Below, in pieces: positions 1 through 64,000 of a DNA stretch of 64,000 bases. Numbering within the stretch: position 1 is the stretch's first letter; the number at the start of each line of letters is the position of its first letter. The stretch comes from Candidatus Omnitrophota bacterium (lineage in GTDB: Bacteria > Omnitrophota > Gorgyraeia > Gygaellales > Profunditerraquicolaceae): the NCBI GenBank assembly GCA_028716965.1, contig JAQUOV010000004.1, positions 140,298-204,297 on the forward strand. The letters are read 5' to 3'. Made by a program: the position numbers and the translations under genes. The notes under the pieces are model-generated. The model was not told the DNA's origin. It did not search any database and saw nothing but the letters and a program-made list of their open reading frames with translations.

Positions 1-32
1 GGGACATTGATTATGAAAACAAAGGATATTAA

Positions 33-1022
33 ATGTTTAAAATATTATTTTCTTTAATTTTAATACTTATGCCAGTATTTTCTTTCGCGGAAACCATTGA
101 ACTTAAAGATGGAAAGGTCGTTGAAGGAAAAATTGTCGAAGAAACAGCTGATTGGATTAAGATCGATCTGGGAATAGGAGTCCCTATCACATATTACAAA
201 GAGGAGTTAAGGAATTATAATAAAAATGACGCGGTCCAAAAAGAAGTTAGTTTACCTTTGGTTGCCACGATAGATGAGCTGACTGCTGAGCAGAAGAAGA
301 ATCTCGAAGAAAATTACGTTACAACCGGTGTGGCCAATATTGATCTGGCATCTAAAGATACAGAAATCAAAGTGCGGCCTCCAAATGCGGAAGAATTGAC
401 CGACGCGGCAACCAAATTATATAACTCCGGATGCATCCAGGAAGCGTTAATAAAAACTCAAGAGGCAATAGATCAAAATAAGGATTATCTCCCGGCCTAT
501 CGCGTTATGGCGGATATGCTACAAGAAAGCGGCTCTGCCGATAAAAGCATCCCTCTCTATGATAAGATCTTGGAAAAAGATCCCAATGCCGATGAAGTTT
601 TTATGAACCGGGGTTATGCTTATGGCCGTTTAAACCAATTTGACCGGGCTATCTTGGATTATAATAAAGCCCTTGAGCTTAATCCAAAGTTATTTGGAGC
701 TATTGGTAACAGGGCCGCTGCTTATGTTAAGACTGGAAATATGGATCTTGCCAAGAAAGACTATGAAAATTTGACGGCTTTTAATAAAGAGCAGGCTTAT
801 TTTGGCTTAGGCAATATTGCTGCTTATTATGGTAATTGGGAAGAAGCTTTAAGTTATTATGATAAAACAATCCAAATATCGCCTGATTTTGCTCCGGCTT
901 ATCTAATGAAGGGGCAAATTTTACTGCAGGTGGACAGGAAGCCGGAAGGCATAGATCTGCTCAAGAAGGCAAAATCAATGGGAATGCAAATCCCGCCTAA
1001 TTTTGAAAAGCTCCTTAATTAA
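33..1022 (+). CDS. Secreted tetratricopeptide-repeat (TPR) protein with N-terminal signal peptide
   Basis: 329 aa ORF. Hydrophobic N-terminus ending FSFAE. Repeated TPR-like A/Y/G-patterned helices in the C-terminal two-thirds. Confidence 0.6.
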   Translation: MFKILFSLILILMPVFSFAETIELKDGKVVEGKIVEETADWIKIDLGIGVPITYYKEELRNYNKNDAVQKEVSLPLVATIDELTAEQKKNLEENYVTTGVANIDLASKDTEIKVRPPNAEELTDAATKLYNSGCIQEALIKTQEAIDQNKDYLPAYRVMADMLQESGSADKSIPLYDKILEKDPNADEVFMNRGYAYGRLNQFDRAILDYNKALELNPKLFGAIGNRAAAYVKTGNMDLAKKDYENLTAFNKEQAYFGLGNIAAYYGNWEEALSYYDKTIQISPDFAPAYLMKGQILLQVDRKPEGIDLLKKAKSMGMQIPPNFEKLLN

Positions 1023-1071
1023 TCGCAGAATTGACAAGCCGTGGTATTTGGGCTATAGTAGAGGAGTATAA

Positions 1072-1800
1072 ATGAGAATAATCAGTTCAATTTTGATATG
1101 GACAGCCAGCATCCTGTTGACTATCCTGCTTTTCTTTGTGGTTCTTGTCCTGACTATCCTGTTTTTTCCTTTTGACAAGAAAAAGAAGGTAACTCACGCG
1201 CAGTGCTATTGGTGGTCGGACGCGGTGATCGCCTTAAACCCTTTTTGGGACCTGAAGGTCAGCGGGCTTGAGAATATAGACCATAAAAGGACTTACGTCA
1301 TAATCTCCAACCATCAGAGCATGGCTGATATCGCGGTGCTTTATCAGACCAAGATGCAGTTTAAATGGGTGGCCAAGGCAAGTTTGTTTAAGGTCCCCTT
1401 TATCGGCTGGTGTCTTGGGTTGATCAAGCATATAAAGCTCCTGCGCGGAGATTTTGCAAGCATAAAAGAGATCTACCATCAGGCAAGCCAGTGGTTGAGA
1501 AAAGACATCTCCGTATTATTTTTCCCGGAGGGCACGCGCAGTTCCAGCAACAAGATGAATGAATTTCAAAACGGGGCTTTTAAACTGGCGATTAAAGAGA
1601 AGAAACCGATCCTGCCTATTTGTTTAATCGGTACGCGTGAAACGATCCCTAAAGGCAGTTGGATTTTTAAGAGTAAAGTTTCAGCCAGGCTTATAGTGTT
1701 GCCGGCAGTAGAAATTGATGGTTTTGGCCCGGGTGATTTTGCTTTACTCCGGGATAGGGTACGCGATAAGATTGAGGTTGCCGCAGCTAAGCCATGTTAA
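1072..1800 (+). CDS. plsC: 1-acyl-sn-glycerol-3-phosphate acyltransferase (PlsC family)
   Basis: N-terminal TM segment. HX4D motif (NHQSMAD) and FPEGTRS acyltransferase motif. Confidence 0.8.
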   Translation: MRIISSILIWTASILLTILLFFVVLVLTILFFPFDKKKKVTHAQCYWWSDAVIALNPFWDLKVSGLENIDHKRTYVIISNHQSMADIAVLYQTKMQFKWVAKASLFKVPFIGWCLGLIKHIKLLRGDFASIKEIYHQASQWLRKDISVLFFPEGTRSSSNKMNEFQNGAFKLAIKEKKPILPICLIGTRETIPKGSWIFKSKVSARLIVLPAVEIDGFGPGDFALLRDRVRDKIEVAAAKPC

Positions 1801-2567
1801 TAAATAGGGCGTACTTATTATCTTTGGGTTTTTTTGTTTTATTCCTGTTTGGATGTAACCGTATTCCGGACAGGGATGTTCTTTATCAGGTTTCCACTAT
1901 CCAGGCGCTTTCTGCCGGTGATTATGACGGCCAGGAGACGCTTCGCGCGCTTAAGGAACACGGTGATTTCGGCCTGGGGACATTTCAGGCACTGGAAGGC
2001 GAGATGGTGGCCCTGGGCGGCCTGTTCTATCAGGTTAAAGTCGATGGCCGCGCTTACCAGGTAAAGGAGGCAGCAGGGATTCCGTTTGCGCAGGTAACCT
2101 TTTTTGACAGCGATAAAACATTTATTATTGATAAGGAATTAAGTTATGCGGAACTGAAAGAATATTTGGATGAATTATTGCCCTCTAAAAATATCTTTTA
2201 TGCGGTAAAAATCAGCGGGTTGTTTAAGTATGTAAAGACCAGAAGCGTGCCTAAGCAAACTAAGCCATATCCGGGCCTTGACCAGGCAGTTAAGCAGCAG
2301 AGTGTTTTTGAATTTCATAATATCAGAGGAACGGTAATTGGCTGGCGCTCTCCGGGATATTCGCAGGGGTTTGGTGTTGGGGGTTATCATCTGCATTTTA
2401 TCAGTGAAGACAGGTTAAGCGGGGGGCATTTGCTGGATTTGCAAACATCCGGGGTTAAGGCAGAGATTGATCAAACCGCGGATTTCCATTTAAGCCTGCC
2501 GTTAAACCAGGAGTTTCTCGGCCTTGACCTTGAGCCTGACGCAGGGGAGGGGATGAAAAATGAATAG
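1794..2567 (+). CDS. Alpha-acetolactate decarboxylase homolog with lipoprotein signal (LFGC lipobox)
   Basis: LYQVSTIQALSAGDYDG...GDFGLGTF...EGEMVALGG...YQ block is characteristic of ALDC (AlsD/BudA). Overlaps the plsC stop by 7 nt. Confidence 0.65.
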   Translation: MLINRAYLLSLGFFVLFLFGCNRIPDRDVLYQVSTIQALSAGDYDGQETLRALKEHGDFGLGTFQALEGEMVALGGLFYQVKVDGRAYQVKEAAGIPFAQVTFFDSDKTFIIDKELSYAELKEYLDELLPSKNIFYAVKISGLFKYVKTRSVPKQTKPYPGLDQAVKQQSVFEFHNIRGTVIGWRSPGYSQGFGVGGYHLHFISEDRLSGGHLLDLQTSGVKAEIDQTADFHLSLPLNQEFLGLDLEPDAGEGMKNE

Positions 2568-2782
2568 AACACATAATGCGGTTGTTCTGTTCTTTACAAT
2601 TATAATTTGCGTATCATTTTTTCTTCCCTGGGTGAGCGTGGAGTCCCGGATGGCCGGCGGCATGTCCAAATTTTAAGCGGCAAGAAACAATCCAGTTATG
2701 GTCTTATTTATGTATCGGGCTGTTTAGTTTATTCAGGTTCAGCCGCCAGCAGCTTACGAAAGAATAAAGATCGGAGCGATAA

Positions 2783-3844
2783 ATGAAAAAAGGGTATAAG
2801 TTTATCATCGCGCTGTTTGCAATATTATTGGTTTTATTTTTTGTTGCCAGCATCCTGGTCAGCCTTTATGCCCCCAGGATTGTTGAGGACCAGATCCGCC
2901 AGAGCCTGAAAGTTAAGGCCAGCCTCGGGAAAATAAGCTTAAGCCCGCCTTTTACTGTTACCCTGGAGAGTCTGGAGATCGGCACCCTGGCGAATATAAA
3001 GAAGGTATCTTTCTCCCCGAATTTGATCGCTTTATTATCCGGTAAGATAATTATCCACGGCTTAACCATCAGTGGATCGGTGATCAACCTTGAACGTTCG
3101 TCGGATGGCAAATTGAACCTGCCGGTCTTGGACAAAAAAGGCAAGCCGCCGGAAATCTATCCTGCCAGCCTTAGGGTGGTGGATGCCAAGATAATTTTCA
3201 CGGATAGAAAAGTAAGCGCCGCGGGCTACCAGATCATCGTTGATAAATTAAATATCAGTGTTGCCAGGGCTTCTCTGCCCCTGGCCTCCCTAGCTACGGA
3301 TTTCAACGTAAGCGCCCAGTTTTTAAGCCCTGCGGGGAAGGTTTTTGGCGGTATCACTTTCTCCGGCTGGCTGGATTATCTGGCAAAAGGTATGGATGCC
3401 AAATTAGAGGTCAATGACCTGGAGGTAACCAATTTTTCCCCTTACTACGGTAATTTTATCTCAAACAAAAAACTTCTCTCGGCAAGGCTTAATCTTAACT
3501 CGACCTTTAAGGCTAAAAATAATGCTTTGAATATTATCACGGATTTTAACCTTTCCAATCTCGTTTATGACCAAGATGAACTGCAGGCGCCGGTTCCGGA
3601 TTTAGCTAAAAACGCCCTTGACCTGTTTACTGATGCCGATGGTAATTTGCATTTAGTATTTAATATTGATACTAAGCTGGATGACCCGGCCTTAAGCCAG
3701 GATAAACTGAAAGAGATAATCCTGAAAGCGGCGATGAAGAACCTTGCCAGCCAGTCACCGGAGCAAATAGTTGATAAAGTCAGCAGCGTGATAGATAAGT
3801 TTAAGGGGTATAGTAAAGAGTTGAAGGAGATATTCGGGAAATAG
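2783..3844 (+). CDS. Membrane-anchored AsmA-like/DUF748-like envelope protein (hypothetical)
   Basis: 353 aa with a single N-terminal TM helix followed by a beta-rich periplasmic region. Weak resemblance to the AsmA family. Confidence 0.35.
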   Translation: MKKGYKFIIALFAILLVLFFVASILVSLYAPRIVEDQIRQSLKVKASLGKISLSPPFTVTLESLEIGTLANIKKVSFSPNLIALLSGKIIIHGLTISGSVINLERSSDGKLNLPVLDKKGKPPEIYPASLRVVDAKIIFTDRKVSAAGYQIIVDKLNISVARASLPLASLATDFNVSAQFLSPAGKVFGGITFSGWLDYLAKGMDAKLEVNDLEVTNFSPYYGNFISNKKLLSARLNLNSTFKAKNNALNIITDFNLSNLVYDQDELQAPVPDLAKNALDLFTDADGNLHLVFNIDTKLDDPALSQDKLKEIILKAAMKNLASQSPEQIVDKVSSVIDKFKGYSKELKEIFGK

Positions 3845-3887
3845 CCCCCGGGCTCTCCGGGATGAGCCGCAGGCGTTTTTCCCACAG

Positions 3888-4553
3888 GTGATAATCATGG
3901 ATGAAGCAAAATCAAAAACCTTGAGAAATATTGAAGAAAAAATGGAGGCCCTGGACAGCGGTTCTTTACGCTACCACATTTTAGAGAGCGCCAAGAACTT
4001 TAAGCGTTCATGGATAGAGTTGGGCCGGGCCCTTTATTCGGCATGGAAAGACAAGATGTATAAGGAGTGGGGGTATGTAAACTTTGATATCTATGTCAGC
4101 CGCGAGATAGGCATACGTAAACAGACGGCAATGAAGCTGCTCAAGTCGTATTATTTCCTGGAAAAAGAGGAGCCGCAATATTTAAAAAACGATTATGCGC
4201 AAAGCAGCCAGGCTGCCAATATCCCCAGCTATGAGTCAGTGGATATCCTGCGCCAGGCGAAGAATAAGAAGGCATTAGATGCGGATGATTATAATAACCT
4301 GAAAAAAGAGATTTTTGAAAAGGGCAGGGATGCCCAGGAACTGAAGAAAAGCCTGGGCGTAATCATCAGGCAGCGCCAGGAGCTGGATCCGGAGGAAGCG
4401 CAGGAGAAAAGAAGGCTGGCTATGTTAAGGAGGGTTCTGGGTCAGTTGCGTATGTTGAAACAGGAGGCGGAGGTTTTAAAAATGCTTCCTATGCCGTTAA
4501 TTAAAGAGTTGGATGCCTTGATAAAGAAGATTGATGCTGCGCTGGGAGCGTAA
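3888..4553 (+). CDS. Hypothetical cytoplasmic protein
   Basis: 221 aa ORF with coding-like composition. No recognisable motif. Confidence 0.4.
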   Translation: MIIMDEAKSKTLRNIEEKMEALDSGSLRYHILESAKNFKRSWIELGRALYSAWKDKMYKEWGYVNFDIYVSREIGIRKQTAMKLLKSYYFLEKEEPQYLKNDYAQSSQAANIPSYESVDILRQAKNKKALDADDYNNLKKEIFEKGRDAQELKKSLGVIIRQRQELDPEEAQEKRRLAMLRRVLGQLRMLKQEAEVLKMLPMPLIKELDALIKKIDAALGA

Positions 4554-4559
4554 ATTTAT

Positions 4560-4973
4560 ATGGTAAATCTTGCCCGGGATGCTATGACCTTGGAAAAGAA
4601 GATGCTCGCTTTAGGGGTGCGCGATGATGATATTGTGGAAACCTTTATCCATTCAAGCGGGCCGGGGGGGCAGAATGTAAATAAGACTGCTACCTGCGTA
4701 TATCTTAAACATTTGCCTACCGGTCTTGAGGTGAAATGTCAGCGTCAGCGTTCGCAGTTGCTTAACCGCCGGTTAGCCAGGTACATACTTTTAAGCAAGA
4801 TTGAAAATAAGATCAAGCATAATCTTTTGCAGAAGCAGTCGCTTAAGGCAAAGATCAGGCGCCAGATGCGCAGGAAACCCAAAGGTGTAAAATTAAGGAT
4901 CCTTGAGCAAAAACGCCGGCATTCAGAAAAGAAATCTACGCGTAGAAAAATCCGCGAAATTGAGATTGCATAA
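4560..4973 (+). CDS. arfB: Alternative ribosome-rescue factor ArfB (peptidyl-tRNA hydrolase, RF-1 domain)
   Basis: GGQ motif (SSGPGGQNVNKT). Short ~137 aa with a basic C-terminal tail typical of ArfB/YaeJ. Confidence 0.8.
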   Translation: MVNLARDAMTLEKKMLALGVRDDDIVETFIHSSGPGGQNVNKTATCVYLKHLPTGLEVKCQRQRSQLLNRRLARYILLSKIENKIKHNLLQKQSLKAKIRRQMRRKPKGVKLRILEQKRRHSEKKSTRRKIREIEIA

Positions 4974-5024
4974 CTCTTTTCTTGTGGTATTATAATAAAA
5001 AGTAAATATGCAAGGAGGTTTGTT

Positions 5025-5150
5025 ATGGGGTACGGTTATGGTTTTATGAGCGGTTTGATTTCGTTGGCTTTAACTATTTGGCTGGTATATTTCAGCGTTG
5101 CAGTGCTTCAGAAACTGGATAAAATAATCGAGCTGTTAAACAAGAAGTAG
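5025..5150 (+). CDS. 41-aa predicted small membrane protein (micro-ORF; not in the supplied ORF track)
   Basis: ATG at 5025 preceded by AGGAGG at 5013-5018. Encodes MGYGYGFMSGLISLALTIWLVYFSVAVLQKLDKIIELLNKK, with one TM helix. Confidence 0.4.
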   Translation: MGYGYGFMSGLISLALTIWLVYFSVAVLQKLDKIIELLNKK

Positions 5151-5166
5151 CCTTTTATTAAATCCA

Positions 5167-5195
5167 TTGACTTGCAGGTTCAGTTAGCATATAAT
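5167..5195 (+). promoter_or_regulatory. Sigma70-like promoter upstream of rpsO (TTGACT-17-TATAAT)
   Basis: TTGACT at 5167-5172, 17-nt spacer, TATAAT at 5190-5195. Confidence 0.55.
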
Positions 5196-5218
5196 AATCA
5201 GAAAGGGAGGGAAGAAAA

Positions 5219-5488
5219 TTGGTTTTGGTAAAGGAAAAAAAAGCAAAATTGATTAACGAGTTTAAGGTGCATGCCAGGGATACTGGTTCCGCCGAGGTCC
5301 AGATAGCTATCTTGACCGAGAGGATCAATTCCCTGGGTGATCATTTTAAATCGCATAAAAAGGACCTGCATTCTCGCCGCGGCCTGCTTTTATTGGTTGG
5401 CAGACGCCGCAGCCTTCTTAAATATCTCAAGGATAAGGATTTAAAGAAGTACGAAGAGGTTCTGGGAAAACTTCACTTGAGAAAATAA
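5219..5488 (+). CDS. rpsO: 30S ribosomal protein S15
   Basis: TTG start. The sequence aligns along its length with S15 (…[12 protein letters not shown]…). Confidence 0.9.
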
Positions 5489-5531
5489 GGCCCCAAAAAC
5501 ATTTCACCTATAATAAAGAAAGAGCAAAATA

Positions 5532-7613
5532 ATGCAAAATAAAAGCTTGAAGATTAAATTTGGTAAAAATGACCTTATCCTGGAGACCGGCAGGATTGCT
5601 AAGCAGGCAAATGGTTCGGTCACCGTGACTTATGGCGCAACCGTGATTTTGGTTACTGCCTGTATGTCTAAGGATATAAGGGAAGGGCAGGATTTCTTTC
5701 CTTTGACGGTAGAATACCAGGAAAAGACCTATGCCGCAGGCAGGATCCCCGGCGGTTTCTTTAAGCGTGAAGGCAGGCCTTCAGAAAACGAAATCCTTGG
5801 CTCCCGTCTTATTGACCGGCCGATACGCCCGTTATTTCCCGAAGGGTTCTTGAATGAGGTCCAGGTCATGGCGATGGTCCTTTCAAGCGACGGTGAGAAT
5901 GACCCGAATATCCTGGCGTTGATCGGGGCAAGCGCAGCTTTATCCATTTCGGATATTCCTTTTAAAGGCCCTTTGGCAAGCTGCAGGGTAGCCAGGGTGG
6001 ACAACGAATTTATTTTGAATCCTACTTATGCCGAGCTTGAGAACGCGGACCTGGAGGTAGTGGTTGCCGGAAACAGCAATGGCGTAGTGATGCTTGAGTC
6101 AAAAGCCAAAGAGGTCTCCGAGGAGGTATATCTTGAGGCGGTGAAGTTTGGGATGGAGAGCCTTAAGCCTATACTCAGCATGCAGGAAGAGTTCTGCCGC
6201 CTTTATGGCGCAGAAAAGGCAAAGGTTGAACTTAAATTGATTGACCCGGCCTTAATGCAGAAGATTGAATCTCTTGCGCAGGAGAAACTAAATAAGGTAT
6301 ATAAATTAAGCAAGAAGGAAGAACGCGAAGAGGCAGTTGACCTGTTGACAAAAGAATTGGAATCGCAGTTAACTACTGAAGGTTTCCTTGCGGCGGATAT
6401 TTGTGCCGGGCTTCATGAAGTAGAGAAGAAGCAGGTACGCAAGATGATTGCCGATGAGAATATCCGTATTGATGGGCGTTCTTTCAAGGAGATCCGCCCG
6501 ATCAGCTGCGAAGTTTCTGTGCTTCCGCGTACGCACGGTTCAAGCCTTTTTACCCGCGGGCAGACCCAGAGTCTAGCCGTAACTACTTTAGGCACAGGCG
6601 AAGATGAGCAATTGATCGAGGCGCTTGATGGAGAGAGAAAGAAATCTTTTATGCTGCATTACAATTTCCCTTCTTTTAGCGTTGGAGAAACAAGGGCTAT
6701 ACGCGGACCCGGCAGGCGCGAGATAGGCCACGGGGCATTAGCGGAAAAGGCATTGCTTGCGGTAATGCCGCCGAAAGAGAAGTTCCCTTATACTATAAGA
6801 GTGGTTTCCGAGATTTTGGAATCCAACGGCTCAAGCAGTATGGCTTCGGTCTGCGCTGCTACCTTGTCATTAATGGATGCCGGCGTGCCGATTAAAGAAG
6901 CTGTAGGCGGGGTCGCCTTAGGTTTAGTGAAAGAGGGGAGCAAAACGGCAATCCTTACGGATATCGCCGGATTAGAGGACCATTTTGGAGATATGGATTT
7001 TAAGGTCGCCGGGACCCGCCAGGGTGTTACTGCCGTACAGCTGGATCTTAAGATAGACGGGATTAGTTTAGAACTGCTTAAGGATTGCCTTGCGCAGTCC
7101 AAGGAGTCAAGGTTTTTTATCCTGGATAAAATGAGTTCCGCGTTAAACAGCCCAAGAGAGGAACTTTCCAGTTTTGCCCCGCGCATAGATGTTTTAAAGA
7201 TCAATACCGAGAAGATCGGGGAACTGATCGGTCCGGGAGGAAAGACGATTAAGGCAATAATCGCCGCCACCGGCGCCAGTATTGATATAAAAGATGACGG
7301 TACAGTTTTGGTCGGCTCAACCGACGCGGGCAAATCCGATGCCGCCATTAAAATGATCAGAGCAATTACCGATGATGTGGAGGTAGGCCGGGTTTATTTC
7401 GGCAAGGTAAAACGCATTATGCCGTTCGGAGTCTTTGTAGAGATAGCCCCGCGTAAAGAAGGCCTAGTGCATGTTTCCGAGTTATCAAGTACTTTTGTGA
7501 AGAAAGTTGAAGACGTGGTAAAAGTCGGAGATGAATTTAAAGTCAAGGTTATCGGCATAGATGAGCTGGGCCGGATCAATTTAAGTAAAAAGCAGGCCGA
7601 GCAAAGCAGTTAA
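5532..7613 (+). CDS. pnp: Polyribonucleotide nucleotidyltransferase (PNPase)
   Basis: 693 aa with two RNase PH domains, KH and S1 domains. Follows rpsO in the classical rpsO-pnp synteny. Confidence 0.95.
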   Translation: MQNKSLKIKFGKNDLILETGRIAKQANGSVTVTYGATVILVTACMSKDIREGQDFFPLTVEYQEKTYAAGRIPGGFFKREGRPSENEILGSRLIDRPIRPLFPEGFLNEVQVMAMVLSSDGENDPNILALIGASAALSISDIPFKGPLASCRVARVDNEFILNPTYAELENADLEVVVAGNSNGVVMLESKAKEVSEEVYLEAVKFGMESLKPILSMQEEFCRLYGAEKAKVELKLIDPALMQKIESLAQEKLNKVYKLSKKEEREEAVDLLTKELESQLTTEGFLAADICAGLHEVEKKQVRKMIADENIRIDGRSFKEIRPISCEVSVLPRTHGSSLFTRGQTQSLAVTTLGTGEDEQLIEALDGERKKSFMLHYNFPSFSVGETRAIRGPGRREIGHGALAEKALLAVMPPKEKFPYTIRVVSEILESNGSSSMASVCAATLSLMDAGVPIKEAVGGVALGLVKEGSKTAILTDIAGLEDHFGDMDFKVAGTRQGVTAVQLDLKIDGISLELLKDCLAQSKESRFFILDKMSSALNSPREELSSFAPRIDVLKINTEKIGELIGPGGKTIKAIIAATGASIDIKDDGTVLVGSTDAGKSDAAIKMIRAITDDVEVGRVYFGKVKRIMPFGVFVEIAPRKEGLVHVSELSSTFVKKVEDVVKVGDEFKVKVIGIDELGRINLSKKQAEQSS

Positions 7614-7622
7614 TTTTAAGAA

Positions 7623-9812
7623 GTGAAAGAAAGAAGATTAAATGAGGTCAAAGGCGTTATTTTAATAGCGGTTGGGCTGATGGTTTTGGCCAGCCTCCTG
7701 CGCTTTGATCGTGCTGACCTCGTTTTTTTTACCTCGCACCCCAATTTTCCCCCTAAAAATCTGCTGGGAGTTTTCGGCGCCTATTTAGGCGGGTTTCTCG
7801 TATTCCTCTTCGGCAATATCTCAAGTTTTATTATCCCGTTTCTGGTCATTACCCTGGGTGTAAAGTATTTTCGTCAGGATAAGCCTTATCTTAGTATCCC
7901 GCGTATTATGGGGATGTTCGTATTGCTTATCTCCTTGAGTTCGCTTATCGGCATGTTTAATTTAAGCAACGATTTGTTAAGGTTTCATACCGCGGGGTTT
8001 TTGGGCGCGCTTACCTCCAACTTCATAACCGCATATTTCAGCCGTTTAGGCGGTTTTATTATTTTTATTACCTTTATTATCCTTTCCCTGGCCCTGGTTA
8101 CGGAAATCCTCATCTCTTCGCTTTTCTTGAAGACGCTTGAAAGATTAAAATCGTTTTTCTCGGGAATGTTCGATTTATCCAGCAGACAGAAGGCAACCTT
8201 GGTTAAGGTTAAGCAGAGCCTTTTGCATAAGAATAGCCTTTCCTCTAAGAAAGATGAGCAGCAGGCAGCTACTTCAAAACCAAAGATATTCATGCCTGAG
8301 GCCGCCGCCAGGCCGAAGATACAAATTAAATCCCGCCAGCAGGGAGAGGAAATAAAGATCAAGGCCAAGGAATTGAAGATCGGCGATTATCATCTGCCTT
8401 CCGTGGACCTGCTGGATGAAGCCCCTGAACCGGATACCAGGCAGATGAAGGAGGACCTTGAATCCAGCGCCAGGATCCTTGAGGATACATTGACAGATTT
8501 TGGGATCGCGGCCAAGGTCACGGATATTATCCGCGGCCCGGTAATTACGCGCTATGAACTTGAGCCTGCTCCCGGAGTAAAGATCAACCGTATCGAGGCT
8601 TTAAGCGATGATATCGCTTTGGCAATTAAAGCCCAGTCAGTAAGGATTATCGCGCCTATCCCGGGAAAAGGCCGGGTAGGGGTTGAGGTCCCTAATTTGC
8701 ACAGCGCTTTAGTGTGTATTAAAGACCTGCTCGTTTCTGCCGAATACCATAAACAAAAATCGTCTCTTACCCTGGCTTTAGGCAAGGATATTACCGGAAG
8801 GTCTGTCTTTGGCGACCTGGATGATATGCCGCACCTTTTGATTGCCGGCACTACCGGTTCCGGAAAGACTGTATGCGTGAATACCTGTATTTTATCTTTG
8901 CTTTTCAGGGGCTCGCCCAACGACCTGAAGTTTTTGATGATTGACCCGAAAATGGTGGAGCTGATGCCTTTTAACGGACTGCCGCATCTTTTGTGTCCGG
9001 TTGTTACCGACGCCAAGAAAGCGGCGGTTGCGCTTAATTGGGTAGTTGGACAAATGGAGGAGCGTTATCAGCTTTTGGCTAAGATAGGAGTGAGGAATAT
9101 CGAGGCCTATAATGAGAAACAACAAGAGAAGTTGCCTTATATCGTAGTGATAGTAGATGAATTCGCGGATCTGATGACCGTAGCGCGTGACCAGATTGAA
9201 AATGCGATTACCCGCCTGGCGCAGTTGTCGCGGGCGGTAGGCATACACCTGATTTTAGCCACGCAGCGGCCAAGCGTTGATGTAATTACCGGTGTAATTA
9301 AAGCGAACTTACCGGCGCGTATATCTTTTAAGGTCGCTTCTAAAGTTGATTCGCGCACGGTTTTGGATATGAATGGGGCGGAAACCTTATTAGGTAAAGG
9401 CGATATGCTATTCCTGCAACCCGGGAAAGAGGACCTTATCCGTATACAGGGGGCGCTGGTTAAAGACGGGGAGATTGAAAAGGTGGTAGAGTTTATCAAA
9501 GCGCAAGGGGAGCCGGCTTATAATGACCAGATCCTTAAGGAACAGCAAAAAAATAACTTGGCCGGAGGCGGGGAAAAAGATGAGCTTTATGACGAGGCGG
9601 TGCGCGTAATAATGGAAAGCAACCAGGCGTCGGTTTCCATATTGCAAAGGCGTATGCGTTTAGGCTATACGCGCGCTGCGCGTATTATAGATATAATGGA
9701 GATGGAAGGTTTGGTTGGCCCGTATGAGGGGAGTAAACCGCGCAGGATCCTGGTTGACCGCGAGGCGTGGCTTAAGGATTTGACAGGTCTTAAGGGGACA
9801 GAGAAAATATGA
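7623..9812 (+). CDS. ftsK: DNA translocase FtsK/SpoIIIE
   Basis: Several N-terminal TM helices, a linker, a Walker A motif (GTTGSGKT) and a C-terminal gamma domain. Confidence 0.9.
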   Translation: MKERRLNEVKGVILIAVGLMVLASLLRFDRADLVFFTSHPNFPPKNLLGVFGAYLGGFLVFLFGNISSFIIPFLVITLGVKYFRQDKPYLSIPRIMGMFVLLISLSSLIGMFNLSNDLLRFHTAGFLGALTSNFITAYFSRLGGFIIFITFIILSLALVTEILISSLFLKTLERLKSFFSGMFDLSSRQKATLVKVKQSLLHKNSLSSKKDEQQAATSKPKIFMPEAAARPKIQIKSRQQGEEIKIKAKELKIGDYHLPSVDLLDEAPEPDTRQMKEDLESSARILEDTLTDFGIAAKVTDIIRGPVITRYELEPAPGVKINRIEALSDDIALAIKAQSVRIIAPIPGKGRVGVEVPNLHSALVCIKDLLVSAEYHKQKSSLTLALGKDITGRSVFGDLDDMPHLLIAGTTGSGKTVCVNTCILSLLFRGSPNDLKFLMIDPKMVELMPFNGLPHLLCPVVTDAKKAAVALNWVVGQMEERYQLLAKIGVRNIEAYNEKQQEKLPYIVVIVDEFADLMTVARDQIENAITRLAQLSRAVGIHLILATQRPSVDVITGVIKANLPARISFKVASKVDSRTVLDMNGAETLLGKGDMLFLQPGKEDLIRIQGALVKDGEIEKVVEFIKAQGEPAYNDQILKEQQKNNLAGGGEKDELYDEAVRVIMESNQASVSILQRRMRLGYTRAARIIDIMEMEGLVGPYEGSKPRRILVDREAWLKDLTGLKGTEKI

Positions 9813-10642
9813 ACATTGAAACAGCCGGCACGCGGTTAAAGAAAATACGCCAGGAAAGAGGCTTAAGCCTGGAAGAGGTCCAGAAAAAGACCAAGATCCA
9901 TATTAATGTCTTGCGCGCCATTGAAGGCGACAGTATCTCTAATCTAAACCCGATTTATCTTAAGGGTTTCATTAAGATTTATTGTAACTACCTGGGCCTT
10001 GACCTTAAGGAGTACTTAGGTCAGGCCAGCCAGCCGCATAAACCGGTTTTGAATGCTGCCGTCGGCAGGGATATAGGTGAGCGTATTGAGAAAAAACCCG
10101 CCCTGGTAAAAGAGGTTTCAGTCAAGCTCAGCGCGTTCAGGCCTTCGCCGGGGCTTAAGAAAATAATCATATTTGCGTTAATCGGGATAGTTTTTATATT
10201 CTTAGTTGTCAAACTGACCAGGTTAATTTCCTCCTGGCATAAGAACGTATCACAAAAGGCCAGAGCCTCATCTGCTGTCAGGACCTCCAAGGTTAAGCGC
10301 GAACTCTTACCCAAAGAAGCGATAAATAAGTCTTCAGCAAAAAATATCCCCAAGCAGGACAAGGCGCAGAAGAATTTGTCCCAGGGTTTTATGCTCGGTG
10401 TCTTTGCCCGCGATAAATCCTGGGTTTCCGCCAAGGTGGACGGGAAACTTGTTTTTCACGGCATGCTTGAACGCGGCAGGTCTGAAACCTGGCAGGCCAA
10501 AGATAAAATCGAACTGTCCATCGGCGATGCCGGGGCCGTAGAATTGCAGGTTAATGACCAGCGTTTTACCAAGCTTGGGCGGCGCGGCCAGTCTTTAAAG
10601 AATATTGTCATTAATAGAGACGGCCTGAAGATAGCCCGATGA
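9809..10642 (+). CDS. rodZ: RodZ-like cytoskeleton protein (HTH-XRE, TM, C-terminal DUF4115)
   Basis: N-terminal HTH (LKKIRQERGLSLEEV), a single TM helix, and a C-terminal beta domain typical of RodZ. Confidence 0.65.
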   Translation: MNIETAGTRLKKIRQERGLSLEEVQKKTKIHINVLRAIEGDSISNLNPIYLKGFIKIYCNYLGLDLKEYLGQASQPHKPVLNAAVGRDIGERIEKKPALVKEVSVKLSAFRPSPGLKKIIIFALIGIVFIFLVVKLTRLISSWHKNVSQKARASSAVRTSKVKRELLPKEAINKSSAKNIPKQDKAQKNLSQGFMLGVFARDKSWVSAKVDGKLVFHGMLERGRSETWQAKDKIELSIGDAGAVELQVNDQRFTKLGRRGQSLKNIVINRDGLKIAR

Positions 10643-11886
10643 GGCATAAGCTGGGGATATTAACTTTAGGCTGTCCGAGAAACCTGGTGGATGCCGAAGC
10701 ACTGCTTGCCCGGCTTAAATCCAAAGGTTATTCCATAGTTGATGATATGGCCGAGGCCGAAACGGCCCTGGTAAATACCTGCGCTTTTATCGAAGAGGCA
10801 AAGCGCGAATCGGTTGACGCCATCCTGGATTTAATAGAGCTTAAAAAGAAGGGTAAGCTCAAGAAGATAATTGTTCATGGCTGCCTCTCCCAGCGTTACA
10901 GGGATTTAAGCAAAGAGCTTCCGGAGGTAGATGCCTTTGTAGGCTCGCTCGGGCTTAACCACGAATCAGGAAGGTTTGCTTTAACTCCTAAACACTACGC
11001 TTATTTAAAAATATGCGAAGGCTGCGTAAATAATTGCAGCTATTGTATTATTCCCAAGATTAAGGGTAAGCTAAAAAGCCTGGATGAGGGATCAATAATC
11101 CGGAGGGTAAAACGTTTTAACCGGGAGGGGATCTCCGAGCTTAATATTATCGGACAGGATATTACCGGCTTTGGCATGGATTCCTTGCCTAAAAGCCGCC
11201 TGGCCGGGCTGATAAGTAAAATTATCCGTAATGCGCCTGATATCGGATGGATCCGTCTTTTATATCTGAACCCTGAGCGCATATCCGATGAATTACTGGG
11301 GTTAATCAGGTCCCAGGAGCAGGTATGCAAGTATATTGATTTACCCGTGCAGCATATTAGTAACCGTATACTAAAACTAATGAACCGCCGGGTCACTAAA
11401 AAAGAGATAATCTCCCTGATTCATAAGATAAGGAAGGTTATCCCCGGAGTATCTTTGCGTACTTCGCTCATCGTAGGCTTTCCGTCAGAGTCGGATAAGG
11501 AGTTCAAGGAATTACTGAACTTTGTCAGAGAGGCAAGGTTTGAAAGATTGGGAGCTTTTATTTATTCCCGGGAAGAAGGTACTGCCGCTTATAGTTTTAA
11601 GGGGCAAATCAGCAAAGAAATCAAGCAACAAAGGTTTAACGCTGTTATGGCGGCACAGCAGATGGTATCTGCCGGTGTAAATGCCGGGTTTTTGGGCAAA
11701 AACATGCGCGTACTTATAGAGGAAAAACAGGATGGTGCTTATATCGGGCGCAGCCAGGCAGACGCCCCCGAGGTAGACGGCTTGGTTTATGTAAATTCCA
11801 AGCGCTTGCTTAAAATCGGGAAATTCACTGAGGTTAAAATAACCGACACCCTGGAGTATGACTTAGTGGGGGAGGCTGTAAATTGA
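10639..11886 (+). CDS. rimO: Ribosomal protein S12 methylthiotransferase RimO
   Basis: MTTase N-domain, radical SAM CxxxCxxC motif (CEGCVNNCSYC) and a C-terminal TRAM domain. Confidence 0.85.
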   Translation: MRHKLGILTLGCPRNLVDAEALLARLKSKGYSIVDDMAEAETALVNTCAFIEEAKRESVDAILDLIELKKKGKLKKIIVHGCLSQRYRDLSKELPEVDAFVGSLGLNHESGRFALTPKHYAYLKICEGCVNNCSYCIIPKIKGKLKSLDEGSIIRRVKRFNREGISELNIIGQDITGFGMDSLPKSRLAGLISKIIRNAPDIGWIRLLYLNPERISDELLGLIRSQEQVCKYIDLPVQHISNRILKLMNRRVTKKEIISLIHKIRKVIPGVSLRTSLIVGFPSESDKEFKELLNFVREARFERLGAFIYSREEGTAAYSFKGQISKEIKQQRFNAVMAAQQMVSAGVNAGFLGKNMRVLIEEKQDGAYIGRSQADAPEVDGLVYVNSKRLLKIGKFTEVKITDTLEYDLVGEAVN

Positions 11887-11937
11887 GAGCCTGCGCAGCA
11901 GCAAGCAAATTAAAATATTAAATACGAAAGAAGGTGT

Positions 11938-12519
11938 ATGATGAATCTTGCCAACCGTTTGACCATGTCACGGATTTTGTTAACCTTTGTGTTCATGTTC
12001 TTTTTGTTCTGCCAGGGGCTTTGGCCCAAGGTAGCCAGCTTGATCGTTTTTATCCTTGCTGCATTGTCTGATTTATTTGACGGTATGATTGCCCAGCGCA
12101 GGAACATGGTCACGGATTTTGGAAGACTTATGGACCCTATCGCCGATAAGATACTGGTGCTGGCGGCTTTTGCGGCGTTTGTGCAGCTGCAGCTGATTGA
12201 TGCCTGGATGTTCGTGATCATTATTGCCCGGGAGATCATGATCACTTCTTTGCGCCTTTTTGCCTTGAATAAAGGCAAGGTGCTTTCAGCGGCGCGGGCC
12301 GGAAAACATAAGACGGTTTTACAGATGGCCGTGATATTTACTATCCTTGGTTTTATTTTGCTTAAAGAAATAGTGCTCAGGTATTCCACCTGGAACCCTG
12401 CCTGGGAGAAGATTTTCCGCCAGGGGATATTCTGCCTTATGCTGCTTACGGTCGGTCTTACCCTTTATTCCGGGTTGTCATATCTTTGGGAGAACCGCAA
12501 GATAATTACCCGTCTATGA
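11938..12519 (+). CDS. pgsA: CDP-diacylglycerol--glycerol-3-phosphate 3-phosphatidyltransferase
   Basis: CDP-alcohol phosphatidyltransferase motif (DG...AR...G...DPIADK). Four TM helices. Confidence 0.85.
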   Translation: MMNLANRLTMSRILLTFVFMFFLFCQGLWPKVASLIVFILAALSDLFDGMIAQRRNMVTDFGRLMDPIADKILVLAAFAAFVQLQLIDAWMFVIIIAREIMITSLRLFALNKGKVLSAARAGKHKTVLQMAVIFTILGFILLKEIVLRYSTWNPAWEKIFRQGIFCLMLLTVGLTLYSGLSYLWENRKIITRL

Positions 12520-12980
12520 AGCTTGCCGCATTGTCTAATCTGCTGGTTAAGACAATCAGCACATTCTTTTTCGTCGGTTATCTGCCTTTGATCCCGGGGA
12601 CATTCGGCAGTATCGCGGGCATAGGCATATTTTACCTGTTTAACGGCAGAAGTTGGGCAGGTTATCTTTTATTGATCTTTTGCATAATGATCTTAGGGTT
12701 ATTAACCAGCGGCAGGGCGGAAAAGCTGCTGAACAGGAAGGATCCGGGTTGTATCGTGATTGATGAAGTAATGGGCATGCTTGTTGCCCTTAGTTTCCTG
12801 CCTCATGATCCAAAAATAATTATCCTGGCTTTCTTTATTTTCAGGATCCTTGATACGCTTAAGCCTTTTCCCGCTGGCAGGCTGCAGAATATGCACGGGG
12901 CAGTAGGGGTAATGGGCGATGACCTGGTTGCTGGCATCTATGCCAATATCGTGTTGCAGTTGATCTTAAGGTTAAGTTAA
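12486..12980 (+). CDS. pgpA: Phosphatidylglycerophosphatase A
   Basis: PGTFGS motif and membrane topology typical of PgpA. Follows pgsA. Confidence 0.8.
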   Translation: MGEPQDNYPSMKLAALSNLLVKTISTFFFVGYLPLIPGTFGSIAGIGIFYLFNGRSWAGYLLLIFCIMILGLLTSGRAEKLLNRKDPGCIVIDEVMGMLVALSFLPHDPKIIILAFFIFRILDTLKPFPAGRLQNMHGAVGVMGDDLVAGIYANIVLQLILRLS

Positions 12981-13541
12981 GAGGATAAATTTCTCCAGGA
13001 GCGCATAAGTTGGACCCTTTGGCTCAAGGGTGCTTTCAAACAGAGCAATCTTTCCGCAGGCAAACTCCCAATTTGCGCCGGCAATTTCGTTTTCTATCTT
13101 ATTAAGAACTTTTCCTAAATCAGCAGGGGCAATATGCTCTTTTACGCGGCCGATGGTAATGTGCGCGCGGAAAGGCCGTTGTTCCTGGGGTATACCTGTT
13201 TGGACCAGCCTTGTCTCCAGCTGAAGCGCAAGCTGCTTTAACCCTAAAGGCAGCTGGTCGCTCCCCATCCAGATTATCCTTGCCGCATGCATATTAGGGA
13301 AGACGCCCGCGCTGTTTATTTTAATCTTAAAAGCGGGAGATATTTTTGTTATTTCAGTAATTATTTCTTTAATCCCGTTTAACTGTTCAAAAGTGATATC
13401 CCCCAGGAATTTCAGGGTAAGGTGCAGGTTTTGCGGCTTGACCCATCTGATTTCAGGCGTTCCAGTTTTTAACCTCTCCTGGATCACTGAAAGACTATCT
13501 TGAATTTCCTCCGGGAGCTCTATGGCGATAAATGTGCGCAT
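12972..13541 (-). CDS. thpR: RNA 2',3'-cyclic phosphodiesterase (2'-5' RNA ligase family, LigT/ThpR)
   Basis: Two H-x-T-x motifs (HLTLKFLG and HITIGR). Confidence 0.8.
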   Translation of the reverse strand: MRTFIAIELPEEIQDSLSVIQERLKTGTPEIRWVKPQNLHLTLKFLGDITFEQLNGIKEIITEITKISPAFKIKINSAGVFPNMHAARIIWMGSDQLPLGLKQLALQLETRLVQTGIPQEQRPFRAHITIGRVKEHIAPADLGKVLNKIENEIAGANWEFACGKIALFESTLEPKGPTYALLEKFILLT

Positions 13542-13996
13542 AATAAACGCAATGCCTCTGCAATAGTTTTATTTCGGATGCCGTGCCGGCTTCCCCGGAA
13601 AGTAAATCTCCGGCAAATATTCTTATCTTTTTCGGACAGCGATATAAAGACAGTGCCTACCGGTTTATTTACGCTTGAACCGCCTGGCCCGGCAAGACCG
13701 GTTATACCGATGCCTAAATCTGCCTTTGATTTCTTGCGGATGCCTTCTGCCATTGATATTGCCACCTGGCGGGAAATCGCACCATATTTAGAGATAAGCT
13801 TTGCGGGGACCTGCAGGATTTTTTCTTTAGAGCTATTACTGTAAGCAACTATGCCCAGGAGGAAATAGGCCGAGGCGCCCGGCTTCTGGGTTAATTTAGC
13901 ACAAAGCAGCCCTCCGCTGCAGGATTCGGCAATGGCGATAGTTTTTTTCTGGTGGAGTAGCTGGTTATGGATTTCAGATATTATTTTATCAGGCAT
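13520..13996 (-). CDS. pncC: CinA C-terminal domain protein / NMN amidohydrolase PncC
   Basis: IAIAESCSGGLL motif of the CinA_C domain. Confidence 0.8.
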   Translation of the reverse strand: MPDKIISEIHNQLLHQKKTIAIAESCSGGLLCAKLTQKPGASAYFLLGIVAYSNSSKEKILQVPAKLISKYGAISRQVAISMAEGIRKKSKADLGIGITGLAGPGGSSVNKPVGTVFISLSEKDKNICRRFTFRGSRHGIRNKTIAEALRLLCAHLSP

Positions 13997-14025
13997 TACC
14001 GTTATTATAGCCGTTTTTAATTATG

Positions 14026-14053
14026 TTGACAAGCCCGGTTTTTCTGTTAAAAT
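14026..14053 (+). promoter_or_regulatory. Candidate promoter for the FMN riboswitch-ribBA leader (TTGACA-16-TAAAAT)
   Basis: TTGACA at 14026-14031, TAAAAT at 14048-14053. The -35 box overlaps a minus-strand TTGTCA-17-TATAAT promoter for cinA. Confidence 0.45.
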
Positions 14054-14065
14054 AATAACAATTAA

Positions 14066-14270
14066 TCTTTAGGGCAAGGTGACCTGCCTGACGGTAGGCA
14101 GGAATTCCTTACCGGCGGTGCAGCCCGCGAGCTGGCGCTTGGATTCTAGCGCCAGCAGATCCGGTGAGATTCCGGAGCCGATGGTGCCATGCGGATGGCC
14201 ACTGGCGCAATTCAAATTAACGCCAGGTGCGGTCTTCCGTATGTCGAAAGTCCAGATGGAAAAAGATTAA
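14066..14270 (+). ncRNA. FMN riboswitch (RFN element) aptamer
   Basis: Conserved RFN blocks: GGGCAAGGTGA...AATTCC..ACCGGCGGT..AGCCCGCGAGC...GGTGAGATTCCGGAGCCGATGGT...GAAAGTCCAGATGGAAAAAG. Lies immediately upstream of ribBA. Confidence 0.85.
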
Positions 14271-14280
14271 AATTAATACG

Positions 14281-14308
14281 CCCAAAGATTGCCTTTGGGT
14301 TTTTTATT
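14281..14308 (+). terminator. Intrinsic terminator (riboswitch expression platform)
   Basis: Hairpin CCCAAAGattgCCTTTGGG followed by TTTTTTATT. Confidence 0.75.
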
Positions 14309-14341
14309 AGTGCTTAAGGGCTGGATAGTGGAGATATAACC

Positions 14342-15550
14342 GTGTTTAATTCAATTCCCGAGATCATTGAAGATTTAAAAGCAGGCAGAATGGTGATTGT
14401 GGTTGATGATGAAGACCGCGAGAATGAAGGTGACCTGATCATGGCTGCTTCATTTATCAAACCCGAAGATATAAACTTTATGGCTAAGTTCGGACGCGGG
14501 CTTATTTGTGTGCCTATGGAAGAAGAGAGGCTGCGTTTGCTGGAGCTTGACCCGATGCTTAAGAATACCCTGCAGGCCAACGCGGAGGATCCTTTTAAGA
14601 CTGCCTGGATGATCTCTGTTGATGCCGCCAAAGGGGTGACTACGGGGATCTCTGCTTATGACCGGGCCAGGACAATTGAGGTCTTGATTAACGGACAAAG
14701 CAGGCCGGAAGACCTGGCGCGTCCGGGGCATATCTTTCCTTTGCGTTCACGGCGGGGAGGTGTTTTAGTCAGGGCAGGGCACACTGAAGCAAGTTTGGAT
14801 CTGATGCGCCTGGCAGGGCTTTATCCGGCGGGAGTGATTTGCGAGATTATGAATGATGATGGTTCCATGGCCCGCCTGCCGCAGCTTTTGGAGTTTGCCG
14901 GTAAGCACACTTTAAAGATTTGCACTATTGCCAGCCTTATTGAGTACCGGCGCAGGAAAGAGAAGCTGGTTGAGGCCATAGTTCAGACAAAGCTGCCTAC
15001 CAGATTCGGCGAATTCAGGTTGGTTATCTACCGTGATAAGACCAGTAACCAGACGCATATAGCGCTTTGTATGGGTAGCTGGTCTTCCGAGGCTATATTG
15101 GTACGCGTGCATTCGGAATGCCTGACCGGTGATGTTTTTGGTTCATTGCGCTGTGACTGCGGCAGGCAGTTAGAAAGAGCAATGCAGATTATCTCACTTG
15201 AGAAAAAAGGGGTAGTCCTTTATATGAACCAGGAGGGAAGAGGGATAGGCCTGGTGGAGAAGCTGCGCGCTTATAACCTTCAGGATAAAGGGATGGATAC
15301 GGTTGAAGCAAATGAAGCATTGGGGCATAAGGCTGACCTGCGTGATTATGGCATTGGCGCCCAGATCCTCGTGGATTTAGGAGTTAAGCAGATCAGGTTG
15401 TTGACTAATAACCCGCGTAAGATTGTCGGCCTGGAAGGTTATGGTTTGAAGGTTTCTGAACGCGTGCCTTTAGAGATAGAGCCTAACGCGGAGAATTACC
15501 GGTACCTTAAAACAAAAAAAGAAAAATTGGGGCATCATATAGATATATAG
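14342..15550 (+). CDS. ribBA: Bifunctional 3,4-dihydroxy-2-butanone-4-phosphate synthase / GTP cyclohydrolase II
   Basis: DHBP synthase N-domain ([11 protein letters not shown]) and GTP cyclohydrolase II C-domain (CxxC...C zinc site, RGIGL). Confidence 0.95.
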
Positions 15551-15610
15551 CGGGTAGGCAGTAGATAGAATGCAGTATGCAGGGAACATAGAAAAAGAAG
15601 GGAGAATGAG

Positions 15611-16078
15611 ATGGTAAAAGTAATGGAAGGGAACTTGTTGGCAAAGGGAAGGTCTTTTGGTTTGGTGGCTTCGCGGTTTAATGATTTTATGACCAAGGAG
15701 CTGGTAAGCGGCTGTATCGATACATTGGTCAGGCATGGCGCAGATGACAAAAATATTACTGTGGCCTGGGTCCCCGGGGCATTTGAGGTCCCTGTGGTGG
15801 CGCAGAAAATGGCTAAAACTAAGTCGTTTGATGCCTTGATTTGTTTAGGGACGGTTATCCGCGGGGCGACTCCGCATTTTGATTATATTGCTTCTGAAGC
15901 GGCAAAGGGCGTAGCCAAGGTTTCTTTGGACAGCGGGATCCCGGTTATCTTCGGCATTATTACCGCCGATACTATTGAACAGGCAGTAGAACGCGCAGGT
16001 TCTAAAGATGGTAATAAAGGCCGTGATGCGGCCCTTTCGGCTATAGAGATGGTGAATTTAACAGGGCAGTTGAAATAA
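15611..16078 (+). CDS. ribH: 6,7-dimethyl-8-ribityllumazine synthase
   Basis: 155 aa lumazine synthase fold (FNDFMT...GAFEVP...). Confidence 0.9.
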
Positions 16079-16194
16079 TATTATTAATCTCTTCCCGCCT
16101 CAGAATATTCGGCGGGATAATCCTTGTCCGTTTCGCTCGCAAGGACTGCGTTAGATAAAAACTATAAGGTGCTTGATTGGCGCATTAATTACTT

Positions 16195-16611
16195 ATGAGA
16201 AAAAGAACTAAGGCTCGTGAATATGTATTGCAAATGCTCTATCAGGTGGATATTACCCGGGGCAATTGGCAGGATATAATGAATAGCTTCTGGGAGTCTG
16301 GCCTTCAGGAAGATATTCCTGCTGAACTTAAGGAATTCTCCGCAGATTTGCTAAAAGGGGTGGTTGAGCATATGCACGAGATTGACGAAAAGATAAGCAA
16401 GTATGCGGCAAACTGGAAGCTTGAGCGTATGGCATTTGTGGACCGTAATATTATGCGCTTAGGTTGTTTTGAGCTTATTTTCCGTGAGGATATCCCCCCC
16501 AAAGTAACGATAAATGAAGCAGTAGAGCTGGCCAAGAAATATTCCGGGTCTGAATCCGGCAAGTTTGTCAATGCCATACTGGACCAGATAAAAATCGAGA
16601 AAGACAAGTAA
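16195..16611 (+). CDS. nusB: Transcription antitermination factor NusB
   Basis: 138 aa NusB family protein (RxxARExxLQxLY). Conserved position after ribH. Confidence 0.85.
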   Translation: MRKRTKAREYVLQMLYQVDITRGNWQDIMNSFWESGLQEDIPAELKEFSADLLKGVVEHMHEIDEKISKYAANWKLERMAFVDRNIMRLGCFELIFREDIPPKVTINEAVELAKKYSGSESGKFVNAILDQIKIEKDK

Positions 16612-16670
16612 CCTTCTTGCGCTTTTTGTATTAAGATATTAAAGGAGCAAGGAATCAAGGAAGGTATAAA

Positions 16671-17486
16671 ATGAAATACGCTGATTTGCATGTGCATACT
16701 TCTGAGAGCGACGGAACATTTACGCCTGAACAACTGGTTAAACAGGCGCTTGAGCGCGGGCTTTCAGCGATTGCCGTAGTTGACCATGATACGGTAGGGG
16801 CGATCCCCGGGGCCTTGAAAGCCGCGCAGGGGACGGATTTAGAGCTTATCCCGGGTATTGAGTTAACCGCGCAATACGGGAACCAGGAGATCCATATACT
16901 CGGATATTTTATAGATTTTCAGGATAAAGTATTGCTTGATAAATTAAAATTAGTACAGCTTAACCGTATTGAGCGTATCCATAAAATTGTAAGTAATCTG
17001 GAGGGGCAGGGGGTAAACCTTAATACGCAAACTGTTTTTGATATCTCCGGCAAAGGCAGCGTAGGCAGGATGCATATTGCCCGGGCGCTGGTTAAGGAGG
17101 GATGGGTTGCTACGCCCGCTGAAGCATTCAGAAAATACATCGGGGATAAATCTCCGGCCTATGTAGCGGGTTTTAGCCTTTCTCCGGCTGAGGCAATCAG
17201 CCTGATTAAGGGCTCAGGCGGAGTAGCTGTCCTGGCGCATCCGTATTTGCTGCATAATGACGAATTGATCCCTGAGTTTGCCGGTTATGGATTGCAAGGC
17301 ATAGAGGTTTATTATCCCGAGCATTCACAGTCTATGGTTAATTTTTATCTGGGCTTGGCGAAGAAACTGAATCTTTTGGTTACCGGCGGTTCGGATTTTC
17401 ACGGCAGCGTAAAACCCGAAATAAAATTAGGGACAATTAAAATACCTATTGAGCTGGTGGAGAAGCTGCGCCAGGGCATAAGATGA
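16671..17486 (+). CDS. PHP-domain metal-dependent phosphoesterase (TrpH/YciV-like)
   Basis: N-terminal HVHTSESDG PHP motif. The stop overlaps the ribD start (ATGA). Confidence 0.75.
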   Translation: MKYADLHVHTSESDGTFTPEQLVKQALERGLSAIAVVDHDTVGAIPGALKAAQGTDLELIPGIELTAQYGNQEIHILGYFIDFQDKVLLDKLKLVQLNRIERIHKIVSNLEGQGVNLNTQTVFDISGKGSVGRMHIARALVKEGWVATPAEAFRKYIGDKSPAYVAGFSLSPAEAISLIKGSGGVAVLAHPYLLHNDELIPEFAGYGLQGIEVYYPEHSQSMVNFYLGLAKKLNLLVTGGSDFHGSVKPEIKLGTIKIPIELVEKLRQGIR

Positions 17487-18580
17487 TTAAGAAAAGCGAT
17501 GAATATTACATGGGATTGGCTTTAAAGTTAGCCCTCAAGGCCAGAGGCGCAACTTCCCCCAATCCTTTAGTAGGAGCCTTGGTCGTAAAGTCCGGGAAGA
17601 TTGCCGGCAGGGGTTTTCATGCCAAAGCCGGCTTCGCTCATGCGGAGATTATCGCCATAGATGAAGCGGGGAGGAAGGCGAAGGGAGCTACTTTATATGT
17701 TACGCTTGAGCCGTGCGCGCATACGGGCCGCACCCCGCCGTGCGTGAACCGTATAATCCAAAGCGGTATAAGAGAAGTGGTTATCGGCATGATTGATCCT
17801 AACCCTTTGAACAACGGCAAGGGTGTTTTGTTGCTTAAAGAGAGTAATATTAATGTCAGGGTAGGAGTCTTAGGCGAACAGCTAAAGAAGGTGAATGAGG
17901 TTTTTATAAAATACATTACTACCGGCATCCCTTTTGTTACGGTTAAAGTTGCGCAGTCCCTTGACGGTCGTATCGCGACTTTTACCGGTGATTCTAAATG
18001 GATTACTTCGGACAGGTCGCGTGTTTTTGCGCATAAGATACGCAGAGATTACGATGCGATTATGGTAGGCGTAAATACGGTGCTGCGTGACAATCCCCGC
18101 CTTGATGCCGTTCCGCAGCAGGGGCGCTTAATCAAGATAATCATAGATAGCAATTTAAGTACTCCTGAAAATTCCAATATTTTTTCAGGGGCAAGCAAAG
18201 TAATCATTGTTACTTTGCCCAGCCATCCAGGACAGGAGACCGAGAACCGCAAGAATCTGGCGGCAAAAGCTACGATCCTTGAGGTGAAAGAGAAAGATGG
18301 GCAGATTAATTTACGCCACGCCCTTAAGAAATTAGCCGGGTTGCAAATCAGCAATATTATCGTTGAAGGCGGCGGTACGCTTATCGGTTCGCTGTTTGAT
18401 GAGAAGCTGGTGGATAAGATACTATTCTTCGTCAGCCCTAAGATCATCGGAGGCAAAAACGCTGTTTCATCGGTAATGGGCAGGGGCGTAAAACGCCCGG
18501 ATCAGGCGATAAAACTTGGCCAGCTAAAGACGCGCCGCCTGGCGGAAGATATACTTATTGAGGCAAACATAATAAAATAA
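17483..18580 (+). CDS. ribD: Bifunctional riboflavin biosynthesis protein RibD (deaminase/reductase)
   Basis: CMP/dCMP deaminase zinc motif (HAE...PCxxC) and a C-terminal RibD reductase domain. Confidence 0.9.
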   Translation: MIKKSDEYYMGLALKLALKARGATSPNPLVGALVVKSGKIAGRGFHAKAGFAHAEIIAIDEAGRKAKGATLYVTLEPCAHTGRTPPCVNRIIQSGIREVVIGMIDPNPLNNGKGVLLLKESNINVRVGVLGEQLKKVNEVFIKYITTGIPFVTVKVAQSLDGRIATFTGDSKWITSDRSRVFAHKIRRDYDAIMVGVNTVLRDNPRLDAVPQQGRLIKIIIDSNLSTPENSNIFSGASKVIIVTLPSHPGQETENRKNLAAKATILEVKEKDGQINLRHALKKLAGLQISNIIVEGGGTLIGSLFDEKLVDKILFFVSPKIIGGKNAVSSVMGRGVKRPDQAIKLGQLKTRRLAEDILIEANIIK

Positions 18581-19156
18581 ATGTTTACGGGCATAATTGA
18601 GGAGTTAGGAAAAGTTAAAAGAATAACCTATCGTGGCAGGGTTATGGTGCTTGAGGTTTCAGCGCAGAAGACGCTTTACGATGTCAGAATTGGAGACAGT
18701 ATCTCGCTTAACGGGGTGTGCCTGACGGTAACTTCCATTAAGGGTGGCGCTTTATGTTTTGAAGTAATGGCTGAAACGTTTAAGAAAACAAACCTTGGGT
18801 TGCTTAGGGTAGGCGAGGAAGTAAATATTGAGCGCAGCCTTAAGCTTGGGGATAGGTTATCCGGGCATTTTGTTACAGGGCATATTGATTGTTTAGGTTT
18901 GATCCGCAGGAAAGGGATGCATAAGGGGAACCTGGCTTTTGAGATTGCCGTACCGGAAAGTTTTATACGTTACTGCCTGCCTAAAGGGTCTATATCCCTT
19001 GATGGTATAAGCTTGACTTTAGCAGACAGGCGCGCGAATATTATCAGCGTTTATGTTATACCTCATACCCTTAAAAATACGACTTTAAGCTTTAAAGGTA
19101 CGTCTGACAAATTGAACGTGGAATTTGACATCCTCGCCAAAAGAAATTCTGCCTGA
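18581..19156 (+). CDS. ribE: Riboflavin synthase alpha subunit
   Basis: Two lumazine-binding repeats (MFTGII...GxSxxxNGVCLTV). Confidence 0.9.
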   Translation: MFTGIIEELGKVKRITYRGRVMVLEVSAQKTLYDVRIGDSISLNGVCLTVTSIKGGALCFEVMAETFKKTNLGLLRVGEEVNIERSLKLGDRLSGHFVTGHIDCLGLIRRKGMHKGNLAFEIAVPESFIRYCLPKGSISLDGISLTLADRRANIISVYVIPHTLKNTTLSFKGTSDKLNVEFDILAKRNSA

Positions 19157-19168
19157 TTCTTTCTGTTA

Positions 19169-19197
19169 TTGCGTAAGCTATAAATTTTTGGTATACT
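19169..19197 (+). promoter_or_regulatory. Candidate promoter upstream of the structured leader and tRNA-Pro (TTGCGT-17-TATACT)
   Basis: TTGCGT at about 19169, TATACT at about 19192-19197. Confidence 0.4.
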
Positions 19198-19317
19198 ATT
19201 TAATTAGGTATTTTACGGCACCCCGCGCAGAACGGAATTGCGCGGGTGCCGTGCTTGTGCACGGGGCGTGGTCATCCCGCACAAACCATGCGGGATTTCG
19301 CCACGCAAGATGTAATA

Positions 19318-19392
19318 CGGGGCGTGGCTCAGTTTGGCTAGAGCGCAGCGTTCGGGACGCTGAGGTCACAGGTTCAAGTCCTGTCGCCCCGA
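19318..19392 (+). tRNA. tRNA-Pro (anticodon CGG), CCA not encoded
   Basis: Cloverleaf folded by hand: acceptor CGGGGCG/CGCCCCG, D-arm GCTC..GAGC, anticodon stem CAGCG/CGCTG with loop TTCGGGA, T-arm ACAGG-TTCAAGT-CCTGT, discriminator A. The 3' flank is ACA. Confidence 0.85.
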
Positions 19393-19546
19393 CATAAATT
19401 TAACGAGTGGACAACTTATGAAGTGATAACGACATAAGTTGTAGCGTAAGCGTCCATGAGTTAATCCCGTTATCTGCCAGCGGTACTTTTGGCACAATGC
19501 GCAAAAGTACCGCGGAGCGGTTAGATAACGGGAGATAGCTTAGGCT

Positions 19547-19840
19547 ATGAAAAAGCAGTTGCATATTTATTATTCGGGCAGGGTCCAGGGAATAGGCTTT
19601 CGTTATACCATACGGGAGATCGCGAATTCTTTGAAGGTCTGCGGCTGGGTTAAGAATTTAGACGACGGCCGCGTAGAGGTATTGGCGGAAGCCGAAGAAG
19701 GGGCCTTGGATAATTTTCTTGAACAGGTAAATCAGCACTTTTCCCGTTATATCAGAGAAGCCAGCACAGATTGGCAGATGGACAGCCTGTCTGCCGGCAG
19801 GAAAGACGGTCAATTCCGCGATTTTCAAGTTACATTCTAA
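19547..19840 (+). CDS. acyP: Acylphosphatase
   Basis: VQGIGFRYT and GWVKNLDDGRVEV signature motifs. 97 aa. Confidence 0.85.
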   Translation: MKKQLHIYYSGRVQGIGFRYTIREIANSLKVCGWVKNLDDGRVEVLAEAEEGALDNFLEQVNQHFSRYIREASTDWQMDSLSAGRKDGQFRDFQVTF

Positions 19841-19846
19841 TCTTTA

Positions 19847-21856
19847 TTGGACAACCACATGCCCGCCCAAATCAGGAAAAAGATCGAGTCGTTAAAAGAA
19901 AAACTGAGAAGATACGATTATTCCTATTATGTTTTAAGCCAGCCCCAGGTTTCCGATAAAGAATATGACGATTTAATGCTTAAACTAAAGTCGCTTGAAG
20001 AGCAATATCCGCAGTTACGCACCGATGATTCTCCCAGCCAGCGCTTGAGTTCGGCAATAAGCCCGGGTTTTAAGACGGTTAAGCATAAAACCGGAATGTT
20101 CTCATTGGATAATACCTATTCTATTGATGAATTAGCCGGTTGGGATGAACGTGTGCGCAAAGGATTAGGAAGCGCTGCCGCTTATGAATATGTTGTTGAG
20201 CTTAAAATAGACGGAGTAAGCGCCAATTTGACTTATCTAAAGGGCAAGCTTACGGTAGGCTCAACGCGCGGTGACGGCCAGACAGGCGAAGACGTAACCG
20301 CGAATATAAAAACAATCCGCGCTATCCCTTTGCTTTTATTGGGAAAGGATATCCCGGATTTTATTGAGATCCGCGGCGAAGTGTATATGGATAAGAAAGA
20401 TTTTTCGCAGGTTAACAAAGAACGTATTGATAATGGCGATGTTTTGTTCGCTAACCCGCGTAATGCTACCAGTGGTTCGCTGAAGTTGCTGGACAGCAGC
20501 ATTGTCGCTAAAAGGCACCTTAATTTCTTCGCGCATTCCTTGGGCGCCTGCAGCAACCATACCATAAATACGCAATGGGAATTTCTGACCAGGCTTAAAG
20601 GTTGGGGAGTGCGTTCAAATATGCATTCCGAACTTTGCCGCAATATAGATGAAGTAATCGCTTACTGTAACAGGTGGCAGCAGAAACGCGATGAGTTAAG
20701 TTATGAAATCGACGGGGTAGTGATTAAGTTGAATAGCCTGAGCCAACAGAAGGAGCTGGGGTTTACCGCCAAAAGCCCGCGCTGGGCAGTGGCATATAAA
20801 TTTGCCGCCCGGCAGGCAACTACCGAAGTAACAGCCATTAAAGTCAACGTCGGCCGCACGGGGGTAATTACCCCGACAGCGGAACTTAGGCCTGTGGAGT
20901 GTTCAGGGGTAATTATAAGTAATGCCACTTTGCATAATTTTGATGAAATAAACAGGCTGGGGTTGCGTGAAGGAGACCGTGTGCTCATCGAGCGGGCCGG
21001 AGATGTGATACCGAAAGTAGTAAAAGTGATGGAACAAAGAGGCAGGAAAGCTTACGCTATTCCTGGAAAGTGCCCTGCCTGCGGGGAAAAGATCGTTAAA
21101 GAAAAAGAGGAGGATGTGGCTTACCGTTGCATAAACTCTGATTGCCCGGCGCAGCTTGAACGGGCGCTTTTGCACTTTGCCAGCCGCGATGCCATGGATA
21201 TTGAGGGTATGGGCGAAGCAGTGATTGCCCAACTGGTAAGTTTAAAAATACTTAAAAGCCTGGCGGATATTTATAATAAGCTGAACATGGAAAACTTATT
21301 GAGGCTTGAATTGTTTAAAGAAAAAAAGGCCGGCAACTTGTTGAATTCCATTGAAAAGAGTAAAGAGCGGCCTTTAGCGCGCCTGATTTTTGCTTTGGGT
21401 ATAAGACACGTAGGCCAGAAAGCCGCAAATACCTTGGCCGAAGAGTTTGGAGATATACAGAGGCTTATGCAGGCAAGGGCGGAAGACCTTGACAAGATAC
21501 CGGAGATAGGCCAGGTTATGGCAGGCTCTATTTCAACCTATTTTAATCTCAACCGGAACAGGAGTTTAATCCAGGAGTTAAGAGATTCCGGAGTTAATAT
21601 GCATCAGGCTCCTGCCAGCTTTAAAGCCAACAGGCTTACAGGTAAGACAGTGGTTTTTACCGGAGAATTGTACGGGTTCTCGCGCAGCCAGGCAGAGGAG
21701 CTGGTACGCCGGTCTAAAGGCAAGCCGACCTCCAATATAAGCAGCAAGACCGATATTCTGATAGCTGGGCTAAACGCAGGAACAAAATTAAAAAAGGCCA
21801 GGGAACTGGGAGTAAGGGTTATTGGCGAAGATGAATTTAAGGAGATGGTTAAATGA
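19847..21856 (+). CDS. ligA: NAD-dependent DNA ligase
   Basis: KIDG adenylation motif, OB fold, four-Cys zinc finger, HhH repeats and a BRCT domain. Confidence 0.95.
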   Translation: MDNHMPAQIRKKIESLKEKLRRYDYSYYVLSQPQVSDKEYDDLMLKLKSLEEQYPQLRTDDSPSQRLSSAISPGFKTVKHKTGMFSLDNTYSIDELAGWDERVRKGLGSAAAYEYVVELKIDGVSANLTYLKGKLTVGSTRGDGQTGEDVTANIKTIRAIPLLLLGKDIPDFIEIRGEVYMDKKDFSQVNKERIDNGDVLFANPRNATSGSLKLLDSSIVAKRHLNFFAHSLGACSNHTINTQWEFLTRLKGWGVRSNMHSELCRNIDEVIAYCNRWQQKRDELSYEIDGVVIKLNSLSQQKELGFTAKSPRWAVAYKFAARQATTEVTAIKVNVGRTGVITPTAELRPVECSGVIISNATLHNFDEINRLGLREGDRVLIERAGDVIPKVVKVMEQRGRKAYAIPGKCPACGEKIVKEKEEDVAYRCINSDCPAQLERALLHFASRDAMDIEGMGEAVIAQLVSLKILKSLADIYNKLNMENLLRLELFKEKKAGNLLNSIEKSKERPLARLIFALGIRHVGQKAANTLAEEFGDIQRLMQARAEDLDKIPEIGQVMAGSISTYFNLNRNRSLIQELRDSGVNMHQAPASFKANRLTGKTVVFTGELYGFSRSQAEELVRRSKGKPTSNISSKTDILIAGLNAGTKLKKARELGVRVIGEDEFKEMVK

Positions 21857-22347
21857 GATTAAAGAAGATAGTTTTGCTTTTACTATTTTGTGTTTTGCTG
21901 CTGGATATGGCAGGGTGCGAATCTTTTACCCGTAAATTCACCCGTAAATCCAAGAAGAATGACCAGGCGGTTGAAATGGTCCTTGCCCCCGAGGAATATA
22001 AAGGGCCGAATATGACTAAAGAAGAGCTTTACCGGCAGTATTTTCTGTTCTGGAAATCGTGGCAGGGTGAATTGAAGAATGCGTTTACCCAGAAGTTAAG
22101 CCTTAAAAAGAAGGAAGATTGCGCTCAGGAGGCGTTGAAGAACCTGGTGAATATGAAGAATATGCTGGTACCGGAGATGCAAAAGAGCATTGACGTGTAT
22201 ATTAATAAGACCATTGACCTTTTGGATTCTATAAGAAATGATGTTTACGGCATCAATGACAGCCGTAACCTTAATATTGCCGAAGGTATTGAGTCGGATA
22301 TCCATAAAGGTTTTGTTTACCCAAGAATAAAGAATTATTTAAAATGA
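21853..22347 (+). CDS. Hypothetical lipoprotein
   Basis: Signal peptide with a lipobox (LDMAGC). 164 aa, no recognised domain. The start overlaps the ligA stop by 4 nt. Confidence 0.45.
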   Translation: MRLKKIVLLLLFCVLLLDMAGCESFTRKFTRKSKKNDQAVEMVLAPEEYKGPNMTKEELYRQYFLFWKSWQGELKNAFTQKLSLKKKEDCAQEALKNLVNMKNMLVPEMQKSIDVYINKTIDLLDSIRNDVYGINDSRNLNIAEGIESDIHKGFVYPRIKNYLK

Positions 22348-22964
22348 TATTAGAAACAGTTAATGTCGGGGCAATGCAGGTTAATTGTTATATACTTGCC
22401 TGCGCAGAGGGAAGGAAGGCTGTAATTATTGATCCCGGCGACCAGGTGCATAAGATAAAGGCCGTTTTGGCCAGGCATAAGCTAAGCCCCGCGATGGTGA
22501 TTAATACCCATGGCCATTATGACCATATCGGAGGGGATGATGAATTTGGGGTTTGCGTGCATGTGCATAAGCAGGATTTGACAATGCTTGAAAACGCAGC
22601 CCGGAATCTTTCTGCCAGCTTTGCTCTGCCCTATAAAGTCAAATCCGAGATCAAGGTTTTAGGGGACAAAGAAACCATTGTAGTGGATTGCCTGGAATTA
22701 GAGATCCTGCACCTGCCCGGGCATACAGCAGGAGGCATTGGGATCTTAATGAAAAAGCCGCAGACGGGTATTGTCTTTACCGGGGATACATTATTTTTCC
22801 AGGGGGTTGGACGCTGCGATTTACCCGGGGGAAGCGAATACCTGCTTAATAAATCAATAAAGGAAAGATTGTTTACTTTGCCTGATGACACAAAGGTTTA
22901 TCCCGGTCACGGCCCGGAAACTACTATAGGCATAGAAAAGGCAAATAACCCATTTATAAGATAG
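22344..22964 (+). CDS. MBL-fold metallo-hydrolase (glyoxalase II-like)
   Basis: THGHYDHIGG metal-binding motif. Confidence 0.8.
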   Translation: MILETVNVGAMQVNCYILACAEGRKAVIIDPGDQVHKIKAVLARHKLSPAMVINTHGHYDHIGGDDEFGVCVHVHKQDLTMLENAARNLSASFALPYKVKSEIKVLGDKETIVVDCLELEILHLPGHTAGGIGILMKKPQTGIVFTGDTLFFQGVGRCDLPGGSEYLLNKSIKERLFTLPDDTKVYPGHGPETTIGIEKANNPFIR

Positions 22965-23031
22965 AATGAATCAGGCGCCTGGTAATGAAAACCATGCGCT
23001 TTAATGAATTCAATAAGGAAGAGGGTGCGGG

Positions 23032-23919
23032 GTGAAAGAACTTATTGGCTCATTTTTAGATTATCTTTCGGTTGAACGCGGCCTGGCCAAGAATACCACC
23101 ATTGCTTACCGCCAGGACCTGAATATTTACCTGGATTTTATGAGCAAGCGCAATATAAGCGCTCTTTCCAGGATTTCCAAGAATGATATTATTGAGTTCA
23201 TGCTTTCTGAAAAGGGAAAGGGTGTTTCTCCGACCAGTATCTCCCGTCGGCTGGCAGCCGTACGCATGTTCCATCGTTTTCTGGCCAGGGAAAGGGTTTT
23301 GAAGGATGACCCTACGGCCTTGATCGATTCTCCGAAATTATGGAAGAAGGTCCCGGATACTCTTTCCTTGAATGAAGTAGAGACGTTGATCAGCCAGCCT
23401 GACGTGCGGCTGCGCCAGGGGGCAAGGGATAAGGCTATCCTGGAGACTCTTTACGCTACGGGTATGCGTGTTTCCGAGTCCACCAATCTTAAGATTAATA
23501 ACGTTAATCTGGATATCGGTTTTTTGCGTTGTATCGGCAAAGGCAACAAAGAACGGGTTATCCCTTTGGGGAAGAAGGCAATCAATACTATCAAAAAGTA
23601 CCTGGAGTTTAGCCGGCCGCATTTCCTGAAGAATAAAGTATCGGAGTTTCTTTTTATAAACCGTTCCGGCAACAAGCTGTCCCGGCAGTCGGTTTGGAAA
23701 TTAATCAAGCAGTATGCCAAAGAAGCCAAGATCAAGAAACCGATAAAGGTACATACCTTAAGGCATTCGTTTGCCACGCATTTATTGGAAAGAGGGGCGG
23801 ACCTGCGTTCGGTACAGGAGATGCTCGGCCATTCTAACATCTCTACCACCCAGATCTATACGCATATAGACAGAGACAGGCTTAAGAAGATACATAAGAT
23901 GTTCCATCCCAGGCCATAA
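23032..23919 (+). CDS. xerD: Tyrosine recombinase XerC/XerD family
   Basis: C-terminal catalytic motifs R...HTLRHSFATHLLERGADLRSVQEMLGHSNISTTQIYTH. Confidence 0.8.
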   Translation: MKELIGSFLDYLSVERGLAKNTTIAYRQDLNIYLDFMSKRNISALSRISKNDIIEFMLSEKGKGVSPTSISRRLAAVRMFHRFLARERVLKDDPTALIDSPKLWKKVPDTLSLNEVETLISQPDVRLRQGARDKAILETLYATGMRVSESTNLKINNVNLDIGFLRCIGKGNKERVIPLGKKAINTIKKYLEFSRPHFLKNKVSEFLFINRSGNKLSRQSVWKLIKQYAKEAKIKKPIKVHTLRHSFATHLLERGADLRSVQEMLGHSNISTTQIYTHIDRDRLKKIHKMFHPRP

Positions 23920-23928
23920 AGGCAGCGG

Positions 23929-25287
23929 ATGATATATAACAGGCAGAAGGTAAAGGTTATGTATAATATGAAAGAATACTTAAAGAAAATTCCGCACGCA
24001 ATAAAGCGCCTGTTTGTTTTGGTAAAAGAGGTTTCTAGGGAAACTAAGATGCCGGCATATCTGGTCGGTGGTTTTCCGCGCGACCTTATCTTGGGAGCTA
24101 TGGACTGGGATCTGGATATAACCGTTGAAGGAGACGGTGTTAAATTCGCCGAGGTCCTGGCCGGCAAATTAGGCGCAGCTTTAATAAAACATGAAAGGTT
24201 CAGGACCGCCACAGTCATCCTTGACCATCGGGTAAAGGTGGATATTGCTACTACCCGTAAAGAAATTTACCCCTTCAGCGCTTCATTGCCGCTGGTCAGC
24301 CCCGGCTCTCTACGGGAAGACCTCTTCCGCCGTGATTTTACTATCAATGCCATGGCGTTTGGCCTTTCCGAAAGTATGGATTGGGAACTTATTGATATCT
24401 TTGGCGGAAAAGATGACCTGGCAGCAGGTAAGATCCGCGTGCTGCATGACCTAAGTTTTAAGGACGACCCTACGCGCATCTTAAGGGCTGTCCGTTTTAA
24501 GCAGCGCTATAACTTTAAGATTGAACCCAAAACGCTCTGCCTTTTAAAAGAGGCCGTAAATTCAGGTTTACTGGAAAAGGTCAATCCTCATAGAACGCGC
24601 GATGAGCTGATATTAATGCTCAAAGAGAGAAATCCTTCGGCGCAACTTAAACAGCTTAGCGCTTTGGGCGCTCTGTCTTTCATCAGCGATAAGCTAAGGC
24701 CCGGCAAACTAACTTATGATTTGTTTAAGTCCGTGCATAAAGAGATTATCTGGTTTATGCAAAATTTTCCCTTCCATAGGCAGTTTGAGGCATGGCTTAT
24801 TTATTTTGCTGCGCTCTTGAGGCCGCTGGCTTTGCCCGAGATTAAAAAGGTTGCGCGCAGGCTGGGCTTATCTAAAAAGGAAGAGCAGAAGATTGTCAGT
24901 TGCCGTAAAATTAATCAAAGGCTTATCCGGCGTTTGAAAAACAGACATATTACACCGGCAGAGATCTTTGGCTTACTCAAACCTTTAAGTTATGAAACAG
25001 TCATCCTGCTGCGCTCTGTTTCGCATGATAACGCCTTCAGGAAGCATATCGCGGATTTCCTCAAGATTTATAACGGAGTACGCCTTTGCATATCCGGGGA
25101 TGATTTATTCCGGCTGGGTGTTTTGCCGGGTCCAAGATATCAAAAGATATTAAATAAGGTATTGGCGGCCAGGCTTAACGGCAAAGTAAAAAGCCGCCAG
25201 GAAGAGCTTGCTTTGATCGGAAGGATATTAATGCATAAGAACGGAGAAGAAAAATGTCCAGACATGAGCGCGTTGAAGAAGCGATAA
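23929..25287 (+). CDS. cca: tRNA nucleotidyltransferase (CCA-adding enzyme) / poly(A) polymerase head-domain family
   Basis: GGxxRD...DxD nucleotidyltransferase motif (GGFPRDLILG...DLDITV). Confidence 0.75.
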   Translation: MIYNRQKVKVMYNMKEYLKKIPHAIKRLFVLVKEVSRETKMPAYLVGGFPRDLILGAMDWDLDITVEGDGVKFAEVLAGKLGAALIKHERFRTATVILDHRVKVDIATTRKEIYPFSASLPLVSPGSLREDLFRRDFTINAMAFGLSESMDWELIDIFGGKDDLAAGKIRVLHDLSFKDDPTRILRAVRFKQRYNFKIEPKTLCLLKEAVNSGLLEKVNPHRTRDELILMLKERNPSAQLKQLSALGALSFISDKLRPGKLTYDLFKSVHKEIIWFMQNFPFHRQFEAWLIYFAALLRPLALPEIKKVARRLGLSKKEEQKIVSCRKINQRLIRRLKNRHITPAEIFGLLKPLSYETVILLRSVSHDNAFRKHIADFLKIYNGVRLCISGDDLFRLGVLPGPRYQKILNKVLAARLNGKVKSRQEELALIGRILMHKNGEEKCPDMSALKKR

Positions 25288-25694
25288 AGAAGGAAGTCAG
25301 CCTGATTATCCATGATGAACTTAAAGACCCGCGCATAGGTTTTGTTACGATTACCCGGGTAGAATTGAGCAAGGATTTAAGGAACGCCAAAATCTTCTAT
25401 AGCGTCCTGGGGAAAGAAGAGGAGCACCAAAAAACGATGGTGGCATTAGATTCCGCCTTAGGTTTTATCCGCAGTCTGGTTGCCCAGAGAATTAACCTGC
25501 GTTTTGCCACCGAACTTATGTTTCAGGAAGACCGTTCAACCGAGTATAGCATAAGGATTGAAGAGGTATTGAATAAAATAAAAGAGCTTGACCGGTCCCG
25601 GGATGCTTCAGGAAGAGCAGCAGGGGTGAAGAGAAGAAAGGAAGGGCAGGATAGTGGGCCTAAAAAGAATATGCGCAAGCATAAAAAAGTATAA
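25254..25694 (+). CDS. rbfA: Ribosome-binding factor A with a basic C-terminal extension
   Basis: The N-terminal 110 aa match RbfA (RxxRVxExIxxEVS...). A K/R-rich tail of about 35 aa follows. Confidence 0.8.
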   Translation: MSRHERVEEAIKKEVSLIIHDELKDPRIGFVTITRVELSKDLRNAKIFYSVLGKEEEHQKTMVALDSALGFIRSLVAQRINLRFATELMFQEDRSTEYSIRIEEVLNKIKELDRSRDASGRAAGVKRRKEGQDSGPKKNMRKHKKV

Positions 25695-26625
25695 TAATTT
25701 CCTGATTACAGCGCACACCCGTTTGGAAGGGGATGCTTTAGGGGCAGAGCTTGCTTTTTACGCCTTAATCCGGAAATTAGGCAAGCAGGGGGTAATCCTG
25801 AATGAAGACAATATCCCTTACGGCCATGAGTTTCTTCCGGGGGTAAAGAAAATCCGCAGGCTGGATGCCGGATCGCCTTATATTAAATTTGGCTGCTTGG
25901 TAGTGCTGGATTGCGCTGATTTAAAGCGCACCGGAGAGGTATGGCGGCTGAATAAGGAAAATAAGCCCATTTTAAATATTGACCATCATATTAGTAATCA
26001 GGGGTTCGGGGATGAAAATTGGGTTGACCCGCATGCTTCGTCTTGTTCCGAAATGGTCTATCGTATTTACAAGCAGATGCGTTTGCCTATCGCTAAGCCC
26101 GAAGCCATCGCCATGTATACCGGGATAATGACAGACACAGGGTCATTCCGGTATTCCAACACCACCAGTTTTACCCACCAGGCTTCTGCCGAGCTATTGA
26201 AATTCGGGATTAATGTACCGCTTATCTACCGCTACGTTTATGAGAACCTGGCCTTAGAGGAAACAAGATTATTGGTTAAATTGCTTCCAAGGATACACTT
26301 TTCTGCGCAGGGCAGGATAGCTTATTTTAAACTTAACCGAAGTATAGCAAAGGACGGCACTATATCCATGGATTTAGGAGACCAGCTTTTGAGTTTTGCC
26401 CGGGCAATTAAAGGGGTGGAAGTAGTAATCTTGTTCAGGGAGAACCTGGAAGCCGGAGATCTTGTGCGTATTAATTTAAGAAGCCAGGGGAAAGTAGATG
26501 TAAATAAGGTAGCCGCATTTTTTGGCGGAGGGGGGCATAAAACCGCCGCAGGCTGCACCCCGCGCGGAGATATTAATAAGGTTATTAAAAAGGTCCTTGC
26601 CAGGATCCGGCAGGTTTTAAGATAA
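25654..26625 (+). CDS. nrnA: DHH-DHHA1 phosphoesterase NrnA (oligoribonuclease / pAp phosphatase)
   Basis: DHH motif (IDHH) and a C-terminal GGGGH DHHA1 motif. GTG start inferred. Confidence 0.8.
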   Translation: MGLKRICASIKKYNNFLITAHTRLEGDALGAELAFYALIRKLGKQGVILNEDNIPYGHEFLPGVKKIRRLDAGSPYIKFGCLVVLDCADLKRTGEVWRLNKENKPILNIDHHISNQGFGDENWVDPHASSCSEMVYRIYKQMRLPIAKPEAIAMYTGIMTDTGSFRYSNTTSFTHQASAELLKFGINVPLIYRYVYENLALEETRLLVKLLPRIHFSAQGRIAYFKLNRSIAKDGTISMDLGDQLLSFARAIKGVEVVILFRENLEAGDLVRINLRSQGKVDVNKVAAFFGGGGHKTAAGCTPRGDINKVIKKVLARIRQVLR

Positions 26626-26631
26626 CCATAG

Positions 26632-27543
26632 ATGATCATCATCACCAGTACCAACAAAATACCAAAGTTTAATAACCCCGTAGTTGCTCTAGGGGTTTTT
26701 GACGGACTGCATCGCGGCCACCGTAAGATACTGCAGTGCGCAGTCAGGAAAGCGCGCAAGATCAAAGGCACAAGCATAGCTTTGACCTTTTCCCCCCACC
26801 CCCAGAAGAAAAAAAGCCTTTATTCCCTGAAGCACCGCTTAAGGTTAATTTCCGAGTTAGGCGTAGAGGTGTGCATCGTAATTAATTTCAGCCCAAGTTT
26901 TGCGAAGATGAGCGCAACCGATTTTATCGCAAAAATACTGGTCAAAAAGATCCGCTCCCGGTTTATATATATCGGGGAGAATTTTCATTTCGGAAAAGGC
27001 GCTTCAGGTGATTATAGATTGCTGGCCAAGTATGCTAAAGAAAATAATTTTATTGTTAAAATATTCACAGTAATCAAGTCTGACGGCCGTCCGATCAGCA
27101 GCACCGCAATAAGAAACCTGATCAATAACTCTGAGATTAAAGAAGCAGAAAGGCTGCTTGGCCGTAAGGTAAGCGTTTTAGGCTCGGTAATCAGGGGCAG
27201 CAGGATTGCCAGGGCATTAGGGTTCCCTACGGCCAATATCAACCCCCATCATGAGATTATTCCGCCGGCAGGTATTTACGCGGTACGGGTTATATTTTCC
27301 GGCAAGCAGTATAACGGGATCTGTTATATCGGAAGCAGGCCTACGGTCTGCGTCAGGAAGGAGCCCCTTCATGTTGAGGTGCATATATTCGGTTTTCATA
27401 AAAAAATATATGGGAGGTTCCTTGAGATCCAGTTTGTAAAATTAATCCGTCCGGATAAGAAATTTGCCTCGCTAAAAGATCTCTCCATTCAAATCAAAAG
27501 AGATATAATCTCCTGCCGTAAGATCTTGAAAAGCCGCCGTTAA
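26632..27543 (+). CDS. ribF: Bifunctional riboflavin kinase / FMN adenylyltransferase
   Basis: GVFDGLHRGH FAD-synthetase motif and a C-terminal riboflavin kinase domain. Confidence 0.9.
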   Translation: MIIITSTNKIPKFNNPVVALGVFDGLHRGHRKILQCAVRKARKIKGTSIALTFSPHPQKKKSLYSLKHRLRLISELGVEVCIVINFSPSFAKMSATDFIAKILVKKIRSRFIYIGENFHFGKGASGDYRLLAKYAKENNFIVKIFTVIKSDGRPISSTAIRNLINNSEIKEAERLLGRKVSVLGSVIRGSRIARALGFPTANINPHHEIIPPAGIYAVRVIFSGKQYNGICYIGSRPTVCVRKEPLHVEVHIFGFHKKIYGRFLEIQFVKLIRPDKKFASLKDLSIQIKRDIISCRKILKSRR

Positions 27544-27619
27544 ATACCACAATAACTGGCCATTTGCATTCCTAAATGCACAATCTATTGTATTTTCTAT
27601 ATGTTAGGAAATTTTTTTC

Positions 27620-27648
27620 TTGACAAAAGGGGGTATTTTGTCTATACT
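27620..27648 (+). promoter_or_regulatory. Promoter of the dcw cluster (TTGACA-17-TATACT)
   Basis: TTGACA at 27620-27625, exact 17-nt spacer, TATACT at 27643-27648. Confidence 0.65.
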
Positions 27649-27658
27649 TTTGCTATTG

Positions 27659-27684
27659 AGTGGATAGAAGTGGAGTAAAGTGGA
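27659..27684 (+). promoter_or_regulatory. Putative MraZ operator: three AGTGGA direct repeats with 10-bp phasing
   Basis: AGTGGA at 27659-27664, 27669-27674 and 27679-27684, between the -10 box and the mraZ start. Confidence 0.6.
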
Positions 27685-27696
27685 AGAGAGGAAAAA

Positions 27697-28134
27697 ATGT
27701 TTTACGGTGAGTTCGAACATTCCATAGACCGTAAAGGCCGCCTGATTTTGCCTGCCAAATTTCGCGAAACCGCGAAGAACCAATTCGTTGAAAAATTCTT
27801 TGTTACCCGGGGTCTGGATAAATGCCTTTTTATGTTCTCCGAGGAGGAGTGGCGCTCCCAGGAAAATAAATTCAAGGGTTTGTCGTTTACCAAACAGCAG
27901 TCGCGTACTTTTAACCGCCTGCTTTTCAGCGGCGCGGTGGAGGTCTCTCCCGATAAACAGGGGAGAGTCTTGCTGCCCCAATACCTGAAAGATTTTGCCG
28001 ATATCAAGAGGGATGTGGTTATTGTCGGCGTTTCTAACCGCATAGAGATTTGGGCAAAAGACAAATGGCGTGATTTTTATTCAAACAGCCGGCAATCTTT
28101 CGAGGAGATTGCGGAAAAAATAATGGATGTTTAA
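27697..28134 (+). CDS. mraZ: Transcriptional regulator MraZ
   Basis: MFYGEFEHSIDRKGRLILPAKFRE start and duplicated SpoVT/AbrB-like halves. Confidence 0.9.
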   Translation: MFYGEFEHSIDRKGRLILPAKFRETAKNQFVEKFFVTRGLDKCLFMFSEEEWRSQENKFKGLSFTKQQSRTFNRLLFSGAVEVSPDKQGRVLLPQYLKDFADIKRDVVIVGVSNRIEIWAKDKWRDFYSNSRQSFEEIAEKIMDV

Positions 28135-29037
28135 GTGGTAGAAGAAAAGCTGCATATCCCAGTCATGTTGCGTGAAATTATAGATTATCTGGATCCAAAG
28201 CCCGGACAAATAATTGTAGATGCGACTCTCGGCACCGGCGGGCACGGATTTGAAATATTAAAAAAGATTGTTCCCGGCGGCCGGCTGGTGGGCATAGACC
28301 GTGATGAAGATTCGCTGGCTATTTGCCGTGAAAGGTTTAACGAATTTACCGGCAGCTACGAATTGGTGCATGCCAATTTTGTGGACCTGGATAAGGTCTT
28401 GGGGCATCTCGGCATAGGGCAGATAGGCGGGATACTGTTTGACCTGGGGATTTCTACGTATCAGCTTAAAGATGCAGAGAGGGGCTTTAGTTTCCAACAG
28501 GAAGGACCGCTGGATATGCGTTTGGATAAAAGCAGCTATATATCAGCCTATGATTTGGTGAATAACCTTAATGAAAACGAGATCTCCCATATGCTCTGGA
28601 GTTTTGGCCAGGAGCGCTGGCATAACCGCATCGCGCATTTGCTGGTTGAAGAACGCAGGAACCATCCTATTTCGACTACCAGTCAATTGGCGGATTTGGT
28701 GATGCGCGCTATTCCCTATAGATACCGCAGGAGTTATTATCGCATACATCCTGCTACGCGTACTTTTCAGGCCGTGCGTATTGCCGTAAACCGTGAATTG
28801 GAGATTTTGGAAAGCGCCATTAAAAAAGCAGTTGCAATCCTGGGGAAGAAAGCTAAGATATGTGTTATTTCTTTTCATTCATTAGAGGATCGGGTGGTAA
28901 AACATACGTTCCGTGCTCTTAAGGCTGACGGATTAATCGATATTATTACGGCAAAACCCATAACCCCTGCCGACGGGGAGGTAGAAGCCAACCCTTCCAG
29001 CCGCAGCAGTAAGCTCAGGGTAGCTGAAAGGATCTAG
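28135..29037 (+). CDS. rsmH: 16S rRNA (cytosine1402-N4)-methyltransferase RsmH
   Basis: HIPVML...GTGGH SAM-dependent methyltransferase motifs. Follows mraZ. Confidence 0.9.
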   Translation: MVEEKLHIPVMLREIIDYLDPKPGQIIVDATLGTGGHGFEILKKIVPGGRLVGIDRDEDSLAICRERFNEFTGSYELVHANFVDLDKVLGHLGIGQIGGILFDLGISTYQLKDAERGFSFQQEGPLDMRLDKSSYISAYDLVNNLNENEISHMLWSFGQERWHNRIAHLLVEERRNHPISTTSQLADLVMRAIPYRYRRSYYRIHPATRTFQAVRIAVNRELEILESAIKKAVAILGKKAKICVISFHSLEDRVVKHTFRALKADGLIDIITAKPITPADGEVEANPSSRSSKLRVAERI

Positions 29038-29042
29038 AGTAT

Positions 29043-29411
29043 ATGAAGATGACAAAATTTCTTTCCGTAACAATATTCGTTACTTCTTTTTGCGTACTTT
29101 ATGTTTATCAGCAGAGCGAGATTTTCCGCCTGGCCTACCTTGGCTCAAGAAGGCAGAATACTTATAATGAATTGTTTGATAAAAACACCGCCTTAAGTTA
29201 CAATATTAAGAAAAGTTCTTCTTTGGTAAATATCGGCAACCGGATAAGCCAGAGCCATGACTTCCAAATGCCGGACAAATACCGTTTTGTCAAGGTGGTG
29301 GCTTCTAAGGATGGGATTAAGCCGGTCAGTCAAAGCCAGGGCAGAGAAGGTTTACTGGCATCTATTTTTGGCCTGAAACAGGAAGCTCAAGCAAAGACAA
29401 TTAACCCCTAA
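29043..29411 (+). CDS. ftsL: Cell division protein FtsL-like
   Basis: 122 aa bitopic membrane protein between rsmH and ftsI. Confidence 0.6.
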   Translation: MKMTKFLSVTIFVTSFCVLYVYQQSEIFRLAYLGSRRQNTYNELFDKNTALSYNIKKSSSLVNIGNRISQSHDFQMPDKYRFVKVVASKDGIKPVSQSQGREGLLASIFGLKQEAQAKTINP

Positions 29412-29434
29412 TACTTATTATTCCTTAAAAAATA

Positions 29435-31138
29435 GTGTATATAAGCAACTATCGCCGAAGAAGCGAGGCGGTATTCCTGGTTTTCTTTATTTCTCTCCTG
29501 CTTTGCGTAGGGCGGCTTCTCTTCATCCAGTTTTTTCGTTCAAACTATTTATCTTCAATAGCCAGAAAACAGCATAACCAGTTTGTGGAATTAGAGCCCC
29601 GGCGCGGGACGATTTACGATTACAATCTCAAGGCGCAGGCATTTAATTTATCCATGGACTCCCTTTACGCCGAACCTAATGCCATTAAAGACGCAGACAA
29701 GGATAAGATAATAGAAAAGCTTTCGCCGATTATCGGCGCCGACAGTGATTACCTGCGGGAGAGGCTTTATCGCAAGAAAGCATTCATCTGGCTGGCGCGT
29801 AAGCTGACTGCGGATAAGTCCGAAGCAATAAGGGCGCTGAAGATCAAGGGGCTGGGATTTATAAAAGAGACTAAACGTATCTATCCTAACGGATATTTGG
29901 CCAGCCATATCATCGGCTTCAGCGGCATGGATAACGTAGGGCTGGAAGGCGTAGAAAGAGATTTTGATAATTACCTGAAAGGGGATGCCGGCTGGGCGAT
30001 CTTCCTGCGCGATGCCCGGCAAAAGAAACTGGATATCTGGGAAAAGATGGTTCTGCCCGTTGACGGCCTGGATTTAGTCTTGACCATTGATGAGGTTATC
30101 CAGTATATTGCCGAAAGGGAACTGGATAAGGCTTTTAAAAATTTTCATGCAAAAGGCGCCAGTATTATTGTGATGGACCCGCATACGGGAAGGATTCTGG
30201 CCATGGCCAGCCGGCCTAACTACGATTTAAATAATTATTCTTCCGTGAACAGGGAAGCTATGCGTAACCGCTCCATATGTGATTTGTTTGAACCCGGCTC
30301 GGTGTTTAAAATAGTTACCGCCTCTGCCGCGTTAGAAGAAAAAAAGGTTACAGAAGAAGATAAGATCTTTTGTGAAAATGGGGCTTACCGGGTAGGGGGG
30401 CACATCCTGCATGACCATCGGCCTCACGGCACGCTTACCTTCCGGCAGGTGATCGAAGAATCAAGTAATATCGGCACGGTAAAAGTCGCGCAGCTTTTGG
30501 GCCCGGATACGGTTTATCGGTATTTGAAGGATTTTGGTTTTGGTTCAAAGCTGGGTATTGATATTTCAGGCGAGATCTCGGGTATGATCAAGGCGCCCCG
30601 GGCATGGTCTAAGACCTCTATTTCAGCTATCCCCATCGGACAGGAGGTGGGGGTTACTGCTTTACAATTAGTCAGCGCAATCTCCGTAATCGCTAACGGC
30701 GGGCAACTGATGAGGCCGTATATTATTGATTCCATCCGTGATAAACAGGGCCGGGTAATTAAACAGAATAAACCGGTATTGATACGTAAAGTAATCTCAG
30801 TGGATACGGCAATGCGCATAAGAAAGATCCTTACCGGGGCTGTGGAAGAAGGGACCGGTAAGCTGGCTAAGGTTTCCGGGTTTAGCGCCGCCGGAAAAAC
30901 CGGTACCGCCCAGAAGCTTGAGCCAAACGGTACGTATTCACACAGTAAGTTTATCGCTTCCTTTATCGGTTTTGCTCCGGCGGAAGAACCTCTGCTGGCA
31001 ATTGTGGTGACAGTGGATGAGCCTTATCCGTATTATTTCGGCGGGGTAGTGGCAGCCCCGGTTTTCCAAAAAGTCGCAGGTGATGCCATCCGCTATATCA
31101 AAGGGAATGAAATACCTGTCGGGGTAATGGCACGATGA
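29435..31138 (+). CDS. ftsI: Peptidoglycan D,D-transpeptidase FtsI (PBP3)
   Basis: PBP dimerisation and transpeptidase domains with SxxK (SVFK), SxN and KTG(T) motifs. Confidence 0.9.
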   Translation: MYISNYRRRSEAVFLVFFISLLLCVGRLLFIQFFRSNYLSSIARKQHNQFVELEPRRGTIYDYNLKAQAFNLSMDSLYAEPNAIKDADKDKIIEKLSPIIGADSDYLRERLYRKKAFIWLARKLTADKSEAIRALKIKGLGFIKETKRIYPNGYLASHIIGFSGMDNVGLEGVERDFDNYLKGDAGWAIFLRDARQKKLDIWEKMVLPVDGLDLVLTIDEVIQYIAERELDKAFKNFHAKGASIIVMDPHTGRILAMASRPNYDLNNYSSVNREAMRNRSICDLFEPGSVFKIVTASAALEEKKVTEEDKIFCENGAYRVGGHILHDHRPHGTLTFRQVIEESSNIGTVKVAQLLGPDTVYRYLKDFGFGSKLGIDISGEISGMIKAPRAWSKTSISAIPIGQEVGVTALQLVSAISVIANGGQLMRPYIIDSIRDKQGRVIKQNKPVLIRKVISVDTAMRIRKILTGAVEEGTGKLAKVSGFSAAGKTGTAQKLEPNGTYSHSKFIASFIGFAPAEEPLLAIVVTVDEPYPYYFGGVVAAPVFQKVAGDAIRYIKGNEIPVGVMAR

Positions 31139-32550
31139 AGATCGCAGGCATGAAAATTAAAGGGATAAGTTGCAATTCTAAAGCCGTAAAAGATGATTTT
31201 GTCTTTGTGGCTATAAAAGGCAACCGCCTGGATGGCAGTTGTTATATTAAAGAAGCGCTGGCCAAAGGTGCAAGTGTAGTGGTCGCAGATGGGAAGATCC
31301 CAAGGATAAGAATACCTAAAGATGTAAAGCTGCTTGTGGTAAAAGATTGCCGTAAATTCCTGGCAGAGGCTTCTTCCGGATTCTATGGGCATCCTTCCGA
31401 TAGCCTTAAGGTTATCGGTATTACCGGCACTAACGGTAAGACAACCATCTCGTATTTAATCGAGGCCATAGCCGCTCAATCAGGGCATGGCTGCGGCGTA
31501 ATCGGCACGATTAATTACCGTTTTAAAGGCAGGGAGTTTTCCGCTAAGAATACAACGCCCGGACCGGTAGAGCTGCAGGAGCTGCTTGCAAAAATGCGTG
31601 CGCAGCGGACTAAGTACTGCGCGATGGAGGTTTCCTCGCATGCCCTGGACCAGGAAAGGGTTGCAGGTATAAATTTTAGCCACGCTGTTTTCACCAACCT
31701 TACCCAGGACCATCTGGATTACCATAAGAAGATGGAAAGTTATTTTCAGGCAAAGCTTAAGCTTTTTCGCAGCCTGCCCGAGTCAGGAGTTGCAATAATC
31801 AACAATGACGATAAATATGGCCGCAGGATCAAACAGTCAATCCGTTGCCGCCTGATAAGCTATGGAATAAAGAATAAGTCAACGGTTATGGCCAAAAAGA
31901 TAGATTCCGGGATAGAAGGGACTAATTTCTCCCTGGTTGCCCCGGGGATAAACACGAGGATTAAGACAAGGCTGATCGGTTTGTACAATGTTTATAATAT
32001 ACTGGCAGCTGTCTCCTGGGGTATAAGCGAAGGTTTACGCCTTAAAGATATTAAATCCGCAATTGATAAATTCAAGAATGTGCCTGGAAGGCTGGAGAGG
32101 CTTGAGAGTAAGGAAGGGTATAATATCTTTGTGGATTACGCGCATACGCCGGATGCGTTATTTAATGTTATCAGCGCCTTGAGGCCTTTAGTTGCGGGCA
32201 GGATGATTGTGATCTTTGGCTGCGGGGGAGAAAGGGATAAACTTAAGCGTCCGAAGATGGGGAAGATTGTAACAGGCCTTGCGGATTATGCCATTATTAC
32301 CAGCGATAACCCGCGCTCCGAAGAACCTTTGCGCATAATCAGCGATATCCGCGGCGGTATACGCAAGAATAATTATTGCGTAATTCCGGACAGATTTAAA
32401 GCCATAAAGACAGGTTTGAAAATGGTCAAAAGCGGCGATTGCCTGCTTATCGCCGGTAAAGGGCATGAAGAGTATCAGGTATTAAAAAACAGAATTTTAC
32501 ATTTTAGCGACAGGAAGGTAGTGCAAGAGTGTTTACGCTCAAAGAAATAA
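31135..32550 (+). CDS. murE: UDP-N-acetylmuramoyl-L-alanyl-D-glutamate--2,6-diaminopimelate ligase
   Basis: Mur ligase domains with GTNGKTT P-loop and a DNPR motif. Confidence 0.9.
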   Translation: MKIAGMKIKGISCNSKAVKDDFVFVAIKGNRLDGSCYIKEALAKGASVVVADGKIPRIRIPKDVKLLVVKDCRKFLAEASSGFYGHPSDSLKVIGITGTNGKTTISYLIEAIAAQSGHGCGVIGTINYRFKGREFSAKNTTPGPVELQELLAKMRAQRTKYCAMEVSSHALDQERVAGINFSHAVFTNLTQDHLDYHKKMESYFQAKLKLFRSLPESGVAIINNDDKYGRRIKQSIRCRLISYGIKNKSTVMAKKIDSGIEGTNFSLVAPGINTRIKTRLIGLYNVYNILAAVSWGISEGLRLKDIKSAIDKFKNVPGRLERLESKEGYNIFVDYAHTPDALFNVISALRPLVAGRMIVIFGCGGERDKLKRPKMGKIVTGLADYAIITSDNPRSEEPLRIISDIRGGIRKNNYCVIPDRFKAIKTGLKMVKSGDCLLIAGKGHEEYQVLKNRILHFSDRKVVQECLRSKK

Positions 32551-33890
32551 TTAAAGCCACGGAGGGCAAACTTATCCAGGGTAACCTGCAGGATAAGCCG
32601 GTAGGCATCTCCACTGATTCAAGGAGGATAAGTCCGAAGGAGGCGTTTTTGGCCCTGAAAGGGGATAATTATGATGGGCATAATTTTATTCCCGCAGCTC
32701 TAAAAGCAGGGGCAGTTTGCGTTATTGCCGAGAAGGTATCCGGTTTGCATGCCCCTAAGAATACAGCGCTTATCCGGGTAAAAGACACAGCTTTGGCCTT
32801 AGGCGACCTTGCCCGTTTCAGGCGGCAGGGATTCAGTAACCCGGTTATTGCCGTCTCCGGATCAAACGGTAAAACTACCACTAAAGATATGATCGCCTGG
32901 GTCCTGTCGGAAAATTACAGGGTATTGAAAAATGAAGGCACGCAAAATAACCAGGTCGGGCTGCCCCAGACATTAATCAAACTTAAGCAAGAGGATGATT
33001 TTGCGGTAGTTGAAATCGGCACCAACCATTTTGGAGAGGTAAATTATCTGGCCGAAATTGCCCGTGCGAATATCGGCATACTTACCAATATCGGGCCGTC
33101 TCACCTGGAATTCCTGAAGGATTTAAAAGGGGTATTAAAAGAAAAGTCGGACTTGTTAAATAACCTGGTTCATCCGGCAATAGCCCTGCTTAATAGCGAC
33201 GACCAATATCTGCGGGGTTTGATTAATCGTAAAAATAAGTGCCGGCATATGTTTAGCTATGGCACTAAAATGAAAAGCGATTTTTTCGCCACCGGCATTA
33301 GATTAGAGGAAGGGAGATTAAAGTTTAAGGTCAACCGGAAGAAGGATTTCGTATTATCTACGCTGGGCATGCACAATGTTTACAATGCCCTTGCCGCCAT
33401 TGCCGCCGGGCGCATACTCGGCCTGGGGCTGGGCGATATGGCCCGCAGGTTAGCGGATTTTGATTTTCCTAAAGGCAGGCTTAAACTTATTGAGGTTAAC
33501 GGGCTTAGATTTATAGACGATACTTATAATTCCAACCCGCTTTCTCTCAAGAATGCCCTTAATGCCCTGGGTGCCGTGGAGTGTAAAGGTAAAAAGATCC
33601 TGATTATGGGGGACATGCTTGAGTTGGGCAGGCAAAAAGAATTATTGCATAGGCAGGTTGCTGGTAGTATAACTAATATATGCGATGTGCTGGTTGCGGT
33701 GGGTAATTTAGCGGGGATAACTGCCCGCTCAGCCAAGGCGCGCGGTTTTAAAGGCCGGGATATATATTGTTGTGCTTCTCCCCGGCAGGCCCGCGAGCTG
33801 TTATTCCATAAGTTATCTGCCGGTTCAAAAGATATCATCCTGGTAAAAGGCTCCCGTTCGATGAAAATGGAAGAGGTTTTTAAAGTTTAA
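32529..33890 (+). CDS. murF: UDP-N-acetylmuramoyl-tripeptide--D-alanyl-D-alanine ligase
   Basis: Mur ligase family with GSNGKTTTK P-loop. Confidence 0.9.
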   Translation: MFTLKEIIKATEGKLIQGNLQDKPVGISTDSRRISPKEAFLALKGDNYDGHNFIPAALKAGAVCVIAEKVSGLHAPKNTALIRVKDTALALGDLARFRRQGFSNPVIAVSGSNGKTTTKDMIAWVLSENYRVLKNEGTQNNQVGLPQTLIKLKQEDDFAVVEIGTNHFGEVNYLAEIARANIGILTNIGPSHLEFLKDLKGVLKEKSDLLNNLVHPAIALLNSDDQYLRGLINRKNKCRHMFSYGTKMKSDFFATGIRLEEGRLKFKVNRKKDFVLSTLGMHNVYNALAAIAAGRILGLGLGDMARRLADFDFPKGRLKLIEVNGLRFIDDTYNSNPLSLKNALNALGAVECKGKKILIMGDMLELGRQKELLHRQVAGSITNICDVLVAVGNLAGITARSAKARGFKGRDIYCCASPRQARELLFHKLSAGSKDIILVKGSRSMKMEEVFKV

Positions 33891-34978
33891 TGTTTTACCA
33901 CCTGCTTTATCCTCTAAGAGATTTTATTTCCGCTTTTAATGTCTTCCGCTATATCACCTTCCGGGCGGCAATGGCCGCTTTAACCGCATTTATACTAAGC
34001 CTTATATTTGGGCCTGTGCTTATCAGGAAATTAAAAACACTTAAGCTCGGGGAGAAGATTAACAAGGCCGACAGCGTTAAGCTTGATGACCTGCACCGTC
34101 ATAAACAGAATACGCCGACGATGGGGGGGATCCTTATACTGGGTACGGTTATAATCTCAACCCTGCTTTGGGCAGATATTTCCAATCATTGCATCTGGAT
34201 TGTTTTATTCAGTACCGTCTGGCTGGGCTTAACCGGGTTCTTTGACGATTATTTAAAGCAGATAAAGAAGAAGGCAGACGGATTGCCGCCAATAGTAAAA
34301 CTCTCAAGCCAGATTATCTTAGGTTTGATACTGGGGATTATCCTTATTCTGGACAGCCAGTATAATGTCAAGCTGGAGATACCTTTTTTAAAGGCAGTTA
34401 ACCTGGATTTGGACGGTTTATATATCCTGTTTGTTATACTGGTGATCGCCGGTTCCTCCAATGCCGTAAATCTTACCGATGGGCTTGACGGCCTGGCTAT
34501 CGGTATTGTAGTGATGGTAGGTATTGCCTTCAGCGTGCTTTGTTACATATCCGGGAACATAAACTTAAGCAATTATCTATTGGTTTCTTACGTTAAAGGC
34601 GCCGGGGAGCTGACTATTTTCTGCGCAAGTATTATTGGTGCCGGCTTGGGTTTTTTATGGTTTAACTGTTACCCTGCCTCAGTCTTTATGGGGGATGTCG
34701 GATCACTGGCTTTAGGCGGGGCTATAGGCACGGTAGCCCTGTTGATTAAGAAAGAAATGCTGCTGATAATCGTAGGAGGTATATTTGTCCTGGAGGCATT
34801 CTCCGTTATCCTGCAGGTGGGTTGTTTTAAACTGACCAAGAAGCGTATTTTTAAAATTGCGCCATTACACCATCATTTCCAGTTTTTGGACTGGCCTGAA
34901 AATAAGGTAATCGTCAGGTTTTGGATTATCGCCGGATTGCTTGCCATGTTTACCTTAGTTACCCTGAAGCTCAGGTAG
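33890..34978 (+). CDS. mraY: Phospho-N-acetylmuramoyl-pentapeptide transferase
   Basis: Polytopic membrane protein with NAVNLTDGLDGLA and other MraY motifs. Confidence 0.95.
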   Translation: MFYHLLYPLRDFISAFNVFRYITFRAAMAALTAFILSLIFGPVLIRKLKTLKLGEKINKADSVKLDDLHRHKQNTPTMGGILILGTVIISTLLWADISNHCIWIVLFSTVWLGLTGFFDDYLKQIKKKADGLPPIVKLSSQIILGLILGIILILDSQYNVKLEIPFLKAVNLDLDGLYILFVILVIAGSSNAVNLTDGLDGLAIGIVVMVGIAFSVLCYISGNINLSNYLLVSYVKGAGELTIFCASIIGAGLGFLWFNCYPASVFMGDVGSLALGGAIGTVALLIKKEMLLIIVGGIFVLEAFSVILQVGCFKLTKKRIFKIAPLHHHFQFLDWPENKVIVRFWIIAGLLAMFTLVTLKLR

Positions 34979-34983
34979 GTTTT

Positions 34984-36261
34984 ATGAACAATACCAAATA
35001 CTTCAAAGGTAAGAATATTACTGTTGTGGGTTTGGCCCGCTCCGGCCTTGCCTGCGCTAATTTATTGCACAGCCTGGGCGCCTGCGTGCGAGTTACGGAT
35101 ATAAACGACAATACCCAAACCAGGGAGTCTGCCGCCGGGCTTTCTTCTAAAGGTATACCCGTTGAGCTTGGGTTGCACAGCGAGGATTTTATCAGGCAGG
35201 CGGAGCTGGTAGTCATTTCTCCCGGGGTGCCTCTTTGCGCGCAGCCGGTGATCTGGGCCAAGGAATTTTCCCGGCCGCTGATAAGTGAAATTGAGTTGGC
35301 AAGCATGCTTTGCCCGGCAGAGATTATTGCCGTAAGCGGTTCTAACGGGAAAACCACGGTCACCACTTTAATCGGCAAGGTCCTGGCGGAATCCGGGAAG
35401 AGGGTTTTTGTGTGCGGCAATATCGGCAACCCGTTTTGCGCGGAGGTAGAAAGAATTAAGCAGGGTGATTTTGTTGTACTTGAGGTAAGTTCGTTCCAGC
35501 TTGAGACGATCAGGGATTTTAAGCCGAAGATCGCAGTGATCCTGAATTTAACGCCCAATCATTTAGACCGCTATAATAATATGCAGGAGTACTTGAATGC
35601 GAAAAAGCGTATCTTTATTAACCAGGACGATAACGACTACCTGGTTTTAAACGCTGACGACCCTTTTTTAGATGCCGCTTCCCTTGGGGCCAAGTCAAAG
35701 ATTGTTTTCTTTAATAAAACAGGGGCCTTCAATCCAAATCAGAACGCGGTAATGGCAGTGGGCAAAATCTTAGGGGTTAAAGCGGAAGATATGCTTGGCG
35801 TTTTTCAGAAGTTCAAAGGTATCCAGCACCGTATGGAGGAGGTAGCGCAGATAAACGGCGTAAGATTTATTAATGATTCCAAGGCCACTACCGCGGATTC
35901 GGCGATCTGGGCGATCAAGAATATTGCCTCCCCCATAATTCTTATAGCCGGAGGCAGGCATAAAGGGATCGCTTACAGCGTGATACTGGAAGCGGCAAGG
36001 AATAAGGTTAAAAAGGCGTTTTTGATCGGCGAGGCCAGGGATATAATTGCCGCTGCTCTTGAGGCAGATTTACCGGTAGAGAAAACAGACAATTTAAATA
36101 TAGCCGTAAAGAAGGCTTATGAACAGGCTGCGCCGGGAGACTGCGTGTTATTCTCTCCCATGTGCTCAAGTTATGATATGTTCAAGGATTATGCGCAGCG
36201 GGGAGAGGCTTTCAAAAAAATGGTATTGGATTTAAGTAAAGGGGCCAGGCCGCATGATTAG
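34984..36261 (+). CDS. murD: UDP-N-acetylmuramoylalanine--D-glutamate ligase
   Basis: GLARSG Rossmann motif and GSNGKTT P-loop. Start placed at the ATG (MNNTKYF) within the longer ORF 34921..36261. Confidence 0.9.
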   Translation: MNNTKYFKGKNITVVGLARSGLACANLLHSLGACVRVTDINDNTQTRESAAGLSSKGIPVELGLHSEDFIRQAELVVISPGVPLCAQPVIWAKEFSRPLISEIELASMLCPAEIIAVSGSNGKTTVTTLIGKVLAESGKRVFVCGNIGNPFCAEVERIKQGDFVVLEVSSFQLETIRDFKPKIAVILNLTPNHLDRYNNMQEYLNAKKRIFINQDDNDYLVLNADDPFLDAASLGAKSKIVFFNKTGAFNPNQNAVMAVGKILGVKAEDMLGVFQKFKGIQHRMEEVAQINGVRFINDSKATTADSAIWAIKNIASPIILIAGGRHKGIAYSVILEAARNKVKKAFLIGEARDIIAAALEADLPVEKTDNLNIAVKKAYEQAAPGDCVLFSPMCSSYDMFKDYAQRGEAFKKMVLDLSKGARPHD

Positions 36262-37348
36262 GAGGACACGCATAAATTTGATTACTATCTCAACCGTGCT
36301 TGTCTGTGTTGGGATAGTAATGATTTACAGTTCTTCCAGTATTTATGCCTGGGAGAGATACGGAGACAGTTTTTATTTCCTGAAGCGGCATTTAGCCTTC
36401 CTGGTGGTAGGGTTGGTATTTACATTTCTGGCGATGGTCATTGACTACCGCTTATTCCGCAGGCACGCCCGCCTCATGTTCTGGGTTGCTTTCGCCTTGC
36501 TGGTATTAGTGCTTATCCCGGGATTGGGCAGGGAGGTCTCGGGCGCAAGGCGCTGGTTCAGGTTTAAATTCATCAGTTTTCAGCCTTCAGAATTTGCTAA
36601 TTTGGCGCTGGTTATTTATATAGCTGATTTTGTCTGCCGGAAAGGGGAACAGATTAAGACGCTGTTTAAAGGTTTTATCCCGCCGATATGCGCGCTGGGG
36701 TCAGTCTCTTTGCTCATACTCTTGCAGCCGGATTTGGGCACGACTATTGCTTTGGGCAGCGTAGTCCTGATTATGCTTTATATCGCCGGCGTAAGGGTGC
36801 AGTATATTTTAAGCCTGATACTCTGCAGCCTGCCGATGGTTTATCTCTTGATTTTCAGCGTGCCTTACCGCCGGGCCAGGATCCTGGCATTTCTAAACCC
36901 GTGGCTTGACCCTAAAGGCAGCGGTTTCCAGATCATCCAATCGCAAATTGCCATCGGTTCAGGCGGTTTATTCGGAGTAGGATTGGGCCATTCCCAGCAG
37001 AAGCTTTTTTATCTCCCCGCCGCGCATACCGATTTTATTTTCTCAATTATCGGCGAAGAGCTCGGCTTGTTCGGCACTCTTGGGATAATTGCGTTGTTTA
37101 TGATTTTTATCCGCCAGGGGCTTAGGATTATGAAAAACGCCCAGGATAAATTTGGATATTTTCTTGCCCTGGGGCTGGTTTTGATGATTTCTCTTAAGGC
37201 GATCGTCAATATCGGCGTCTCCTGCGGGGTTTTTCCGACTAAGGGGCTGCCTCTGCCGTTTATCAGCTACGGAGGTTCTTCGCTGATATTTGACATGGTC
37301 AGCTTAGGCATATTGATTAACATCGCCCGTTCCGGAGAATACCCATAA
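36254..37348 (+). CDS. ftsW: Peptidoglycan glycosyltransferase FtsW (SEDS family)
   Basis: Polytopic SEDS protein within the dcw cluster. Confidence 0.85.
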   Translation: MIRRTRINLITISTVLVCVGIVMIYSSSSIYAWERYGDSFYFLKRHLAFLVVGLVFTFLAMVIDYRLFRRHARLMFWVAFALLVLVLIPGLGREVSGARRWFRFKFISFQPSEFANLALVIYIADFVCRKGEQIKTLFKGFIPPICALGSVSLLILLQPDLGTTIALGSVVLIMLYIAGVRVQYILSLILCSLPMVYLLIFSVPYRRARILAFLNPWLDPKGSGFQIIQSQIAIGSGGLFGVGLGHSQQKLFYLPAAHTDFIFSIIGEELGLFGTLGIIALFMIFIRQGLRIMKNAQDKFGYFLALGLVLMISLKAIVNIGVSCGVFPTKGLPLPFISYGGSSLIFDMVSLGILINIARSGEYP

Positions 37349-38427
37349 TGCGTGTTTTACTGGTTACCGGCTCAAGCGGAGGGCATATCTTCCCCGCAAT
37401 GGCTTTAATGGAGCGCCTTAAGGCTGCTTGTGCCGATGTGCTGATGGTCTTGCCAAAAAAGAATAGCGGGAGTAAAATTGCAAGCGGACCGGAAAAGGTA
37501 AAATATATCCACGGCTCCAAGTTGGGTTTAAAATCAGGCAGCAAGAATATAATCGGCGCGTATTTTTTCCTTTTGGGGGCCTGGGAAGGCTTGCGCGCTA
37601 TAATTGCATTCAGGCCAGATGTTGTCGTTGGTTTCGGCAGCTTAGATACGGTTGCTTTGTTGTTTTGGGCATGGCTATTCAGGATAAAGACCGTAATCCA
37701 CGAACAGAATGTCTCACCCGGCAGGGCAAACCGGCTATTGGCTAAATTTGCGGACAAGGTGGCGGTATCATTTGCTCAAACGGGCGATTATTTCAATGTT
37801 TCTCCGGGGAAGATTGTTTTAACCGGTAATCCTCTGCGTAAAGGATTAGTCAGGACAGACAGGAAGCAGGCCCTGGATTTCTTTGGTTTCAAAGAAGGAA
37901 AATTTAACATACTGGTTATGGGCGGCAGCCAGGGCTCGCATAAATTAAATACTGTTTGTTCTGCGGCGCTATCTGGTTATCAGAAAAGAGATGATTTGCA
38001 GCTGGTGCATATTGCCGGGGATATGGACTTTGCGATGTTAAAACAGGCTTATGCGCAAGCCGGCATCGCGCATAAAGTTTTCAGTTTCTTCCCTGATATG
38101 CAGTATGCTTACAGTATGGCGGACCTGGTAATCTGCCGCGCGGGAGCGACCACGATTGCCGAGCTGGGGAGATTCGCAGTGCCTGCTTTATTAATCCCGT
38201 ACCCTTATGCCTACGCGCATCAGTTAGAAAACGCAAAGGTGCTTGAGGAGTCGGGTGCAGCTTTGATTGTCAGGGATGAGGAACTGTGCGTTGATAAAAT
38301 AGGATGCAGCATACGTAAGCTTATGGCTGAGCCCCAGAAATTAGAAGCCATGCGCCAGGCACATTCCCGCGCACAGCTTAAAGACGCCGCTTGCCTGCTT
38401 GCCGAGGAAGTCTTAAATTTGAATTGA
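37348..38427 (+). CDS. murG: UDP-N-acetylglucosamine--N-acetylmuramyl-(pentapeptide) pyrophosphoryl-undecaprenol N-acetylglucosamine transferase
   Basis: GT28 family with GGSxG and GGS glycine motifs. Confidence 0.9.
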   Translation: MRVLLVTGSSGGHIFPAMALMERLKAACADVLMVLPKKNSGSKIASGPEKVKYIHGSKLGLKSGSKNIIGAYFFLLGAWEGLRAIIAFRPDVVVGFGSLDTVALLFWAWLFRIKTVIHEQNVSPGRANRLLAKFADKVAVSFAQTGDYFNVSPGKIVLTGNPLRKGLVRTDRKQALDFFGFKEGKFNILVMGGSQGSHKLNTVCSAALSGYQKRDDLQLVHIAGDMDFAMLKQAYAQAGIAHKVFSFFPDMQYAYSMADLVICRAGATTIAELGRFAVPALLIPYPYAYAHQLENAKVLEESGAALIVRDEELCVDKIGCSIRKLMAEPQKLEAMRQAHSRAQLKDAACLLAEEVLNLN

Positions 38428-39200
38428 TGATAAACTGCTTGAGGTTACTGTTTATATTTTTGTTTTTGCCGCTGTCTCTTTTGGCAGAGGAGCAGCCCTG
38501 GCAGGTCTTTAAAAGCACGCATTTCCTTGTTTTTTATAAAGGCGCTAAAGAACCCCAGCTTAATGAGTTAACCGAAAGGGCCGAGGAGTATTATAATAAG
38601 ATTACCGATGATCTGGGTTTTGCCCGTTTTAACTTCTGGACCTGGGATGACCGGGCAAAGATATATTTGTCCGACAGCCAGGAAGAATACAGACAGTTGA
38701 CCGGCGACCCGGACTGGTCTGCGGGACATGCCCAGGCAGGCAGCAAACTTATCTATACATTTATTACTGCCCCGGGGTTCCTGGATAATGTCCTCGCCCA
38801 TGAAATGGCGCATATTATTTTCAGGGAGATGGTGGGATTTAATAACCCCGCTGTACCGCTTTGGCTTGATGAAGGGGTTGCATCCTTCCAGGAAAAAAAG
38901 TTCTCTTTTGTTAAGGCGGATTTAGCTGATAGAATAAGGCAGGGTGATTTCTTAAGCCTGGAAGACCTGGGTAAAGTTGATGTGGCCAATTTAACAGAGA
39001 CAGGCAGGGCAGAGTTGTTTTATGCGGAGTCATTCAGCCTGGTGCGGTATTTAATTGATACATTCGGCAAAGACAGGTTCGTACTTTTTTGCCAGAACCT
39101 GCGGGACTATAAAGACCTGCGCAGGGCTTTAGCGCTTACATATTCTTTTGGCAGCCTGGCGGAGTTTGAAAGCTCCTGGAAAAAATATATTCTTCAATGA
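38427..39200 (+). CDS. Secreted HExxH zinc-metallopeptidase-like protein (hypothetical) inserted in the dcw cluster
   Basis: Signal peptide (MINCLRLLFIFLFLPLSLLA) and HEMAH (HExxH) motif. No recognisable family otherwise. Start chosen at the internal ATG of ORF 38391..39200. Confidence 0.5.
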   Translation: MINCLRLLFIFLFLPLSLLAEEQPWQVFKSTHFLVFYKGAKEPQLNELTERAEEYYNKITDDLGFARFNFWTWDDRAKIYLSDSQEEYRQLTGDPDWSAGHAQAGSKLIYTFITAPGFLDNVLAHEMAHIIFREMVGFNNPAVPLWLDEGVASFQEKKFSFVKADLADRIRQGDFLSLEDLGKVDVANLTETGRAELFYAESFSLVRYLIDTFGKDRFVLFCQNLRDYKDLRRALALTYSFGSLAEFESSWKKYILQ

Positions 39201-40555
39201 ACGGATACTACCATTTCATAGGGATCGGCGGGATAGGGATGAGCGGGGTGGCGCACCTGATGCTTAAGGCGGGGGTCCCGGTCAGCGGTTCGGATTTGAA
39301 GCAGAGCCGGGTTACCGAGGAGCTCAAAAGGCTTGGCGCCAGGATATATATCGGCCATAATGCTGAAAATATAGACGGCCAAAGCGCCGTAGTTTATTCT
39401 TCAGCGATAAAAGAGGATAACCCCGAGATACTCCAAGCCAGGATCATGGGTATCCCGCTGCTTAAGAGGGCAGAGGCCCTGGCTTTGCTTATGCGCCAGA
39501 AGACCGCTATAGCTGTTGCCGGCAGCCATGGCAAGACTACTACCGCTTCGTTGATCTCTTATATGCTGCTTGAGGCAGGGCTTTGCCCGACGGCAGCCAT
39601 CGGCGGGATACTCAAGAATATTGATACCAACGCCTGTTTGGGCAGCGGCGAGTTTTTCGTAGCGGAGGCAGACGAATCAGACGGCTCATTCCTATGTTAT
39701 CAGCCCAAGTACTCCGTAATTACCAATATTGATTACGAGCATATGGATTATTACCATAATCTTGAGAATGAATTAAATGCTTTCAAGAATTTTCTAAAAT
39801 GCACTCAGCCGGGAGGCTGCGTTTTTGCCTGTTCAGACGACTCCAACCTTAAGGGGTTGTTTTCGGATTATAAAGAAAGAGTTGTTTTCTTCGGCTTGAA
39901 TGAACCTGCCGATATATGCGCCAGGAATATTGAACTTCGCGGTCTTACTTCGGACTTTGACTGTTATTCCAAAGGCAAATTTATCTGCCGGTTTCATCTG
40001 GCCCTGGGAGGAAGGCACAATATTTCTAATGCCCTGGCGGTTATCGGCCTGGGCCTTGAGCTGGGTATTGATTTAGCGCATATCCGCAGGACTTTGGAAG
40101 GATACAAAGGCGCAGGCCGCAGGCTGGAGATAAAATTTAAAAACGATAAATACCTGGTCCTGGATGATTACGCGCACCACCCCTCGGAAATAAAAGCCAC
40201 CCTGGCGGCGGTGGCTAATTTAAATGCCGGGCGCTTGATCGTAGTGTTCCAGCCGCACCGTTATAGCCGCACGCAGCTGCTTTTAAATGATTTTGCAGGT
40301 TCTTTTGAGCATGCCGATTACCTGATTGTTACGGATATTTATGCTGCCAGCGAGAAGCCGATAGACGGCATAGACGCTGCGGCATTGTTAAAAAAGATAA
40401 AGCAATACCAGCCTAAGAAGCAGGCGGTATATATGGATAAAGAAGCAATAACGGAGTTTCTTCTGCGTTTTATGCAAAGCGGCGACCTGGTAATTACTTT
40501 AGGCGCCGGGGATATCGTGAGGACCGCCGATGTTTTGGCCGAAAAGCTTAAATAA
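39197..40555 (+). CDS. murC: UDP-N-acetylmuramate--L-alanine ligase
   Basis: IGIGGIGMSG and GSHGKTTT Mur ligase motifs. Confidence 0.95.
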   Translation: MNGYYHFIGIGGIGMSGVAHLMLKAGVPVSGSDLKQSRVTEELKRLGARIYIGHNAENIDGQSAVVYSSAIKEDNPEILQARIMGIPLLKRAEALALLMRQKTAIAVAGSHGKTTTASLISYMLLEAGLCPTAAIGGILKNIDTNACLGSGEFFVAEADESDGSFLCYQPKYSVITNIDYEHMDYYHNLENELNAFKNFLKCTQPGGCVFACSDDSNLKGLFSDYKERVVFFGLNEPADICARNIELRGLTSDFDCYSKGKFICRFHLALGGRHNISNALAVIGLGLELGIDLAHIRRTLEGYKGAGRRLEIKFKNDKYLVLDDYAHHPSEIKATLAAVANLNAGRLIVVFQPHRYSRTQLLLNDFAGSFEHADYLIVTDIYAASEKPIDGIDAAALLKKIKQYQPKKQAVYMDKEAITEFLLRFMQSGDLVITLGAGDIVRTADVLAEKLK

Positions 40556-41411
40556 AAGAATAAAAACCGGAATAAAACTGGCCGCTTTAACAAGCTTTAA
40601 AGTCGGAGGCGCGGCAAAGTTTTTCTTTGAGGCGGAGAATATTAAAGAATTGCAGGAGGTATTGATTTTCGCCGGGCGCGCGGGGATCCCGGTCTTTATA
40701 TTAGGCGCAGGCAGTAATATTTTAGTCAGCGATGCGGGATTGGACGCTTTAGTGATCAAGCTGGGAGGAGAATTCTCAAAAATATTGTATAAGGATGGAA
40801 CTTGCCTGGAAGCAGGAGGCGCCGTTAAGCTAAGCCAGCTTATTTTGGGCGCAAAAGCCAATGGTTTATCCGGTCTGGAGTTTCTTGCGGGGATCCCCGG
40901 TACATTGGGAGGGGCCCTGGCAGGCAATGCCGGTTCCTGGGGCAGGTCAATAGGCTCTTTTGTGCAAGAGGTGCGCGTTTTAGATTACAGCGGTAAGCCC
41001 AGGTCCTTTAATACAAAGAAACTGAAGTTTTCGTATCGCAAGTCAAACTTGAATAAATATATTATCATCTCCTCCAGGCTTAAATTGCGCAAGGCAGATA
41101 AAGATGCGATTGCTTCAAAGATCAGAAAATACCTTTCAGCGAAGAAAAGGGCCCAGGGGGATAGCCTGCCCAGCGCAGGGTGTATTTTCAAGAATCCCGG
41201 GAAGCATCCTGCCGGAAAACTTATTGATGCCTGCGGTTTAAAAGGGGGCGCAAAAGGCGGGGCAGTGATCTCTAAAGCCCACGCGAATTTTATCCTGAAT
41301 AAAGGAAGGGCTTCCAGCGGGGATATCCAGTTTCTCATGCACTTGATGCAAAAAAAAGTGAAAGAAAAATTCAAAATTGATTTGCAGCCTGAAATAATAA
41401 TATGGAGATGA
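40530..41411 (+). CDS. murB: UDP-N-acetylenolpyruvoylglucosamine reductase
   Basis: FAD-binding domain with the GGGSN motif and a MurB C-terminal domain. Confidence 0.85.
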   Translation: MFWPKSLNKRIKTGIKLAALTSFKVGGAAKFFFEAENIKELQEVLIFAGRAGIPVFILGAGSNILVSDAGLDALVIKLGGEFSKILYKDGTCLEAGGAVKLSQLILGAKANGLSGLEFLAGIPGTLGGALAGNAGSWGRSIGSFVQEVRVLDYSGKPRSFNTKKLKFSYRKSNLNKYIIISSRLKLRKADKDAIASKIRKYLSAKKRAQGDSLPSAGCIFKNPGKHPAGKLIDACGLKGGAKGGAVISKAHANFILNKGRASSGDIQFLMHLMQKKVKEKFKIDLQPEIIIWR

Positions 41412-42346
41412 AAGAGTTCGGCAGGGTAGGGGTTTTAATGGGCGGCCCTTCTTCGGAGAGGGAGATATCCTTTAAAAGCGGCAAGGCAGTTTTATCGGCG
41501 CTTAGGGATTCGGGGGTAGAAGCGGCGGGTATTGATATTGTCACCGATAATAGAGAAGATAATATTCGCCTGCTGGATAGTTATAATCTGGACTGCGCCT
41601 TTATCGCCCTGCACGGACGCTTTGGCGAGGATGGCGCTATCCAGGAGATCTTGGAGCAGCTAAACTTACCTTATACCGGCTCCGGGGTAAATGCCAGCCG
41701 CCTGGCCATGGATAAGATAGGGGCATTAAGGATTTTTGAGGCGGGCAAGCTTTATGTACCCAGGTCACAATCCCTGGGAAGATCAGCTTATAATAAAAAC
41801 AAGGATTTTAAAAACGAGCTGGGATTCCCGCTTGTGGTAAAGCCGGCCAACCACGGTTCCAGTATCGGTCTTTCAATTGTGGAGTTTGAAGAAGCGATGC
41901 CGGCGGCTATAAGCCTGGCTTTCCAGTTTGATGAACGGATAGTTATTGAAGAATATATCCCGGGCAGGGAATTGACGGTCGGCGTTTTAGATGAAACGGC
42001 CCTTCCGGTAATTGAGATTGTGCCTAAACATAAATTCTTTGATTTTGAAGCAAAGTACCAGGCAGGGCTGACGGATTATATCGTCCCGGCTGCTTTGGAT
42101 GAAAAGGCTGCCCGTAAGGTTCAGCAGGCAGCCTTGGAGGCACATAAGCTTTTAGGCTGTTTCGGCTGTTCGCGCACGGATATCATATTAAGCAGGGATA
42201 ACCTGTCTTATGTGCTGGAGACCAATACCATACCCGGGATGACCTCCACCAGCCTGCTGCCTAAAGCCGCCAGGATCATAGGTATTGATTTTAACCGGTT
42301 GTGCCTTAAACTATTGGAATTAGCTTATGAAAAAGAAAAAGTTTAA
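41402..42346 (+). CDS. ddl: D-alanine--D-alanine ligase
   Basis: ATP-grasp fold with Ddl N- and C-terminal motifs. Confidence 0.9.
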   Translation: MEMKEFGRVGVLMGGPSSEREISFKSGKAVLSALRDSGVEAAGIDIVTDNREDNIRLLDSYNLDCAFIALHGRFGEDGAIQEILEQLNLPYTGSGVNASRLAMDKIGALRIFEAGKLYVPRSQSLGRSAYNKNKDFKNELGFPLVVKPANHGSSIGLSIVEFEEAMPAAISLAFQFDERIVIEEYIPGRELTVGVLDETALPVIEIVPKHKFFDFEAKYQAGLTDYIVPAALDEKAARKVQQAALEAHKLLGCFGCSRTDIILSRDNLSYVLETNTIPGMTSTSLLPKAARIIGIDFNRLCLKLLELAYEKEKV

Positions 42347-43115
42347 ATTGCCCCTGGCCGCTATTTTTATCCCGGTAATAATTTTACTTGCCATCTCTTT
42401 ATTATTGGGATATATTTGGAAAGTCTTGACTACCTCTGATTTTTTTTCGGTCAAACAGGTCTTTGTCAGGAATTCCGCTGAATCATTTGAGTATTTAAAA
42501 GGCAGGAACATGTTTGACCTGGAACTGAATAATGAATCGGCAAAGGCTTTATCGCATTGCCCGGATTGCCATAGGGTAAGGTTTTTAAGGATACTGCCGA
42601 ATTACCTGATTGTAGATTTTGTAAAGAGGCAGCCGGTTGCTCTGGTTAAATTTTATAAAAACTACGCCGTAGACCAGCAGGGGGTATTTTTTAACCCTAC
42701 AGGTTCTGAAGAAGAGGCGGCTTTACCCGTAATTTATGGCCTGGAGACAAAAATATTCGGGCCAAAACCGGGAGTAAAATATAACCGGCCGGAGCTTGAT
42801 TTAGCCTTGAATATCATTAAAGATTTTAAGGCGAATAGAGCATTGCGCACTTTTACCCTGAAGAGAATCGATGTCTCAAGCCTGCAGAGCGCGGGATTAT
42901 TCGTGCTCTTGCCTAAACAGGCTGTTGATTATACCAAGCGCATCCCGCAGGTGGAGTGGCTGGGTTTTGAGGTGCGTATCGGAGAAGGCAATATTAAGCA
43001 GAAGCTGATGATTTTAGGCGGCTTGCTTATGCAGCCGGATAAAGAGTGGGTAAATATCAAATATATCGACCTTAGGTTTAACGAACCGGTGATAAAACTG
43101 GACAATAAGAATTGA
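42327..43115 (+). CDS. ftsQ: Cell division protein FtsQ (POTRA domain)
   Basis: Bitopic membrane protein between ddl and ftsA. Confidence 0.7.
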   Translation: MKKKKFKLPLAAIFIPVIILLAISLLLGYIWKVLTTSDFFSVKQVFVRNSAESFEYLKGRNMFDLELNNESAKALSHCPDCHRVRFLRILPNYLIVDFVKRQPVALVKFYKNYAVDQQGVFFNPTGSEEEAALPVIYGLETKIFGPKPGVKYNRPELDLALNIIKDFKANRALRTFTLKRIDVSSLQSAGLFVLLPKQAVDYTKRIPQVEWLGFEVRIGEGNIKQKLMILGGLLMQPDKEWVNIKYIDLRFNEPVIKLDNKN

Positions 43116-43157
43116 CCTGCGGGAAAAGTTTACCGGTAAACAGCGGACAAGAAAATA

Positions 43158-44414
43158 ATGTTGAATAATAACTATATATGCGCGGTAGATATCGGTTCAA
43201 ATAAAATTGCAGCCAGCCTTGCGCAGATAAGAAAAAACCGCATAGAGAATATTTTTTTTGATACTATTCTTTCCGGCGGCGTTAAAGAAGGGGTGATTGT
43301 TGACGCGCTGGAGTTGATCTCCTGCCTGAGCAAGGTCCTGAAGAGCTTAAAGGCTAAATCCGGTTTAAAAATTAAATTTATCCATACTAATTTCTCAGGC
43401 AAGGGGATATCCACCAGGCACAGCCACGCAATTATCCCTTTGGCAGAAAGAGGAAACAAGGTAATTACCTCTACGGATATAGCTAATGCCAATGAGCAGG
43501 CGCGAATCCTCGGTTCAAGCCTGGAGGAGGAGATTATACATGTAATTCCGTCCAGCTATTCCATTGATTCCAAGAATAATGTAATCAACCCTGTTGGCCT
43601 ATATAGCCATAAGCTGGAGGCGGATTTATTCCTGATCTGTGCCAAGCTTTCTTCTTTACAAAGCTTAAGCCGCGCTGTCAGCCAGGCAGGGTATGAGATA
43701 AGGGACCTTTCTTTTTCCGGGCTGGCGACAAGCAAAGCGGTTTTTGGTAAAGAAGAAAAAAAAGGGTTAAGCGTATTTTGCGATATCGGCAGCGATATCA
43801 CGGACCTGCTTATTTTTAAAGACGGGCTGTTGCAGGATATACAGGTCCTGCCGTTAGGCGGCAATAGCTTGACGCTCCAGCTTTCTGAAGGCCTGAAGAT
43901 CAATTGTGAACTGGCCGAGGACATTAAGCGCTCCTATGGAGTTATCGGCGATGCCGGTACTATCCCCGAAGACAAAGAAATACTGGTGAAGAAAGATGAA
44001 TTTTACAAGCCCATAAAATACAGGCATGTGGCCCAAATGGCTACTGATTCCAGCCGCTTAATCTGCACGCAGATCAAGGAGGTCGTGGAGAAAAAGGTCG
44101 CGCTTCATGAAATTGACCATTTCGTGATGGCCGGCAGGACCCTGTTGAGCGACGGCTTCATTGAGATGATGGAGAATGTAATGGGTATACAGGTAAAGAT
44201 CGGCCGTATCCGCAACGCGCAGGTCTCCTCTTTATTAAAGGAGCACAGCGAGTTGTCCGGTCAGAAATATCTGACCTATTTGACCTGTATCGGCATGGCC
44301 TGCGAAGACCTGGAGAATAAAACCGTAGGAAGCGCCTCTTTAGTCAGGCCTGCCCAAAACCTGCTGGCCAGGTTAATAAACCGTTTTAAAGAAGTTTACC
44401 AGGAATATTTCTAA
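43158..44414 (+). CDS. ftsA: Cell division protein FtsA
   Basis: Actin/ASKHA fold (VDIGSNKI...DIGSDITDL). Confidence 0.9.
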   Translation: MLNNNYICAVDIGSNKIAASLAQIRKNRIENIFFDTILSGGVKEGVIVDALELISCLSKVLKSLKAKSGLKIKFIHTNFSGKGISTRHSHAIIPLAERGNKVITSTDIANANEQARILGSSLEEEIIHVIPSSYSIDSKNNVINPVGLYSHKLEADLFLICAKLSSLQSLSRAVSQAGYEIRDLSFSGLATSKAVFGKEEKKGLSVFCDIGSDITDLLIFKDGLLQDIQVLPLGGNSLTLQLSEGLKINCELAEDIKRSYGVIGDAGTIPEDKEILVKKDEFYKPIKYRHVAQMATDSSRLICTQIKEVVEKKVALHEIDHFVMAGRTLLSDGFIEMMENVMGIQVKIGRIRNAQVSSLLKEHSELSGQKYLTYLTCIGMACEDLENKTVGSASLVRPAQNLLARLINRFKEVYQEYF

Positions 44415-44482
44415 AAATTAGGGGGTGCTCCTATTTCTTTTGAATCTTAATGATGAAGGAATAGAAGCGCCCCCTAATTCCA

Positions 44483-44511
44483 TTGACCCTCTTAAGTTTA
44501 TTGTGTATAAT
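44483..44511 (+). promoter_or_regulatory. Promoter upstream of yggS (TTGACC-17-TATAAT)
   Basis: TTGACC at 44483-44488, TATAAT at 44506-44511. Preceded by a long imperfect hairpin at 44418-44477. Confidence 0.55.
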
Positions 44512-44525
44512 ACATACTTTAGCTT

Positions 44526-45176
44526 ATGATTAAAGAGAATATCTTAAGGGTTAATCAGCGTATCGCCGCTGTTTGCGACAGGATTAAAACTGACCCGCAG
44601 AAGATTATACTGGTTTGCGTAACTAAGGGCAGGCCGGTTGAGCAGATACGGGAAGCAGTTAATTCCGGCCTTAAATATCTCGGAGAAAACAGGGTGCAGG
44701 AGGCCAAGGGTAAATATATGCATATACCCGAGGCGCAGTGGCAGATGGTCGGGCATCTGCAGATGAATAAAGTAAAAGATGCTTTAAAGATATTTAACCT
44801 GATCCATTCCGTAGACAGCATTGCGCTGGCGCAGGAGATCAATAAACAGGCAGTTAAAATCAATAAAATCCAGGATATCCTGCTTGAGGTTAAAACATCT
44901 CCTGAAGTTACGAAATCCGGCTTTAAACCTGAAGCGCTCCCGGATGCCTGCGGGGCGATTTTGAGCCTGGGCAATCTTAGGGTTAAAGGGTTGATGACGA
45001 TCGCACCTGCCGCGGATAAAGCTGAAGATACCCGGCAGTATTTTGCTAAACTCAAGGCATTACGCGACAAGCTTAATCCTTCCTGGGTACTTTCCATGGG
45101 GATGACGGATGATTTTGAGGTAGCGATAGAAGAGGGCGCAGATATAATCCGGCTGGGAAGGGCAATTTTTGGGTAA
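44526..45176 (+). CDS. yggS: PLP homeostasis protein YggS/PLPBP
   Basis: Alanine-racemase N-terminal-like TIM barrel (…VTKGRPVE…GENRVQE…). Confidence 0.85.
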   Translation: MIKENILRVNQRIAAVCDRIKTDPQKIILVCVTKGRPVEQIREAVNSGLKYLGENRVQEAKGKYMHIPEAQWQMVGHLQMNKVKDALKIFNLIHSVDSIALAQEINKQAVKINKIQDILLEVKTSPEVTKSGFKPEALPDACGAILSLGNLRVKGLMTIAPAADKAEDTRQYFAKLKALRDKLNPSWVLSMGMTDDFEVAIEEGADIIRLGRAIFG

Positions 45177-45181
45177 GGTAT

Positions 45182-46021
45182 ATGCCAGAGACAAAGAAGA
45201 GGTTGGGTATAATTGGTTTTGGGAATATGGGAAGCAGTATCGCCGAAGGCGCGCGTTCCCTGTTTGAAATATCCGTATTTGATAAAGATAAACAGAAGCT
45301 GGCCGATAGCCGGGGGCTAAAGACCGAAACTCAAATTTCCGGTTTAATGAACAACTCCGATGCCGTAATGCTGGCGGTAAAACCGCAGGATTTTGATGCG
45401 TTACTTGTTGAGATCAAGCCTTATATCCAGGGTAAATTAATACTTAGCATTGCCGCCGGGATAACTACGGGTTACATTGAAAAGGTTTTGAATGGAGCCA
45501 GGGTGGTCAGGGCAATGCCGAATCTGGCGGTAAAGATATTAGCGGCAGAGACCGGCCTATCCAGAGGCAAATATGCCAAAGAGGAGGACCTGGATTTGGC
45601 GAAAAAAATATTCGCCCAGCTGGGTAAAATCTGGGTAGTAGAAGAAGGGATGCTTGATTCCATCACCGCCATTTCAGGAAGCGGGCCGGCTTATATTCTT
45701 TATGATATGGAAATTAATAAATTAGACCCTTTGAATATTCCGGTTGAGAAAAAAAACGATTATATAAAATGGTTAAAACAGGCAGCATTGGAAGTCGGGT
45801 TTGACCCTAAAATGGCTTTTGATCTGGCTGTCTGCACAACTGCTTCCAGCATACAGCTTTCGGCGCAAGCAGGAAATTCTCCGGCGCAGTTGCGTAAAAT
45901 GATCACCTCTGCCGGAGGCACGACGGAGGCAGCGATTAAAGTTTTGTCTATGAATGGTTCATGGGCTGAGGCGGCGCAGGCTGCCAGGAAACGCGCAAAA
46001 GAATTATCAAGGGAGGAATAG
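45182..46021 (+). CDS. proC: Pyrroline-5-carboxylate reductase
   Basis: GIIGFGNMGSSI Rossmann motif and a C-terminal P5CR dimerisation domain. Confidence 0.85.
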   Translation: MPETKKRLGIIGFGNMGSSIAEGARSLFEISVFDKDKQKLADSRGLKTETQISGLMNNSDAVMLAVKPQDFDALLVEIKPYIQGKLILSIAAGITTGYIEKVLNGARVVRAMPNLAVKILAAETGLSRGKYAKEEDLDLAKKIFAQLGKIWVVEEGMLDSITAISGSGPAYILYDMEINKLDPLNIPVEKKNDYIKWLKQAALEVGFDPKMAFDLAVCTTASSIQLSAQAGNSPAQLRKMITSAGGTTEAAIKVLSMNGSWAEAAQAARKRAKELSREE

Positions 46022-46023
46022 CT

Positions 46024-46884
46024 ATGCCGCGAATCGGGATTATCGGTGGAAGTGGATTGTATAAAATCGAGGGGATGGAGGTTATAAAAAAGGTAAGCCT
46101 GAAGACTCCTTTCGGCAGGCCTTCGGACAGCCTTACCATCGGCAGGCTGGAGGGCAAGGAGGTAGTTTTTCTGCCGCGCCACGGGGTGGGGCACCGCATA
46201 TCCCCGAGCGCAATAAATTACCGCGCAAATATTTTCGCGATGAAGAAATTAGATGTGGAACGGATCATCTCGGTGACTGCCTGCGGCAGCTTAAGGGAGG
46301 AGATGAAGCCCCTGGATTTCGTGGTAGTGGACCAGTTTGTGGACCGCACCAACCATGCCCGGAATATGAGTTTTTTTGACCAGGGGATCGTCAGCCATAT
46401 TGTTTTCAGCCATCCGGTCTGCCCGGACCTTTGCGCGCAGATATATTCGGCCGGAAAATCCCTGGATTTGACCATGCACAAAAGCGGAACATATATTAAT
46501 ATGGAAGGCCCGCAATTTTCAACTTTGGCAGAGAGCAGGCTTTACCGCAGCTGGGGTATGGATGTGATCGGGATGACCAATATGGCCGAAGCCAGGCTTA
46601 GCCGCGAAGCAGAGATATGCTATTCTACGCTGGCCTGTATTACGGACTATGATTGCTGGCACCCGGAGCATGCAAGCGTAACTTTGGATATGGTCATCAG
46701 CAACCTGCAGAAGAATGTGGAAAATGCCAAGAAGGTTATTTGCAAAGTGATCAAGGGGATAAACCAGGAACGCAGGTGCAGCTGCGGCAAGGCGCTGGAG
46801 TTTGCCATTGTCACAGATAAAAAACTTATCCCCTCAAGGGTGAAAAGGGACTTAAATATAATTATAGGAAAATACATAAAATGA
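46024..46884 (+). CDS. mtnP: S-methyl-5'-thioadenosine phosphorylase
   Basis: IGIIGGSGLY start and PNP/MTAP family fold. Confidence 0.8.
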   Translation: MPRIGIIGGSGLYKIEGMEVIKKVSLKTPFGRPSDSLTIGRLEGKEVVFLPRHGVGHRISPSAINYRANIFAMKKLDVERIISVTACGSLREEMKPLDFVVVDQFVDRTNHARNMSFFDQGIVSHIVFSHPVCPDLCAQIYSAGKSLDLTMHKSGTYINMEGPQFSTLAESRLYRSWGMDVIGMTNMAEARLSREAEICYSTLACITDYDCWHPEHASVTLDMVISNLQKNVENAKKVICKVIKGINQERRCSCGKALEFAIVTDKKLIPSRVKRDLNIIIGKYIK

Positions 46885-49664
46885 AACCCGAGAACAATCC
46901 GGCAGGCTCCGAATATAAACATACGTTGAACCTGCCTAAAACAGATTTTCCTATGAAGGCGGACCTGCCTAAGCGGGAACCGCTGATGCTGGAGCATTGG
47001 TCTAAATTGGATCTTTACGGGCTTATCCGTAAGAAACCGGTAAAAGGCAAATATGTCCTTCATGACGGCCCTCCTTATGCCAATGGGGATATCCATCTCG
47101 GCCATGCTTTAAATAAAACCTTAAAAGATATCGTTGTGAAATATAAAACCATGCAAGGGTATGATTCGCCGTATGTGCCCGGTTGGGACTGCCATGGCCT
47201 GCCTATTGAGCACCAATTGTTCAAAGAATTAAAAATAGCCAAGCACCAGATCCCGCAGCTTGAGTTCAGGAAGAAGGCACATGATTATGCGATGAAGCAT
47301 GTGGATGGCCAAAGGGAGCAGTTTAAGCGCCTGGGAGTATTCGGGGATTGGGAAAACCCGTATTTGACTCTAAGCCACGAATACGAAGAGGCGATTATCA
47401 GATCTTTTAATGATTTATATAAGAAAGGGTTTATCCAGCGCGGCCTTAAGCCGGTAAATTGGTGTTTTAAATGCGAAACTGCCTTGGCAGAGGCAGAGGT
47501 GGAATATGAAAATCATGTTTCTCCTTCGGTATTTGTAAAATTTAAGGCAAAAGAAGGAAAAGGGTTGTTGAAAGATACTTATTTTGTGATTTGGACCACT
47601 ACCCCATGGACCTTAATTGCCAATGTGGCCGTCTCTGTCCATCCGGAGTTCAGCTATTCTTATATTAAATCGGGTAAGGGGAATTTGATTATTGCCGATG
47701 TGCGCCTTGCGGTGTTGGAGCAGATGGGCATTGATAAATATGAAGTGATAAAGAATTTTAAAGGCAAGGACCTGGAGGGTATTATTTATGACCATCCGTT
47801 CGGTTTGCGCTCGGGGAAAGTAGTCCTGGCAGATTATGTTTCCGCCGAGGAGGGGACAGGTTTGGTGCATACGGCTCCCGGCCACGGCGCGGAGGATTAC
47901 CAGACAGGATTAAAATACGGCCTGGAGATTGTGATGCCGGTTGACGCAAGGGGTAAATTTAATTCCAGTTCCGGAGAATTTGCCGGCCAGAATGTCTATG
48001 ATGCAAATAAGGCGATCGTCGAAAAATTGCAGTCCATAGGGGCCTTGCTTTTAGAAGAGAAGATAGCTCACTCTTATCCGCATTGCTGGCGCTGCAAGCA
48101 TCCGGTAATTTTCAGGGCGACCAAACAGTGGTTCCTGAATATTGACCACAATGGTTTGCGTAAGAGCGTGCTTAAAGCGATAAAAGAAGATGTGCATTGG
48201 ATACCCGGGGCCGGGCAGGAGAGGATTTCATCAATGGTGGAATTGCGCCCGGACTGGTGCCTTTCACGCCAGAGATACTGGGGCGTACCGCTGCCGGCTT
48301 TGGTTTGCCAGGATTGCAAAGAAGAGTTTTTTAATACCGAGGTAATTGAGAAGTTCGCGCAATTTGCTGCAACGGAAGGATCTGACAGCTGGTTCAGCCG
48401 CAAGATAAATGATTTTATTCCCAAAGGCTTAACTTGCCCGGAATGCAAAAAAGGAAAAACATTTTCTAAAGGCGCGGATATCCTGGATGTCTGGTTTGAT
48501 TCCGGGGTAAGCGCTCAGGCAGTATTGAAAAAAAGAAAAGAATTAGGGGGGATCCCCGCGCAATTATACCTGGAAGGTTCTGACCAGCACAGGGGGTGGT
48601 TTCAGTCATCAATTATCCCGGCAATGGCAATTGACGGCAAGGCGCCTTTTGAAAATGTGCTTACGCATGGTTTTGTGGTTGACGGCGAAGGCAGGAAAAT
48701 GTCCAAGTCTTGCGGCAACGTCATCTCTCCGTTTGAGATCATCAAGGATTATGGCGCGGATATCTTAAGGATGTGGGTGGCCTCAAGCGATTACAATGAG
48801 GATATCCGTATCTCCAAGGAGATCCTTACCCGGCTTTCGGAGGCTTACCGCAAGATCCGCAACACCGCTAAATTTATTTTAAGCAACCTTTATGATTTTA
48901 ACCCGGATAAAGACAGGGTAGCTTACGATAATTTAAGAGCGATAGATAAATGGGTGCTTCAGGAGACAAAATTTGCATTAATGCAGGCAAGGAACGCCTA
49001 TGATTCTTTCGAATTCCACAAGGCTTATAAAACTATCTATGATCTTTGTAATGAACAGCTGTCAATGTATTATTTGGATATGGTTAAGGGTCGTCTCTAT
49101 ACTTATGGAGCTAAGACTACAGAAAGGCGTGCTACACAAACAGCAATTTTTGAAGCATTGAATATGATTGTGCGGATGATTGCCCCAATTTTTGTATTTA
49201 CCGCAGAGGAGATTTGGCAGCAAATGCCCCAAAATAAAGGGTCGGAAAATATCACAAGTGTGCATCTTTTAGAATGGCCTGAACCTGAGACTCTGGCTCC
49301 CGAAGATGATATCAACTTGCGTTTGGGGGTAGTAATATTGCGGATTCCTCTGGTAGCTAAAGCATTGGAAGAGTTGCGCGGCAAAGGGCAAATCGGCAGT
49401 TCTTTTGATGCCAGAATAAAACTGTTGACAAAAAGCCCAGAACGTTATACATTCTTACAAAGCTTAAATACCCAGCTCTGTGAGATTTTTAAGGTTTCAC
49501 AGGTTGAGGTAGTAAAGGATGATCAGCTTAGTGAAGAAATAAAAATAGAAGTAGCTAAGGCTGACGGTGTTAAATGCCCGCGCTGCTGGAACTACTCATT
49601 AAAGGTAGGAAGCAACCCGCAGCATCCTTTGATCTGCGATAATTGCCTTAAAGCGGTCTGTTAG
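46881..49664 (+). CDS. ileS: Isoleucine--tRNA ligase
   Basis: HIGH (HLGHAL) and KMSKS motifs, a CP1 editing domain and a C-terminal zinc finger. Confidence 0.95.
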   Translation: MKPENNPAGSEYKHTLNLPKTDFPMKADLPKREPLMLEHWSKLDLYGLIRKKPVKGKYVLHDGPPYANGDIHLGHALNKTLKDIVVKYKTMQGYDSPYVPGWDCHGLPIEHQLFKELKIAKHQIPQLEFRKKAHDYAMKHVDGQREQFKRLGVFGDWENPYLTLSHEYEEAIIRSFNDLYKKGFIQRGLKPVNWCFKCETALAEAEVEYENHVSPSVFVKFKAKEGKGLLKDTYFVIWTTTPWTLIANVAVSVHPEFSYSYIKSGKGNLIIADVRLAVLEQMGIDKYEVIKNFKGKDLEGIIYDHPFGLRSGKVVLADYVSAEEGTGLVHTAPGHGAEDYQTGLKYGLEIVMPVDARGKFNSSSGEFAGQNVYDANKAIVEKLQSIGALLLEEKIAHSYPHCWRCKHPVIFRATKQWFLNIDHNGLRKSVLKAIKEDVHWIPGAGQERISSMVELRPDWCLSRQRYWGVPLPALVCQDCKEEFFNTEVIEKFAQFAATEGSDSWFSRKINDFIPKGLTCPECKKGKTFSKGADILDVWFDSGVSAQAVLKKRKELGGIPAQLYLEGSDQHRGWFQSSIIPAMAIDGKAPFENVLTHGFVVDGEGRKMSKSCGNVISPFEIIKDYGADILRMWVASSDYNEDIRISKEILTRLSEAYRKIRNTAKFILSNLYDFNPDKDRVAYDNLRAIDKWVLQETKFALMQARNAYDSFEFHKAYKTIYDLCNEQLSMYYLDMVKGRLYTYGAKTTERRATQTAIFEALNMIVRMIAPIFVFTAEEIWQQMPQNKGSENITSVHLLEWPEPETLAPEDDINLRLGVVILRIPLVAKALEELRGKGQIGSSFDARIKLLTKSPERYTFLQSLNTQLCEIFKVSQVEVVKDDQLSEEIKIEVAKADGVKCPRCWNYSLKVGSNPQHPLICDNCLKAVC

Positions 49665-49713
49665 ATAACAATGGTTTGGCAAGCTGATAGCCAAAGCCAA
49701 GGGGGAAGCTAAA

Positions 49714-50100
49714 TTGAAGAAAAAATTTACTAAAAAAGAATTTAAAGATTTCAAGAAGATAATCCTTAAGAAGAAGGAAGAGGTGCTTGATGACCTCAAG
49801 CATATAACCGACGATACCTTGAAGAAATCACAGAAGGAGGCCTCGGGCGATATCTCCGGCTATACCTATCATATGGCTGATGTAGCAACCGATAATTATG
49901 ACCGGGAATTTTCACTGGGGCTGGCCTCTAATGAAAGAAGGGCTCTTTATGAGCTGGATGATGCTTTAAAGAGGATAGAGGAAGGGACTTTCGGTTTTTG
50001 CGATGACTGCAAAGGCCCGATCGCCAAGATCAGATTAAAGGCAGTGCCTTCTGCCCGGCTGTGCATTAAATGCCAGGAGAAAAGGGAGAAGAGAAGATAG
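49714..50100 (+). CDS. DksA/TraR-family C4 zinc-finger protein
   Basis: C-terminal CDDC...CIKC zinc finger. TTG start with a GGGGGAAG ribosome-binding site. Confidence 0.7.
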   Translation: MKKKFTKKEFKDFKKIILKKKEEVLDDLKHITDDTLKKSQKEASGDISGYTYHMADVATDNYDREFSLGLASNERRALYELDDALKRIEEGTFGFCDDCKGPIAKIRLKAVPSARLCIKCQEKREKRR

Positions 50101-50113
50101 CCCCTAATTTCAG

Positions 50114-50557
50114 GTGCATGGGATGATTTTTGTCATCGTTTCCAGCGTTATCTTATTGGACCAGCTAAGTAAATTTGCCGCCGTAAAATTCCTGCAGTTA
50201 AATACCCCGGTCAGCCTGATAAAAGATTTTTTATATATTACGCTGGTCTATAACCGCGGGGCGGCATTCGGGATGCTTAAGGACCAGGTGTTGCTTTTTA
50301 TTGCCGTCTCTTTCTTTGTTATCCTGTTTATCTTTCGCCATTTGAAAAACAAAAAGAACCCGGCTATTTTTAAAATATGCTTAAGCCTGATTTTGGCCGG
50401 GGCAATAGGTAACTTAATCGACCGCTTGCGCTTTGGGTATGTAATTGATTTTCTGGATTTGCGTTTCTGGCCGGTTTTTAATCTTGCGGATTCCGCGCTG
50501 ACTATAGGGGCGCTGTTATTAAGCTGGGAGATATTATTCGGTAAAAATGCTGCCTGA
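50114..50557 (+). CDS. lspA: Lipoprotein signal peptidase II
   Basis: NRGAAFG and FNLAD motifs. Conserved ileS-lspA neighbourhood. Confidence 0.9.
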   Translation: MHGMIFVIVSSVILLDQLSKFAAVKFLQLNTPVSLIKDFLYITLVYNRGAAFGMLKDQVLLFIAVSFFVILFIFRHLKNKKNPAIFKICLSLILAGAIGNLIDRLRFGYVIDFLDLRFWPVFNLADSALTIGALLLSWEILFGKNAA

Positions 50558-51287
50558 AATCTGCCACATCGGTAATTTTACGGTTTATTCATACGGCCTT
50601 ATGCTGGTTGTGGCTTTTTTTGTTTCCACCCATTTAGCTTCCTGCCAGGCGGAAAAAATGCATATTGACCCGAACAAGATTTTTAACCTTTGTTTTTATG
50701 TATTTATTTCCGGTATCATCGGCTCGCGGGTTTTCTATATCGTCAGCAATCTTCCTTTTTATATTAAACATCCGCTTGAGATTATCATGCTGCAGCATGG
50801 AGGGATGGCCATTTTCGGGGGGATCATCTTTGGTTCTATCTGTGCCTGTATATACATATTAAGGAATAAGCTGCAGTTGCTGCCGACTTTAGATTTACTG
50901 GCCCCTTTCATCGCTTTGGGGCAGGCCATCGGCAGGATAGGGTGTTTTCTAAACGGCTGCTGTTACGGCAAGCCTTCAGCATTCGGGATATATTCTCCGG
51001 TTGCCGGAGAGGTGCTTATCCCCACGCAGTTATATTCCAGCTTTCTGATGTTCTTAATATTCTTCGTCTTGAGGTTTATGCAGGACAGAAAACACCTGCC
51101 CGGGCAGATCTTATACAGCTATCTCTTCCTTTATTCAGTAAAACGTTTTTTCATTGAATTTTTCCGCAATGACAGCCCGAGGATATTCCAGGGGTTAACT
51201 CTTTTCCAGCTTTTAAGCCTGGCAATATTTTTTTTCTCCCTTACCATGCTGGTCAGGATATTTTACGTTAAAAAAGAAGCAAAATGA
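50547..51287 (+). CDS. lgt: Prolipoprotein diacylglyceryl transferase
   Basis: Lgt signature G-rich motif (GRIGCFLNGCCYGK). Confidence 0.9.
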   Translation: MLPEICHIGNFTVYSYGLMLVVAFFVSTHLASCQAEKMHIDPNKIFNLCFYVFISGIIGSRVFYIVSNLPFYIKHPLEIIMLQHGGMAIFGGIIFGSICACIYILRNKLQLLPTLDLLAPFIALGQAIGRIGCFLNGCCYGKPSAFGIYSPVAGEVLIPTQLYSSFLMFLIFFVLRFMQDRKHLPGQILYSYLFLYSVKRFFIEFFRNDSPRIFQGLTLFQLLSLAIFFFSLTMLVRIFYVKKEAK

Positions 51288-52198
51288 AGGAATTATCTTT
51301 TATCGTTTTGCCTGAACAGGCGAAGATGCGCCTGGATTTATTATTAGCAGAATATGCCGCCTGCAATAATTTAGGCTTATCACGCACGAATATCCAAAAG
51401 CTTATTGCCGCCGGGAATGTTTTTTTAGATTCGCGCCCGGCTAATAAGCCCCACCAGAAGGTAAAATCAGCAGAAGAGGTAAAGGTCATGCTTCCGGAAA
51501 AAGAAAAGGCACAGATACTGCCGGAGCGGATATCGCTTGAAGTAATCTATGAAGATGATGACCTGGCGCTTATTAATAAGCAGCCGGGCCTGGTGGTACA
51601 TCCGGCACCCGGTAACCGGGAGCATACTTTGGTTAATGCTTTGCTCAGCCGCTTCGCCCAGCTCTCCGATATCAACAAAAACCGTCCGGGGATCGTCCAC
51701 CGTTTGGATAAGGAAACCAGCGGCTTGCTGGTTATTGCGAAAAATAATCCCAGCCATTTAAAATTAGCCAGGCAGTTTGCCGAGCACAGTATCCAGCGCA
51801 AATATGTGGCTATAGTTTCGGGAAGGGTGGAATTTGACGAGGATGTGATCGAGGCGCCGATCGGCAGGCATCCTTCAAAAAGAAAAAGCATGTCGGTAAG
51901 TTTTTTAGAAAATACCCGTTATGCCAAGACGCATTACCGCACTTTAAAAAGAAGCGCTGATTTCAGTTTTCTGGAGTTGAGGCCTTTTACCGGCAGGACA
52001 CACCAGTTAAGGGTGCACCTTGCTTTTTTAGGCCACCCTATTTTAGGCGATGCCAAATACGGCAGGGACAAGATTTTCCCCCGCATGGCCCTGCACGCCC
52101 AGGAGATCGGCTTTATCCATCCGTCCACGGGTAAGTTTATGCATTTCTCAAGCCCGATCCCGCGGGAGTTCCAGGATTTTATTAAGAAAAACTTTTAA
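51284..52198 (+). CDS. rluD: RluA-family pseudouridine synthase (RluD-like)
   Basis: N-terminal S4 domain and HRLDKETSGLLV catalytic motif. Confidence 0.85.
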   Translation: MKELSFIVLPEQAKMRLDLLLAEYAACNNLGLSRTNIQKLIAAGNVFLDSRPANKPHQKVKSAEEVKVMLPEKEKAQILPERISLEVIYEDDDLALINKQPGLVVHPAPGNREHTLVNALLSRFAQLSDINKNRPGIVHRLDKETSGLLVIAKNNPSHLKLARQFAEHSIQRKYVAIVSGRVEFDEDVIEAPIGRHPSKRKSMSVSFLENTRYAKTHYRTLKRSADFSFLELRPFTGRTHQLRVHLAFLGHPILGDAKYGRDKIFPRMALHAQEIGFIHPSTGKFMHFSSPIPREFQDFIKKNF

Positions 52199-52495
52199 GG
52201 AGAGATATTTTACGTGGTTAAGCTTAAAATCCCCATAGCTACTCGTTTTGAATCAAAAATCATTTTTGTTCATTATCCTGCTTCGTAAACTCGGCAGGCC
52301 CTTGCATAGAACGCAAGGACTGCGTTCGATAAAAAATATAAGGTGCTTGATTTCGCGCAGCAAGCGCGCACTTGCCACTCCTGTTTGGCAAGGTGCGCTA
52401 AATTGTTATGGGTGCTCAATTTTTTGCTTGCTTTTTACGTAACCAATGTTATAGTAAAGGTTAACGAATACGCGTAAAATCATAAAGGAGGTAAG

Positions 52496-53344
52496 ATGGA
52501 TTTCAAAGGGCCTATCTTGAAATTTATTTTGATTGGTTTGACTGTTATCTCTTTAGTTTTTGCCGGGGTATTTGTACACTTGTACCAGAATGAACGCCTG
52601 AAAGCTGAAAAGCTGCAATCCCAGGTTGATGAGTTAACCGCCCGGGAACGCGTACTTGAGGATAAGCTTGAGGCTTCCAATAAAAATGTTGCGGAGTTGA
52701 TCTCTAAACTGCAGGAAAGCAAGGACCGGATTGCCAGTATAGGAGAAGAACTGAATAAGGAAAAGTCAACGCGGCAGGACGCGCTGAAGGAGCTGGAGCA
52801 GATTAAGACAGAGATTGAGCAGCAGAAATTCTCGCGCCAGGATTTAGAGAGCAAACTTGGAAAGGCTTTAGCAGAGGGCAATAAGTTGAAAGAACAGCTG
52901 CAGATTATTAACCGGCAAAAAGATGAGCTTGAGGTAAAGCTCAAAGATTTAGAATCCGCTTCTGCCGGCGTAGAGCTGGGAAAGGTAGTAGTAAACAGCG
53001 AGTCTGTTGAGCCTTATCGGGAGGGGAATGCTTCGGAGGCAAAAAAGACGGATTCTTCTTCTCCTGTTTCGCTAAAGGATAAAAAACAGGAAGGCCTTTC
53101 CAAGAACAATCTTTTGGAAGGCAGGATCACGGTAGTAAATAAAGAATATAATTTTGTAGTGATAAACTTAGGTGAAAAAGAAGGCCTGAATAAAGGAGAC
53201 CAATTTTCCGTATATCATGAGGGCAAAATGATCGGTGATATAACAGTGGAAAAGGTCCATGAATCAATGTCTGCCGCGGGTTTTGCAGCAGACCTAAAAA
53301 ATACAATCAAAGAGAACGATATAGTAATACAAAAGGTCAAATGA
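52496..53344 (+). CDS. Membrane-anchored coiled-coil protein with a C-terminal beta-rich domain (hypothetical)
   Basis: N-terminal TM helix, then about 130 aa of heptad-rich E/K/L/Q sequence, then a C-terminal GRITVVNKEYNFVVINLG...GDQFSV domain. Strong GGAGG ribosome-binding site. Confidence 0.55.
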   Translation: MDFKGPILKFILIGLTVISLVFAGVFVHLYQNERLKAEKLQSQVDELTARERVLEDKLEASNKNVAELISKLQESKDRIASIGEELNKEKSTRQDALKELEQIKTEIEQQKFSRQDLESKLGKALAEGNKLKEQLQIINRQKDELEVKLKDLESASAGVELGKVVVNSESVEPYREGNASEAKKTDSSSPVSLKDKKQEGLSKNNLLEGRITVVNKEYNFVVINLGEKEGLNKGDQFSVYHEGKMIGDITVEKVHESMSAAGFAADLKNTIKENDIVIQKVK

Positions 53345-54654
53345 GGCCTTTTGCAATAAAAGACAAATTTATCCCACGCGGCAGCATTAGCCTCTCCGGA
53401 GATAAATCCATAGCCCACCGGGCGTTGATTATCGGCGCCTTAAGCAGCGGTAAAACCATTATAAAGAACTTTCCTATCCACGATGATTCCCTGGCTACTT
53501 TAAGGGTCCTTTCCGCTTTAGGAGCCAAGATTGCGCGCGGTAATAAGCAGCAGGTTGCGGTATGTGGCGGTACGGGATTAAGGAAGCCGCGCAAGCCTCT
53601 GTTTGTGGGTAATTCGGGTACGACCTTGCGTTTGATTTTAGGTGTCTTGTCCGGAGCGGGTTTTGAATCCAGGGTGGCTGCGGGTAAATACCTTTCTGCA
53701 AGGCCGATGGCCAGGGTAAATAAGCCTTTGCGCCTGATGGGGGCAAAGATCATTGCCAGGAAGGCCGGCGGGGAAGAGTATGCTCCTTTATTTGTCAGCG
53801 GAGGCAGCCTTAAAGGCATTGTTTACCGCATGCCCGTTGCTTCAGCGCAGGTTAAATCCGCAATTCTTTTGGCAGGCTTGTTTGCTTCAGGTAAAACTTG
53901 CGTAATTGAAAGCGTAAAAACCCGTGACCATACCGAAAGGATGCTTAAGGTATTCGGCGCCAATATAACCGCGGGCAAAAAAAACATAACTTTGACCCCG
54001 GATAAAAAATTAATCAGCCCGGGATTAATTTATATCCCGGGTGATATCTCTTCGGCAGCCTTTTTAATAGTATTAGCTGCGATAATCCCCGGCGCTAAGA
54101 TTGTTATTGAGCGGGTAAGCCTTAATCCCAGCCGTTGCGGGATAATTAATGTGCTTAAAAGGATGGGGGTGAATATAGAGGTATTGCCTTTAAAGGGCAA
54201 TGGTGCGCAAAGTTTTGAACCGCTGGGTGACCTTATAGTAACCAGCGGGAAGCTCAAGGGAATTACAGTTGAGCCATCCGAGATCCCTTCTTTAATTGAT
54301 GAACTGCCCATTCTCATGGTAGCTGCTTGTTTTGCGGAAGGCAGAACCGTAATCAAGGGTGCCGGAGAGCTGAGGTTTAAGGAAACGGACAGAATTAATT
54401 CCATGCTTACAAACTTAAGATCTATGGGGGCAAACATCCATTCAGCCAAATCCGGCGGCCTGGAAAATATAATTATAAAGGGTAAGGGTATGCTTAAGGG
54501 GGCCAGGCTTAGGAGTTTTGGGGACCACCGCACAGCCATGAGCATGGTGATTGCCGCTTTAGCAGCTAAAGGCAGCTCAAGATTGGATGATATCAGTTGT
54601 ATCAGCAAGTCTTTCCCCGGTTTTTTATCCGCATTAAAGAGGCTACTGAGATAA
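53341..54654 (+). CDS. aroA: 3-phosphoshikimate 1-carboxyvinyltransferase (EPSP synthase)
   Basis: LSGDKSIAHRALIIGAL and other EPSPS motifs. Confidence 0.9.
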   Translation: MRPFAIKDKFIPRGSISLSGDKSIAHRALIIGALSSGKTIIKNFPIHDDSLATLRVLSALGAKIARGNKQQVAVCGGTGLRKPRKPLFVGNSGTTLRLILGVLSGAGFESRVAAGKYLSARPMARVNKPLRLMGAKIIARKAGGEEYAPLFVSGGSLKGIVYRMPVASAQVKSAILLAGLFASGKTCVIESVKTRDHTERMLKVFGANITAGKKNITLTPDKKLISPGLIYIPGDISSAAFLIVLAAIIPGAKIVIERVSLNPSRCGIINVLKRMGVNIEVLPLKGNGAQSFEPLGDLIVTSGKLKGITVEPSEIPSLIDELPILMVAACFAEGRTVIKGAGELRFKETDRINSMLTNLRSMGANIHSAKSGGLENIIIKGKGMLKGARLRSFGDHRTAMSMVIAALAAKGSSRLDDISCISKSFPGFLSALKRLLR

Positions 54655-54663
54655 ACATATTAT

Positions 54664-54692
54664 TTGACAAGGGGTTTAAACTCTGTTAAAAT
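54664..54692 (+). promoter_or_regulatory. Promoter upstream of mreB (TTGACA-17-TAAAAT)
   Basis: TTGACA at 54664-54669, TAAAAT at 54687-54692. Confidence 0.6.
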
Positions 54693-54723
54693 CACTACAC
54701 TGTATTAATTTTCAGGAGATTGT

Positions 54724-55797
54724 ATGGTAAAATTCAGCCAACAGCTAAAGAGAACGGTAAATTTTGTCTTGGGCCTTTTTTCCAATGATATGGGGATTGA
54801 CCTTGGGACAGCTACGACCCTGGTTTTTGTTAAAGGGGAAGGGGTAGTCCTTTGTGAACCTTCGGTTGTAGCAATTGAACGCGGGACTTCACATGTGCTG
54901 GCCGTAGGAGAAGAGGCTAAGCGCATGCTTGGCCGGACTCCCGGCAATATCATCGCCATTAGGCCGATGAAAGACGGGGTTATCTCTGATTTTGAAATTA
55001 CCGAAGCCATGCTTCGTTATTTTATCAAGAAGGTACACCACCGCAGGGTTTTAGTAAGGCCCAGGATCGTTATCGCAATCCCCTCAGGGATAACGGAGGT
55101 AGAGAAGCGGGCGGTAAAAGATTCTGCTGAACGCGCCGGAGCAAGAGAGGTATTCCTGATTGAAGAGCCGATTGCCGCAGCTATAGGCGTAGGGCTGCCT
55201 ATCCAGGAGCCGGTCGGAAATATGATTATTGATATAGGAGGCGGGACTACGGAGATAGCGGTAATCTCGCTTGCGGGGACAGTTTTTTCAAAATCCATCC
55301 GCATCGGCGGAGATGAAATGAATGAAGCGATCATTGAATACCTAAGGAAGACATACAACCTTTTGGTCGGCGAACGCACCGCCGAAGATATTAAGATAAA
55401 GATCGGCTCGGCTTATCCGATGGAAGAAGAGATGAGCATGGAGGTCAAGGGCAGGGACCTTGTGGCAGGATTACCGAAGATCGTTACTATTACCAGTGAA
55501 GAGGTCCGTGAATCCCTGCAGGAGCCTCTGCGCGCCATAGTAGAGGTTACTAAAATATCGTTGGAGAGGACCCCCCCGGAGTTAGCCGCTGATCTTATTG
55601 AGCATGGGATTGTGATGGCAGGCGGCGGTTCATTATTGAGAGGGTTGGATAAATTGATCTCTGAAGAGACCGGTTTGCCTGTTCATATCACTGATGATCC
55701 GGTTACTGCGGTTGCTAACGGTACCGGCCGGGTGCTTAGCGAAATTCAATATCTTAAGAAGGTAACTGTTTCGGTGAAGACCGAAACACGCAGCTAA
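54724..55797 (+). CDS. mreB: Rod shape-determining protein MreB
   Basis: [22 protein letters not shown]-terminus and actin-like fold. Confidence 0.95.
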
Positions 55798-55802
55798 TTT
55801 CC

Positions 55803-55990
55803 GCCACCAGGCGGATACCGACGCAATACCATTAAGCGTCGGGTATAAGCCACCAGGCGGACACCGACGCAATTCCGTTAAGCGTCGGGTGTAAGCCACC
55901 AGGCGGACACCGACGCAATATTCGCCACGAGGCGAACACTTGCGCAATACAAATAAGCGCAAGGCGCCAATTAGCGCCAGGTGCAGAGCC
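55803..55990. repeat. Tandem 46-bp hairpin repeat array (2.5 units) plus palindromic hairpin elements
   Basis: Units at 55803-55848, 55849-55894 and a partial third at 55895-55920. Each contains CCGCC..GGCGG and CCGACGC..GCGTCGG hairpins. Further hairpins follow, including CACTTGCGC-loop-GCGCAAGG. Confidence 0.8.
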
Positions 55991-56011
55991 AATCATTCTT
56001 CCTAGCTAAAT

Positions 56012-56785
56012 GTGTTTAAGTTATCCCGCAAAACCATAATCAATCTAATCATTGTTGTCTGCACAGCGCTTTTGGTTTATATATCCTCCCCTTTTCTAAA
56101 AAATTCAACCCAGAAAACGTTTAATCCCCATCTTGGCTTGATCGGTTTACTCAAACGTGAATGCTCAGGAATTATCTTCTACCACCGCAATATGGTTAAG
56201 CTTGAGAGGTTAAGCAGCGAAGCGGAAAACCTGCGCCGGAGGTTGTTTGACCTGCGGGAGATTGAGCAGGAGAACTTACGGCTTAAGAGTATCCTTAATT
56301 TCAAACAGAGATCGCCCCTGCGGATTATCCCGGCCAGGGTGATTGCCCGTTCTCCCGACAGCTGGTCTTCCAGCGTGATTATTGATAAGGGCAGAGATAG
56401 CGGCATAAGGACAGGCATGGCGGTGATTAATACGCAAGGGTTGGTGGGCAGGGTAATAGAAAGCTCCGGCAGTAACAGCAAGATATTATTGATCAACGAC
56501 CCTAGCCAGGGGGTATCCAGTATTGTGCAGCGCACACGCCAGGAGGGGTTGGCCAGCGGCAGCCTGGGAGCAAATTTAATTATGCGTTATCTTCCGGCTG
56601 ATGCGCAGATTGCGGTGGGGGATATAATCATTACCTCGGAATTAAGCCGGGTTTACCCGAAAGGCCTGCTTGTGGGTACGGTGGTCAATATAGGAAAAGA
56701 ATTTTCCGGCCTTAGCTGTTACGCCGTGGTTAAGCCCGCGGTTAAGCTTTCCGATATTGAAGAGGTGTTGGTGATTATCCCATGA
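56012..56785 (+). CDS. mreC: Rod shape-determining protein MreC
   Basis: GTG start, N-terminal TM helix, coiled coil and a beta domain. Sits downstream of mreB. Confidence 0.8.
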   Translation: MFKLSRKTIINLIIVVCTALLVYISSPFLKNSTQKTFNPHLGLIGLLKRECSGIIFYHRNMVKLERLSSEAENLRRRLFDLREIEQENLRLKSILNFKQRSPLRIIPARVIARSPDSWSSSVIIDKGRDSGIRTGMAVINTQGLVGRVIESSGSNSKILLINDPSQGVSSIVQRTRQEGLASGSLGANLIMRYLPADAQIAVGDIIITSELSRVYPKGLLVGTVVNIGKEFSGLSCYAVVKPAVKLSDIEEVLVIIP

Positions 56786-57252
56786 AAAAATGGCTTATCT
56801 TTTTTGCTTTAATTATTATTGCTACACTGCAATTAAACTGGCCGGCATCTTTAAGTTTTTTTAATACCAAGCCCGACCTGCTTTTGATATTCTCCATCTC
56901 TCTGGTTTTCTATTTCAACTTTAAGACCGCCTTGGTCTCAAGTGTCCTGGCGGGATTGTTTAAGGATGCCTTTCTGCCTTCGGCTATTGCAATAAATACG
57001 CTTTCTTTTGCCGTATGGAGTTATTTAACCTTCCGCTTGTCTTCCCAGGTCTCTACCGAGAACAGTTATGTACGCCTGGCCATAATCCTGATCATAGCCG
57101 TCTTGAATAATATTGTAATCGGCATACAAAGCTTGAATTCCGGCAGCTTTATCCCGGCCGGTATTTTTTTGCGCAGCCTGATTATCTCTTCACTTTACAC
57201 GGGGGCCTTATCTCCCCTGGTTTTTAAGCTTACTAAGAAGATAGCCGGATAA
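56782..57252 (+). CDS. mreD: Rod shape-determining protein MreD
   Basis: Small polytopic membrane protein following mreC. Confidence 0.65.
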   Translation: MKKWLIFFALIIIATLQLNWPASLSFFNTKPDLLLIFSISLVFYFNFKTALVSSVLAGLFKDAFLPSAIAINTLSFAVWSYLTFRLSSQVSTENSYVRLAIILIIAVLNNIVIGIQSLNSGSFIPAGIFLRSLIISSLYTGALSPLVFKLTKKIAG

Positions 57253-57259
57253 TATTCTT

Positions 57260-58975
57260 ATGGAAAGAAAACATATCTTAAGGTTTTTGATTATTTTGAT
57301 GTTTGTTGCCTTGCTTGCCGGGTTATTGAACCTTGATTTGCTGCAGGGAGCCAAGTTCCGCAGGCTAAGCGATAGTAATTGTATCCGGCTGATAGCGCAG
57401 TCTGGCGCAAGAGGCAATATCCTGGACCGTCATGGCCAGGTTATTGTAGATAATAAGATTTCTTATGACGTCTTGATCCTGCCTCAAGAGTTAAACCAGC
57501 TTGACCGTATCCTTAGCGGGGTAAGCCGCATATTGGGGGTAGAAACTAAAGAGCTCAAGGATGCCTTTAGAAGCAACTATATTTCTTCAAGCATTCCGGT
57601 TACCGTAGCGGGCAATATTGACCTTAAGAAAGCGGTCTTGTTGGGGGAATATAAGATGGAGGAACCCAGTATTATTATCCAGCCCAGGCCGTTAAGGAAT
57701 TACCCGTACGGGGCATTGGCTTCTCATGTTATCGGGTACGTAAATGAGATTGACCGCTGGCGCTTAACTAAACTGGAAGATTACGGGTATAAGACTAAAG
57801 ATATTGTCGGCTTCGGCGGAGTGGAAGAAAAATATGATTATTATTTGCGGCAGGAGGAGGGCGGGTTATCGGTTGAGGTAAACCACCGGGGTAAATTCAT
57901 GCGCGTGCTGGGCTTTGAGCCGCCGGTAAATGGCAAAGATGTCCAGCTGACGCTGGACCTTAATATCCAGAAGATCGCCGAAGACAGCCTTGCCGCACGC
58001 AAGGGCAGCATAGTCTTGATGGACCCGCAAAGCGGCCAGGTCCTGGCTTTGGCTAATTATCCTAATTTTAACCCCGCGGTCTTTGTAAGCAAGCGTACCA
58101 GGCTTATTTCCGGGTTATTCAATAATCCCGATGCCCCGTTAATCAACCGGGCAACCTCATCCAGCTATCCTCCGGCGTCTGTTTTTAAGTTAGTCGTAGC
58201 CAGCGCAGCCCTGGAGCTAAAAAAGATAAATCTTTCTACCAGCTTCCTCTGCCGCGGATGGACTATGATCGGAGCAAGAAAATTTTCCTGTTGGGACGTG
58301 CACGGCGCGCAGGATATCGTTGCGGCCATCGCGCATTCCTGCGACGTATTTTTTTATAAGACAGGCCTGCTTACGGGGGCGCAAAATATTCATGATTATG
58401 CTTTGAAGTTGGGCTTAGGCAGAAGCCCGGGCTTTGAGCTTCCTTATGAGACAGCAGGGTTCATCCCCTCGCCCTTATGGAGGAAAATAAATAAATTCCA
58501 AAACTGGTTTGATGGAGATACTGCTAATTTAAGTATCGGCCAGGGTGATTGCCTGGTTAGCCCGTTGCAGGCGGCTGGTATGATGGCGGTGTTTGCTAAC
58601 GGCGGGTATTTACCCAGCCCGTATATTATTAAGGCGGTCGGGGGCTTGGATCTTTCGGCAAAGAAGAGAAAACTTTCCCGGGTTGATTTCAAGAAAAGCA
58701 CTTTTGAGATTATCTGCCGGGGCCTGCGCGCGGTGGTTGCTGATGCCAGGGGCACAGGGAATGTTTTAGCTGGGCTCGGGGTCAAGGTGGCCGGCAAAAC
58801 CGGCACTGCCCAGGTCTCGCGCGGCTCAACTCACGCCTGGTTCGTCGGGTTTTTCCCGTTTGATAATCCAAAATACGTGATTTGTGTTTTATTGGAGAAT
58901 GGCGGGCCCGGGCATGCTGCCTGTGTGGTTGCCAGGCAGGTCATAGAGGCGATGAATAAGCGCAATCTTATATGA
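57260..58975 (+). CDS. mrdA: Peptidoglycan D,D-transpeptidase MrdA (PBP2)
   Basis: PBP dimerisation and transpeptidase domains with SVFK, SCD and KTGT motifs. Follows mreD. Confidence 0.9.
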   Translation: MERKHILRFLIILMFVALLAGLLNLDLLQGAKFRRLSDSNCIRLIAQSGARGNILDRHGQVIVDNKISYDVLILPQELNQLDRILSGVSRILGVETKELKDAFRSNYISSSIPVTVAGNIDLKKAVLLGEYKMEEPSIIIQPRPLRNYPYGALASHVIGYVNEIDRWRLTKLEDYGYKTKDIVGFGGVEEKYDYYLRQEEGGLSVEVNHRGKFMRVLGFEPPVNGKDVQLTLDLNIQKIAEDSLAARKGSIVLMDPQSGQVLALANYPNFNPAVFVSKRTRLISGLFNNPDAPLINRATSSSYPPASVFKLVVASAALELKKINLSTSFLCRGWTMIGARKFSCWDVHGAQDIVAAIAHSCDVFFYKTGLLTGAQNIHDYALKLGLGRSPGFELPYETAGFIPSPLWRKINKFQNWFDGDTANLSIGQGDCLVSPLQAAGMMAVFANGGYLPSPYIIKAVGGLDLSAKKRKLSRVDFKKSTFEIICRGLRAVVADARGTGNVLAGLGVKVAGKTGTAQVSRGSTHAWFVGFFPFDNPKYVICVLLENGGPGHAACVVARQVIEAMNKRNLI

Positions 58976-60075
58976 GGAGCTCATTTCTTAGGATACTGGT
59001 CCTGGCGTTGATTATTTCAAGCCTGGGAGTTTTATCCATTTACAGCAGTACTTATCAAAAAGAAGGGACGCCCTGGCAGGATATCCATATGCGCCAGATG
59101 CTTTGGATATTGATCGGATTGATCTGTTTCTTTATCATGGCGCACCTTAATTATCGCAGGCTTTGGGACATTAACTATCTTATTTATGGGGTGGCGATAT
59201 TTTTCCTTTTACTGGTTTTTGGTTTAGGGATTATCAGGCTCGGCGCGCAGCGCTGGCTTAAGTTTGCCTGGTTCAATTTTCAGCCATCCGAGTTTGCGAA
59301 ACTGGCGGTAATCATATTCCTGGCGCGTTATTTCAGCCGTAAGTCAGCAGATGATATATCGCTTTTATCCGGGAAATTCGGCATCTTCAGGGGCATAATC
59401 CTGCCGTTCATTTTTGTGGCTGTCCCGATGTTCTTGATTATAGAGCAGCCGGATTTAGGCAGCGGATTGATGCTGCTTCTGGTTTTTGTTTCTTTGTTAT
59501 ACCTGACTAATGTCCGGTTAAAGTATATCATTGCCTTAATGTTCATTATTATGCTGCCGCTGCCTTTCTTCTGGCATTTCTTGCGTGATTATCAGAAGCA
59601 GAGGCTGCTTGTTTTCCTGAACCCGAACATTGACCCTTTAGGGGCAGGCTATACGGTAATACAATCGCGCATCGCCATAGGTTCCGGAGGCCTCTTAGGC
59701 AAAGGGTGGCTGTCCGGGACACAGAGCCAGCTGTTCTTTCTGCCGGAATCTCATACGGATTTTATCTTTGCTACTTTCTCCGAACAGTGGGGGTTTTTGG
59801 GCAGCAGCCTGCTTCTGCTTATGTATTATTTGATTATCCGCCAAGGTTTTATTATCGCCGGAAGGACGCAGGATTCATTCGGCAGGCTGCTTGCTTACGG
59901 GATATCCCTTTTATTGGCCTTACAGGTATTTATTAATATCGCCATGAATATGGGCTTGGCGCCGGTGGTCGGCCTGCCTTTGCCATTGATGAGCTATGGC
60001 GGTTCAAGCGTATTATCTACTTTCATCGCCCTGGGCATTTTAGTAAATATTGACCGAACGAGGAGCGTATTTTAG
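58972..60075 (+). CDS. rodA: Peptidoglycan glycosyltransferase RodA (SEDS family)
   Basis: Polytopic SEDS protein downstream of mrdA. Confidence 0.85.
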   Translation: MRSSFLRILVLALIISSLGVLSIYSSTYQKEGTPWQDIHMRQMLWILIGLICFFIMAHLNYRRLWDINYLIYGVAIFFLLLVFGLGIIRLGAQRWLKFAWFNFQPSEFAKLAVIIFLARYFSRKSADDISLLSGKFGIFRGIILPFIFVAVPMFLIIEQPDLGSGLMLLLVFVSLLYLTNVRLKYIIALMFIIMLPLPFFWHFLRDYQKQRLLVFLNPNIDPLGAGYTVIQSRIAIGSGGLLGKGWLSGTQSQLFFLPESHTDFIFATFSEQWGFLGSSLLLLMYYLIIRQGFIIAGRTQDSFGRLLAYGISLLLALQVFINIAMNMGLAPVVGLPLPLMSYGGSSVLSTFIALGILVNIDRTRSVF

Positions 60076-60077
60076 GC

Positions 60078-61862
60078 ATGAGCGAAGATATGTTATTAAA
60101 TGTGCATCGCCCGGCTCAATACCTGGGTAATGAGTGGAACGCCTGTAAAAAAGATTTTAATTCCTGCGCCGTAAGTTTCGCGCTGGGGTTCCCGGATTTA
60201 TATGAAATAGGGATGAGTAACCTGGGAGTGCGCATTATTTACGGTGTATTGAATAATATCCCTGATGTAATTTGCGAAAGGTTTTTCGCCCCGGAGGCGG
60301 ATATGGAGGCAGTTTTGAAGGCTGCCAATAGCCGTCTTTGTTCCTGGGAGTCAAAGCGGGAATTGGCCGGTTTTGATATCCTGGGTTTTTCTCTCGGTTC
60401 CGAATTAAACTATACCAATACCTTAAATATACTGGAATTAGCGGGTCTGCCGTTACAATCCTGCTTAAGGGATTGCCGGTATCCTTTGGTTATCGCCGGG
60501 GGGCCGTGCGCGCTTAACCCGGAACCGATGGCGGATTTTTTTGATTTGTTCATTATAGGGGAGGCCGAAGAGGCAAGTGTAGATATTTTGAATTTATACC
60601 GCAAATATAAAAATGATTATAAAAGCGGCAGGTTAACAAAGGCAGACCTCTTATCGGAGTTTTCCCAGATAGAGGGTGTTTATGCGCCTGCGCTTTACGC
60701 TGCGGAATATAATGATGCCGGAGAGTTGGCGGGATTTTTTCCAAAACCGCCTGGGCCCGACGGCCGGCCTGCGCGCAAGAGCCCGCCTTTAAAAATCAAA
60801 AAGCGCGTAATAGACGATCTTGATTCCGTTTATTTCCCCAGCAACTGGATGGTCCCTTATGTCCAGACTGTCCATGACCGTATTACCCTGGAGATCATGC
60901 GCGGTTGCCCTAACCGCTGCCGTTTTTGCCAGGCGAGGAGCCAGTATTATCCCCTAAGGATAAGGAGTAGAGAGAAGGTGGCCTCATTGGCTGCTTTGGC
61001 TTATGCCTCAAGCGGCTATGAAGAATTATCGCTGGCCGGTTTGTCGGTAAGCGATTACCCCGGTTTGGAAAAACTGGTTTCCAGCTTAACCTGTGCCTTT
61101 AAGGAACAGGCTGTTAATTTATCGCTGCCTTCGTTAAAAGCCAGGGCATTGTTAGGTAATGTCTCTACCCTGATTGCCAAAATAAAGAAGACCGGCTTGA
61201 CCTTTGCGCCTGAAGCCGGGACAGAAAGGCTGCGCCAGGTTTTAGCTAAGGATTTTTCGGAGGATGATTTTTTCAAAGCGGCAGAAGAGGCGTATCGCGC
61301 GGGTTATCAGCATCTGAAATTATATTTTCTTATCGGCTTGCCCGGAGAAACAGAATCGGATTTGGAAGGGATAATAAATTTTGCGCAAAACGCATCAGCG
61401 CTTAAGAAAAAGATTAAGGGGGGCGCAGCGCAGATTAATATCAGCGTGAACCCTCTCATCCCCAAGCCGCATACGCCTCTACAGTGGTTGAAGATGGAGC
61501 CTTTAGCTGCGATCAGGGAAAAGCAGGATTATTTAAGGTCCCATTGCAAAAATAAAAGGCTTAAATTCAACTTTCATAACCACGAGATGGGTTTTTTAGA
61601 AGGGGTGCTTTCCCGCGGGAACAGGTTGTTAAGCGCGGTTATATTGTCGGCTTATCAAAAAGGTGCCAGGTTTGACGCCTGGTCCGCTTCTTTTTCGTTC
61701 TCCAGGTGGCTGGATGCGTTTTCTGAACAGGGGATTGACCCGCAAAGGTATCTTAAGGGAAAATCTACTTCGGAAATGCTGCCCTGGGATTTTATTGATA
61801 CCGGGATTAAAAAAGAAGATCTGGCCGCGGAGTTTGATAAAACCTGTCATCCTGTTCTGTAA
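60078..61862 (+). CDS. B12-binding-domain radical SAM protein of unknown function (TIGR03960-like)
   Basis: CxxxCxxC radical SAM motif (CPNRCRFC) and an N-terminal B12-binding-like region. 594 aa. The start lies 3 nt after the rodA stop. Confidence 0.65.
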   Translation: MSEDMLLNVHRPAQYLGNEWNACKKDFNSCAVSFALGFPDLYEIGMSNLGVRIIYGVLNNIPDVICERFFAPEADMEAVLKAANSRLCSWESKRELAGFDILGFSLGSELNYTNTLNILELAGLPLQSCLRDCRYPLVIAGGPCALNPEPMADFFDLFIIGEAEEASVDILNLYRKYKNDYKSGRLTKADLLSEFSQIEGVYAPALYAAEYNDAGELAGFFPKPPGPDGRPARKSPPLKIKKRVIDDLDSVYFPSNWMVPYVQTVHDRITLEIMRGCPNRCRFCQARSQYYPLRIRSREKVASLAALAYASSGYEELSLAGLSVSDYPGLEKLVSSLTCAFKEQAVNLSLPSLKARALLGNVSTLIAKIKKTGLTFAPEAGTERLRQVLAKDFSEDDFFKAAEEAYRAGYQHLKLYFLIGLPGETESDLEGIINFAQNASALKKKIKGGAAQINISVNPLIPKPHTPLQWLKMEPLAAIREKQDYLRSHCKNKRLKFNFHNHEMGFLEGVLSRGNRLLSAVILSAYQKGARFDAWSASFSFSRWLDAFSEQGIDPQRYLKGKSTSEMLPWDFIDTGIKKEDLAAEFDKTCHPVL

Positions 61863-61870
61863 CAAATTTA

Positions 61871-61899
61871 TTGTCATTCGGGCACTTAAGGGGTATAAT
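61871..61899 (+). promoter_or_regulatory. Promoter upstream of the MshEN gene (TTGTCA-17-TATAAT)
   Basis: TTGTCA at 61871-61876, TATAAT at 61894-61899. Confidence 0.5.
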
Positions 61900-61937
61900 A
61901 AATTTATATATATTACTTTGTATAATAAATAAAATAT

Positions 61938-62387
61938 ATGGCTGTCAGGAAAATTAATAATAAGCAATTAGGGGAGTTGCTGCTTGAGCAGGGGATTATC
62001 AGCCAGGAGCAGTTGGGCCATGCCTTAGAGCTTCAAAGGGGCAAGGACATGCTGATAGGAGAGATCCTGGTTGAGCTGGGGTATGTGAAAGAGGATGATA
62101 TCGCCCAGTCTTTAACCGCGCAATATGGCTTTCCTTACCTGTCTTTAGGCAACTATGACGTAAGCCCGGAGATAACCAGCATTATCCCGGCAAGGGTGGC
62201 CAGGCAGTATTTACTTGTTCCGATTGATAAAATAGGGAATAACCTGACACTGGCTATGTCTAACCCCTTAAATGCGCAGGCTATTTATGATGTAGAGCTG
62301 CTTAGCAGCTGCAGCGTACAGGCATTTGTTTCCACCTCTTCTGATATCAAGAGGGCGATTGAGAAATACTATAAGAATAAAGAATAG
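61938..62387 (+). CDS. Stand-alone GspE-N / MshEN domain protein (putative c-di-GMP receptor)
   Basis: KQLGELLLEQGIISQEQLGHALELQ fits the MshEN c-di-GMP-binding motif (LGxxLLxxGhhxxxxLxxALxxQ). Confidence 0.6.
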   Translation: MAVRKINNKQLGELLLEQGIISQEQLGHALELQRGKDMLIGEILVELGYVKEDDIAQSLTAQYGFPYLSLGNYDVSPEITSIIPARVARQYLLVPIDKIGNNLTLAMSNPLNAQAIYDVELLSSCSVQAFVSTSSDIKRAIEKYYKNKE

Positions 62388-62417
62388 GGTAGTAAAGATC
62401 AGCGTAAGGGAGTAATT

Positions 62418-63488
62418 ATGGCTGTTCAAGGGAAAATACTTTTTATCTGCGATGACAAGTCTTATGTTATTGAAATCAAGGAGCAGCTGTCCAGGCTGGG
62501 AGATTATACTTTGATTGCAGAATCTACAGCGCAGGCAGGGGTGATCAGTTTAGAGCACCATATGTGCGACTTGGTTATTATAAGGTACGCCATCCCGGAA
62601 CTGGATATTCTTGCTGCGATAAGCGACCTGAAGAAGGTGGACCCTGATTGCGTGATTATTGTTTTGCTGGAGGTAGAGGTGGAGGGGCAGGCTAACCAGT
62701 TTGCGGAGATAGGGGTCTTTGAGACTTTGGGCTGGCCGGTTAAAACAGATAATCTGAAATTTGCGGTGGAGAAGGGGGTTAAACTGCATGCGTTATTGGC
62801 GGCTAACCGCAAGATAGTACTTGGGCTTAAAGAGAACAATAAGGCCCTGGAAAAACAGAATACGCTTTTGGCAAAAAGGATTGAAGATTCCACCGGTAAT
62901 TTAAGCAGACTTTATGAGGATTTGCGTTCCACATATATGCGTACTATCCGGGTATTGGCGCAGGCAATTGAAGCGCGGGATCATTATACGCACAGCCATT
63001 CTGAGACTGTTGCGCGTTATGCGGTGGCTATCGCCAACTACCTTAAGCTTCCGGCTAAAGATGTTGAGGTGATCCGCCAGGCTTGTGAGCTCCATGACCT
63101 GGGTAAAATAGGCATCGGGGACAGTATTTTGTTAAAAGCCTCCGCGCTTACCCCCGAAGAGTGGGAAGAGATAAAGAAGCATCCTATTATCGGAGCGCAG
63201 ATCCTGGAGCCGCTTACTTTTCTGGGCGGCGTAGTAGATTTGGTCAGGCAGCACCATGAACATTATGATGGTTCAGGTTATCCGGAAGGCAGGAAGGGCG
63301 AGGATATACTTTTGGGCGCGCGCATAATCCATGTGGCTGATTCTTACGAGGCCATGCGTTCGGCGCGTTCCTACAGGAAGATTCCCCTGATGAAGGAGGA
63401 GGCGATCCTGGAGATCAAGGTCAACAGCGGTACGCAGTTTGACCCCAAGATAGTTGATGCTTTCCTGCAGGTGGTGGATAACCTATAG
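62418..63488 (+). CDS. Response-regulator receiver - HD-GYP domain protein (c-di-GMP phosphodiesterase)
   Basis: N-terminal REC-like fold (CDD...D), then HD (HSHSETVARYAVA, HDLGK) and GYP (HHEHYDGSGYP) motifs. Confidence 0.8.
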   Translation: MAVQGKILFICDDKSYVIEIKEQLSRLGDYTLIAESTAQAGVISLEHHMCDLVIIRYAIPELDILAAISDLKKVDPDCVIIVLLEVEVEGQANQFAEIGVFETLGWPVKTDNLKFAVEKGVKLHALLAANRKIVLGLKENNKALEKQNTLLAKRIEDSTGNLSRLYEDLRSTYMRTIRVLAQAIEARDHYTHSHSETVARYAVAIANYLKLPAKDVEVIRQACELHDLGKIGIGDSILLKASALTPEEWEEIKKHPIIGAQILEPLTFLGGVVDLVRQHHEHYDGSGYPEGRKGEDILLGARIIHVADSYEAMRSARSYRKIPLMKEEAILEIKVNSGTQFDPKIVDAFLQVVDNL

Positions 63489-63571
63489 ATCAGCAGGCAA
63501 TTCAGGCCTTAAAGGCCTGTAAAGTTAACAACTTAAGGTTTAAGCAGAATATAAATATTCTAAAAAAACCC

Positions 63572-63599
63572 TTGACAAAATGTAGTTTTGTAATAGAAT
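63572..63599 (+). promoter_or_regulatory. Candidate promoter with A-rich UP element (TTGACA-16-TAGAAT)
   Basis: aaaaaaaccc-TTGACA at 63572-63577, TAGAAT at 63594-63599. Upstream of the rRNA leader. Confidence 0.45.
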
Positions 63600-63708
63600 A
63601 ACGTTTCCCTTCCAAAAGGGGCAAATTATTGTGAAAATAATTAAGACGCTGTTGACAATTTCCGGCAACTAACCACTATACGACAAATAGGGCGTAAAGA
63701 TAAATTTT

Positions 63709-63742
63709 GCGCCCCGACAGTTTGTCGGGGCGTATTTTTTTT
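63709..63742 (+). terminator. Intrinsic terminator
   Basis: GCGCCCCGACA-GTTT-GTCGGGGCG stem-loop followed by TATTTTTTTT. Confidence 0.7.
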
Positions 63743-63807
63743 GCCGCAGAAGCGGCACACTGGCGCAATTTCCAGTAGCGCCAGGTGGGAGCATAGATTT
63801 GGATCAC

Positions 63808-63823
63808 TGCTCTTTTGATAATT
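63808..63823 (+). promoter_or_regulatory. boxA-like antitermination element in the rRNA leader
   Basis: TGCTCTTTTGATAATT resembles the rrn boxA consensus TGCTCTTTAACAATTTA. Confidence 0.4.
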
Positions 63824-63977
63824 GAATTGCCAAGCGAGGCCAAGGTAATTCGCCGTAGAGGCGGCGCACTTGCGCAAATCAAATTAGCGCAAGGTGCGTT
63901 AAAGATTACTAAGGTCAATTTCATGAGGTTAGAAATTAAATAAATCACTAGAGCCTTCATACAAATTTCTCAAATTT

Positions 63978-64000
63978 TTTCGGAGAGTTTGATCCTGGCT
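63978..64000 (+). rRNA. rrs: 16S rRNA gene, 5' end (truncated by the window edge)
   Basis: AGAGTTTGATCCTGGCT at 63984-64000 is the universal 16S 5' (27F) sequence. The mature 5' end probably lies a few nt upstream. Confidence 0.85.

Follow-up and report, generated by a model that had tools for sequence, protein, structure and literature searches.

The window analysed here is a 64,000-nucleotide stretch from a Candidatus Omnitrophota bacterium that carries a complete dcw cluster on the + strand (27697..44414). Pfam matches, open reading frames and translations give the order mraZ-rsmH-ftsL-ftsI-murE-murF-mraY-murD-ftsW-murG-X-murC-murB-ddl-ftsQ-ftsA. The order of dcw genes is among the most conserved in bacteria and is strongly constrained. 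The window keeps the standard order from mraZ to ftsA, but it differs from the canonical cluster in having an extra gene for a putatively exported peptidase, called X here, between murG and murC, and in having no ftsZ after ftsA. Past ftsA the array runs on into unrelated genes, yggS-like, proC and ileS among them, along with PNP, lspA and lgt, and nearly all of the window genes shown lie tightly packed on one strand.

Gene X (38427..39200, + strand) encodes a 257-aa protein of the Peptidase_MA_2 (gluzincin) family, and its frame reads as 257 codons from an ATG at 38427-38429 to a TGA at 39198-39200. The upstream murG gene (37348..38427, + strand) ends with a TGA at 38425-38427 and shares one base with the start of X, forming a TGATG junction at 38425-38429. 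The downstream murC gene (39197..40555, + strand) starts with an ATG at 39197-39199, which overlaps the stop of X by four bases as ATGA (39197-39200). These junctions bear out an earlier note made on this DNA, which had described a 257-aa frame that overlaps the end of murG and whose stop overlaps the start of murC. In a program-made list of open reading frames X begins instead with a TTG at 38391, which would give 269 aa. Two observations favour the ATG at 38427: 29 orthologues have N-termini that align to within one residue of this position, and in most other loci the possible start codon closest to the end of murG (as a rule an ATG) falls between -8 and +10 nt from the murG stop. Among the other loci where murC can be seen, about two-thirds allow the same 4-nt overlap. 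The same note had presented translational coupling as a notable feature; the overlaps are real, but they are nothing special in this window, where 22 of 51 adjacent + strand pairs overlap and 9 more are separated by gaps of 10 nt or less. Since overlap is routine in this genome, overlap alone shows no functional link. That X is a real gene and not a chance reading frame follows from its Pfam match (E 6e-17), its 458 homologues at E<=1e-3 in a set of 5.8 billion proteins, its GC content, which is the same as that of the neighbouring genes, and its dN/dS of 0.09-0.21, a range that matches murG and indicates purifying selection.

The X protein begins with MINCLRLLFIFLFLPLSLLA/EEQ, a stretch that resembles a Sec signal peptide and has small residues ahead of the predicted cut. 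The predicted signal peptide covers residues 1-20 (38427..38486, + strand), with cleavage expected after LLA. This hydrophobic N-terminus is conserved: 30 aligned orthologues give the consensus ...LFLPxxVFA/Q, in which P15 and A20 are nearly invariant, and the AlphaFold2 model of X places a low-confidence helix at residues 2-19. The signal peptide proposed in the earlier note is thus found in Sec-type form across the orthologues, and X would be exported by the Sec system and its signal peptide removed. One relative of X is fused to a thioredoxin-like domain, an arrangement that was counted toward a periplasmic location. Attachment as a lipoprotein was rejected; the sole early cysteine is residue 4, which lies before the hydrophobic core and is unconserved among orthologues.

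X had been described as having no family similarity beyond its HExxH motif, which is wrong. Its hidden Markov model score places X fully within Pfam PF13485, Peptidase_MA_2, a family of the clan MA gluzincins (62.5 bits against a cut-off of 32.4, E 6.3e-17), and NCBI records already name the protein "peptidase MA family metallohydrolase." All 50 diverse members of the X family that were examined match PF13485, with which X has in common the HExxH motif, the downstream glutamate and a thermolysin-like fold. PF13485 is defined by sequence only, and the fixed murG-X-murC slot characterises one Omnitrophota clade and not PF13485 at large. At E<=1 the only other Pfam matches of X are to M1, DUF6055 and SprT-like families. 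A search of the literature under PF13485, peptidase MA, Omnitrophota dcw and T2SS found no description of the function of the family or of the murG-X-murC arrangement, and among the searchable sources there was no characterised PF13485 member or assigned substrate and no mention of the insertion in work on dcw clusters or Omnitrophota.

The AlphaFold2 model of X (pLDDT 88.5, pTM 0.82) shows a five-strand sheet, a helix bearing HExxH, a second helix bearing the glutamate and a C-terminal helical bundle, which together form a two-subdomain, thermolysin-like gluzincin fold. Where the earlier note had suggested looking for an M48, M78 or DUF fold, structure prediction and Foldseek recover the gluzincin fold with the catalytic domains of M9 and M1 enzymes as the nearest solved structures, each at a Foldseek probability of 1.00. 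A search of the PDB with the single X sequence gave no match; a profile built from the orthologues matches the M1 enzyme 3cia (E 2e-4), and HExxH, WLxEG and a tyrosine line up.

The HEMAH zinc-binding and catalytic motif (residues 125-129; 38799..38813, + strand) supplies H125, E126 and H129. After an interval of 19 residues comes E149, within an LWLDEGVA helix (38859..38882, + strand), which aligns in the profile comparison with the WLNEG glutamate of M1 aminopeptidases at a one-residue difference in length and is the predicted third zinc ligand. Two orthologues read EA for EG here and keep the glutamate. Y199, in FYxES (39021..39023, + strand), is a candidate for the tyrosine that stabilises the transition state; it aligns with the tyrosine of 'vpYvkG' in the cold-active M1 aminopeptidase 3cia, which we take to be the M1 catalytic tyrosine from LTA4H-type M1 enzymes. 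All five residues (H125, E126, H129, E149 and Y199) are invariant both in 30 aligned orthologues and in a family-wide alignment that covers every type of gene context. The motif noticed in the earlier reading also holds up across homologues, with HExxH present in 265 of the 269 family proteins collected and in all 34 of the dcw-context sequences, which likewise all keep the glutamate ligand and the tyrosine. Among the four proteins that lack HExxH, at least one (P0232) is apparently truncated. From this conservation X would be a catalytically active enzyme.

Comparison with characterised gluzincins narrows the kind of peptidase that X may be. The M1 aminopeptidases (aminopeptidase N, leukotriene A4 hydrolase and 3cia), which with leukotriene A4 hydrolase (LTA4H) rank next after the collagenases in Foldseek, have the same core site of HExxH, WLxEG glutamate and tyrosine. 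They also carry the GxMEN exopeptidase motif, which is absent from X and was found in none of 90 family sequences, and their spacing from histidine to glutamate is one residue shorter. X is a single domain of 257 aa, without the N-terminal beta domain and the C-terminal helical domain of the M1 enzymes, and its score against PF01433 is 18.1 bits, below the cut-off of 27.7. Membership among the M1 aminopeptidases was rejected on the missing GxMEN, the PF01433 score and the single domain; these features, together with the longer spacing, make X probably an endopeptidase and not an aminopeptidase.

The best structural matches are the peptidase domains of the clostridial and Vibrio M9 collagenases (ColG, ColH, ColT and the Vibrio enzymes), which cover nearly the whole length of X with E values from 3.6e-7 to 2e-5 and TM scores of 0.55-0.63. 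Identity to these enzymes is only 12-16%, and X has no M9 Pfam match at E<=1. X also lacks their activator, PKD and collagen-binding domains and is half as large as their peptidase domain. Flagellinolysin (NF033876) gives a weak local match to the zinc-binding region of X (32 bits, E 8.5e-8), a score far under the cut-off of 205, and X has no flagellin domains. A role in anti-phage defence was also considered and dropped, as PADLOC returned no match for X or for its two sister types.

The association with dcw genes that the earlier note drew from this one locus extends to orthologues. X adjoins murG and/or murC in 34 other loci, wherever the contig reaches those flanks, and murG lies directly upstream in each of the others whose contig extends far enough; these loci were collected through X itself, so that the sample covers only clusters that hold X. 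Across them the identity of X runs from 79 to 32% and that of MraY from 93 to 50%, and at the deep end MurG identity is only 29-36%. The loci include Omnitrophica WOR_2, and all named matches are labelled Omnitrophota or Omnitrophica except one (L010), labelled 'uncultured Planctomycetales bacterium.' In a neighbor-joining tree without support values the dcw-context sequences form one clade. One member of this clade, L063, has aroE and a prepilin peptidase gene downstream, not murC. Median identity is similar for X (48%), MurG (44%) and MurB (47%). Recent horizontal insertion of X was rejected, given that its GC content equals that of its neighbours and that the clade diverges in step with the genes on either side.

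The nearest sister clades are found in a T2SS-like/ATP-synthase gene cluster and not in dcw clusters. Some of their genes sit between gspF and gspG, others upstream of atp genes that are fused to the T2SS-like operon, and genes for giant proteins adjoin some copies. With such contexts the Peptidase_MA_2 family has no general tie to division. No contig name or length is common to the dcw-type and T2SS-type lists. Distant relatives occur in still other settings, beside a rhomboid protease and an S49/NfeD protein, beside DUF885, beside an oligopeptide-binding protein and an amidase, and in one case beside a MipA-like (MltA-interacting) protein, so that relatives of X occupy several unrelated gene contexts. 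All of these neighbours apart from the MipA-like protein were counted in favour of a protein or peptide substrate.

Taken with the fold and the conserved position, these attributes lead to a preferred reading, held tentatively at a little under even confidence, in which X is an active periplasmic zinc endopeptidase that became fixed in the dcw operon and cuts an envelope- or division-linked polypeptide of L-amino acids. Under this scheme X would consist only of a gluzincin catalytic domain, exported by the Sec system into the periplasm, with an M1-like active site made up of HExxH, a glutamate 20 residues past the second histidine, and a tyrosine. Its gene would have entered the slot between murG and murC a single time, early in Candidatus Omnitrophota, and been inherited vertically since then as a co-transcribed member of the dcw cluster, usually with overlapping start and stop codons. 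If X is co-transcribed with the dcw genes, it would therefore be made together with the machinery for Lipid II and septal peptidoglycan. The enzyme may then process or turn over a periplasm-exposed protein or peptide of the envelope or divisome, and not the D-amino-acid cross-links of peptidoglycan. The preference for an ordinary protein or peptide substrate over peptidoglycan is drawn by analogy, solely from the usual activity of the fold. Escherichia coli BepA (M48) is an exported metallopeptidase with HExxH and glutamate ligands that acts on periplasmic envelope proteins; it has a TPR domain, and its gene lies outside the dcw cluster. BepA offers a functional analogy for the role proposed for X from a different family and fold subclass, and the searches run here found no sequence or structure match between the two.

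The earlier note had proposed a periplasmic metallopeptidase associated with peptidoglycan or division. The part that stands is a putatively exported HExxH metallopeptidase within the dcw operon, whereas the peptidoglycan or division role was read from gene position only. An enzyme that acts on the wall itself, as an endopeptidase or carboxypeptidase trimming stem peptides or cross-links during wall insertion or septum splitting, with T2SS-linked relatives that open gaps in the wall, would fit the predicted periplasmic location and the place of X between two genes of Lipid II synthesis in the 34 other loci. It would also fit the sister clades, which sit inside a trans-envelope T2SS-like machine that must cross the wall, and the distant relatives beside the MipA-like protein or beside the oligopeptide-binding protein and amidase. 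We consider this reading unlikely, since X matches none of the known peptidoglycan hydrolase families at E<=1 in Pfam (M23, M15, M14, NlpC/P60 and amidase_2/3), no peptidoglycan-binding domain (LysM, SPOR or PG_binding) was detected in it by Pfam, and its nearest folds, M9 and M1, cut the L-peptide bonds of proteins and peptides. We know of no peptidoglycan hydrolase with the fold of X, a fold whose known activity is on ordinary peptides and proteins.

A role with no specific link to the wall or to division is given a similarly low probability. X could be a housekeeping periplasmic peptidase that rides a co-directional array for steady expression, as might be expected from the packed one-strand genome with its many overlapping pairs, the continuation of the array beyond ftsA, the unrelated contexts of the relatives, and L063, which breaks the dcw position. 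Against such a passenger, X stays in precisely the murG-murC interval down to 50% identity in MraY and 29-36% in MurG, the dcw-context sequences form a single clade in the neighbor-joining tree, and dcw gene order is otherwise strongly constrained. A distinctly improbable alternative is that X and its relatives are exoproteases that reach the periplasm and then leave through a T2SS-like system to attack host or prey surfaces. The top structural matches of X are secreted collagenases, sister clades lie inside the T2SS-like operon or beside giant-protein genes, and the giant genes of Omnitrophota and nearby T2SS-like loci have been tied to predation (bioRxiv 10.1101/2023.11.21.568195). This reading leaves the fixation of the dcw copy between murG and murC unexplained; moreover, X-type proteins are small single domains without adhesion or targeting modules, and secreted substrates are not usually encoded between gspF (platform) and gspG (pseudopilin). 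Finally, very little credence is given to X as a non-catalytic scaffold or binding protein that retains the fold of a peptidase. The few family proteins without HExxH are the nearest thing to support, and at least one of them, P0232, appears truncated. The two histidines, catalytic glutamate, glutamate ligand and tyrosine are invariant in the dcw-context sequences and also in the sister clades, which is the pattern of an active enzyme.

Its place between murG and murC makes X, a putatively exported zinc peptidase from the known Peptidase_MA_2 family, a promising candidate for a protease of the envelope or of division that is as yet unstudied. That a deeply diverged phylum keeps such a peptidase at one dcw position suggests that its joint production with the wall and division machinery has been selected for. 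If the substrate of X is peptidoglycan or a divisome protein, X would represent a new enzyme class in bacterial cell division; if X is a mere passenger gene, it amounts to a routine, already annotated peptidase found somewhere unexpected. Omnitrophota are ultra-small and host-dependent, and the first of these outcomes would give a handle on how their walls are built and split. A broader proposal, which we regard as speculative and somewhat doubtful, is that Omnitrophota possess a family of small gluzincin peptidases of the periplasm, each paralogue having been built into the operon of a different envelope machine (murG-X-murC in the divisome and Lipid II operon, gspF-X'-gspG or a site upstream of atp in a T2SS-like/ATP-synthase supercluster) and dedicated to processing or remodelling for that machine. 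On this view X itself would be a new protease of the divisome or else a peptidoglycan peptidase of a structurally new class, and division in this phylum would need it. The sister copies in T2SS-like operons provide a natural comparison for the dcw copy, and one 20-kb view (L103), which contains no dcw cluster, holds a copy upstream of the ATP-synthase genes along with a T2SS operon that has no copy between gspF and gspG.

The division and cell wall (dcw) gene cluster of the window is complete and runs mraZ–rsmH–ftsL–ftsI–murE–murF–mraY–murD–ftsW–murG–X–murC–murB–ddl–ftsQ–ftsA, where X is a 257-aa protein with an HExxH motif. All three genes around the insertion lie on the + strand. murG (37348-38427) ends with a TGA at 38425-38427, X (38427-39200) reads from an ATG at 38427 through 257 codons to a TGA at 39198-39200, and murC starts with an ATG at 39197, giving the junctions TGATG and ATGA. 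These frames, read from the window, bear out the position that an earlier note had assigned to X. A mechanical ORF list offers a TTG at 38391 as an alternative start. The ATG is preferred because the N-termini of 29 aligned orthologues match it to within one residue and because of the spacing to murG; most of the remaining loci have their candidate start closest to the murG stop, usually an ATG, at -8 to +10 nt from that stop. The N-terminus, MINCLRLLFIFLFLPLSLLA/EEQ, resembles a Sec signal peptide, a form common to the orthologues (consensus LFLPxxVFA/Q). X is very probably exported, and the form of its N-terminus suggests that the signal peptide is cleaved.

The named close homologues of X all come from Candidatus Omnitrophota/Omnitrophica except one (L010), labeled "uncultured Planctomycetales bacterium." The murG–X–murC arrangement is kept in 11 of 11 genome loci, on one ENA and one JGI contig (L013 and L022, with X relatives 42-47% identical), and in 21 further loci from a metagenome scan. 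The dcw neighborhood of X therefore recurs in 34 loci besides the window (murG–X and/or X–murC), every one of them retrieved via X itself, so that the sample is blind to dcw clusters without X. Almost everywhere X starts only a few bases from the end of murG, and about two thirds of the loci showing murC allow a 4-nt overlap of its start with the X stop; gaps of 114-338 nt are found in L043 and L047. Across the 34 loci, identity to the window falls as low as 32% for X, 50% for MraY, and 29% for MurG, and the most divergent subgroup, which includes OGW95818.1 from "Omnitrophica WOR_2 bacterium GWA2_45_18," is also from Omnitrophota. A neighbor-joining tree of 90 sequences, drawn without support values, places all dcw-context sequences within one clade. 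The remaining members of this clade are two sequences on contigs too short to show flanks (L014 and L037) and the sole exception seen, L063, where aroE and a prepilin peptidase gene come after X in place of murC. There is good support for X having become a fixed part of the dcw operon early in the history of Omnitrophota.

Several loci show local variation. In L063 (158-2667) the aroE and prepilin peptidase-like genes were identified by eye from sequence, and the contig lacks the upstream flank. Members of the divergent WOR_2-like subgroup (L036, L050, L051, and L065) have ddl directly after murC, without an intervening murB. L051 also carries a gspF-like gene (5-1195, 29% identity) 2.6 kb upstream of ftsW, in the place expected for mraY and murD.

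Purifying selection on X is well supported. Median identity to the window across the dcw loci is 48% for X, 44% for MurG, 47% for MurB, 60% for MurC, and 37% for FtsQ, and 18 of 23 paired comparisons show X to be better conserved than MurG. For eight close pairs, dN/dS is 0.09-0.21 for X versus 0.10-0.20 for murG, and the GC content of X is that of the flanking genes. These values mark X as a long-standing gene of the cluster under constraint rather than a recent insertion. A passenger role in a long gene array is a serious alternative, given that 22 of the window's 51 pairs of neighboring genes overlap and that the array continues into unrelated housekeeping genes, although the depth of the positional conservation speaks against it.

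X is a well-supported member of a known gluzincin family. The earlier note had found no family similarity beyond the zinc-binding motif, which was mistaken: X matches Pfam PF13485 (Peptidase_MA_2) at 62.5 bits against a cut-off of 32.4 (E 6e-17), with below-threshold matches to Peptidase_M1 (Pfam) and flagellinolysin. An AlphaFold2 model built from an alignment of 30 orthologues (mean pLDDT 88.5, pTM 0.82) has a five-strand sheet, the HExxH helix (118-136), a helix carrying E149 (145-154), and a C-terminal helical bundle. Its nearest relatives in the PDB by Foldseek are the peptidase domains of M9 collagenases (best 4ar9, E 3.6e-7; query-normalised TM 0.55-0.63), with M1 aminopeptidases and leukotriene A4 hydrolase (LTA4H) next. 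The orthologue profile also matches the cold-active M1 aminopeptidase 3cia (E 2e-4). The HExxH motif and the WLxEG glutamate superpose, X having one extra residue, and in the profile alignment the "vpYvkG" tyrosine of 3cia, which we take to be the transition-state tyrosine of LTA4H-type M1 enzymes, aligns with the tyrosine of FYxES in X.

The sequences give good support for a complete and conserved active site. H125, E126, and H129 of the HEMAH motif (residues 125-129, nt 38799-38813, + strand), E149, and Y199 do not vary in 30 aligned orthologues or in a 50-sequence alignment spanning all genomic contexts. These predicted catalytic residues, including the HExxH and its putative downstream ligand, are retained in 34 of 34 dcw-context sequences; in two of these EA replaces EG and the glutamate is kept. 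M1 enzymes owe their exopeptidase activity to a GxMEN motif, and none of the 90 sequences examined contains it. The absence of accessory domains beside the single catalytic domain of X suggests an endopeptidase with an open cleft.

The favored substrate would be a polypeptide tied to the envelope or the divisome, because enzymes that share the fold and catalytic residues of X cut ordinary peptide bonds and because distant relatives adjoin membrane-protein proteases and peptide-handling genes. The more interesting reading is that X is a peptidoglycan peptidase, and the dcw position of X and the type II secretion (T2SS) position of its relatives both fit local wall remodeling. It is the less probable of the two: by Pfam, X has neither similarity to peptidoglycan hydrolase families nor a wall-binding domain, which likewise favors a polypeptide. 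The neighbors of the more distant relatives are scattered, comprising a rhomboid protease with an S49/NfeD protein, an oligopeptide-binding protein with an amidase, a MipA-like protein with DUF885, a directly downstream Fer4_16 iron–sulphur protein (L015), a 2-oxoacid dehydrogenase E2 subunit, and a radical-SAM protein with NAPRTase. One family member (P0197) has a fused C-terminal thioredoxin-like domain and the JGI name thiol-disulfide isomerase. Another (P0124), in which an unrelated tail of 216 residues follows the N-terminal 160 residues of the family, is possibly a chimera or frameshift.

The family is large: searching 1.84 billion representative proteins with a profile yielded 213 matches at E<=1e-30 and 7370 at E<=1e-3. 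Relatives at 30-44% identity, nearly all from Omnitrophota where the source organism is named, occupy two more conserved positions. In 16 Omnitrophota loci (L012, L017-L020, L023-L028, L031, L033, L039, L042, and L067; 33-45% identity to X), the peptidase gene separates gspF from gspG in a T2SS-like operon located directly after atpG–atpD, usually with spacing as tight as in dcw. In the same supercluster, it is also found upstream of the ATP synthase genes (L053, L055, L059, L060, L061, L066, and L103), with a giant ORF before it (>1500 aa; in one locus >4067 aa) and a response-regulator/GGDEF gene after it. These positions may be alternatives, because in L103, the one 20-kb view of the ATP-upstream type, gspG directly follows gspF with no peptidase between. 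The ATP synthase and T2SS-like operons of L103 are interleaved, as atpC (ATP synthase epsilon) is found between gspE and gspF (15195-19839). The neighbor-joining tree joins the dcw and ATP-upstream clades as sisters and leaves the T2SS clade outside the pair.

The family is already known and the gene already annotated; NCBI holds a protein identical to X, named "peptidase MA family metallohydrolase." The murG–X–murC arrangement and the T2SS-linked sister clades were not found in a PVC dcw survey (PMC12283558), in Omnitrophota genome papers (PMC10066038; bioRxiv 10.64898/2026.06.07.730766), in a giant-gene/T2SS paper (bioRxiv 10.1101/2023.11.21.568195), or in literature searched by family name. 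The new element is a dcw cluster, in uncultured bacteria, with an integral gluzincin that is predicted to be exported.

The dcw cluster of the window ends at ftsA, and ftsZ is not next (43158-46021); a YggS-like PLP protein (44526-45176), proC, and a PNP-family phosphorylase follow. The tubulin signature GGGTG[ST]G is absent from every frame of the 64-kb window; the genome may carry ftsZ at another site. On the same strand, 9 kb downstream of the dcw cluster, are murA, mreB, mreC, mreD, PBP2, and rodA (53341-60075), which together with it form a large cell-wall gene region. A 282-aa ORF at 52496-53344 has a weak FlgT_C match (31 bits). At 61965-62372, a short stretch like the N-terminal MshEN domain of GspE adjoins a response-regulator/HD-domain gene (62418-63488).

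Follow-up and report, generated by a model that had tools for sequence, protein, structure and literature searches.

Gene content of the dcw cluster

The window (the whole stretch of DNA analysed, 64 kb in length) carries a dcw cluster whose genes are colinear and all on the + strand, in the order mraZ-rsmH-ftsL-ftsI-murE-murF-mraY-murD-ftsW-murG-murC-murB-ddl-ftsQ-ftsA. Gene identities were assigned with Pfam and NCBIfam, and that of ftsL by position only. The cluster begins with mraZ (27697-28134; Pfam MraZ, E 1.8e-41) and rsmH (mraW, 28135-29037; Methyltransf_5, E 2.2e-102), followed by an open reading frame of 122 aa in the FtsL position (29043-29411), which has a hydrophobic N-terminal segment and no Pfam or NCBIfam match. 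Next come ftsI (29435-31138; Transpeptidase and PBP_dimer), encoding a PBP3-type transpeptidase, murE (31135-32550) and murF (32529-33890), both with Mur ligase domains, mraY (33890-34978; Glycos_transf_4/MraY_sig1), murD (34921-36261; Mur ligase domains, MurD-like_N), ftsW (36254-37348; FTSW_RODA_SPOVE, E 3.6e-114) and murG (37348-38427; N and C domains of Glyco_tran_28). The distal part comprises murC (39197-40555), murB (40530-41411) and ddl (41402-42346), all three assigned with Pfam, then ftsQ (42327-43115; FtsQ_DivIB_C, E 5.3e-6, above the gathering score) and, as the last gene, ftsA (43158-44414; TIGR01174, Pfam SHS2_FTSA and FtsA). The encoded FtsA matches MDD5561197.1, from a Ca. Omnitrophota MAG, at 100% identity.

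The canonical order from mraZ to ftsA that an earlier note on this DNA had claimed is borne out by the Pfam and NCBIfam matches (for ftsL, by position only). Its gene list had the dcw order right and missed one additional gene between murG and murC, encoding a metallopeptidase (38391-39200, + strand; Peptidase_MA_2, PF13485, E 7.2e-17). The open reading frame contains a HEMAH motif and a signal-like N-terminus, and its true start is likely the ATG at 38427. The gene is found at the same site in relatives with FtsA 28-85% identical.

Other division and elongation genes are also encoded in the window on the + strand. Upstream of the dcw cluster, ftsK (7623-9812; Pfam FtsK_4TM/alpha/SpoIIIE/gamma) overlaps by 4 bp with rodZ (9809-10642; HTH_25 and RodZ_C), and downstream lies an elongasome cluster, mreB-mreC-mreD-mrdA-rodA (54724-60075, assigned with Pfam), whose MreB scores 526 bits on NF010539. 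A Chlamydia-like toolkit of MreB, RodZ, FtsK and a full set of mur genes is thus contained in the window.

The ftsA-yggS junction

A spacer of 111 bp (44415-44525) separates ftsA from yggS. The earlier note described it as carrying a long hairpin and a TTGACC-17-TATAAT promoter, and both features are confirmed. The hairpin is an inverted repeat at the end of the operon (44416-44479, + strand) with two arms of 24 nt (44416-44439 and 44456-44479) that are 88% complementary, and a loop of 16 nt. The RNA of 44405-44530 folds at -44 kcal/mol (z = -7.3; 0 of 200 shuffles fold as well), and the stem-loop probably serves to terminate transcription or to stabilise the 3' end of the RNA. Rfam and tRNA scans of the junction gave no match. 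The promoter (44483-44511, + strand) is sigma-70-like, matches the consensus at 11 of 12 positions, and lies upstream of yggS-proC-mtnP-ileS.

Downstream of the spacer, yggS (44526-45176; PLP-binding YggS/YlmE family, TIGR00044, 168.8 bits against a cut-off of 106.25) and a proC-like gene for pyrroline-5-carboxylate reductase (45182-46021; P5CR_dimer and F420_oxidored) follow directly, again as stated earlier; the proC product scores 183.9 on TIGR00112, slightly below the cut-off of 196.75. They are followed by mtnP (MTA phosphorylase; TIGR01694, 310 bits against a cut-off of 274.85) and ileS (tRNA-synt_1, E 1.3e-137), which together occupy 46024-49664, and all four genes are on the + strand.

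The sequence of the hairpin is not conserved, and relatives have unrelated strong hairpins or none. A promoter match at 10 or more of the 12 positions is present in 61 of 80 distinct yggS-upstream regions of relatives, compared with 1 of 80 shuffled controls. The conserved yggS promoter and the variable hairpins fit an old, settled operon boundary.

Repeats can cause assembly mis-joins, and a long palindromic hairpin lies exactly at the junction, where unrelated contigs might have been joined during assembly or binning. That 44415-44525 is such an artefact, as the earlier note had allowed, is almost certainly wrong: the same junction recurs in dozens of independent assemblies from differing samples and assemblers, many relatives lack the hairpin and have a spacer of just 49-70 bp, and no break in GC content or GC skew marks the site. 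The hairpin arm is found nowhere else in the 64-kb window and is not a repeated element there.

Absence of ftsZ in the window and in relatives

When the E. coli and B. subtilis FtsZ sequences were searched by tblastn against a six-frame translation of the 64-kb window, the best match had only E = 0.19. In 130 independent Omnitrophota-type ftsA loci, from relatives with FtsA 26-88% identical, ftsZ is never found within the 6-10 kb scanned on each side of ftsA. These loci include the 80 best metagenome loci, retrieved with a 10-sequence alignment query and mostly from relatives at 56-86% identity. Across 1.52 Mb in 131 related loci, FtsZ-like sequence is absent save in the non-Omnitrophota positive control L050; in the control P0264, ftsA is followed by a gene with Tubulin and FtsZ_C domains.

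The arrangement ftsQ-ftsA-yggS-proC-mtnP-ileS is seen in 38 GTDB species representatives and in the 80 best metagenome loci, and also in independent Logan, JGI and ENA assemblies. In deep relatives (FtsA identity 47, 40, 37, 33, 30, 28 and 26%) the cluster likewise stops at ftsA, including one on the complete 1.14-Mb chromosome CP070655.1, which is labelled Omnitrophota. The comparison with close relatives proposed in the earlier note therefore shows an ftsA-terminal arrangement that recurs in all 130 independent loci. The 3' side of ftsA varies, with unrelated genes in place of yggS in ∼15-25% of loci. On inspection, the inserts that some relatives carry behind ftsA proved unrelated to division (GlmU-like transferase, GNAT, acyl-CoA dehydrogenase with ETF, MarC, a 1717-aa kinase, TetR regulator, outer-membrane efflux protein of the OEP family, patatin-like phospholipase and lysS).

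In the standard KEGG numbering, we take K03587-K03590 to be ftsI, ftsW, ftsQ and ftsA, and K03531 to be ftsZ. The supplementary text of Seymour et al. 2023 (Nat Microbiol) reports that ftsZ is absent across Omnitrophota, and in the available part of their KO table, K03587 to K03590 are listed and no K03531 stands between K03529 and K03536. Four other genomes filed under Omnitrophica lack FtsZ in Pende et al. 2021 (Nat Commun, Fig. 5 legend and Supplementary Data), and three of the four keep FtsA. Together these surveys cover hundreds of Omnitrophota genomes, with no native ftsZ. Omnitrophica OLB16, the sole one with FtsZ, was considered as an exception and set aside, as it is now placed in another phylum, Ca. 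Hinthialibacterota. Phylum-level absence of ftsZ is thus already published, and the present window is one more genome with it. The earlier note expected a complete absence to be new; Seymour et al. 2023 and Pende et al. 2021 already contain it, and the novelty is therefore much lower than assumed. Both studies describe the same phenomenon (ftsZ missing; ftsA, ftsQ, ftsW and ftsI present) as presence or absence only, and the locus, the ftsA|yggS junction, the extra peptidase and the changes in FtsA are added here. For the genome as a whole, the absence of ftsZ is based on the published surveys and, indirectly, on the FtsA sequence, our own scan covering the 64-kb window.

Relocation of ftsZ within the same genome, which would make the dcw cluster a rearrangement only, is suggested by the extent of the data (64 kb out of a 204.7-kb contig, from an incomplete MAG), by the retention under strong purifying selection of FtsA, normally the partner of FtsZ, and by a recent study (iScience 2025, PMC12283558) that groups Omnitrophota with FtsZ-containing phyla having 'highly conserved' dcw genes, giving no per-gene data for the phylum. 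We regard relocation as very unlikely in view of the surveys of hundreds of genomes without native ftsZ, the available KO entries with no K03531, the reclassification of the one reported exception, and the 1.5 Mb around 130 Omnitrophota-type ftsA genes without ftsZ; in addition, conservation has been lost at the FtsA positions where the FtsZ tail would be expected to dock (see below). It is very probable, taking both parts together, that loss of ftsZ in an ancestor of the whole phylum left a dcw operon with ftsA as its last gene, ftsZ having been neither moved nor mis-assembled, and that the ftsA|yggS junction is an ordinary operon boundary, consisting of a variable stem-loop and a conserved sigma-70-type promoter that drives yggS-proC-mtnP-ileS. 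The 'precise loss or relocation of ftsZ' proposed earlier therefore finds support as loss, which agrees with the 130 loci that end at ftsA and the surveys without ftsZ, and very little as relocation. Nor does a recent precise deletion fit, the event being ancient and phylum-level on this reading and the 3' side of ftsA a variable boundary.

Identity and conservation of FtsA

The window FtsA scores 188.8 bits on the TIGR01174 equivalog model, barely above the cut-off of 175.85, and 119.9 against a cut-off of 409 on the E. coli-type model NF007009, and is not of that subtype. The Pfam SHS2_FTSA match (E 4.8e-15) spans residues 81-160, corresponding to the 1C subdomain. An AF2 model built from a 94-sequence alignment has a pLDDT of 93.5 and a pTM of 0.90. 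In a Foldseek search of this model against the PDB, the top 19 matches are all FtsA (TMq 0.67-0.80, TMt 0.79-0.88), with PilM next at 0.55-0.63; the nearest structures, 7Q6F (TM 0.80/0.87) and 4A2A (TM 0.77/0.86), are ahead of both PilM and MreB. In the gene order test, ftsQ lies directly upstream of ftsA, and downstream are yggS or unrelated genes, never ftsZ (130 loci). Judged by its equivalog match and predicted structure, the window protein is a true FtsA, with an actin-like fold containing the 1C subdomain.

Among 35 species, ftsA has a dN/dS of ∼0.06 and a median identity of 78%, and is more conserved than ddl, murC and ileS; by this measure the gene is under strong purifying selection. 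An amphipathic helix is predicted at the C-terminus of the protein (residues 402-417), with a hydrophobic moment of 0.71 compared with 0.69 for the E. coli helix, and is a putative membrane-targeting helix. The C-terminal sequence is ...LINRFKEVYQEYF, compared with ...WIKRLNSWLRKEF in E. coli. The window FtsA ends in ...EVYQEYF, and a clade-specific ending ...[IL]Y[QEHR][ED]YF occurs in every Omnitrophota-type FtsA examined. The divergent phosphate-2 loop (DIGSDIT compared with DIGGGT; columns G214 and T215) was considered as a sign of lost ATPase activity, and this reading was rejected because S. aureus FtsA has DIGEDVT yet crystallises with ATP.

Putative FtsZ-docking residues of FtsA

In subdomain 2B of FtsA, we take E. 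coli R300 and E303 (R301 and E304 in T. maritima) to contact the C-terminal tail of FtsZ, as has reportedly been found. These positions were compared in an L-INS-i alignment of 136 sequences, comprising 38 canonical FtsAs and an Omnitrophota clade of 98, for which genomic context was checked in 10 of the 98 and the Omnitrophota label is carried by only four protein clusters. The R300 column has Arg in 36 of 38 canonical FtsAs compared with 8 of 98 in the clade (e.g. P0158 and P0169), and the E303 column has Glu in 33 of 38 compared with 18 of 98. The frequency of Asp in the D242 column is 0.97 in the canonical set and 0.05 in the clade. Canonical FtsAs have 54 columns with conservation of 80% or more, and among these the two with the lowest retention in the clade are D242 and R300; E303 belongs to the bottom eight. 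The subdomain-2B equivalents of D242, R300 and E303 in the window FtsA are Q241, S298 and L301, while S. aureus FtsA retains all three. Omnitrophota FtsA thus appears to have lost its putative FtsZ-docking residues. An earlier pairwise comparison (phmmer and hhalign) had aligned the E. coli 'EPRY' segment containing R300 with a gap in the Omnitrophota FtsA, at low confidence; it was replaced by the 136-sequence alignment, in which the helix of the R300 region is ungapped.

A highly divergent member of the tubulin/FtsZ superfamily, or an unrelated cytoskeletal protein, might take the place of FtsZ and be missed by sequence HMMs, with FtsA docking through a remodelled 2B or the YQEYF tail. Within the close lineage, subdomain 2B has stayed highly conserved, the clade-specific C-terminal ending could bind a partner as well as anchor the membrane, and the literature surveys are sequence-based. 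Against this, the scanned window ORFs of at least 150 aa include no candidate and belong to ordinary families, save three small unknowns (3888-4553, 21853-22347 and 52496-53344) that are too short or unrelated, and no conserved unknown gene adjoins ftsA in relatives. A divergent replacement is accordingly improbable, and ancestral loss of ftsZ with retention of FtsA remains the preferred reading.

Comparison with other division systems

Chlamydiota, which have no FtsZ, divide by polarised budding; MreB, RodZ and FtsK organise the process, and septal peptidoglycan is involved. Like Chlamydiota, the window lacks FtsZ and keeps the peptidoglycan precursor genes, FtsW/FtsI-type synthases, FtsQ, FtsK, MreB and RodZ. 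Chlamydiae have lost FtsA too (Pende et al. 2021; iScience 2025, PMC12283558). The present genome, in contrast, retains a strongly conserved FtsA and an intact, colinear dcw cluster.

Planctomycetota divide by budding or binary fission without FtsZ. Omnitrophota are likewise a PVC-affiliated lineage without FtsZ. In Planctomycetes, FtsA is missing, the dcw cluster is fragmented, and peptidoglycan and division genes are lost or dispensable in many members (described in, among others, iScience 2025, PMC12283558), whereas the present genome has a complete, ordered dcw cluster and FtsA.

With the canonical FtsA-FtsZ proto-ring of E. coli and T. maritima (PDB 4A2A, FtsA with an FtsZ peptide; 7Q6F, FtsA double filament), the window FtsA shares the predicted 1C fold and C-terminal amphipathic helix, and the position after ftsQ. 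It differs in that the window has no gene for the FtsZ partner and the D242, R300 and E303 columns are unconserved in the Omnitrophota clade. Nierhaus et al. 2022 (PMC7613929) proposed that the divisome and the MreB elongasome, in which antiparallel double filaments guide RodA-PBP2, are evolutionary sisters. The elongasome offers an analogy in which a membrane-bound actin-like filament directly guides a SEDS-bPBP pair without a tubulin ring; for Omnitrophota FtsA, such a role would be purely inferential.

A possible FtsA-based divisome

So far, Chlamydiae and Planctomycetes are the only groups in which FtsZ-less division of walled bacteria has been studied, and neither has FtsA. The Omnitrophota, a large and widespread phylum of very small bacteria, combine a complete peptidoglycan pathway, an intact dcw operon and a conserved FtsA with the absence of FtsZ. 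The absence of FtsZ in this phylum is on record only in one supplement and one figure legend, and recent papers on PVC division still treat Omnitrophota as FtsZ-containing or uncertain. What has received less attention than the absence of FtsZ itself is a well-conserved FtsA that appears to lack its FtsZ-docking residues, and with it a putative FtsA-retaining, FtsZ-independent divisome. For annotation, an ftsZ-less dcw cluster is ordinary for Omnitrophota.

A cluster ending at ftsA, strong selection on FtsA and unconserved putative docking residues together lead to a testable hypothesis of an FtsA-based, FtsZ-independent divisome. By analogy with the elongasome, the chances seem about even that FtsQ, the FtsL-like protein, FtsW-FtsI and FtsK are organised here on a cytoplasmic scaffold of membrane-tethered FtsA filaments. 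Such filaments would act without FtsZ, much as MreB does in elongation, with a possible contribution from MreB-RodZ, as in Chlamydia. More tentatively, and with rather less than even confidence, the divisome may be actin-only: FtsA would have been kept after the loss of ftsZ while its pocket for the FtsZ tail decayed and an invariant ...YQEYF ending, new to the protein, arose at the C-terminus, and FtsA alone would organise FtsQ/L-FtsW/I in elongasome-like fashion. If true, FtsZ-less division would have a third solution, with a mechanism unlike that of either Chlamydiae or Planctomycetes, and Omnitrophota would provide a natural experiment on what FtsA is capable of without FtsZ. The genes for all of the proposed parts (FtsA, FtsQ, FtsL-like, FtsW-FtsI, FtsK, MreB and RodZ) lie within the window.

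Gene order at the end of the dcw cluster

ORF listing and family scans of the window bear out the dcw gene order read earlier from the sequence, all on the + strand. mraZ (starting at 27697) heads the cluster and is followed by rsmH, a 122-aa ORF at the place of ftsL (29043-29411) that matched no family and no FtsL model in these scans, ftsI, murE, murF, mraY, murD, ftsW and murG, and then by murC, murB, ddl, ftsQ (42327-43115) and ftsA (43158-44414). Next come yggS (44526-45176) and proC (45182-46021), both also on the + strand, and the family scans place an MTA phosphorylase gene downstream of proC, then ileS, a gene for a DksA-type zinc-finger protein, lgt and rluD. In tblastn searches of the 64-kb window with E. 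coli and B. subtilis queries, no FtsZ was found (best E = 0.19). Divisome and elongasome genes present in the window encode FtsA, FtsQ, FtsW, FtsI, FtsK-RodZ and MreBCD-PBP2-RodA.

Overlooked in the earlier note but found by the family scan is a + strand gene between murG and murC (38391-39200, likely start 38427), encoding a secreted-looking metallopeptidase (Pfam Peptidase_MA_2) with a HEMAH (HExxH) motif. Its position is kept in Omnitrophota with FtsA identity down to 28-47% (relatives' loci L001, 5326-6096; L004, 5323-6096; L044, 1193-1981; L048, 1267-2073; L049, 1257-2003), and it is missing in one lineage examined (L045). The gene may be a phylum-specific member of the dcw cluster, and its product is perhaps a cell-wall hydrolase.

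The place of ftsZ in relatives

The window FtsA is 100% identical to MDD5561197.1 from a Candidatus Omnitrophota MAG (on a 204,696-bp contig), and among the cluster representatives listed (915 matches in all) at least 120 are 75-87% identical; those of them with an organism label are given as Omnitrophica or Omnitrophota, except one 'bacterium'. Comparison with close relatives, suggested in the earlier note, gave the same ftsA-yggS end in Logan, JGI and ENA assemblies, where the order murG-peptidase-murC-murB-ddl-ftsQ-ftsA-yggS-proC-mtnP-ileS is unchanged in relatives with FtsA 85% and 76% identical; this rules out an assembly artefact at the junction. A scan of GTDB species representatives yielded 38 loci (FtsA 73-88% identical; one on a 922,655-bp contig), and the best 80 further loci from a metagenome scan have FtsA 56-86% identical. 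Among deeper relatives, taken from an exhaustive representative search, yggS-proC-mtnP-ileS lies downstream of FtsA genes 47% and 40% identical, and yggS is next to one 37% identical on a short contig. At 33, 30, 28 and 26% identity other genes follow ftsA, and never ftsZ; the 26% case is encoded on the complete 1,137,816-bp chromosome CP070655.1, labelled Omnitrophota. In the positive control, a non-clade FtsA 24% identical, a 365-aa Tubulin plus FtsZ_C gene stands right after ftsA, and tblastn of 131 loci (1.52 Mb) with three FtsZ queries gave a match in this control alone. The canonical place of ftsZ is thus empty of ftsZ throughout a very deep clade, and the end of the cluster at ftsA is a lineage trait.

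The ftsA-yggS junction

The 111-bp spacer does carry the long hairpin and TTGACC-17-TATAAT promoter described earlier, as inverted-repeat, RNA-fold and motif searches agree. The repeat has 24-nt arms (44416-44439 and 44456-44479; 88% complementarity) and folds at -44 kcal/mol (z = -7.3); the promoter-like motif (44483-44511) matches at 11 of 12 positions. The hairpin varies among relatives, close ones having none (spacers of 49-70 bp) and others having unrelated strong hairpins. TTGACC-N16-18-TATAAT, at 10 or more of 12 positions, occurs in 61 of 80 distinct yggS-upstream regions vs 1 of 80 shuffled controls. Since the hairpin is not conserved and the promoter motif is, we read the spacer as an ordinary operon end plus promoter; it contains no ftsZ remnant. 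The TTGACC-N17-TATAAT promoter, kept in about three quarters of relatives, ends 9-25 nt upstream of the yggS start codon, which implies that the 5' leader of the transcript would be very short or absent.

Unrelated genes follow ftsA in some 15-25% of loci, so its 3' side is a settled yet permissive operon boundary. Cargo between ftsA and yggS in some species (L019, 11356-16509; L035, 11371-19022; L011, 11482-16403; L022, 11297-11974) includes a 1717-aa Ser/Thr-kinase-AAA-GAF-histidine-kinase protein, a TetR regulator with an outer-membrane efflux protein (OEP family) and a patatin-like phospholipase, a GlmU-like transferase with GNAT, acyl-CoA dehydrogenase and ETF, and MarC. This junction seems to be a hotspot for insertions. 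On the complete 1.14-Mb chromosome CP070655.1 (L051, 7352-7596) nothing but an 82-aa proC-type N-terminal-domain fragment lies directly 3' of ftsA, and it appears to be what is left of a yggS-proC block that has decayed.

FtsA and the divergence of its subdomain 2B

The window FtsA scores narrowly above the ftsA equivalog cut-off (188.8 against 175.85) and has the SHS2/1C subdomain. Its predicted model (pLDDT 93.5, from a 94-sequence alignment) is closest to FtsA crystal structures, 7Q6F (TM 0.80/0.87) and 4A2A (0.77/0.86; the T. maritima FtsA:FtsZ-peptide complex), which outrank PilM and MreB. Across 35 species FtsA has a median identity of 78% and a dN/dS of about 0.06 (dS saturated), and is more conserved than ddl, murC, ftsQ and ileS; judged by this conservation, ftsA is clearly a functional gene.

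The C-terminus is an amphipathic helix (...LINRFKEVYQEYF), and the end [IL]Y[QEHR][ED]YF is common to all Omnitrophota-type FtsAs examined (26% to 100% identity; P0121, P0125, P0130, P0137, P0158, P0183 and P0219 among them). This motif (44402-44414 in the window) is kept far better than the remaining tail and is unlike canonical FtsA tails.

For subdomain 2B, 136 FtsAs were aligned and an NJ tree was built, in which one 98-sequence clade holds all ten FtsAs whose context was verified as lacking an ftsZ neighbour; E. coli FtsA and the control sit among the 38 sequences outside it. Of the 54 columns with a conservation of 80% or more outside the clade, D242 (0.97 outside vs 0.05 inside) and R300 (0.95 vs 0.08) are the two least retained inside, and E303 (0.87 vs 0.18) is among the eight least retained (E. 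coli numbering). The window FtsA has Q241, S298 and L301 here, and S. aureus FtsA has all three canonical residues. In canonical FtsA the C-terminal peptide of FtsZ is presumably bound through salt bridges with R300 and E303 (R301 and E304 in T. maritima), and the change R300E is reported to prevent FtsZ binding. Such a pattern would be expected if the FtsZ-binding constraint had been lifted from FtsA. The alternative raised earlier, that ftsZ has moved elsewhere in the genome, is therefore argued against by the loss of conservation at these positions. A difference in the phosphate-2 loop was dropped as a candidate, the same variation being found in S. aureus FtsA.

Loss of ftsZ and cell division

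Seymour et al. 2023 (421 genomes, 276 species) report in their supplement that Omnitrophota have no ftsZ. In the accessible part of their KO table K03587 to K03590, the standard KEGG numbers of ftsI, ftsW, ftsQ and ftsA, are included, with no K03531 (ftsZ) between K03529 and K03536 and none by term search; the single ftsZ case in that study is 89% identical to an archaeal protein. Pende et al. 2021 counted Omnitrophica among FtsZ-less PVC phyla. Both there and in Rivas-Marin et al. 2016, OLB16 is the sole 'Omnitrophica' genome with FtsZ, and NCBI now has it under Candidatus Hinthialibacterota; the other four genomes filed as Omnitrophica in the Pende data table lack FtsZ, and three of them keep FtsA. 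A 2025 paper (iScience 2025, PMC12283558) places Omnitrophota among phyla with a conserved dcw set, and fts genes go unmentioned in a 2026 preprint that covers 176 complete Omnitrophota genomes. On this record, the absence of ftsZ in Omnitrophota is published yet poorly known.

The loss suspected in the earlier note is upheld by the loci of relatives and by the published absence in the phylum: the end of the cluster at ftsA is a real loss of ftsZ, its absence at genome level resting on the literature and, indirectly, on the FtsA sequences. The absence that the earlier note thought of interest is real but was already known for Omnitrophota; what is new is the description at the level of the locus and of FtsA. 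The Seymour 2023 supplement also lists Omnitrophota as without ftsY (SRP receptor) and ribosomal protein L30; a lineage-wide absence of ftsY would be odd, and the gene may instead have diverged too far for the marker HMM to recognise.

The divisome may work without FtsZ, its cytoplasmic scaffold being formed by FtsA filaments that the C-terminal helix tethers, much as MreB serves the elongasome; we put the chances of this tentative reading a little below even. An evolutionary relationship between divisome and elongasome was proposed by Nierhaus et al. 2022 (PMC7613929). MreB-RodZ might assist division, as in Chlamydia.

Other features of the window

ftsK is followed by rodZ with a 4-bp overlap (7623-10642), and a MiaB-like radical-SAM gene is next. 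As FtsK and RodZ/MreB are known organisers of FtsZ-less division in Chlamydia, this adjacency may by analogy be meaningful. ORFs without a convincing family lie at 3888-4553, 21853-22347, 29043-29411 and 52496-53344, the last (282 aa, between rluD and aroA) being kept in relatives and having only weak FlgT_C or CCDC39 matches. Of 64 ORFs that reach 150 aa or more, the + strand carries 59, and GC skew is positive in all 2-kb bins (1-64000) with cumulative skew climbing steadily, which points to one replichore with strong leading-strand gene bias.

Follow-up and report, generated by a model that had tools for sequence, protein, structure and literature searches.

The 214-bp spacer between mreB and mreC in the stretch of Omnitrophota DNA analysed here (64 kb, hereafter the window) is a local pile-up of a dispersed repeat and not an operon-specific device. 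The repeat forms a family of many copies that share a conserved design of two hairpins. Related genomes have gained or lost copies at orthologous sites; the copies lie inside the loops of other hairpins, including those of other modules and of a riboswitch stem, and they form tandem arrays with a period of 45-47 bp at unrelated loci. Within the spacer, two full tandem copies are followed by a copy that has a copy of another subtype nested within it, and these by a decayed remnant. On balance we favour the view that a REP-like, self-propagating structured repeat has piled up between the two genes, where it is tolerated and possibly co-opted, and that the spacer holds no dedicated regulator of mreBCD.

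A cluster of modules between mreB and mreC

The upstream gene, mreB (54724..55797, + strand, stop codon TAA at 55795-55797), matches Pfam MreB_Mbl (E = 1.8e-149), and its product shares 97-98% amino-acid identity with proteins of Omnitrophota MAGs and places the window in this phylum. The gene that follows, mreC (56012..56785, + strand), matches Pfam MreC (E = 5.8e-45) and begins, as had been read from the letters, with a GTG right after the array, at 56012; ORFs further downstream are identified by Pfam as MreD, PBP2 and RodA. In the spacer at 55798-56011, Tandem Repeats Finder reports a 46-bp tandem repeat (55803-55920, 2.6 copies, 93% matches, score 208), which together with the Pfam assignments confirms the tandem hairpin array that the sequence-only reading had placed between mreB and mreC. 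The window contains the 22-nt unit head three times, where 100 shuffles lead one to expect none, and a gapless repeat search brings out a fourth, diverged copy at 55924-55969.

Unit 1 is a complete module (55800..55848, + strand; 67.8 bits and E = 6e-14 with the covariance model R1, described below) that begins 2 nt past the mreB stop codon. Its first hairpin, H1, occupies 55800-55815 (TCCGCC acca GGCGGA) and its second, H2, 55815-55846 (ATA-CCGACGC-aataccattaa-GCGTCGG-G-TAT). Each unit had been said to form two hairpins, CCGCC/GGCGG and CCGACGC/GCGTCGG. Both are present in unit 1, the latter with a 3-bp lower stem and a bulged G that had been missed, but the 5-bp CCGCC/GGCGG stem belongs to unit 1 only; in units 2 and 3 the 5' arm reads AAGCC and only 3 bp can pair. 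Unit 2 (55849..55894, + strand; 50.0 bits) is a tandem copy with 91% identity to unit 1, its H1 down to 3 bp, and the lower stem of H2 pairs as ATA/TAT in unit 1 and as ACA/TGT in unit 2, a compensatory change. Unit 3 (55895..55920, + strand) is the outer half of a module, H1 plus the 5' half of H2 (ACACCGACGCAATA), and is broken within the H2 loop. There unit 4 follows (55921..55969, + strand; 61.7 bits), a nested, inner module of another stem subtype. Of the 2.5 tandem copies counted earlier, the half unit is interrupted by unit 4 and not merely truncated.

Unit 4 has H1 = TTCGCC acga GGCGAA and H2 = CTTGCGC-aatacaaataa-GCGCAAG, so that its upper stem is CTTGCGC/GCGCAAG where unit 1 has CCGACGC/GCGTCGG. 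It shares this subtype with a copy at 63851-63899, the second member of the CACTTGCGC family; that family, recognised earlier, is real and represents one stem subtype of the module. A remnant hairpin, GGCGC caatta GCGCC followed by AGGTGC (55964..55985, + strand; read from the sequence and aligned with three related loci, L003, L002 and L142), is the decayed 3' half of an H2 (..TTAGCGCCAGGTG; ..TTAGCGCCAGGTGC) and matches the CTGGCGC subtype found at 63742. The spacer ends in an A/T-rich unstructured tail (55986..56011, + strand) with AAAT just before the GTG, which is kept in relatives. The tail holds no Shine-Dalgarno (SD) sequence ahead of mreC, and in every relative compared the GTG start of mreC stands without one, while the start context AAAT|GTGTTTAAG is kept across them.

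It had been suggested that such a spacer could act as a transcriptional attenuator, and an attenuator or partial terminator evolved in place, lowering mreCD relative to mreB, would have some appeal: the spacer has strong secondary structure (-91.9 kcal/mol; z against shuffled sequence -7.2 for the + strand and -4.7 for the - strand), it lies where differential expression of MreB and MreC/D would make sense, and the first hairpin adjoins the mreB stop codon in six related genomes. Yet no GC-rich hairpin with a T-run, the mark of an intrinsic terminator, is found on the + strand within 55798-56011, although hairpin-plus-T-run terminators of canonical type do occur in the window (63708-63740). 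There is no promoter-like site on the + strand within the spacer either; the site found lies upstream of mreB (TTGACA-17-TAAAAT, TG-extended, 11/12 consensus matches; 54664..54692, + strand), so that the spacer is presumably transcribed on the + strand. As set out below, the units belong to a genome-wide family in unrelated contexts, spacers are short (20-62 bp) and free of modules in relatives whose MreB is 91-94% identical, and the copy number varies among the closest genomes. We regard an operon-specific attenuator as very improbable. Three further readings of the array, as attC sites, as CRISPR or as self-cleaving ribozymes, were dropped on anatomy alone; as to CRISPR, the units stand head-to-tail with no spacers between the repeats.

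The module and its copies beyond the spacer

The module measures about 49 nt and consists of H1 and an abutting H2. In H1 a GC-rich stem of 5-6 bp carries a loop of 4 nt. H2 is built from a lower stem of 3 bp and an upper one of 7 bp, has a bulged G on the 3' side and ends in the 11-nt loop AATTCCNATWA. The strand on which H1 is read before H2 we call 'H1-first'; relative to mreBCD, the copies of the spacer are oriented in this way. A hairpin scan brought out the H1-H2 design at other places in the window. The covariance model R1 was built from seven copies; its seed alignment has 95% of the cells paired and shows double-sided changes at 9 of the 15 pairs.

The R1 search detects eight copies at five loci in the window, about one per 8 kb: in the spacer (55800, 55849 and 55921), in the 16S rRNA leader (two copies), in a tRNA-Pro leader, in an FMN riboswitch and near 52.35 kb. 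Site 1 of the 16S leader (63742..63790, + strand; 60.2 bits) lies directly 3' of a terminator-like hairpin with a T-run and 5' of a boxA-like TGCTCTTTTGATAA. Site 2 (63851..63899, + strand; 59.0 bits) sits in the loop of a pre-existing hairpin, which in relatives reads GTAATTCC..GGRRTTAC. The tRNA-Pro leader copy (19216..19264, - strand; 62.1 bits; tRNA at 19318-19392, + strand) has orthologous copies in L090 and L187. A weak match (20.6 bits, E = 0.006) marks a diverged copy at 52354..52398 (+ strand), between a pseudouridine synthase gene and the promoter of the next gene. Relative to local transcription seven of the eight copies are H1-first, and only the tRNA-Pro leader copy is H2-first ('sense').

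The riboswitch copy (14185..14232, + strand; 31.8 bits) is an H2-containing hairpin in the P6 loop, part of an extra segment of 60 nt within about 14182-14247. The FMN model of Rfam scores the window riboswitch at 54.2 bits, below its gathering score of 66.2, and the L187 ortholog, in which the 60-nt segment is lacking, at 114.8 bits. The window riboswitch, which lies upstream of a RibBA gene, also bears a 20-nt hairpin in its P2 loop. From the Rfam alignment the 14185 copy had seemed to be part of the expression platform or P1 of the riboswitch, a reading dropped when the comparison with L187 placed it in the P6 loop. The modules of the window and those of nine module-rich loci give no match to Rfam at the gathering score, and for the spacer at E up to 10 only noise is returned (no more than 15 bits, E no lower than 0.77).

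Outside the window, a degenerate H2 pattern that specified neither stem complementarity nor H1 matches at least 120 metagenome contigs. Among the matches listed, the free stem triplets are perfectly complementary in 126 of 134, and H1 lies directly upstream of H2 in 136 of 162 (84%). R1 recovers 138 copies in 100 loci among the matches listed, with 95.9% of cells paired and double-sided changes at 14 of the 15 pairs; both controls give far lower values. Where module contigs have genes in common with the window or with MreB loci they resemble Omnitrophota, some at 65-99% amino-acid identity to the window. The sole match of the H2 pattern in a viral collection is a chance one: it falls in coding sequence of high GC content, lacks H1 and has stems whose arms are not complementary. 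By crude ORF calls, most metagenome copies listed (122/136) are extragenic. Clusters, inverted doublets and tandem arrays of the module are found at L101, L133, L135 and L098, and tandem arrays of comparable period at L180 (period 47, 3.6 copies, in a 5' UTR) and L022 (period 45, 4.0 copies).

H1 comes in discrete recurring types without a continuum between them, and the termini of the module, CA-C.../...G-GTG, pair with each other. The H2 loop is conserved at positions that the search pattern had left free (C5 in 98%, T9 in 92%). These positions read GGA in the H2-first strand; the sense-strand loop holds GGA or GGU in most copies, and in 28 of 116 position 6 is A, so that GGA is missing. The motif GT[AG]G is present in 56 of 132 copies (42%), at the junction of the H1 loop and its 3' arm and not as an unpaired terminal tag. 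The stems comprise 1809 Watson-Crick, 14 G.U and 53 A.C pairs, 40 of the 53 A.C at one outermost pair; wobble pairs make up about 1% on either strand, and except at one outermost pair they show no strand asymmetry. Wobbles so scarce and so symmetric lend weak support to copying at the DNA level.

Gain, loss and nesting among related genomes

The statement that mreB and mreC are normally adjacent holds within the phylum: in eight more distant Omnitrophota relatives the two genes are 9-20 bp apart, and all of these spacers end in AAAT|GTGTTTAAG. Four genomes with MreB proteins 91-94% identical (L016, L069, L004 and L013) have module-free spacers of 20-62 bp, and with filters off no module is found in 84 kb of their sequence. 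Comparison of the spacer in the nearest species-level genomes, L001-L003, which are syntenic with the window and about 79% identical in nucleotides over the region, gives 118 bp in L003, 157 bp in L001 and 168 bp in L002, as against 214 bp in the window; a further relative, L005, has 107 bp.

The differences between these spacers follow the units. L003 and a metagenome contig, L142, have just the interrupted outer copy with its nested inner copy; beyond this pair, L001 and L002 have one full unit and the window has two. The half-unit junction (GCAAT|) is common to the window, L001, L002, L003 and L142. In L142 the outer stem, CTGACGC...GCGTCAG, is intact and perfectly complementary around the inner copy, from which it follows that the 'half unit' is a module with another module inside its H2 loop. 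The same nesting arrangement is found in L088, L091, L120 and L098; at the mreB-mreC locus of L098 the nested copy is inverted.

These comparisons bear on the possibility that the tandem copies are an assembly artefact, with reads collapsed or duplicated. The copy number of 2.6 does rest on the assembly. Independent assemblies (L001, L002, L003, L005, L098 and L142), however, bear homologous arrays at the same site, the arrays differ coherently in copy number and share the half-unit junction, the differences between units are compensatory substitutions and not errors, and similar arrays occur in L022 and L180. If the genome was sequenced on an Illumina platform, the array, at 118 bp, is also shorter than a typical read of 150 nt. 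We find an artefact hardly credible.

Other sites are occupied in some genomes and vacant in others. At site 1 of the 16S leader the window, L001 and L140 carry a module and L002 does not. Only the window has one at site 2, whose hairpin is intact and empty in L001 and L002. The 52.35 kb site is likewise filled in the window only and is empty in L002 and L003. The contig L187, syntenic with the window over 8.4-22.6 kb, also provides a case in the opposite direction: the window genes at 7623-9812 and 9809-10642 overlap by 4 nt, and in L187 about 125 nt lie between them, made up of two modules plus AAGGAGAG, a Shine-Dalgarno sequence. Neither target-site duplications nor terminal inverted repeats appear when filled and empty sites are compared (16S leader sites 1 and 2, 52.35 kb, riboswitch). 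The polarity of these differences, insertion as opposed to deletion, we infer from few genomes.

The suggestion that the array is a mobile repeat insertion is thus well supported, by dispersed copies, by presence and absence at orthologous sites, by nesting and by arrays elsewhere. We suggest that the family spreads through copying and insertion that work on DNA hairpins, in the manner of REPs and HUH transposases, and that local slippage afterwards produced the 46-bp tandem copies in the spacer. Nesting, inversion, residence in the loops of unrelated hairpins, the discrete types of H1 and the patchy distribution in close relatives point to copying at the DNA level. No mobilising enzyme was identified by tblastn with IS200 TnpA and RAYT queries in the fragments searched; the only Y1 transposase gene seen (L158:3792-4466, Pfam Y1_Tnp, E = 3.6e-15) is flanked by a different repeat and was set aside as the mobiliser.

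For the operon itself, the modules would be transcribed together with mreBCD from the promoter upstream of mreB, in what is the minority, H1-first, orientation of the family. Any stop-start coupling (termination-reinitiation) between mreB and mreC would be abolished, because the short spacers of relatives have been replaced by 214 structured nucleotides; this we see as a secondary effect. The hairpins 2 nt past the mreB stop codon could, in the manner of REPs, shield the 3' end of mreB from exonucleases, and could also hinder terminating ribosomes. By analogy, a role of the spacer in stabilising the mreB 3' end is possible. These effects on the operon, uncoupled mreC translation and protection of the mreB 3' end, would be secondary if they occur.

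Placement of the module and its possible role in RNA

Placement and orientation of the module are strongly non-random, a pattern that selection for an RNA function would explain no less well than selfish spread. On the H2-first strand, an SD-like tetramer starts -3 to +2 nt from the end of H1 in 61 of 132 non-redundant copies (46%), 57 of which also have a suitably spaced start codon; on the other side of the module an SD-like motif is found in 2 of 132. The SD-abutting copies have the orientation opposite to that in the mreB-mreC spacer, and H2-first is dominant in the metagenome set. With crude gene calls the H1 side faces the 5' end of a gene in 84 copies and the 3' end in 18, between co-directional genes the corresponding counts are 61 and 13, and convergent intergenic regions hold only 3 copies (3 of 84). 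In many cases the module takes up all the sequence between the stop codon of one gene and the SD of the next. Ten copies stand before tRNAs, some of them flush with the mature 5' end, and 12 of 131 have a promoter-like site 2-22 nt upstream. The genes downstream are diverse; judged by eye from N-terminal translations, they seem to include DnaK, ClpB, Pgk, ArgH, CarB, several ribosomal proteins, HU and SOD. A second recurrent context is that of a terminator-like hairpin and T-run followed immediately by an H1-first module, as at 63742 in the window.

The module might then be mainly a functional RNA element, an H2-first cassette of 5' UTRs and intercistronic regions set against an SD or a tRNA 5' end. 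It would be recognised by a trans-acting factor or serve as a 5' stabiliser or processing site, and the reverse-oriented copies between mreB and mreC would be by-products or 3'-end protectors. The asymmetry of SD-like motifs around the module, the variety of genes and tRNAs behind it, the filling of whole stop-to-SD gaps and the promoter-like sites just upstream all speak for this, as does the conservation of free loop positions that give ..GGA.. in the sense strand. Orthologous copies also persist across species, as in the tRNA-Pro leader of the window, L090 and L187. Moreover, unit 1 of the window is identical to unit 1 of L001 at 49 of 49 positions, and 75 of the first 76 spacer nucleotides match, though mreB third-codon positions are only 67% identical between the two and its synonymous sites are saturated, a comparison that would argue for constraint or recent exchange at the spacer. 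Against such an element stand the opposite orientation of seven of the eight window copies, those of the spacer array included, the copies lodged in a riboswitch loop, in each other and after terminators, the very close relatives that have no module at all in the same 21 kb, and the near absence of G.U pairs. We hold a mainly RNA-level role to be possible, though on the doubtful side.

A candidate mechanism for such a role is a CsrA-type protein that would bind two GGA motifs at once, one in the H2 loop and one in the SD. Like targets of CsrA/RsmA, the module in H2-first orientation places a loop GGA about 25-30 nt upstream of an AAGGAGG SD, and tandem arrays of such hairpins, as at L180, recall CsrB and RsmZ. 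The likeness fails in that about a quarter of the loops (28/116) lack GGA and that the spacer array, as oriented, shows UCC and not GGA. No CsrA gene was found by tblastn in 2 Mb of fragments, a sample too fragmentary for its absence to be informative. Bolder still, and in our estimate rather unlikely, is the proposal of a lineage-wide portable RNA cassette (H2'-H1'-SD) placed before perhaps hundreds of mRNAs and tRNAs, which would be read by a dedicated factor or as a standard 5'-end or processing signal and would spread by a loop-targeting insertion so far undescribed among repeat families; on this view arrays in reverse orientation, that between mreB and mreC among them, would protect 3' ends or act as decoys with complementarity to the sense loops.

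The accumulation of a REP-like repeat, which we prefer, invites comparison with known elements. REPs, REPINs and BIMEs are thought to be mobilised by RAYT tyrosine transposases; for the module no cognate RAYT was found in the fragments searched, and its hosts belong to the phylum Omnitrophota. Like REPs, the modules are high in copy number (8 in the 64 kb of the window) and extragenic; they resemble REPs as short, GC-rich imperfect palindromes with a bulge, probably transcribed with flanking genes, and they fall into discrete sequence subtypes within a genome. REPs, too, occur in clusters, inverted doublets and tandem arrays (PMC3116915). Between unidirectional genes REPs sit close after the upstream stop codon (PMC3733652), as does the first spacer copy, 2 nt after that of mreB. 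The module differs in being composed of two different hairpins over 49 nt where a REP is a single palindrome of 20-40 bp, in the conserved sequence of its H2 loop, and in lacking the unpaired GTAG or CGTC tag that REP palindromes carry at one end (PMC3733652). REPs moreover mostly follow ORFs, in the gaps of unidirectional and convergent gene pairs (PMC3733652), whereas the module lies mostly upstream of genes, at the SD, and rarely between convergent genes. From MITEs it is set apart by having neither terminal inverted repeats nor target-site duplications.

For a role at the mreB 3' end the nearest parallel is the intercistronic REP between malE and malF of E. coli, which Newbury et al. in 1987 reportedly described as a stabiliser of mRNA 3' ends. 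Both cases have stable hairpins between cistrons of one operon, directly after the upstream gene that is needed more abundantly, but for the mreB-mreC spacer the function is drawn by analogy only. The MIRUs (mycobacterial interspersed repetitive units) that Supply et al. are said to have reported in 1997 resemble the array as direct tandem repeats of 40-100 bp, intercistronic in operons and variable in copy number between strains. MIRUs, however, contain small ORFs that run into the stop and start codons on either side, and they are not known to be defined by hairpins, whereas the module consists of two hairpins and follows no ORF logic. Comparable in their habit of insertion are the small dispersed repeats (SDRs) of cyanobacteria and the Rickettsia palindromic elements, tiny repeats that insert non-destructively into each other and into structured RNA genes and loops. 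The module likewise inserts into itself and into the loops of structured RNAs, but sequences, hosts and architecture are different, and we know of no SD association for either group. A literature search on repeats of Omnitrophota and on cyanobacterial small dispersed repeats returned nothing relevant.

The family that emerges is a two-hairpin REP-like repeat of Omnitrophota that abuts SDs, inserts into hairpin loops and has no match in Rfam (release 15). Omnitrophota are uncultivated, and the control of their gene expression is almost unknown. At its density in the window the repeat shapes the layout of intergenic DNA: operon spacers become longer, the leaders of rRNAs and tRNAs are occupied, and a copy within the FMN riboswitch takes this element below the detection threshold of Rfam. 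For annotation, recognising the family explains at once many of the odd structured spacers in Omnitrophota genomes. So tight and oriented an association with SDs is unusual for REP-like elements, which makes the module a candidate for a general post-transcriptional signal, or else a repeat with an unusual target preference.

Structured leaders of ribBA and 16S rRNA

On the plus strand, an FMN riboswitch (14064-14272) precedes ribBA and scores 54 bits with Rfam, where the gathering score is 66. Its P2 and P6 loops each hold one hairpin, two in all, and the true pairing of P1 is UUAAUCUUU/AAAGAUUAA. The orthologous riboswitch in L187, a related locus syntenic with 8.4-22.6 kb of the window, scores 115 bits and is without both the P2-loop and the P6-loop hairpins. 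The 16S rRNA leader (63560-63830, plus strand) carries two TTGACA-type promoters, and downstream of both a canonical hairpin followed by T8 (63708-63740), with a boxA-like motif, TGCTCTTTTGATAA, on its 3' side. The hairpin and T8 thus constitute a terminator-like signal within the rRNA leader, one that is kept in L001 and L002, two related loci syntenic with the mre region.

The mreB-mreC spacer and the mreC start

Over its initial 76 nt (55800-55875) the spacer agrees with L001 (3491-3566) at 75 of 76 positions, whereas third-codon positions of mreB are only 67% identical between the same two loci and the stem of the inner, nested spacer unit is wholly different. This disparity suggests either that conservation here is mosaic or that sequence was exchanged recently. 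In the window (56012) and its relatives mreC starts with GTG; no recognisable Shine-Dalgarno (SD) sequence for mreC is found in any relative, and the start context, AAAT followed directly by GTGTTTAAG, is kept across Omnitrophota.

REP-like features, neighbouring repeats and possible composite elements

The module, a dispersed two-hairpin repeat (H1 and H2) of ~49 nt, shares the signature tetranucleotide of REP elements but differs in its structural position. In A3, an alignment of 138 module copies read on the H2-first (sense) strand, 65% have an H1 loop that ends in GT, and in 42% GT[AG]G straddles the junction of this loop with its stem. Within 3620-4520, the module-bearing locus L158 holds a gene for an IS200-like Y1 transposase (224 aa; Pfam E = 3.6e-15), bordered by copies of a short palindrome, AATAGGGGACAGCGCCCTATT, different from the module; transposase and palindromes resemble a REP/RAYT-type system of their own, on a contig that also carries the module.

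Window genes 7623-9812 and 9809-10642 overlap by 4 nt, and in L187 ~125 nt (12590-12720) lie between their orthologs, comprising two sense-oriented modules and a canonical AAGGAGAG SD. Module and SD may move as one unit, or else the spacer may have been lost from the window.

In L001 (1-190), ~5 copies of an unrelated tandem repeat (unit ~31 nt, AAAGTGCTGCGCTATACAAAAACTAC...) stand directly 5' of the -35 box that belongs to the ortholog of the window gene at 52496; in the window, this promoter-proximal spot is occupied by a module. L022, another module-bearing locus, holds two copies (7110-7230 and 11075-11185) of a ~110-nt palindromic element with ends TCAAATGAAGCC...GGCTGAATTTGA, one of them within its 215-bp mreB-mreC spacer. 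The apex of this element is occupied by an H1+H2 module in reverse orientation, an arrangement which suggests composite elements with the module at their core.
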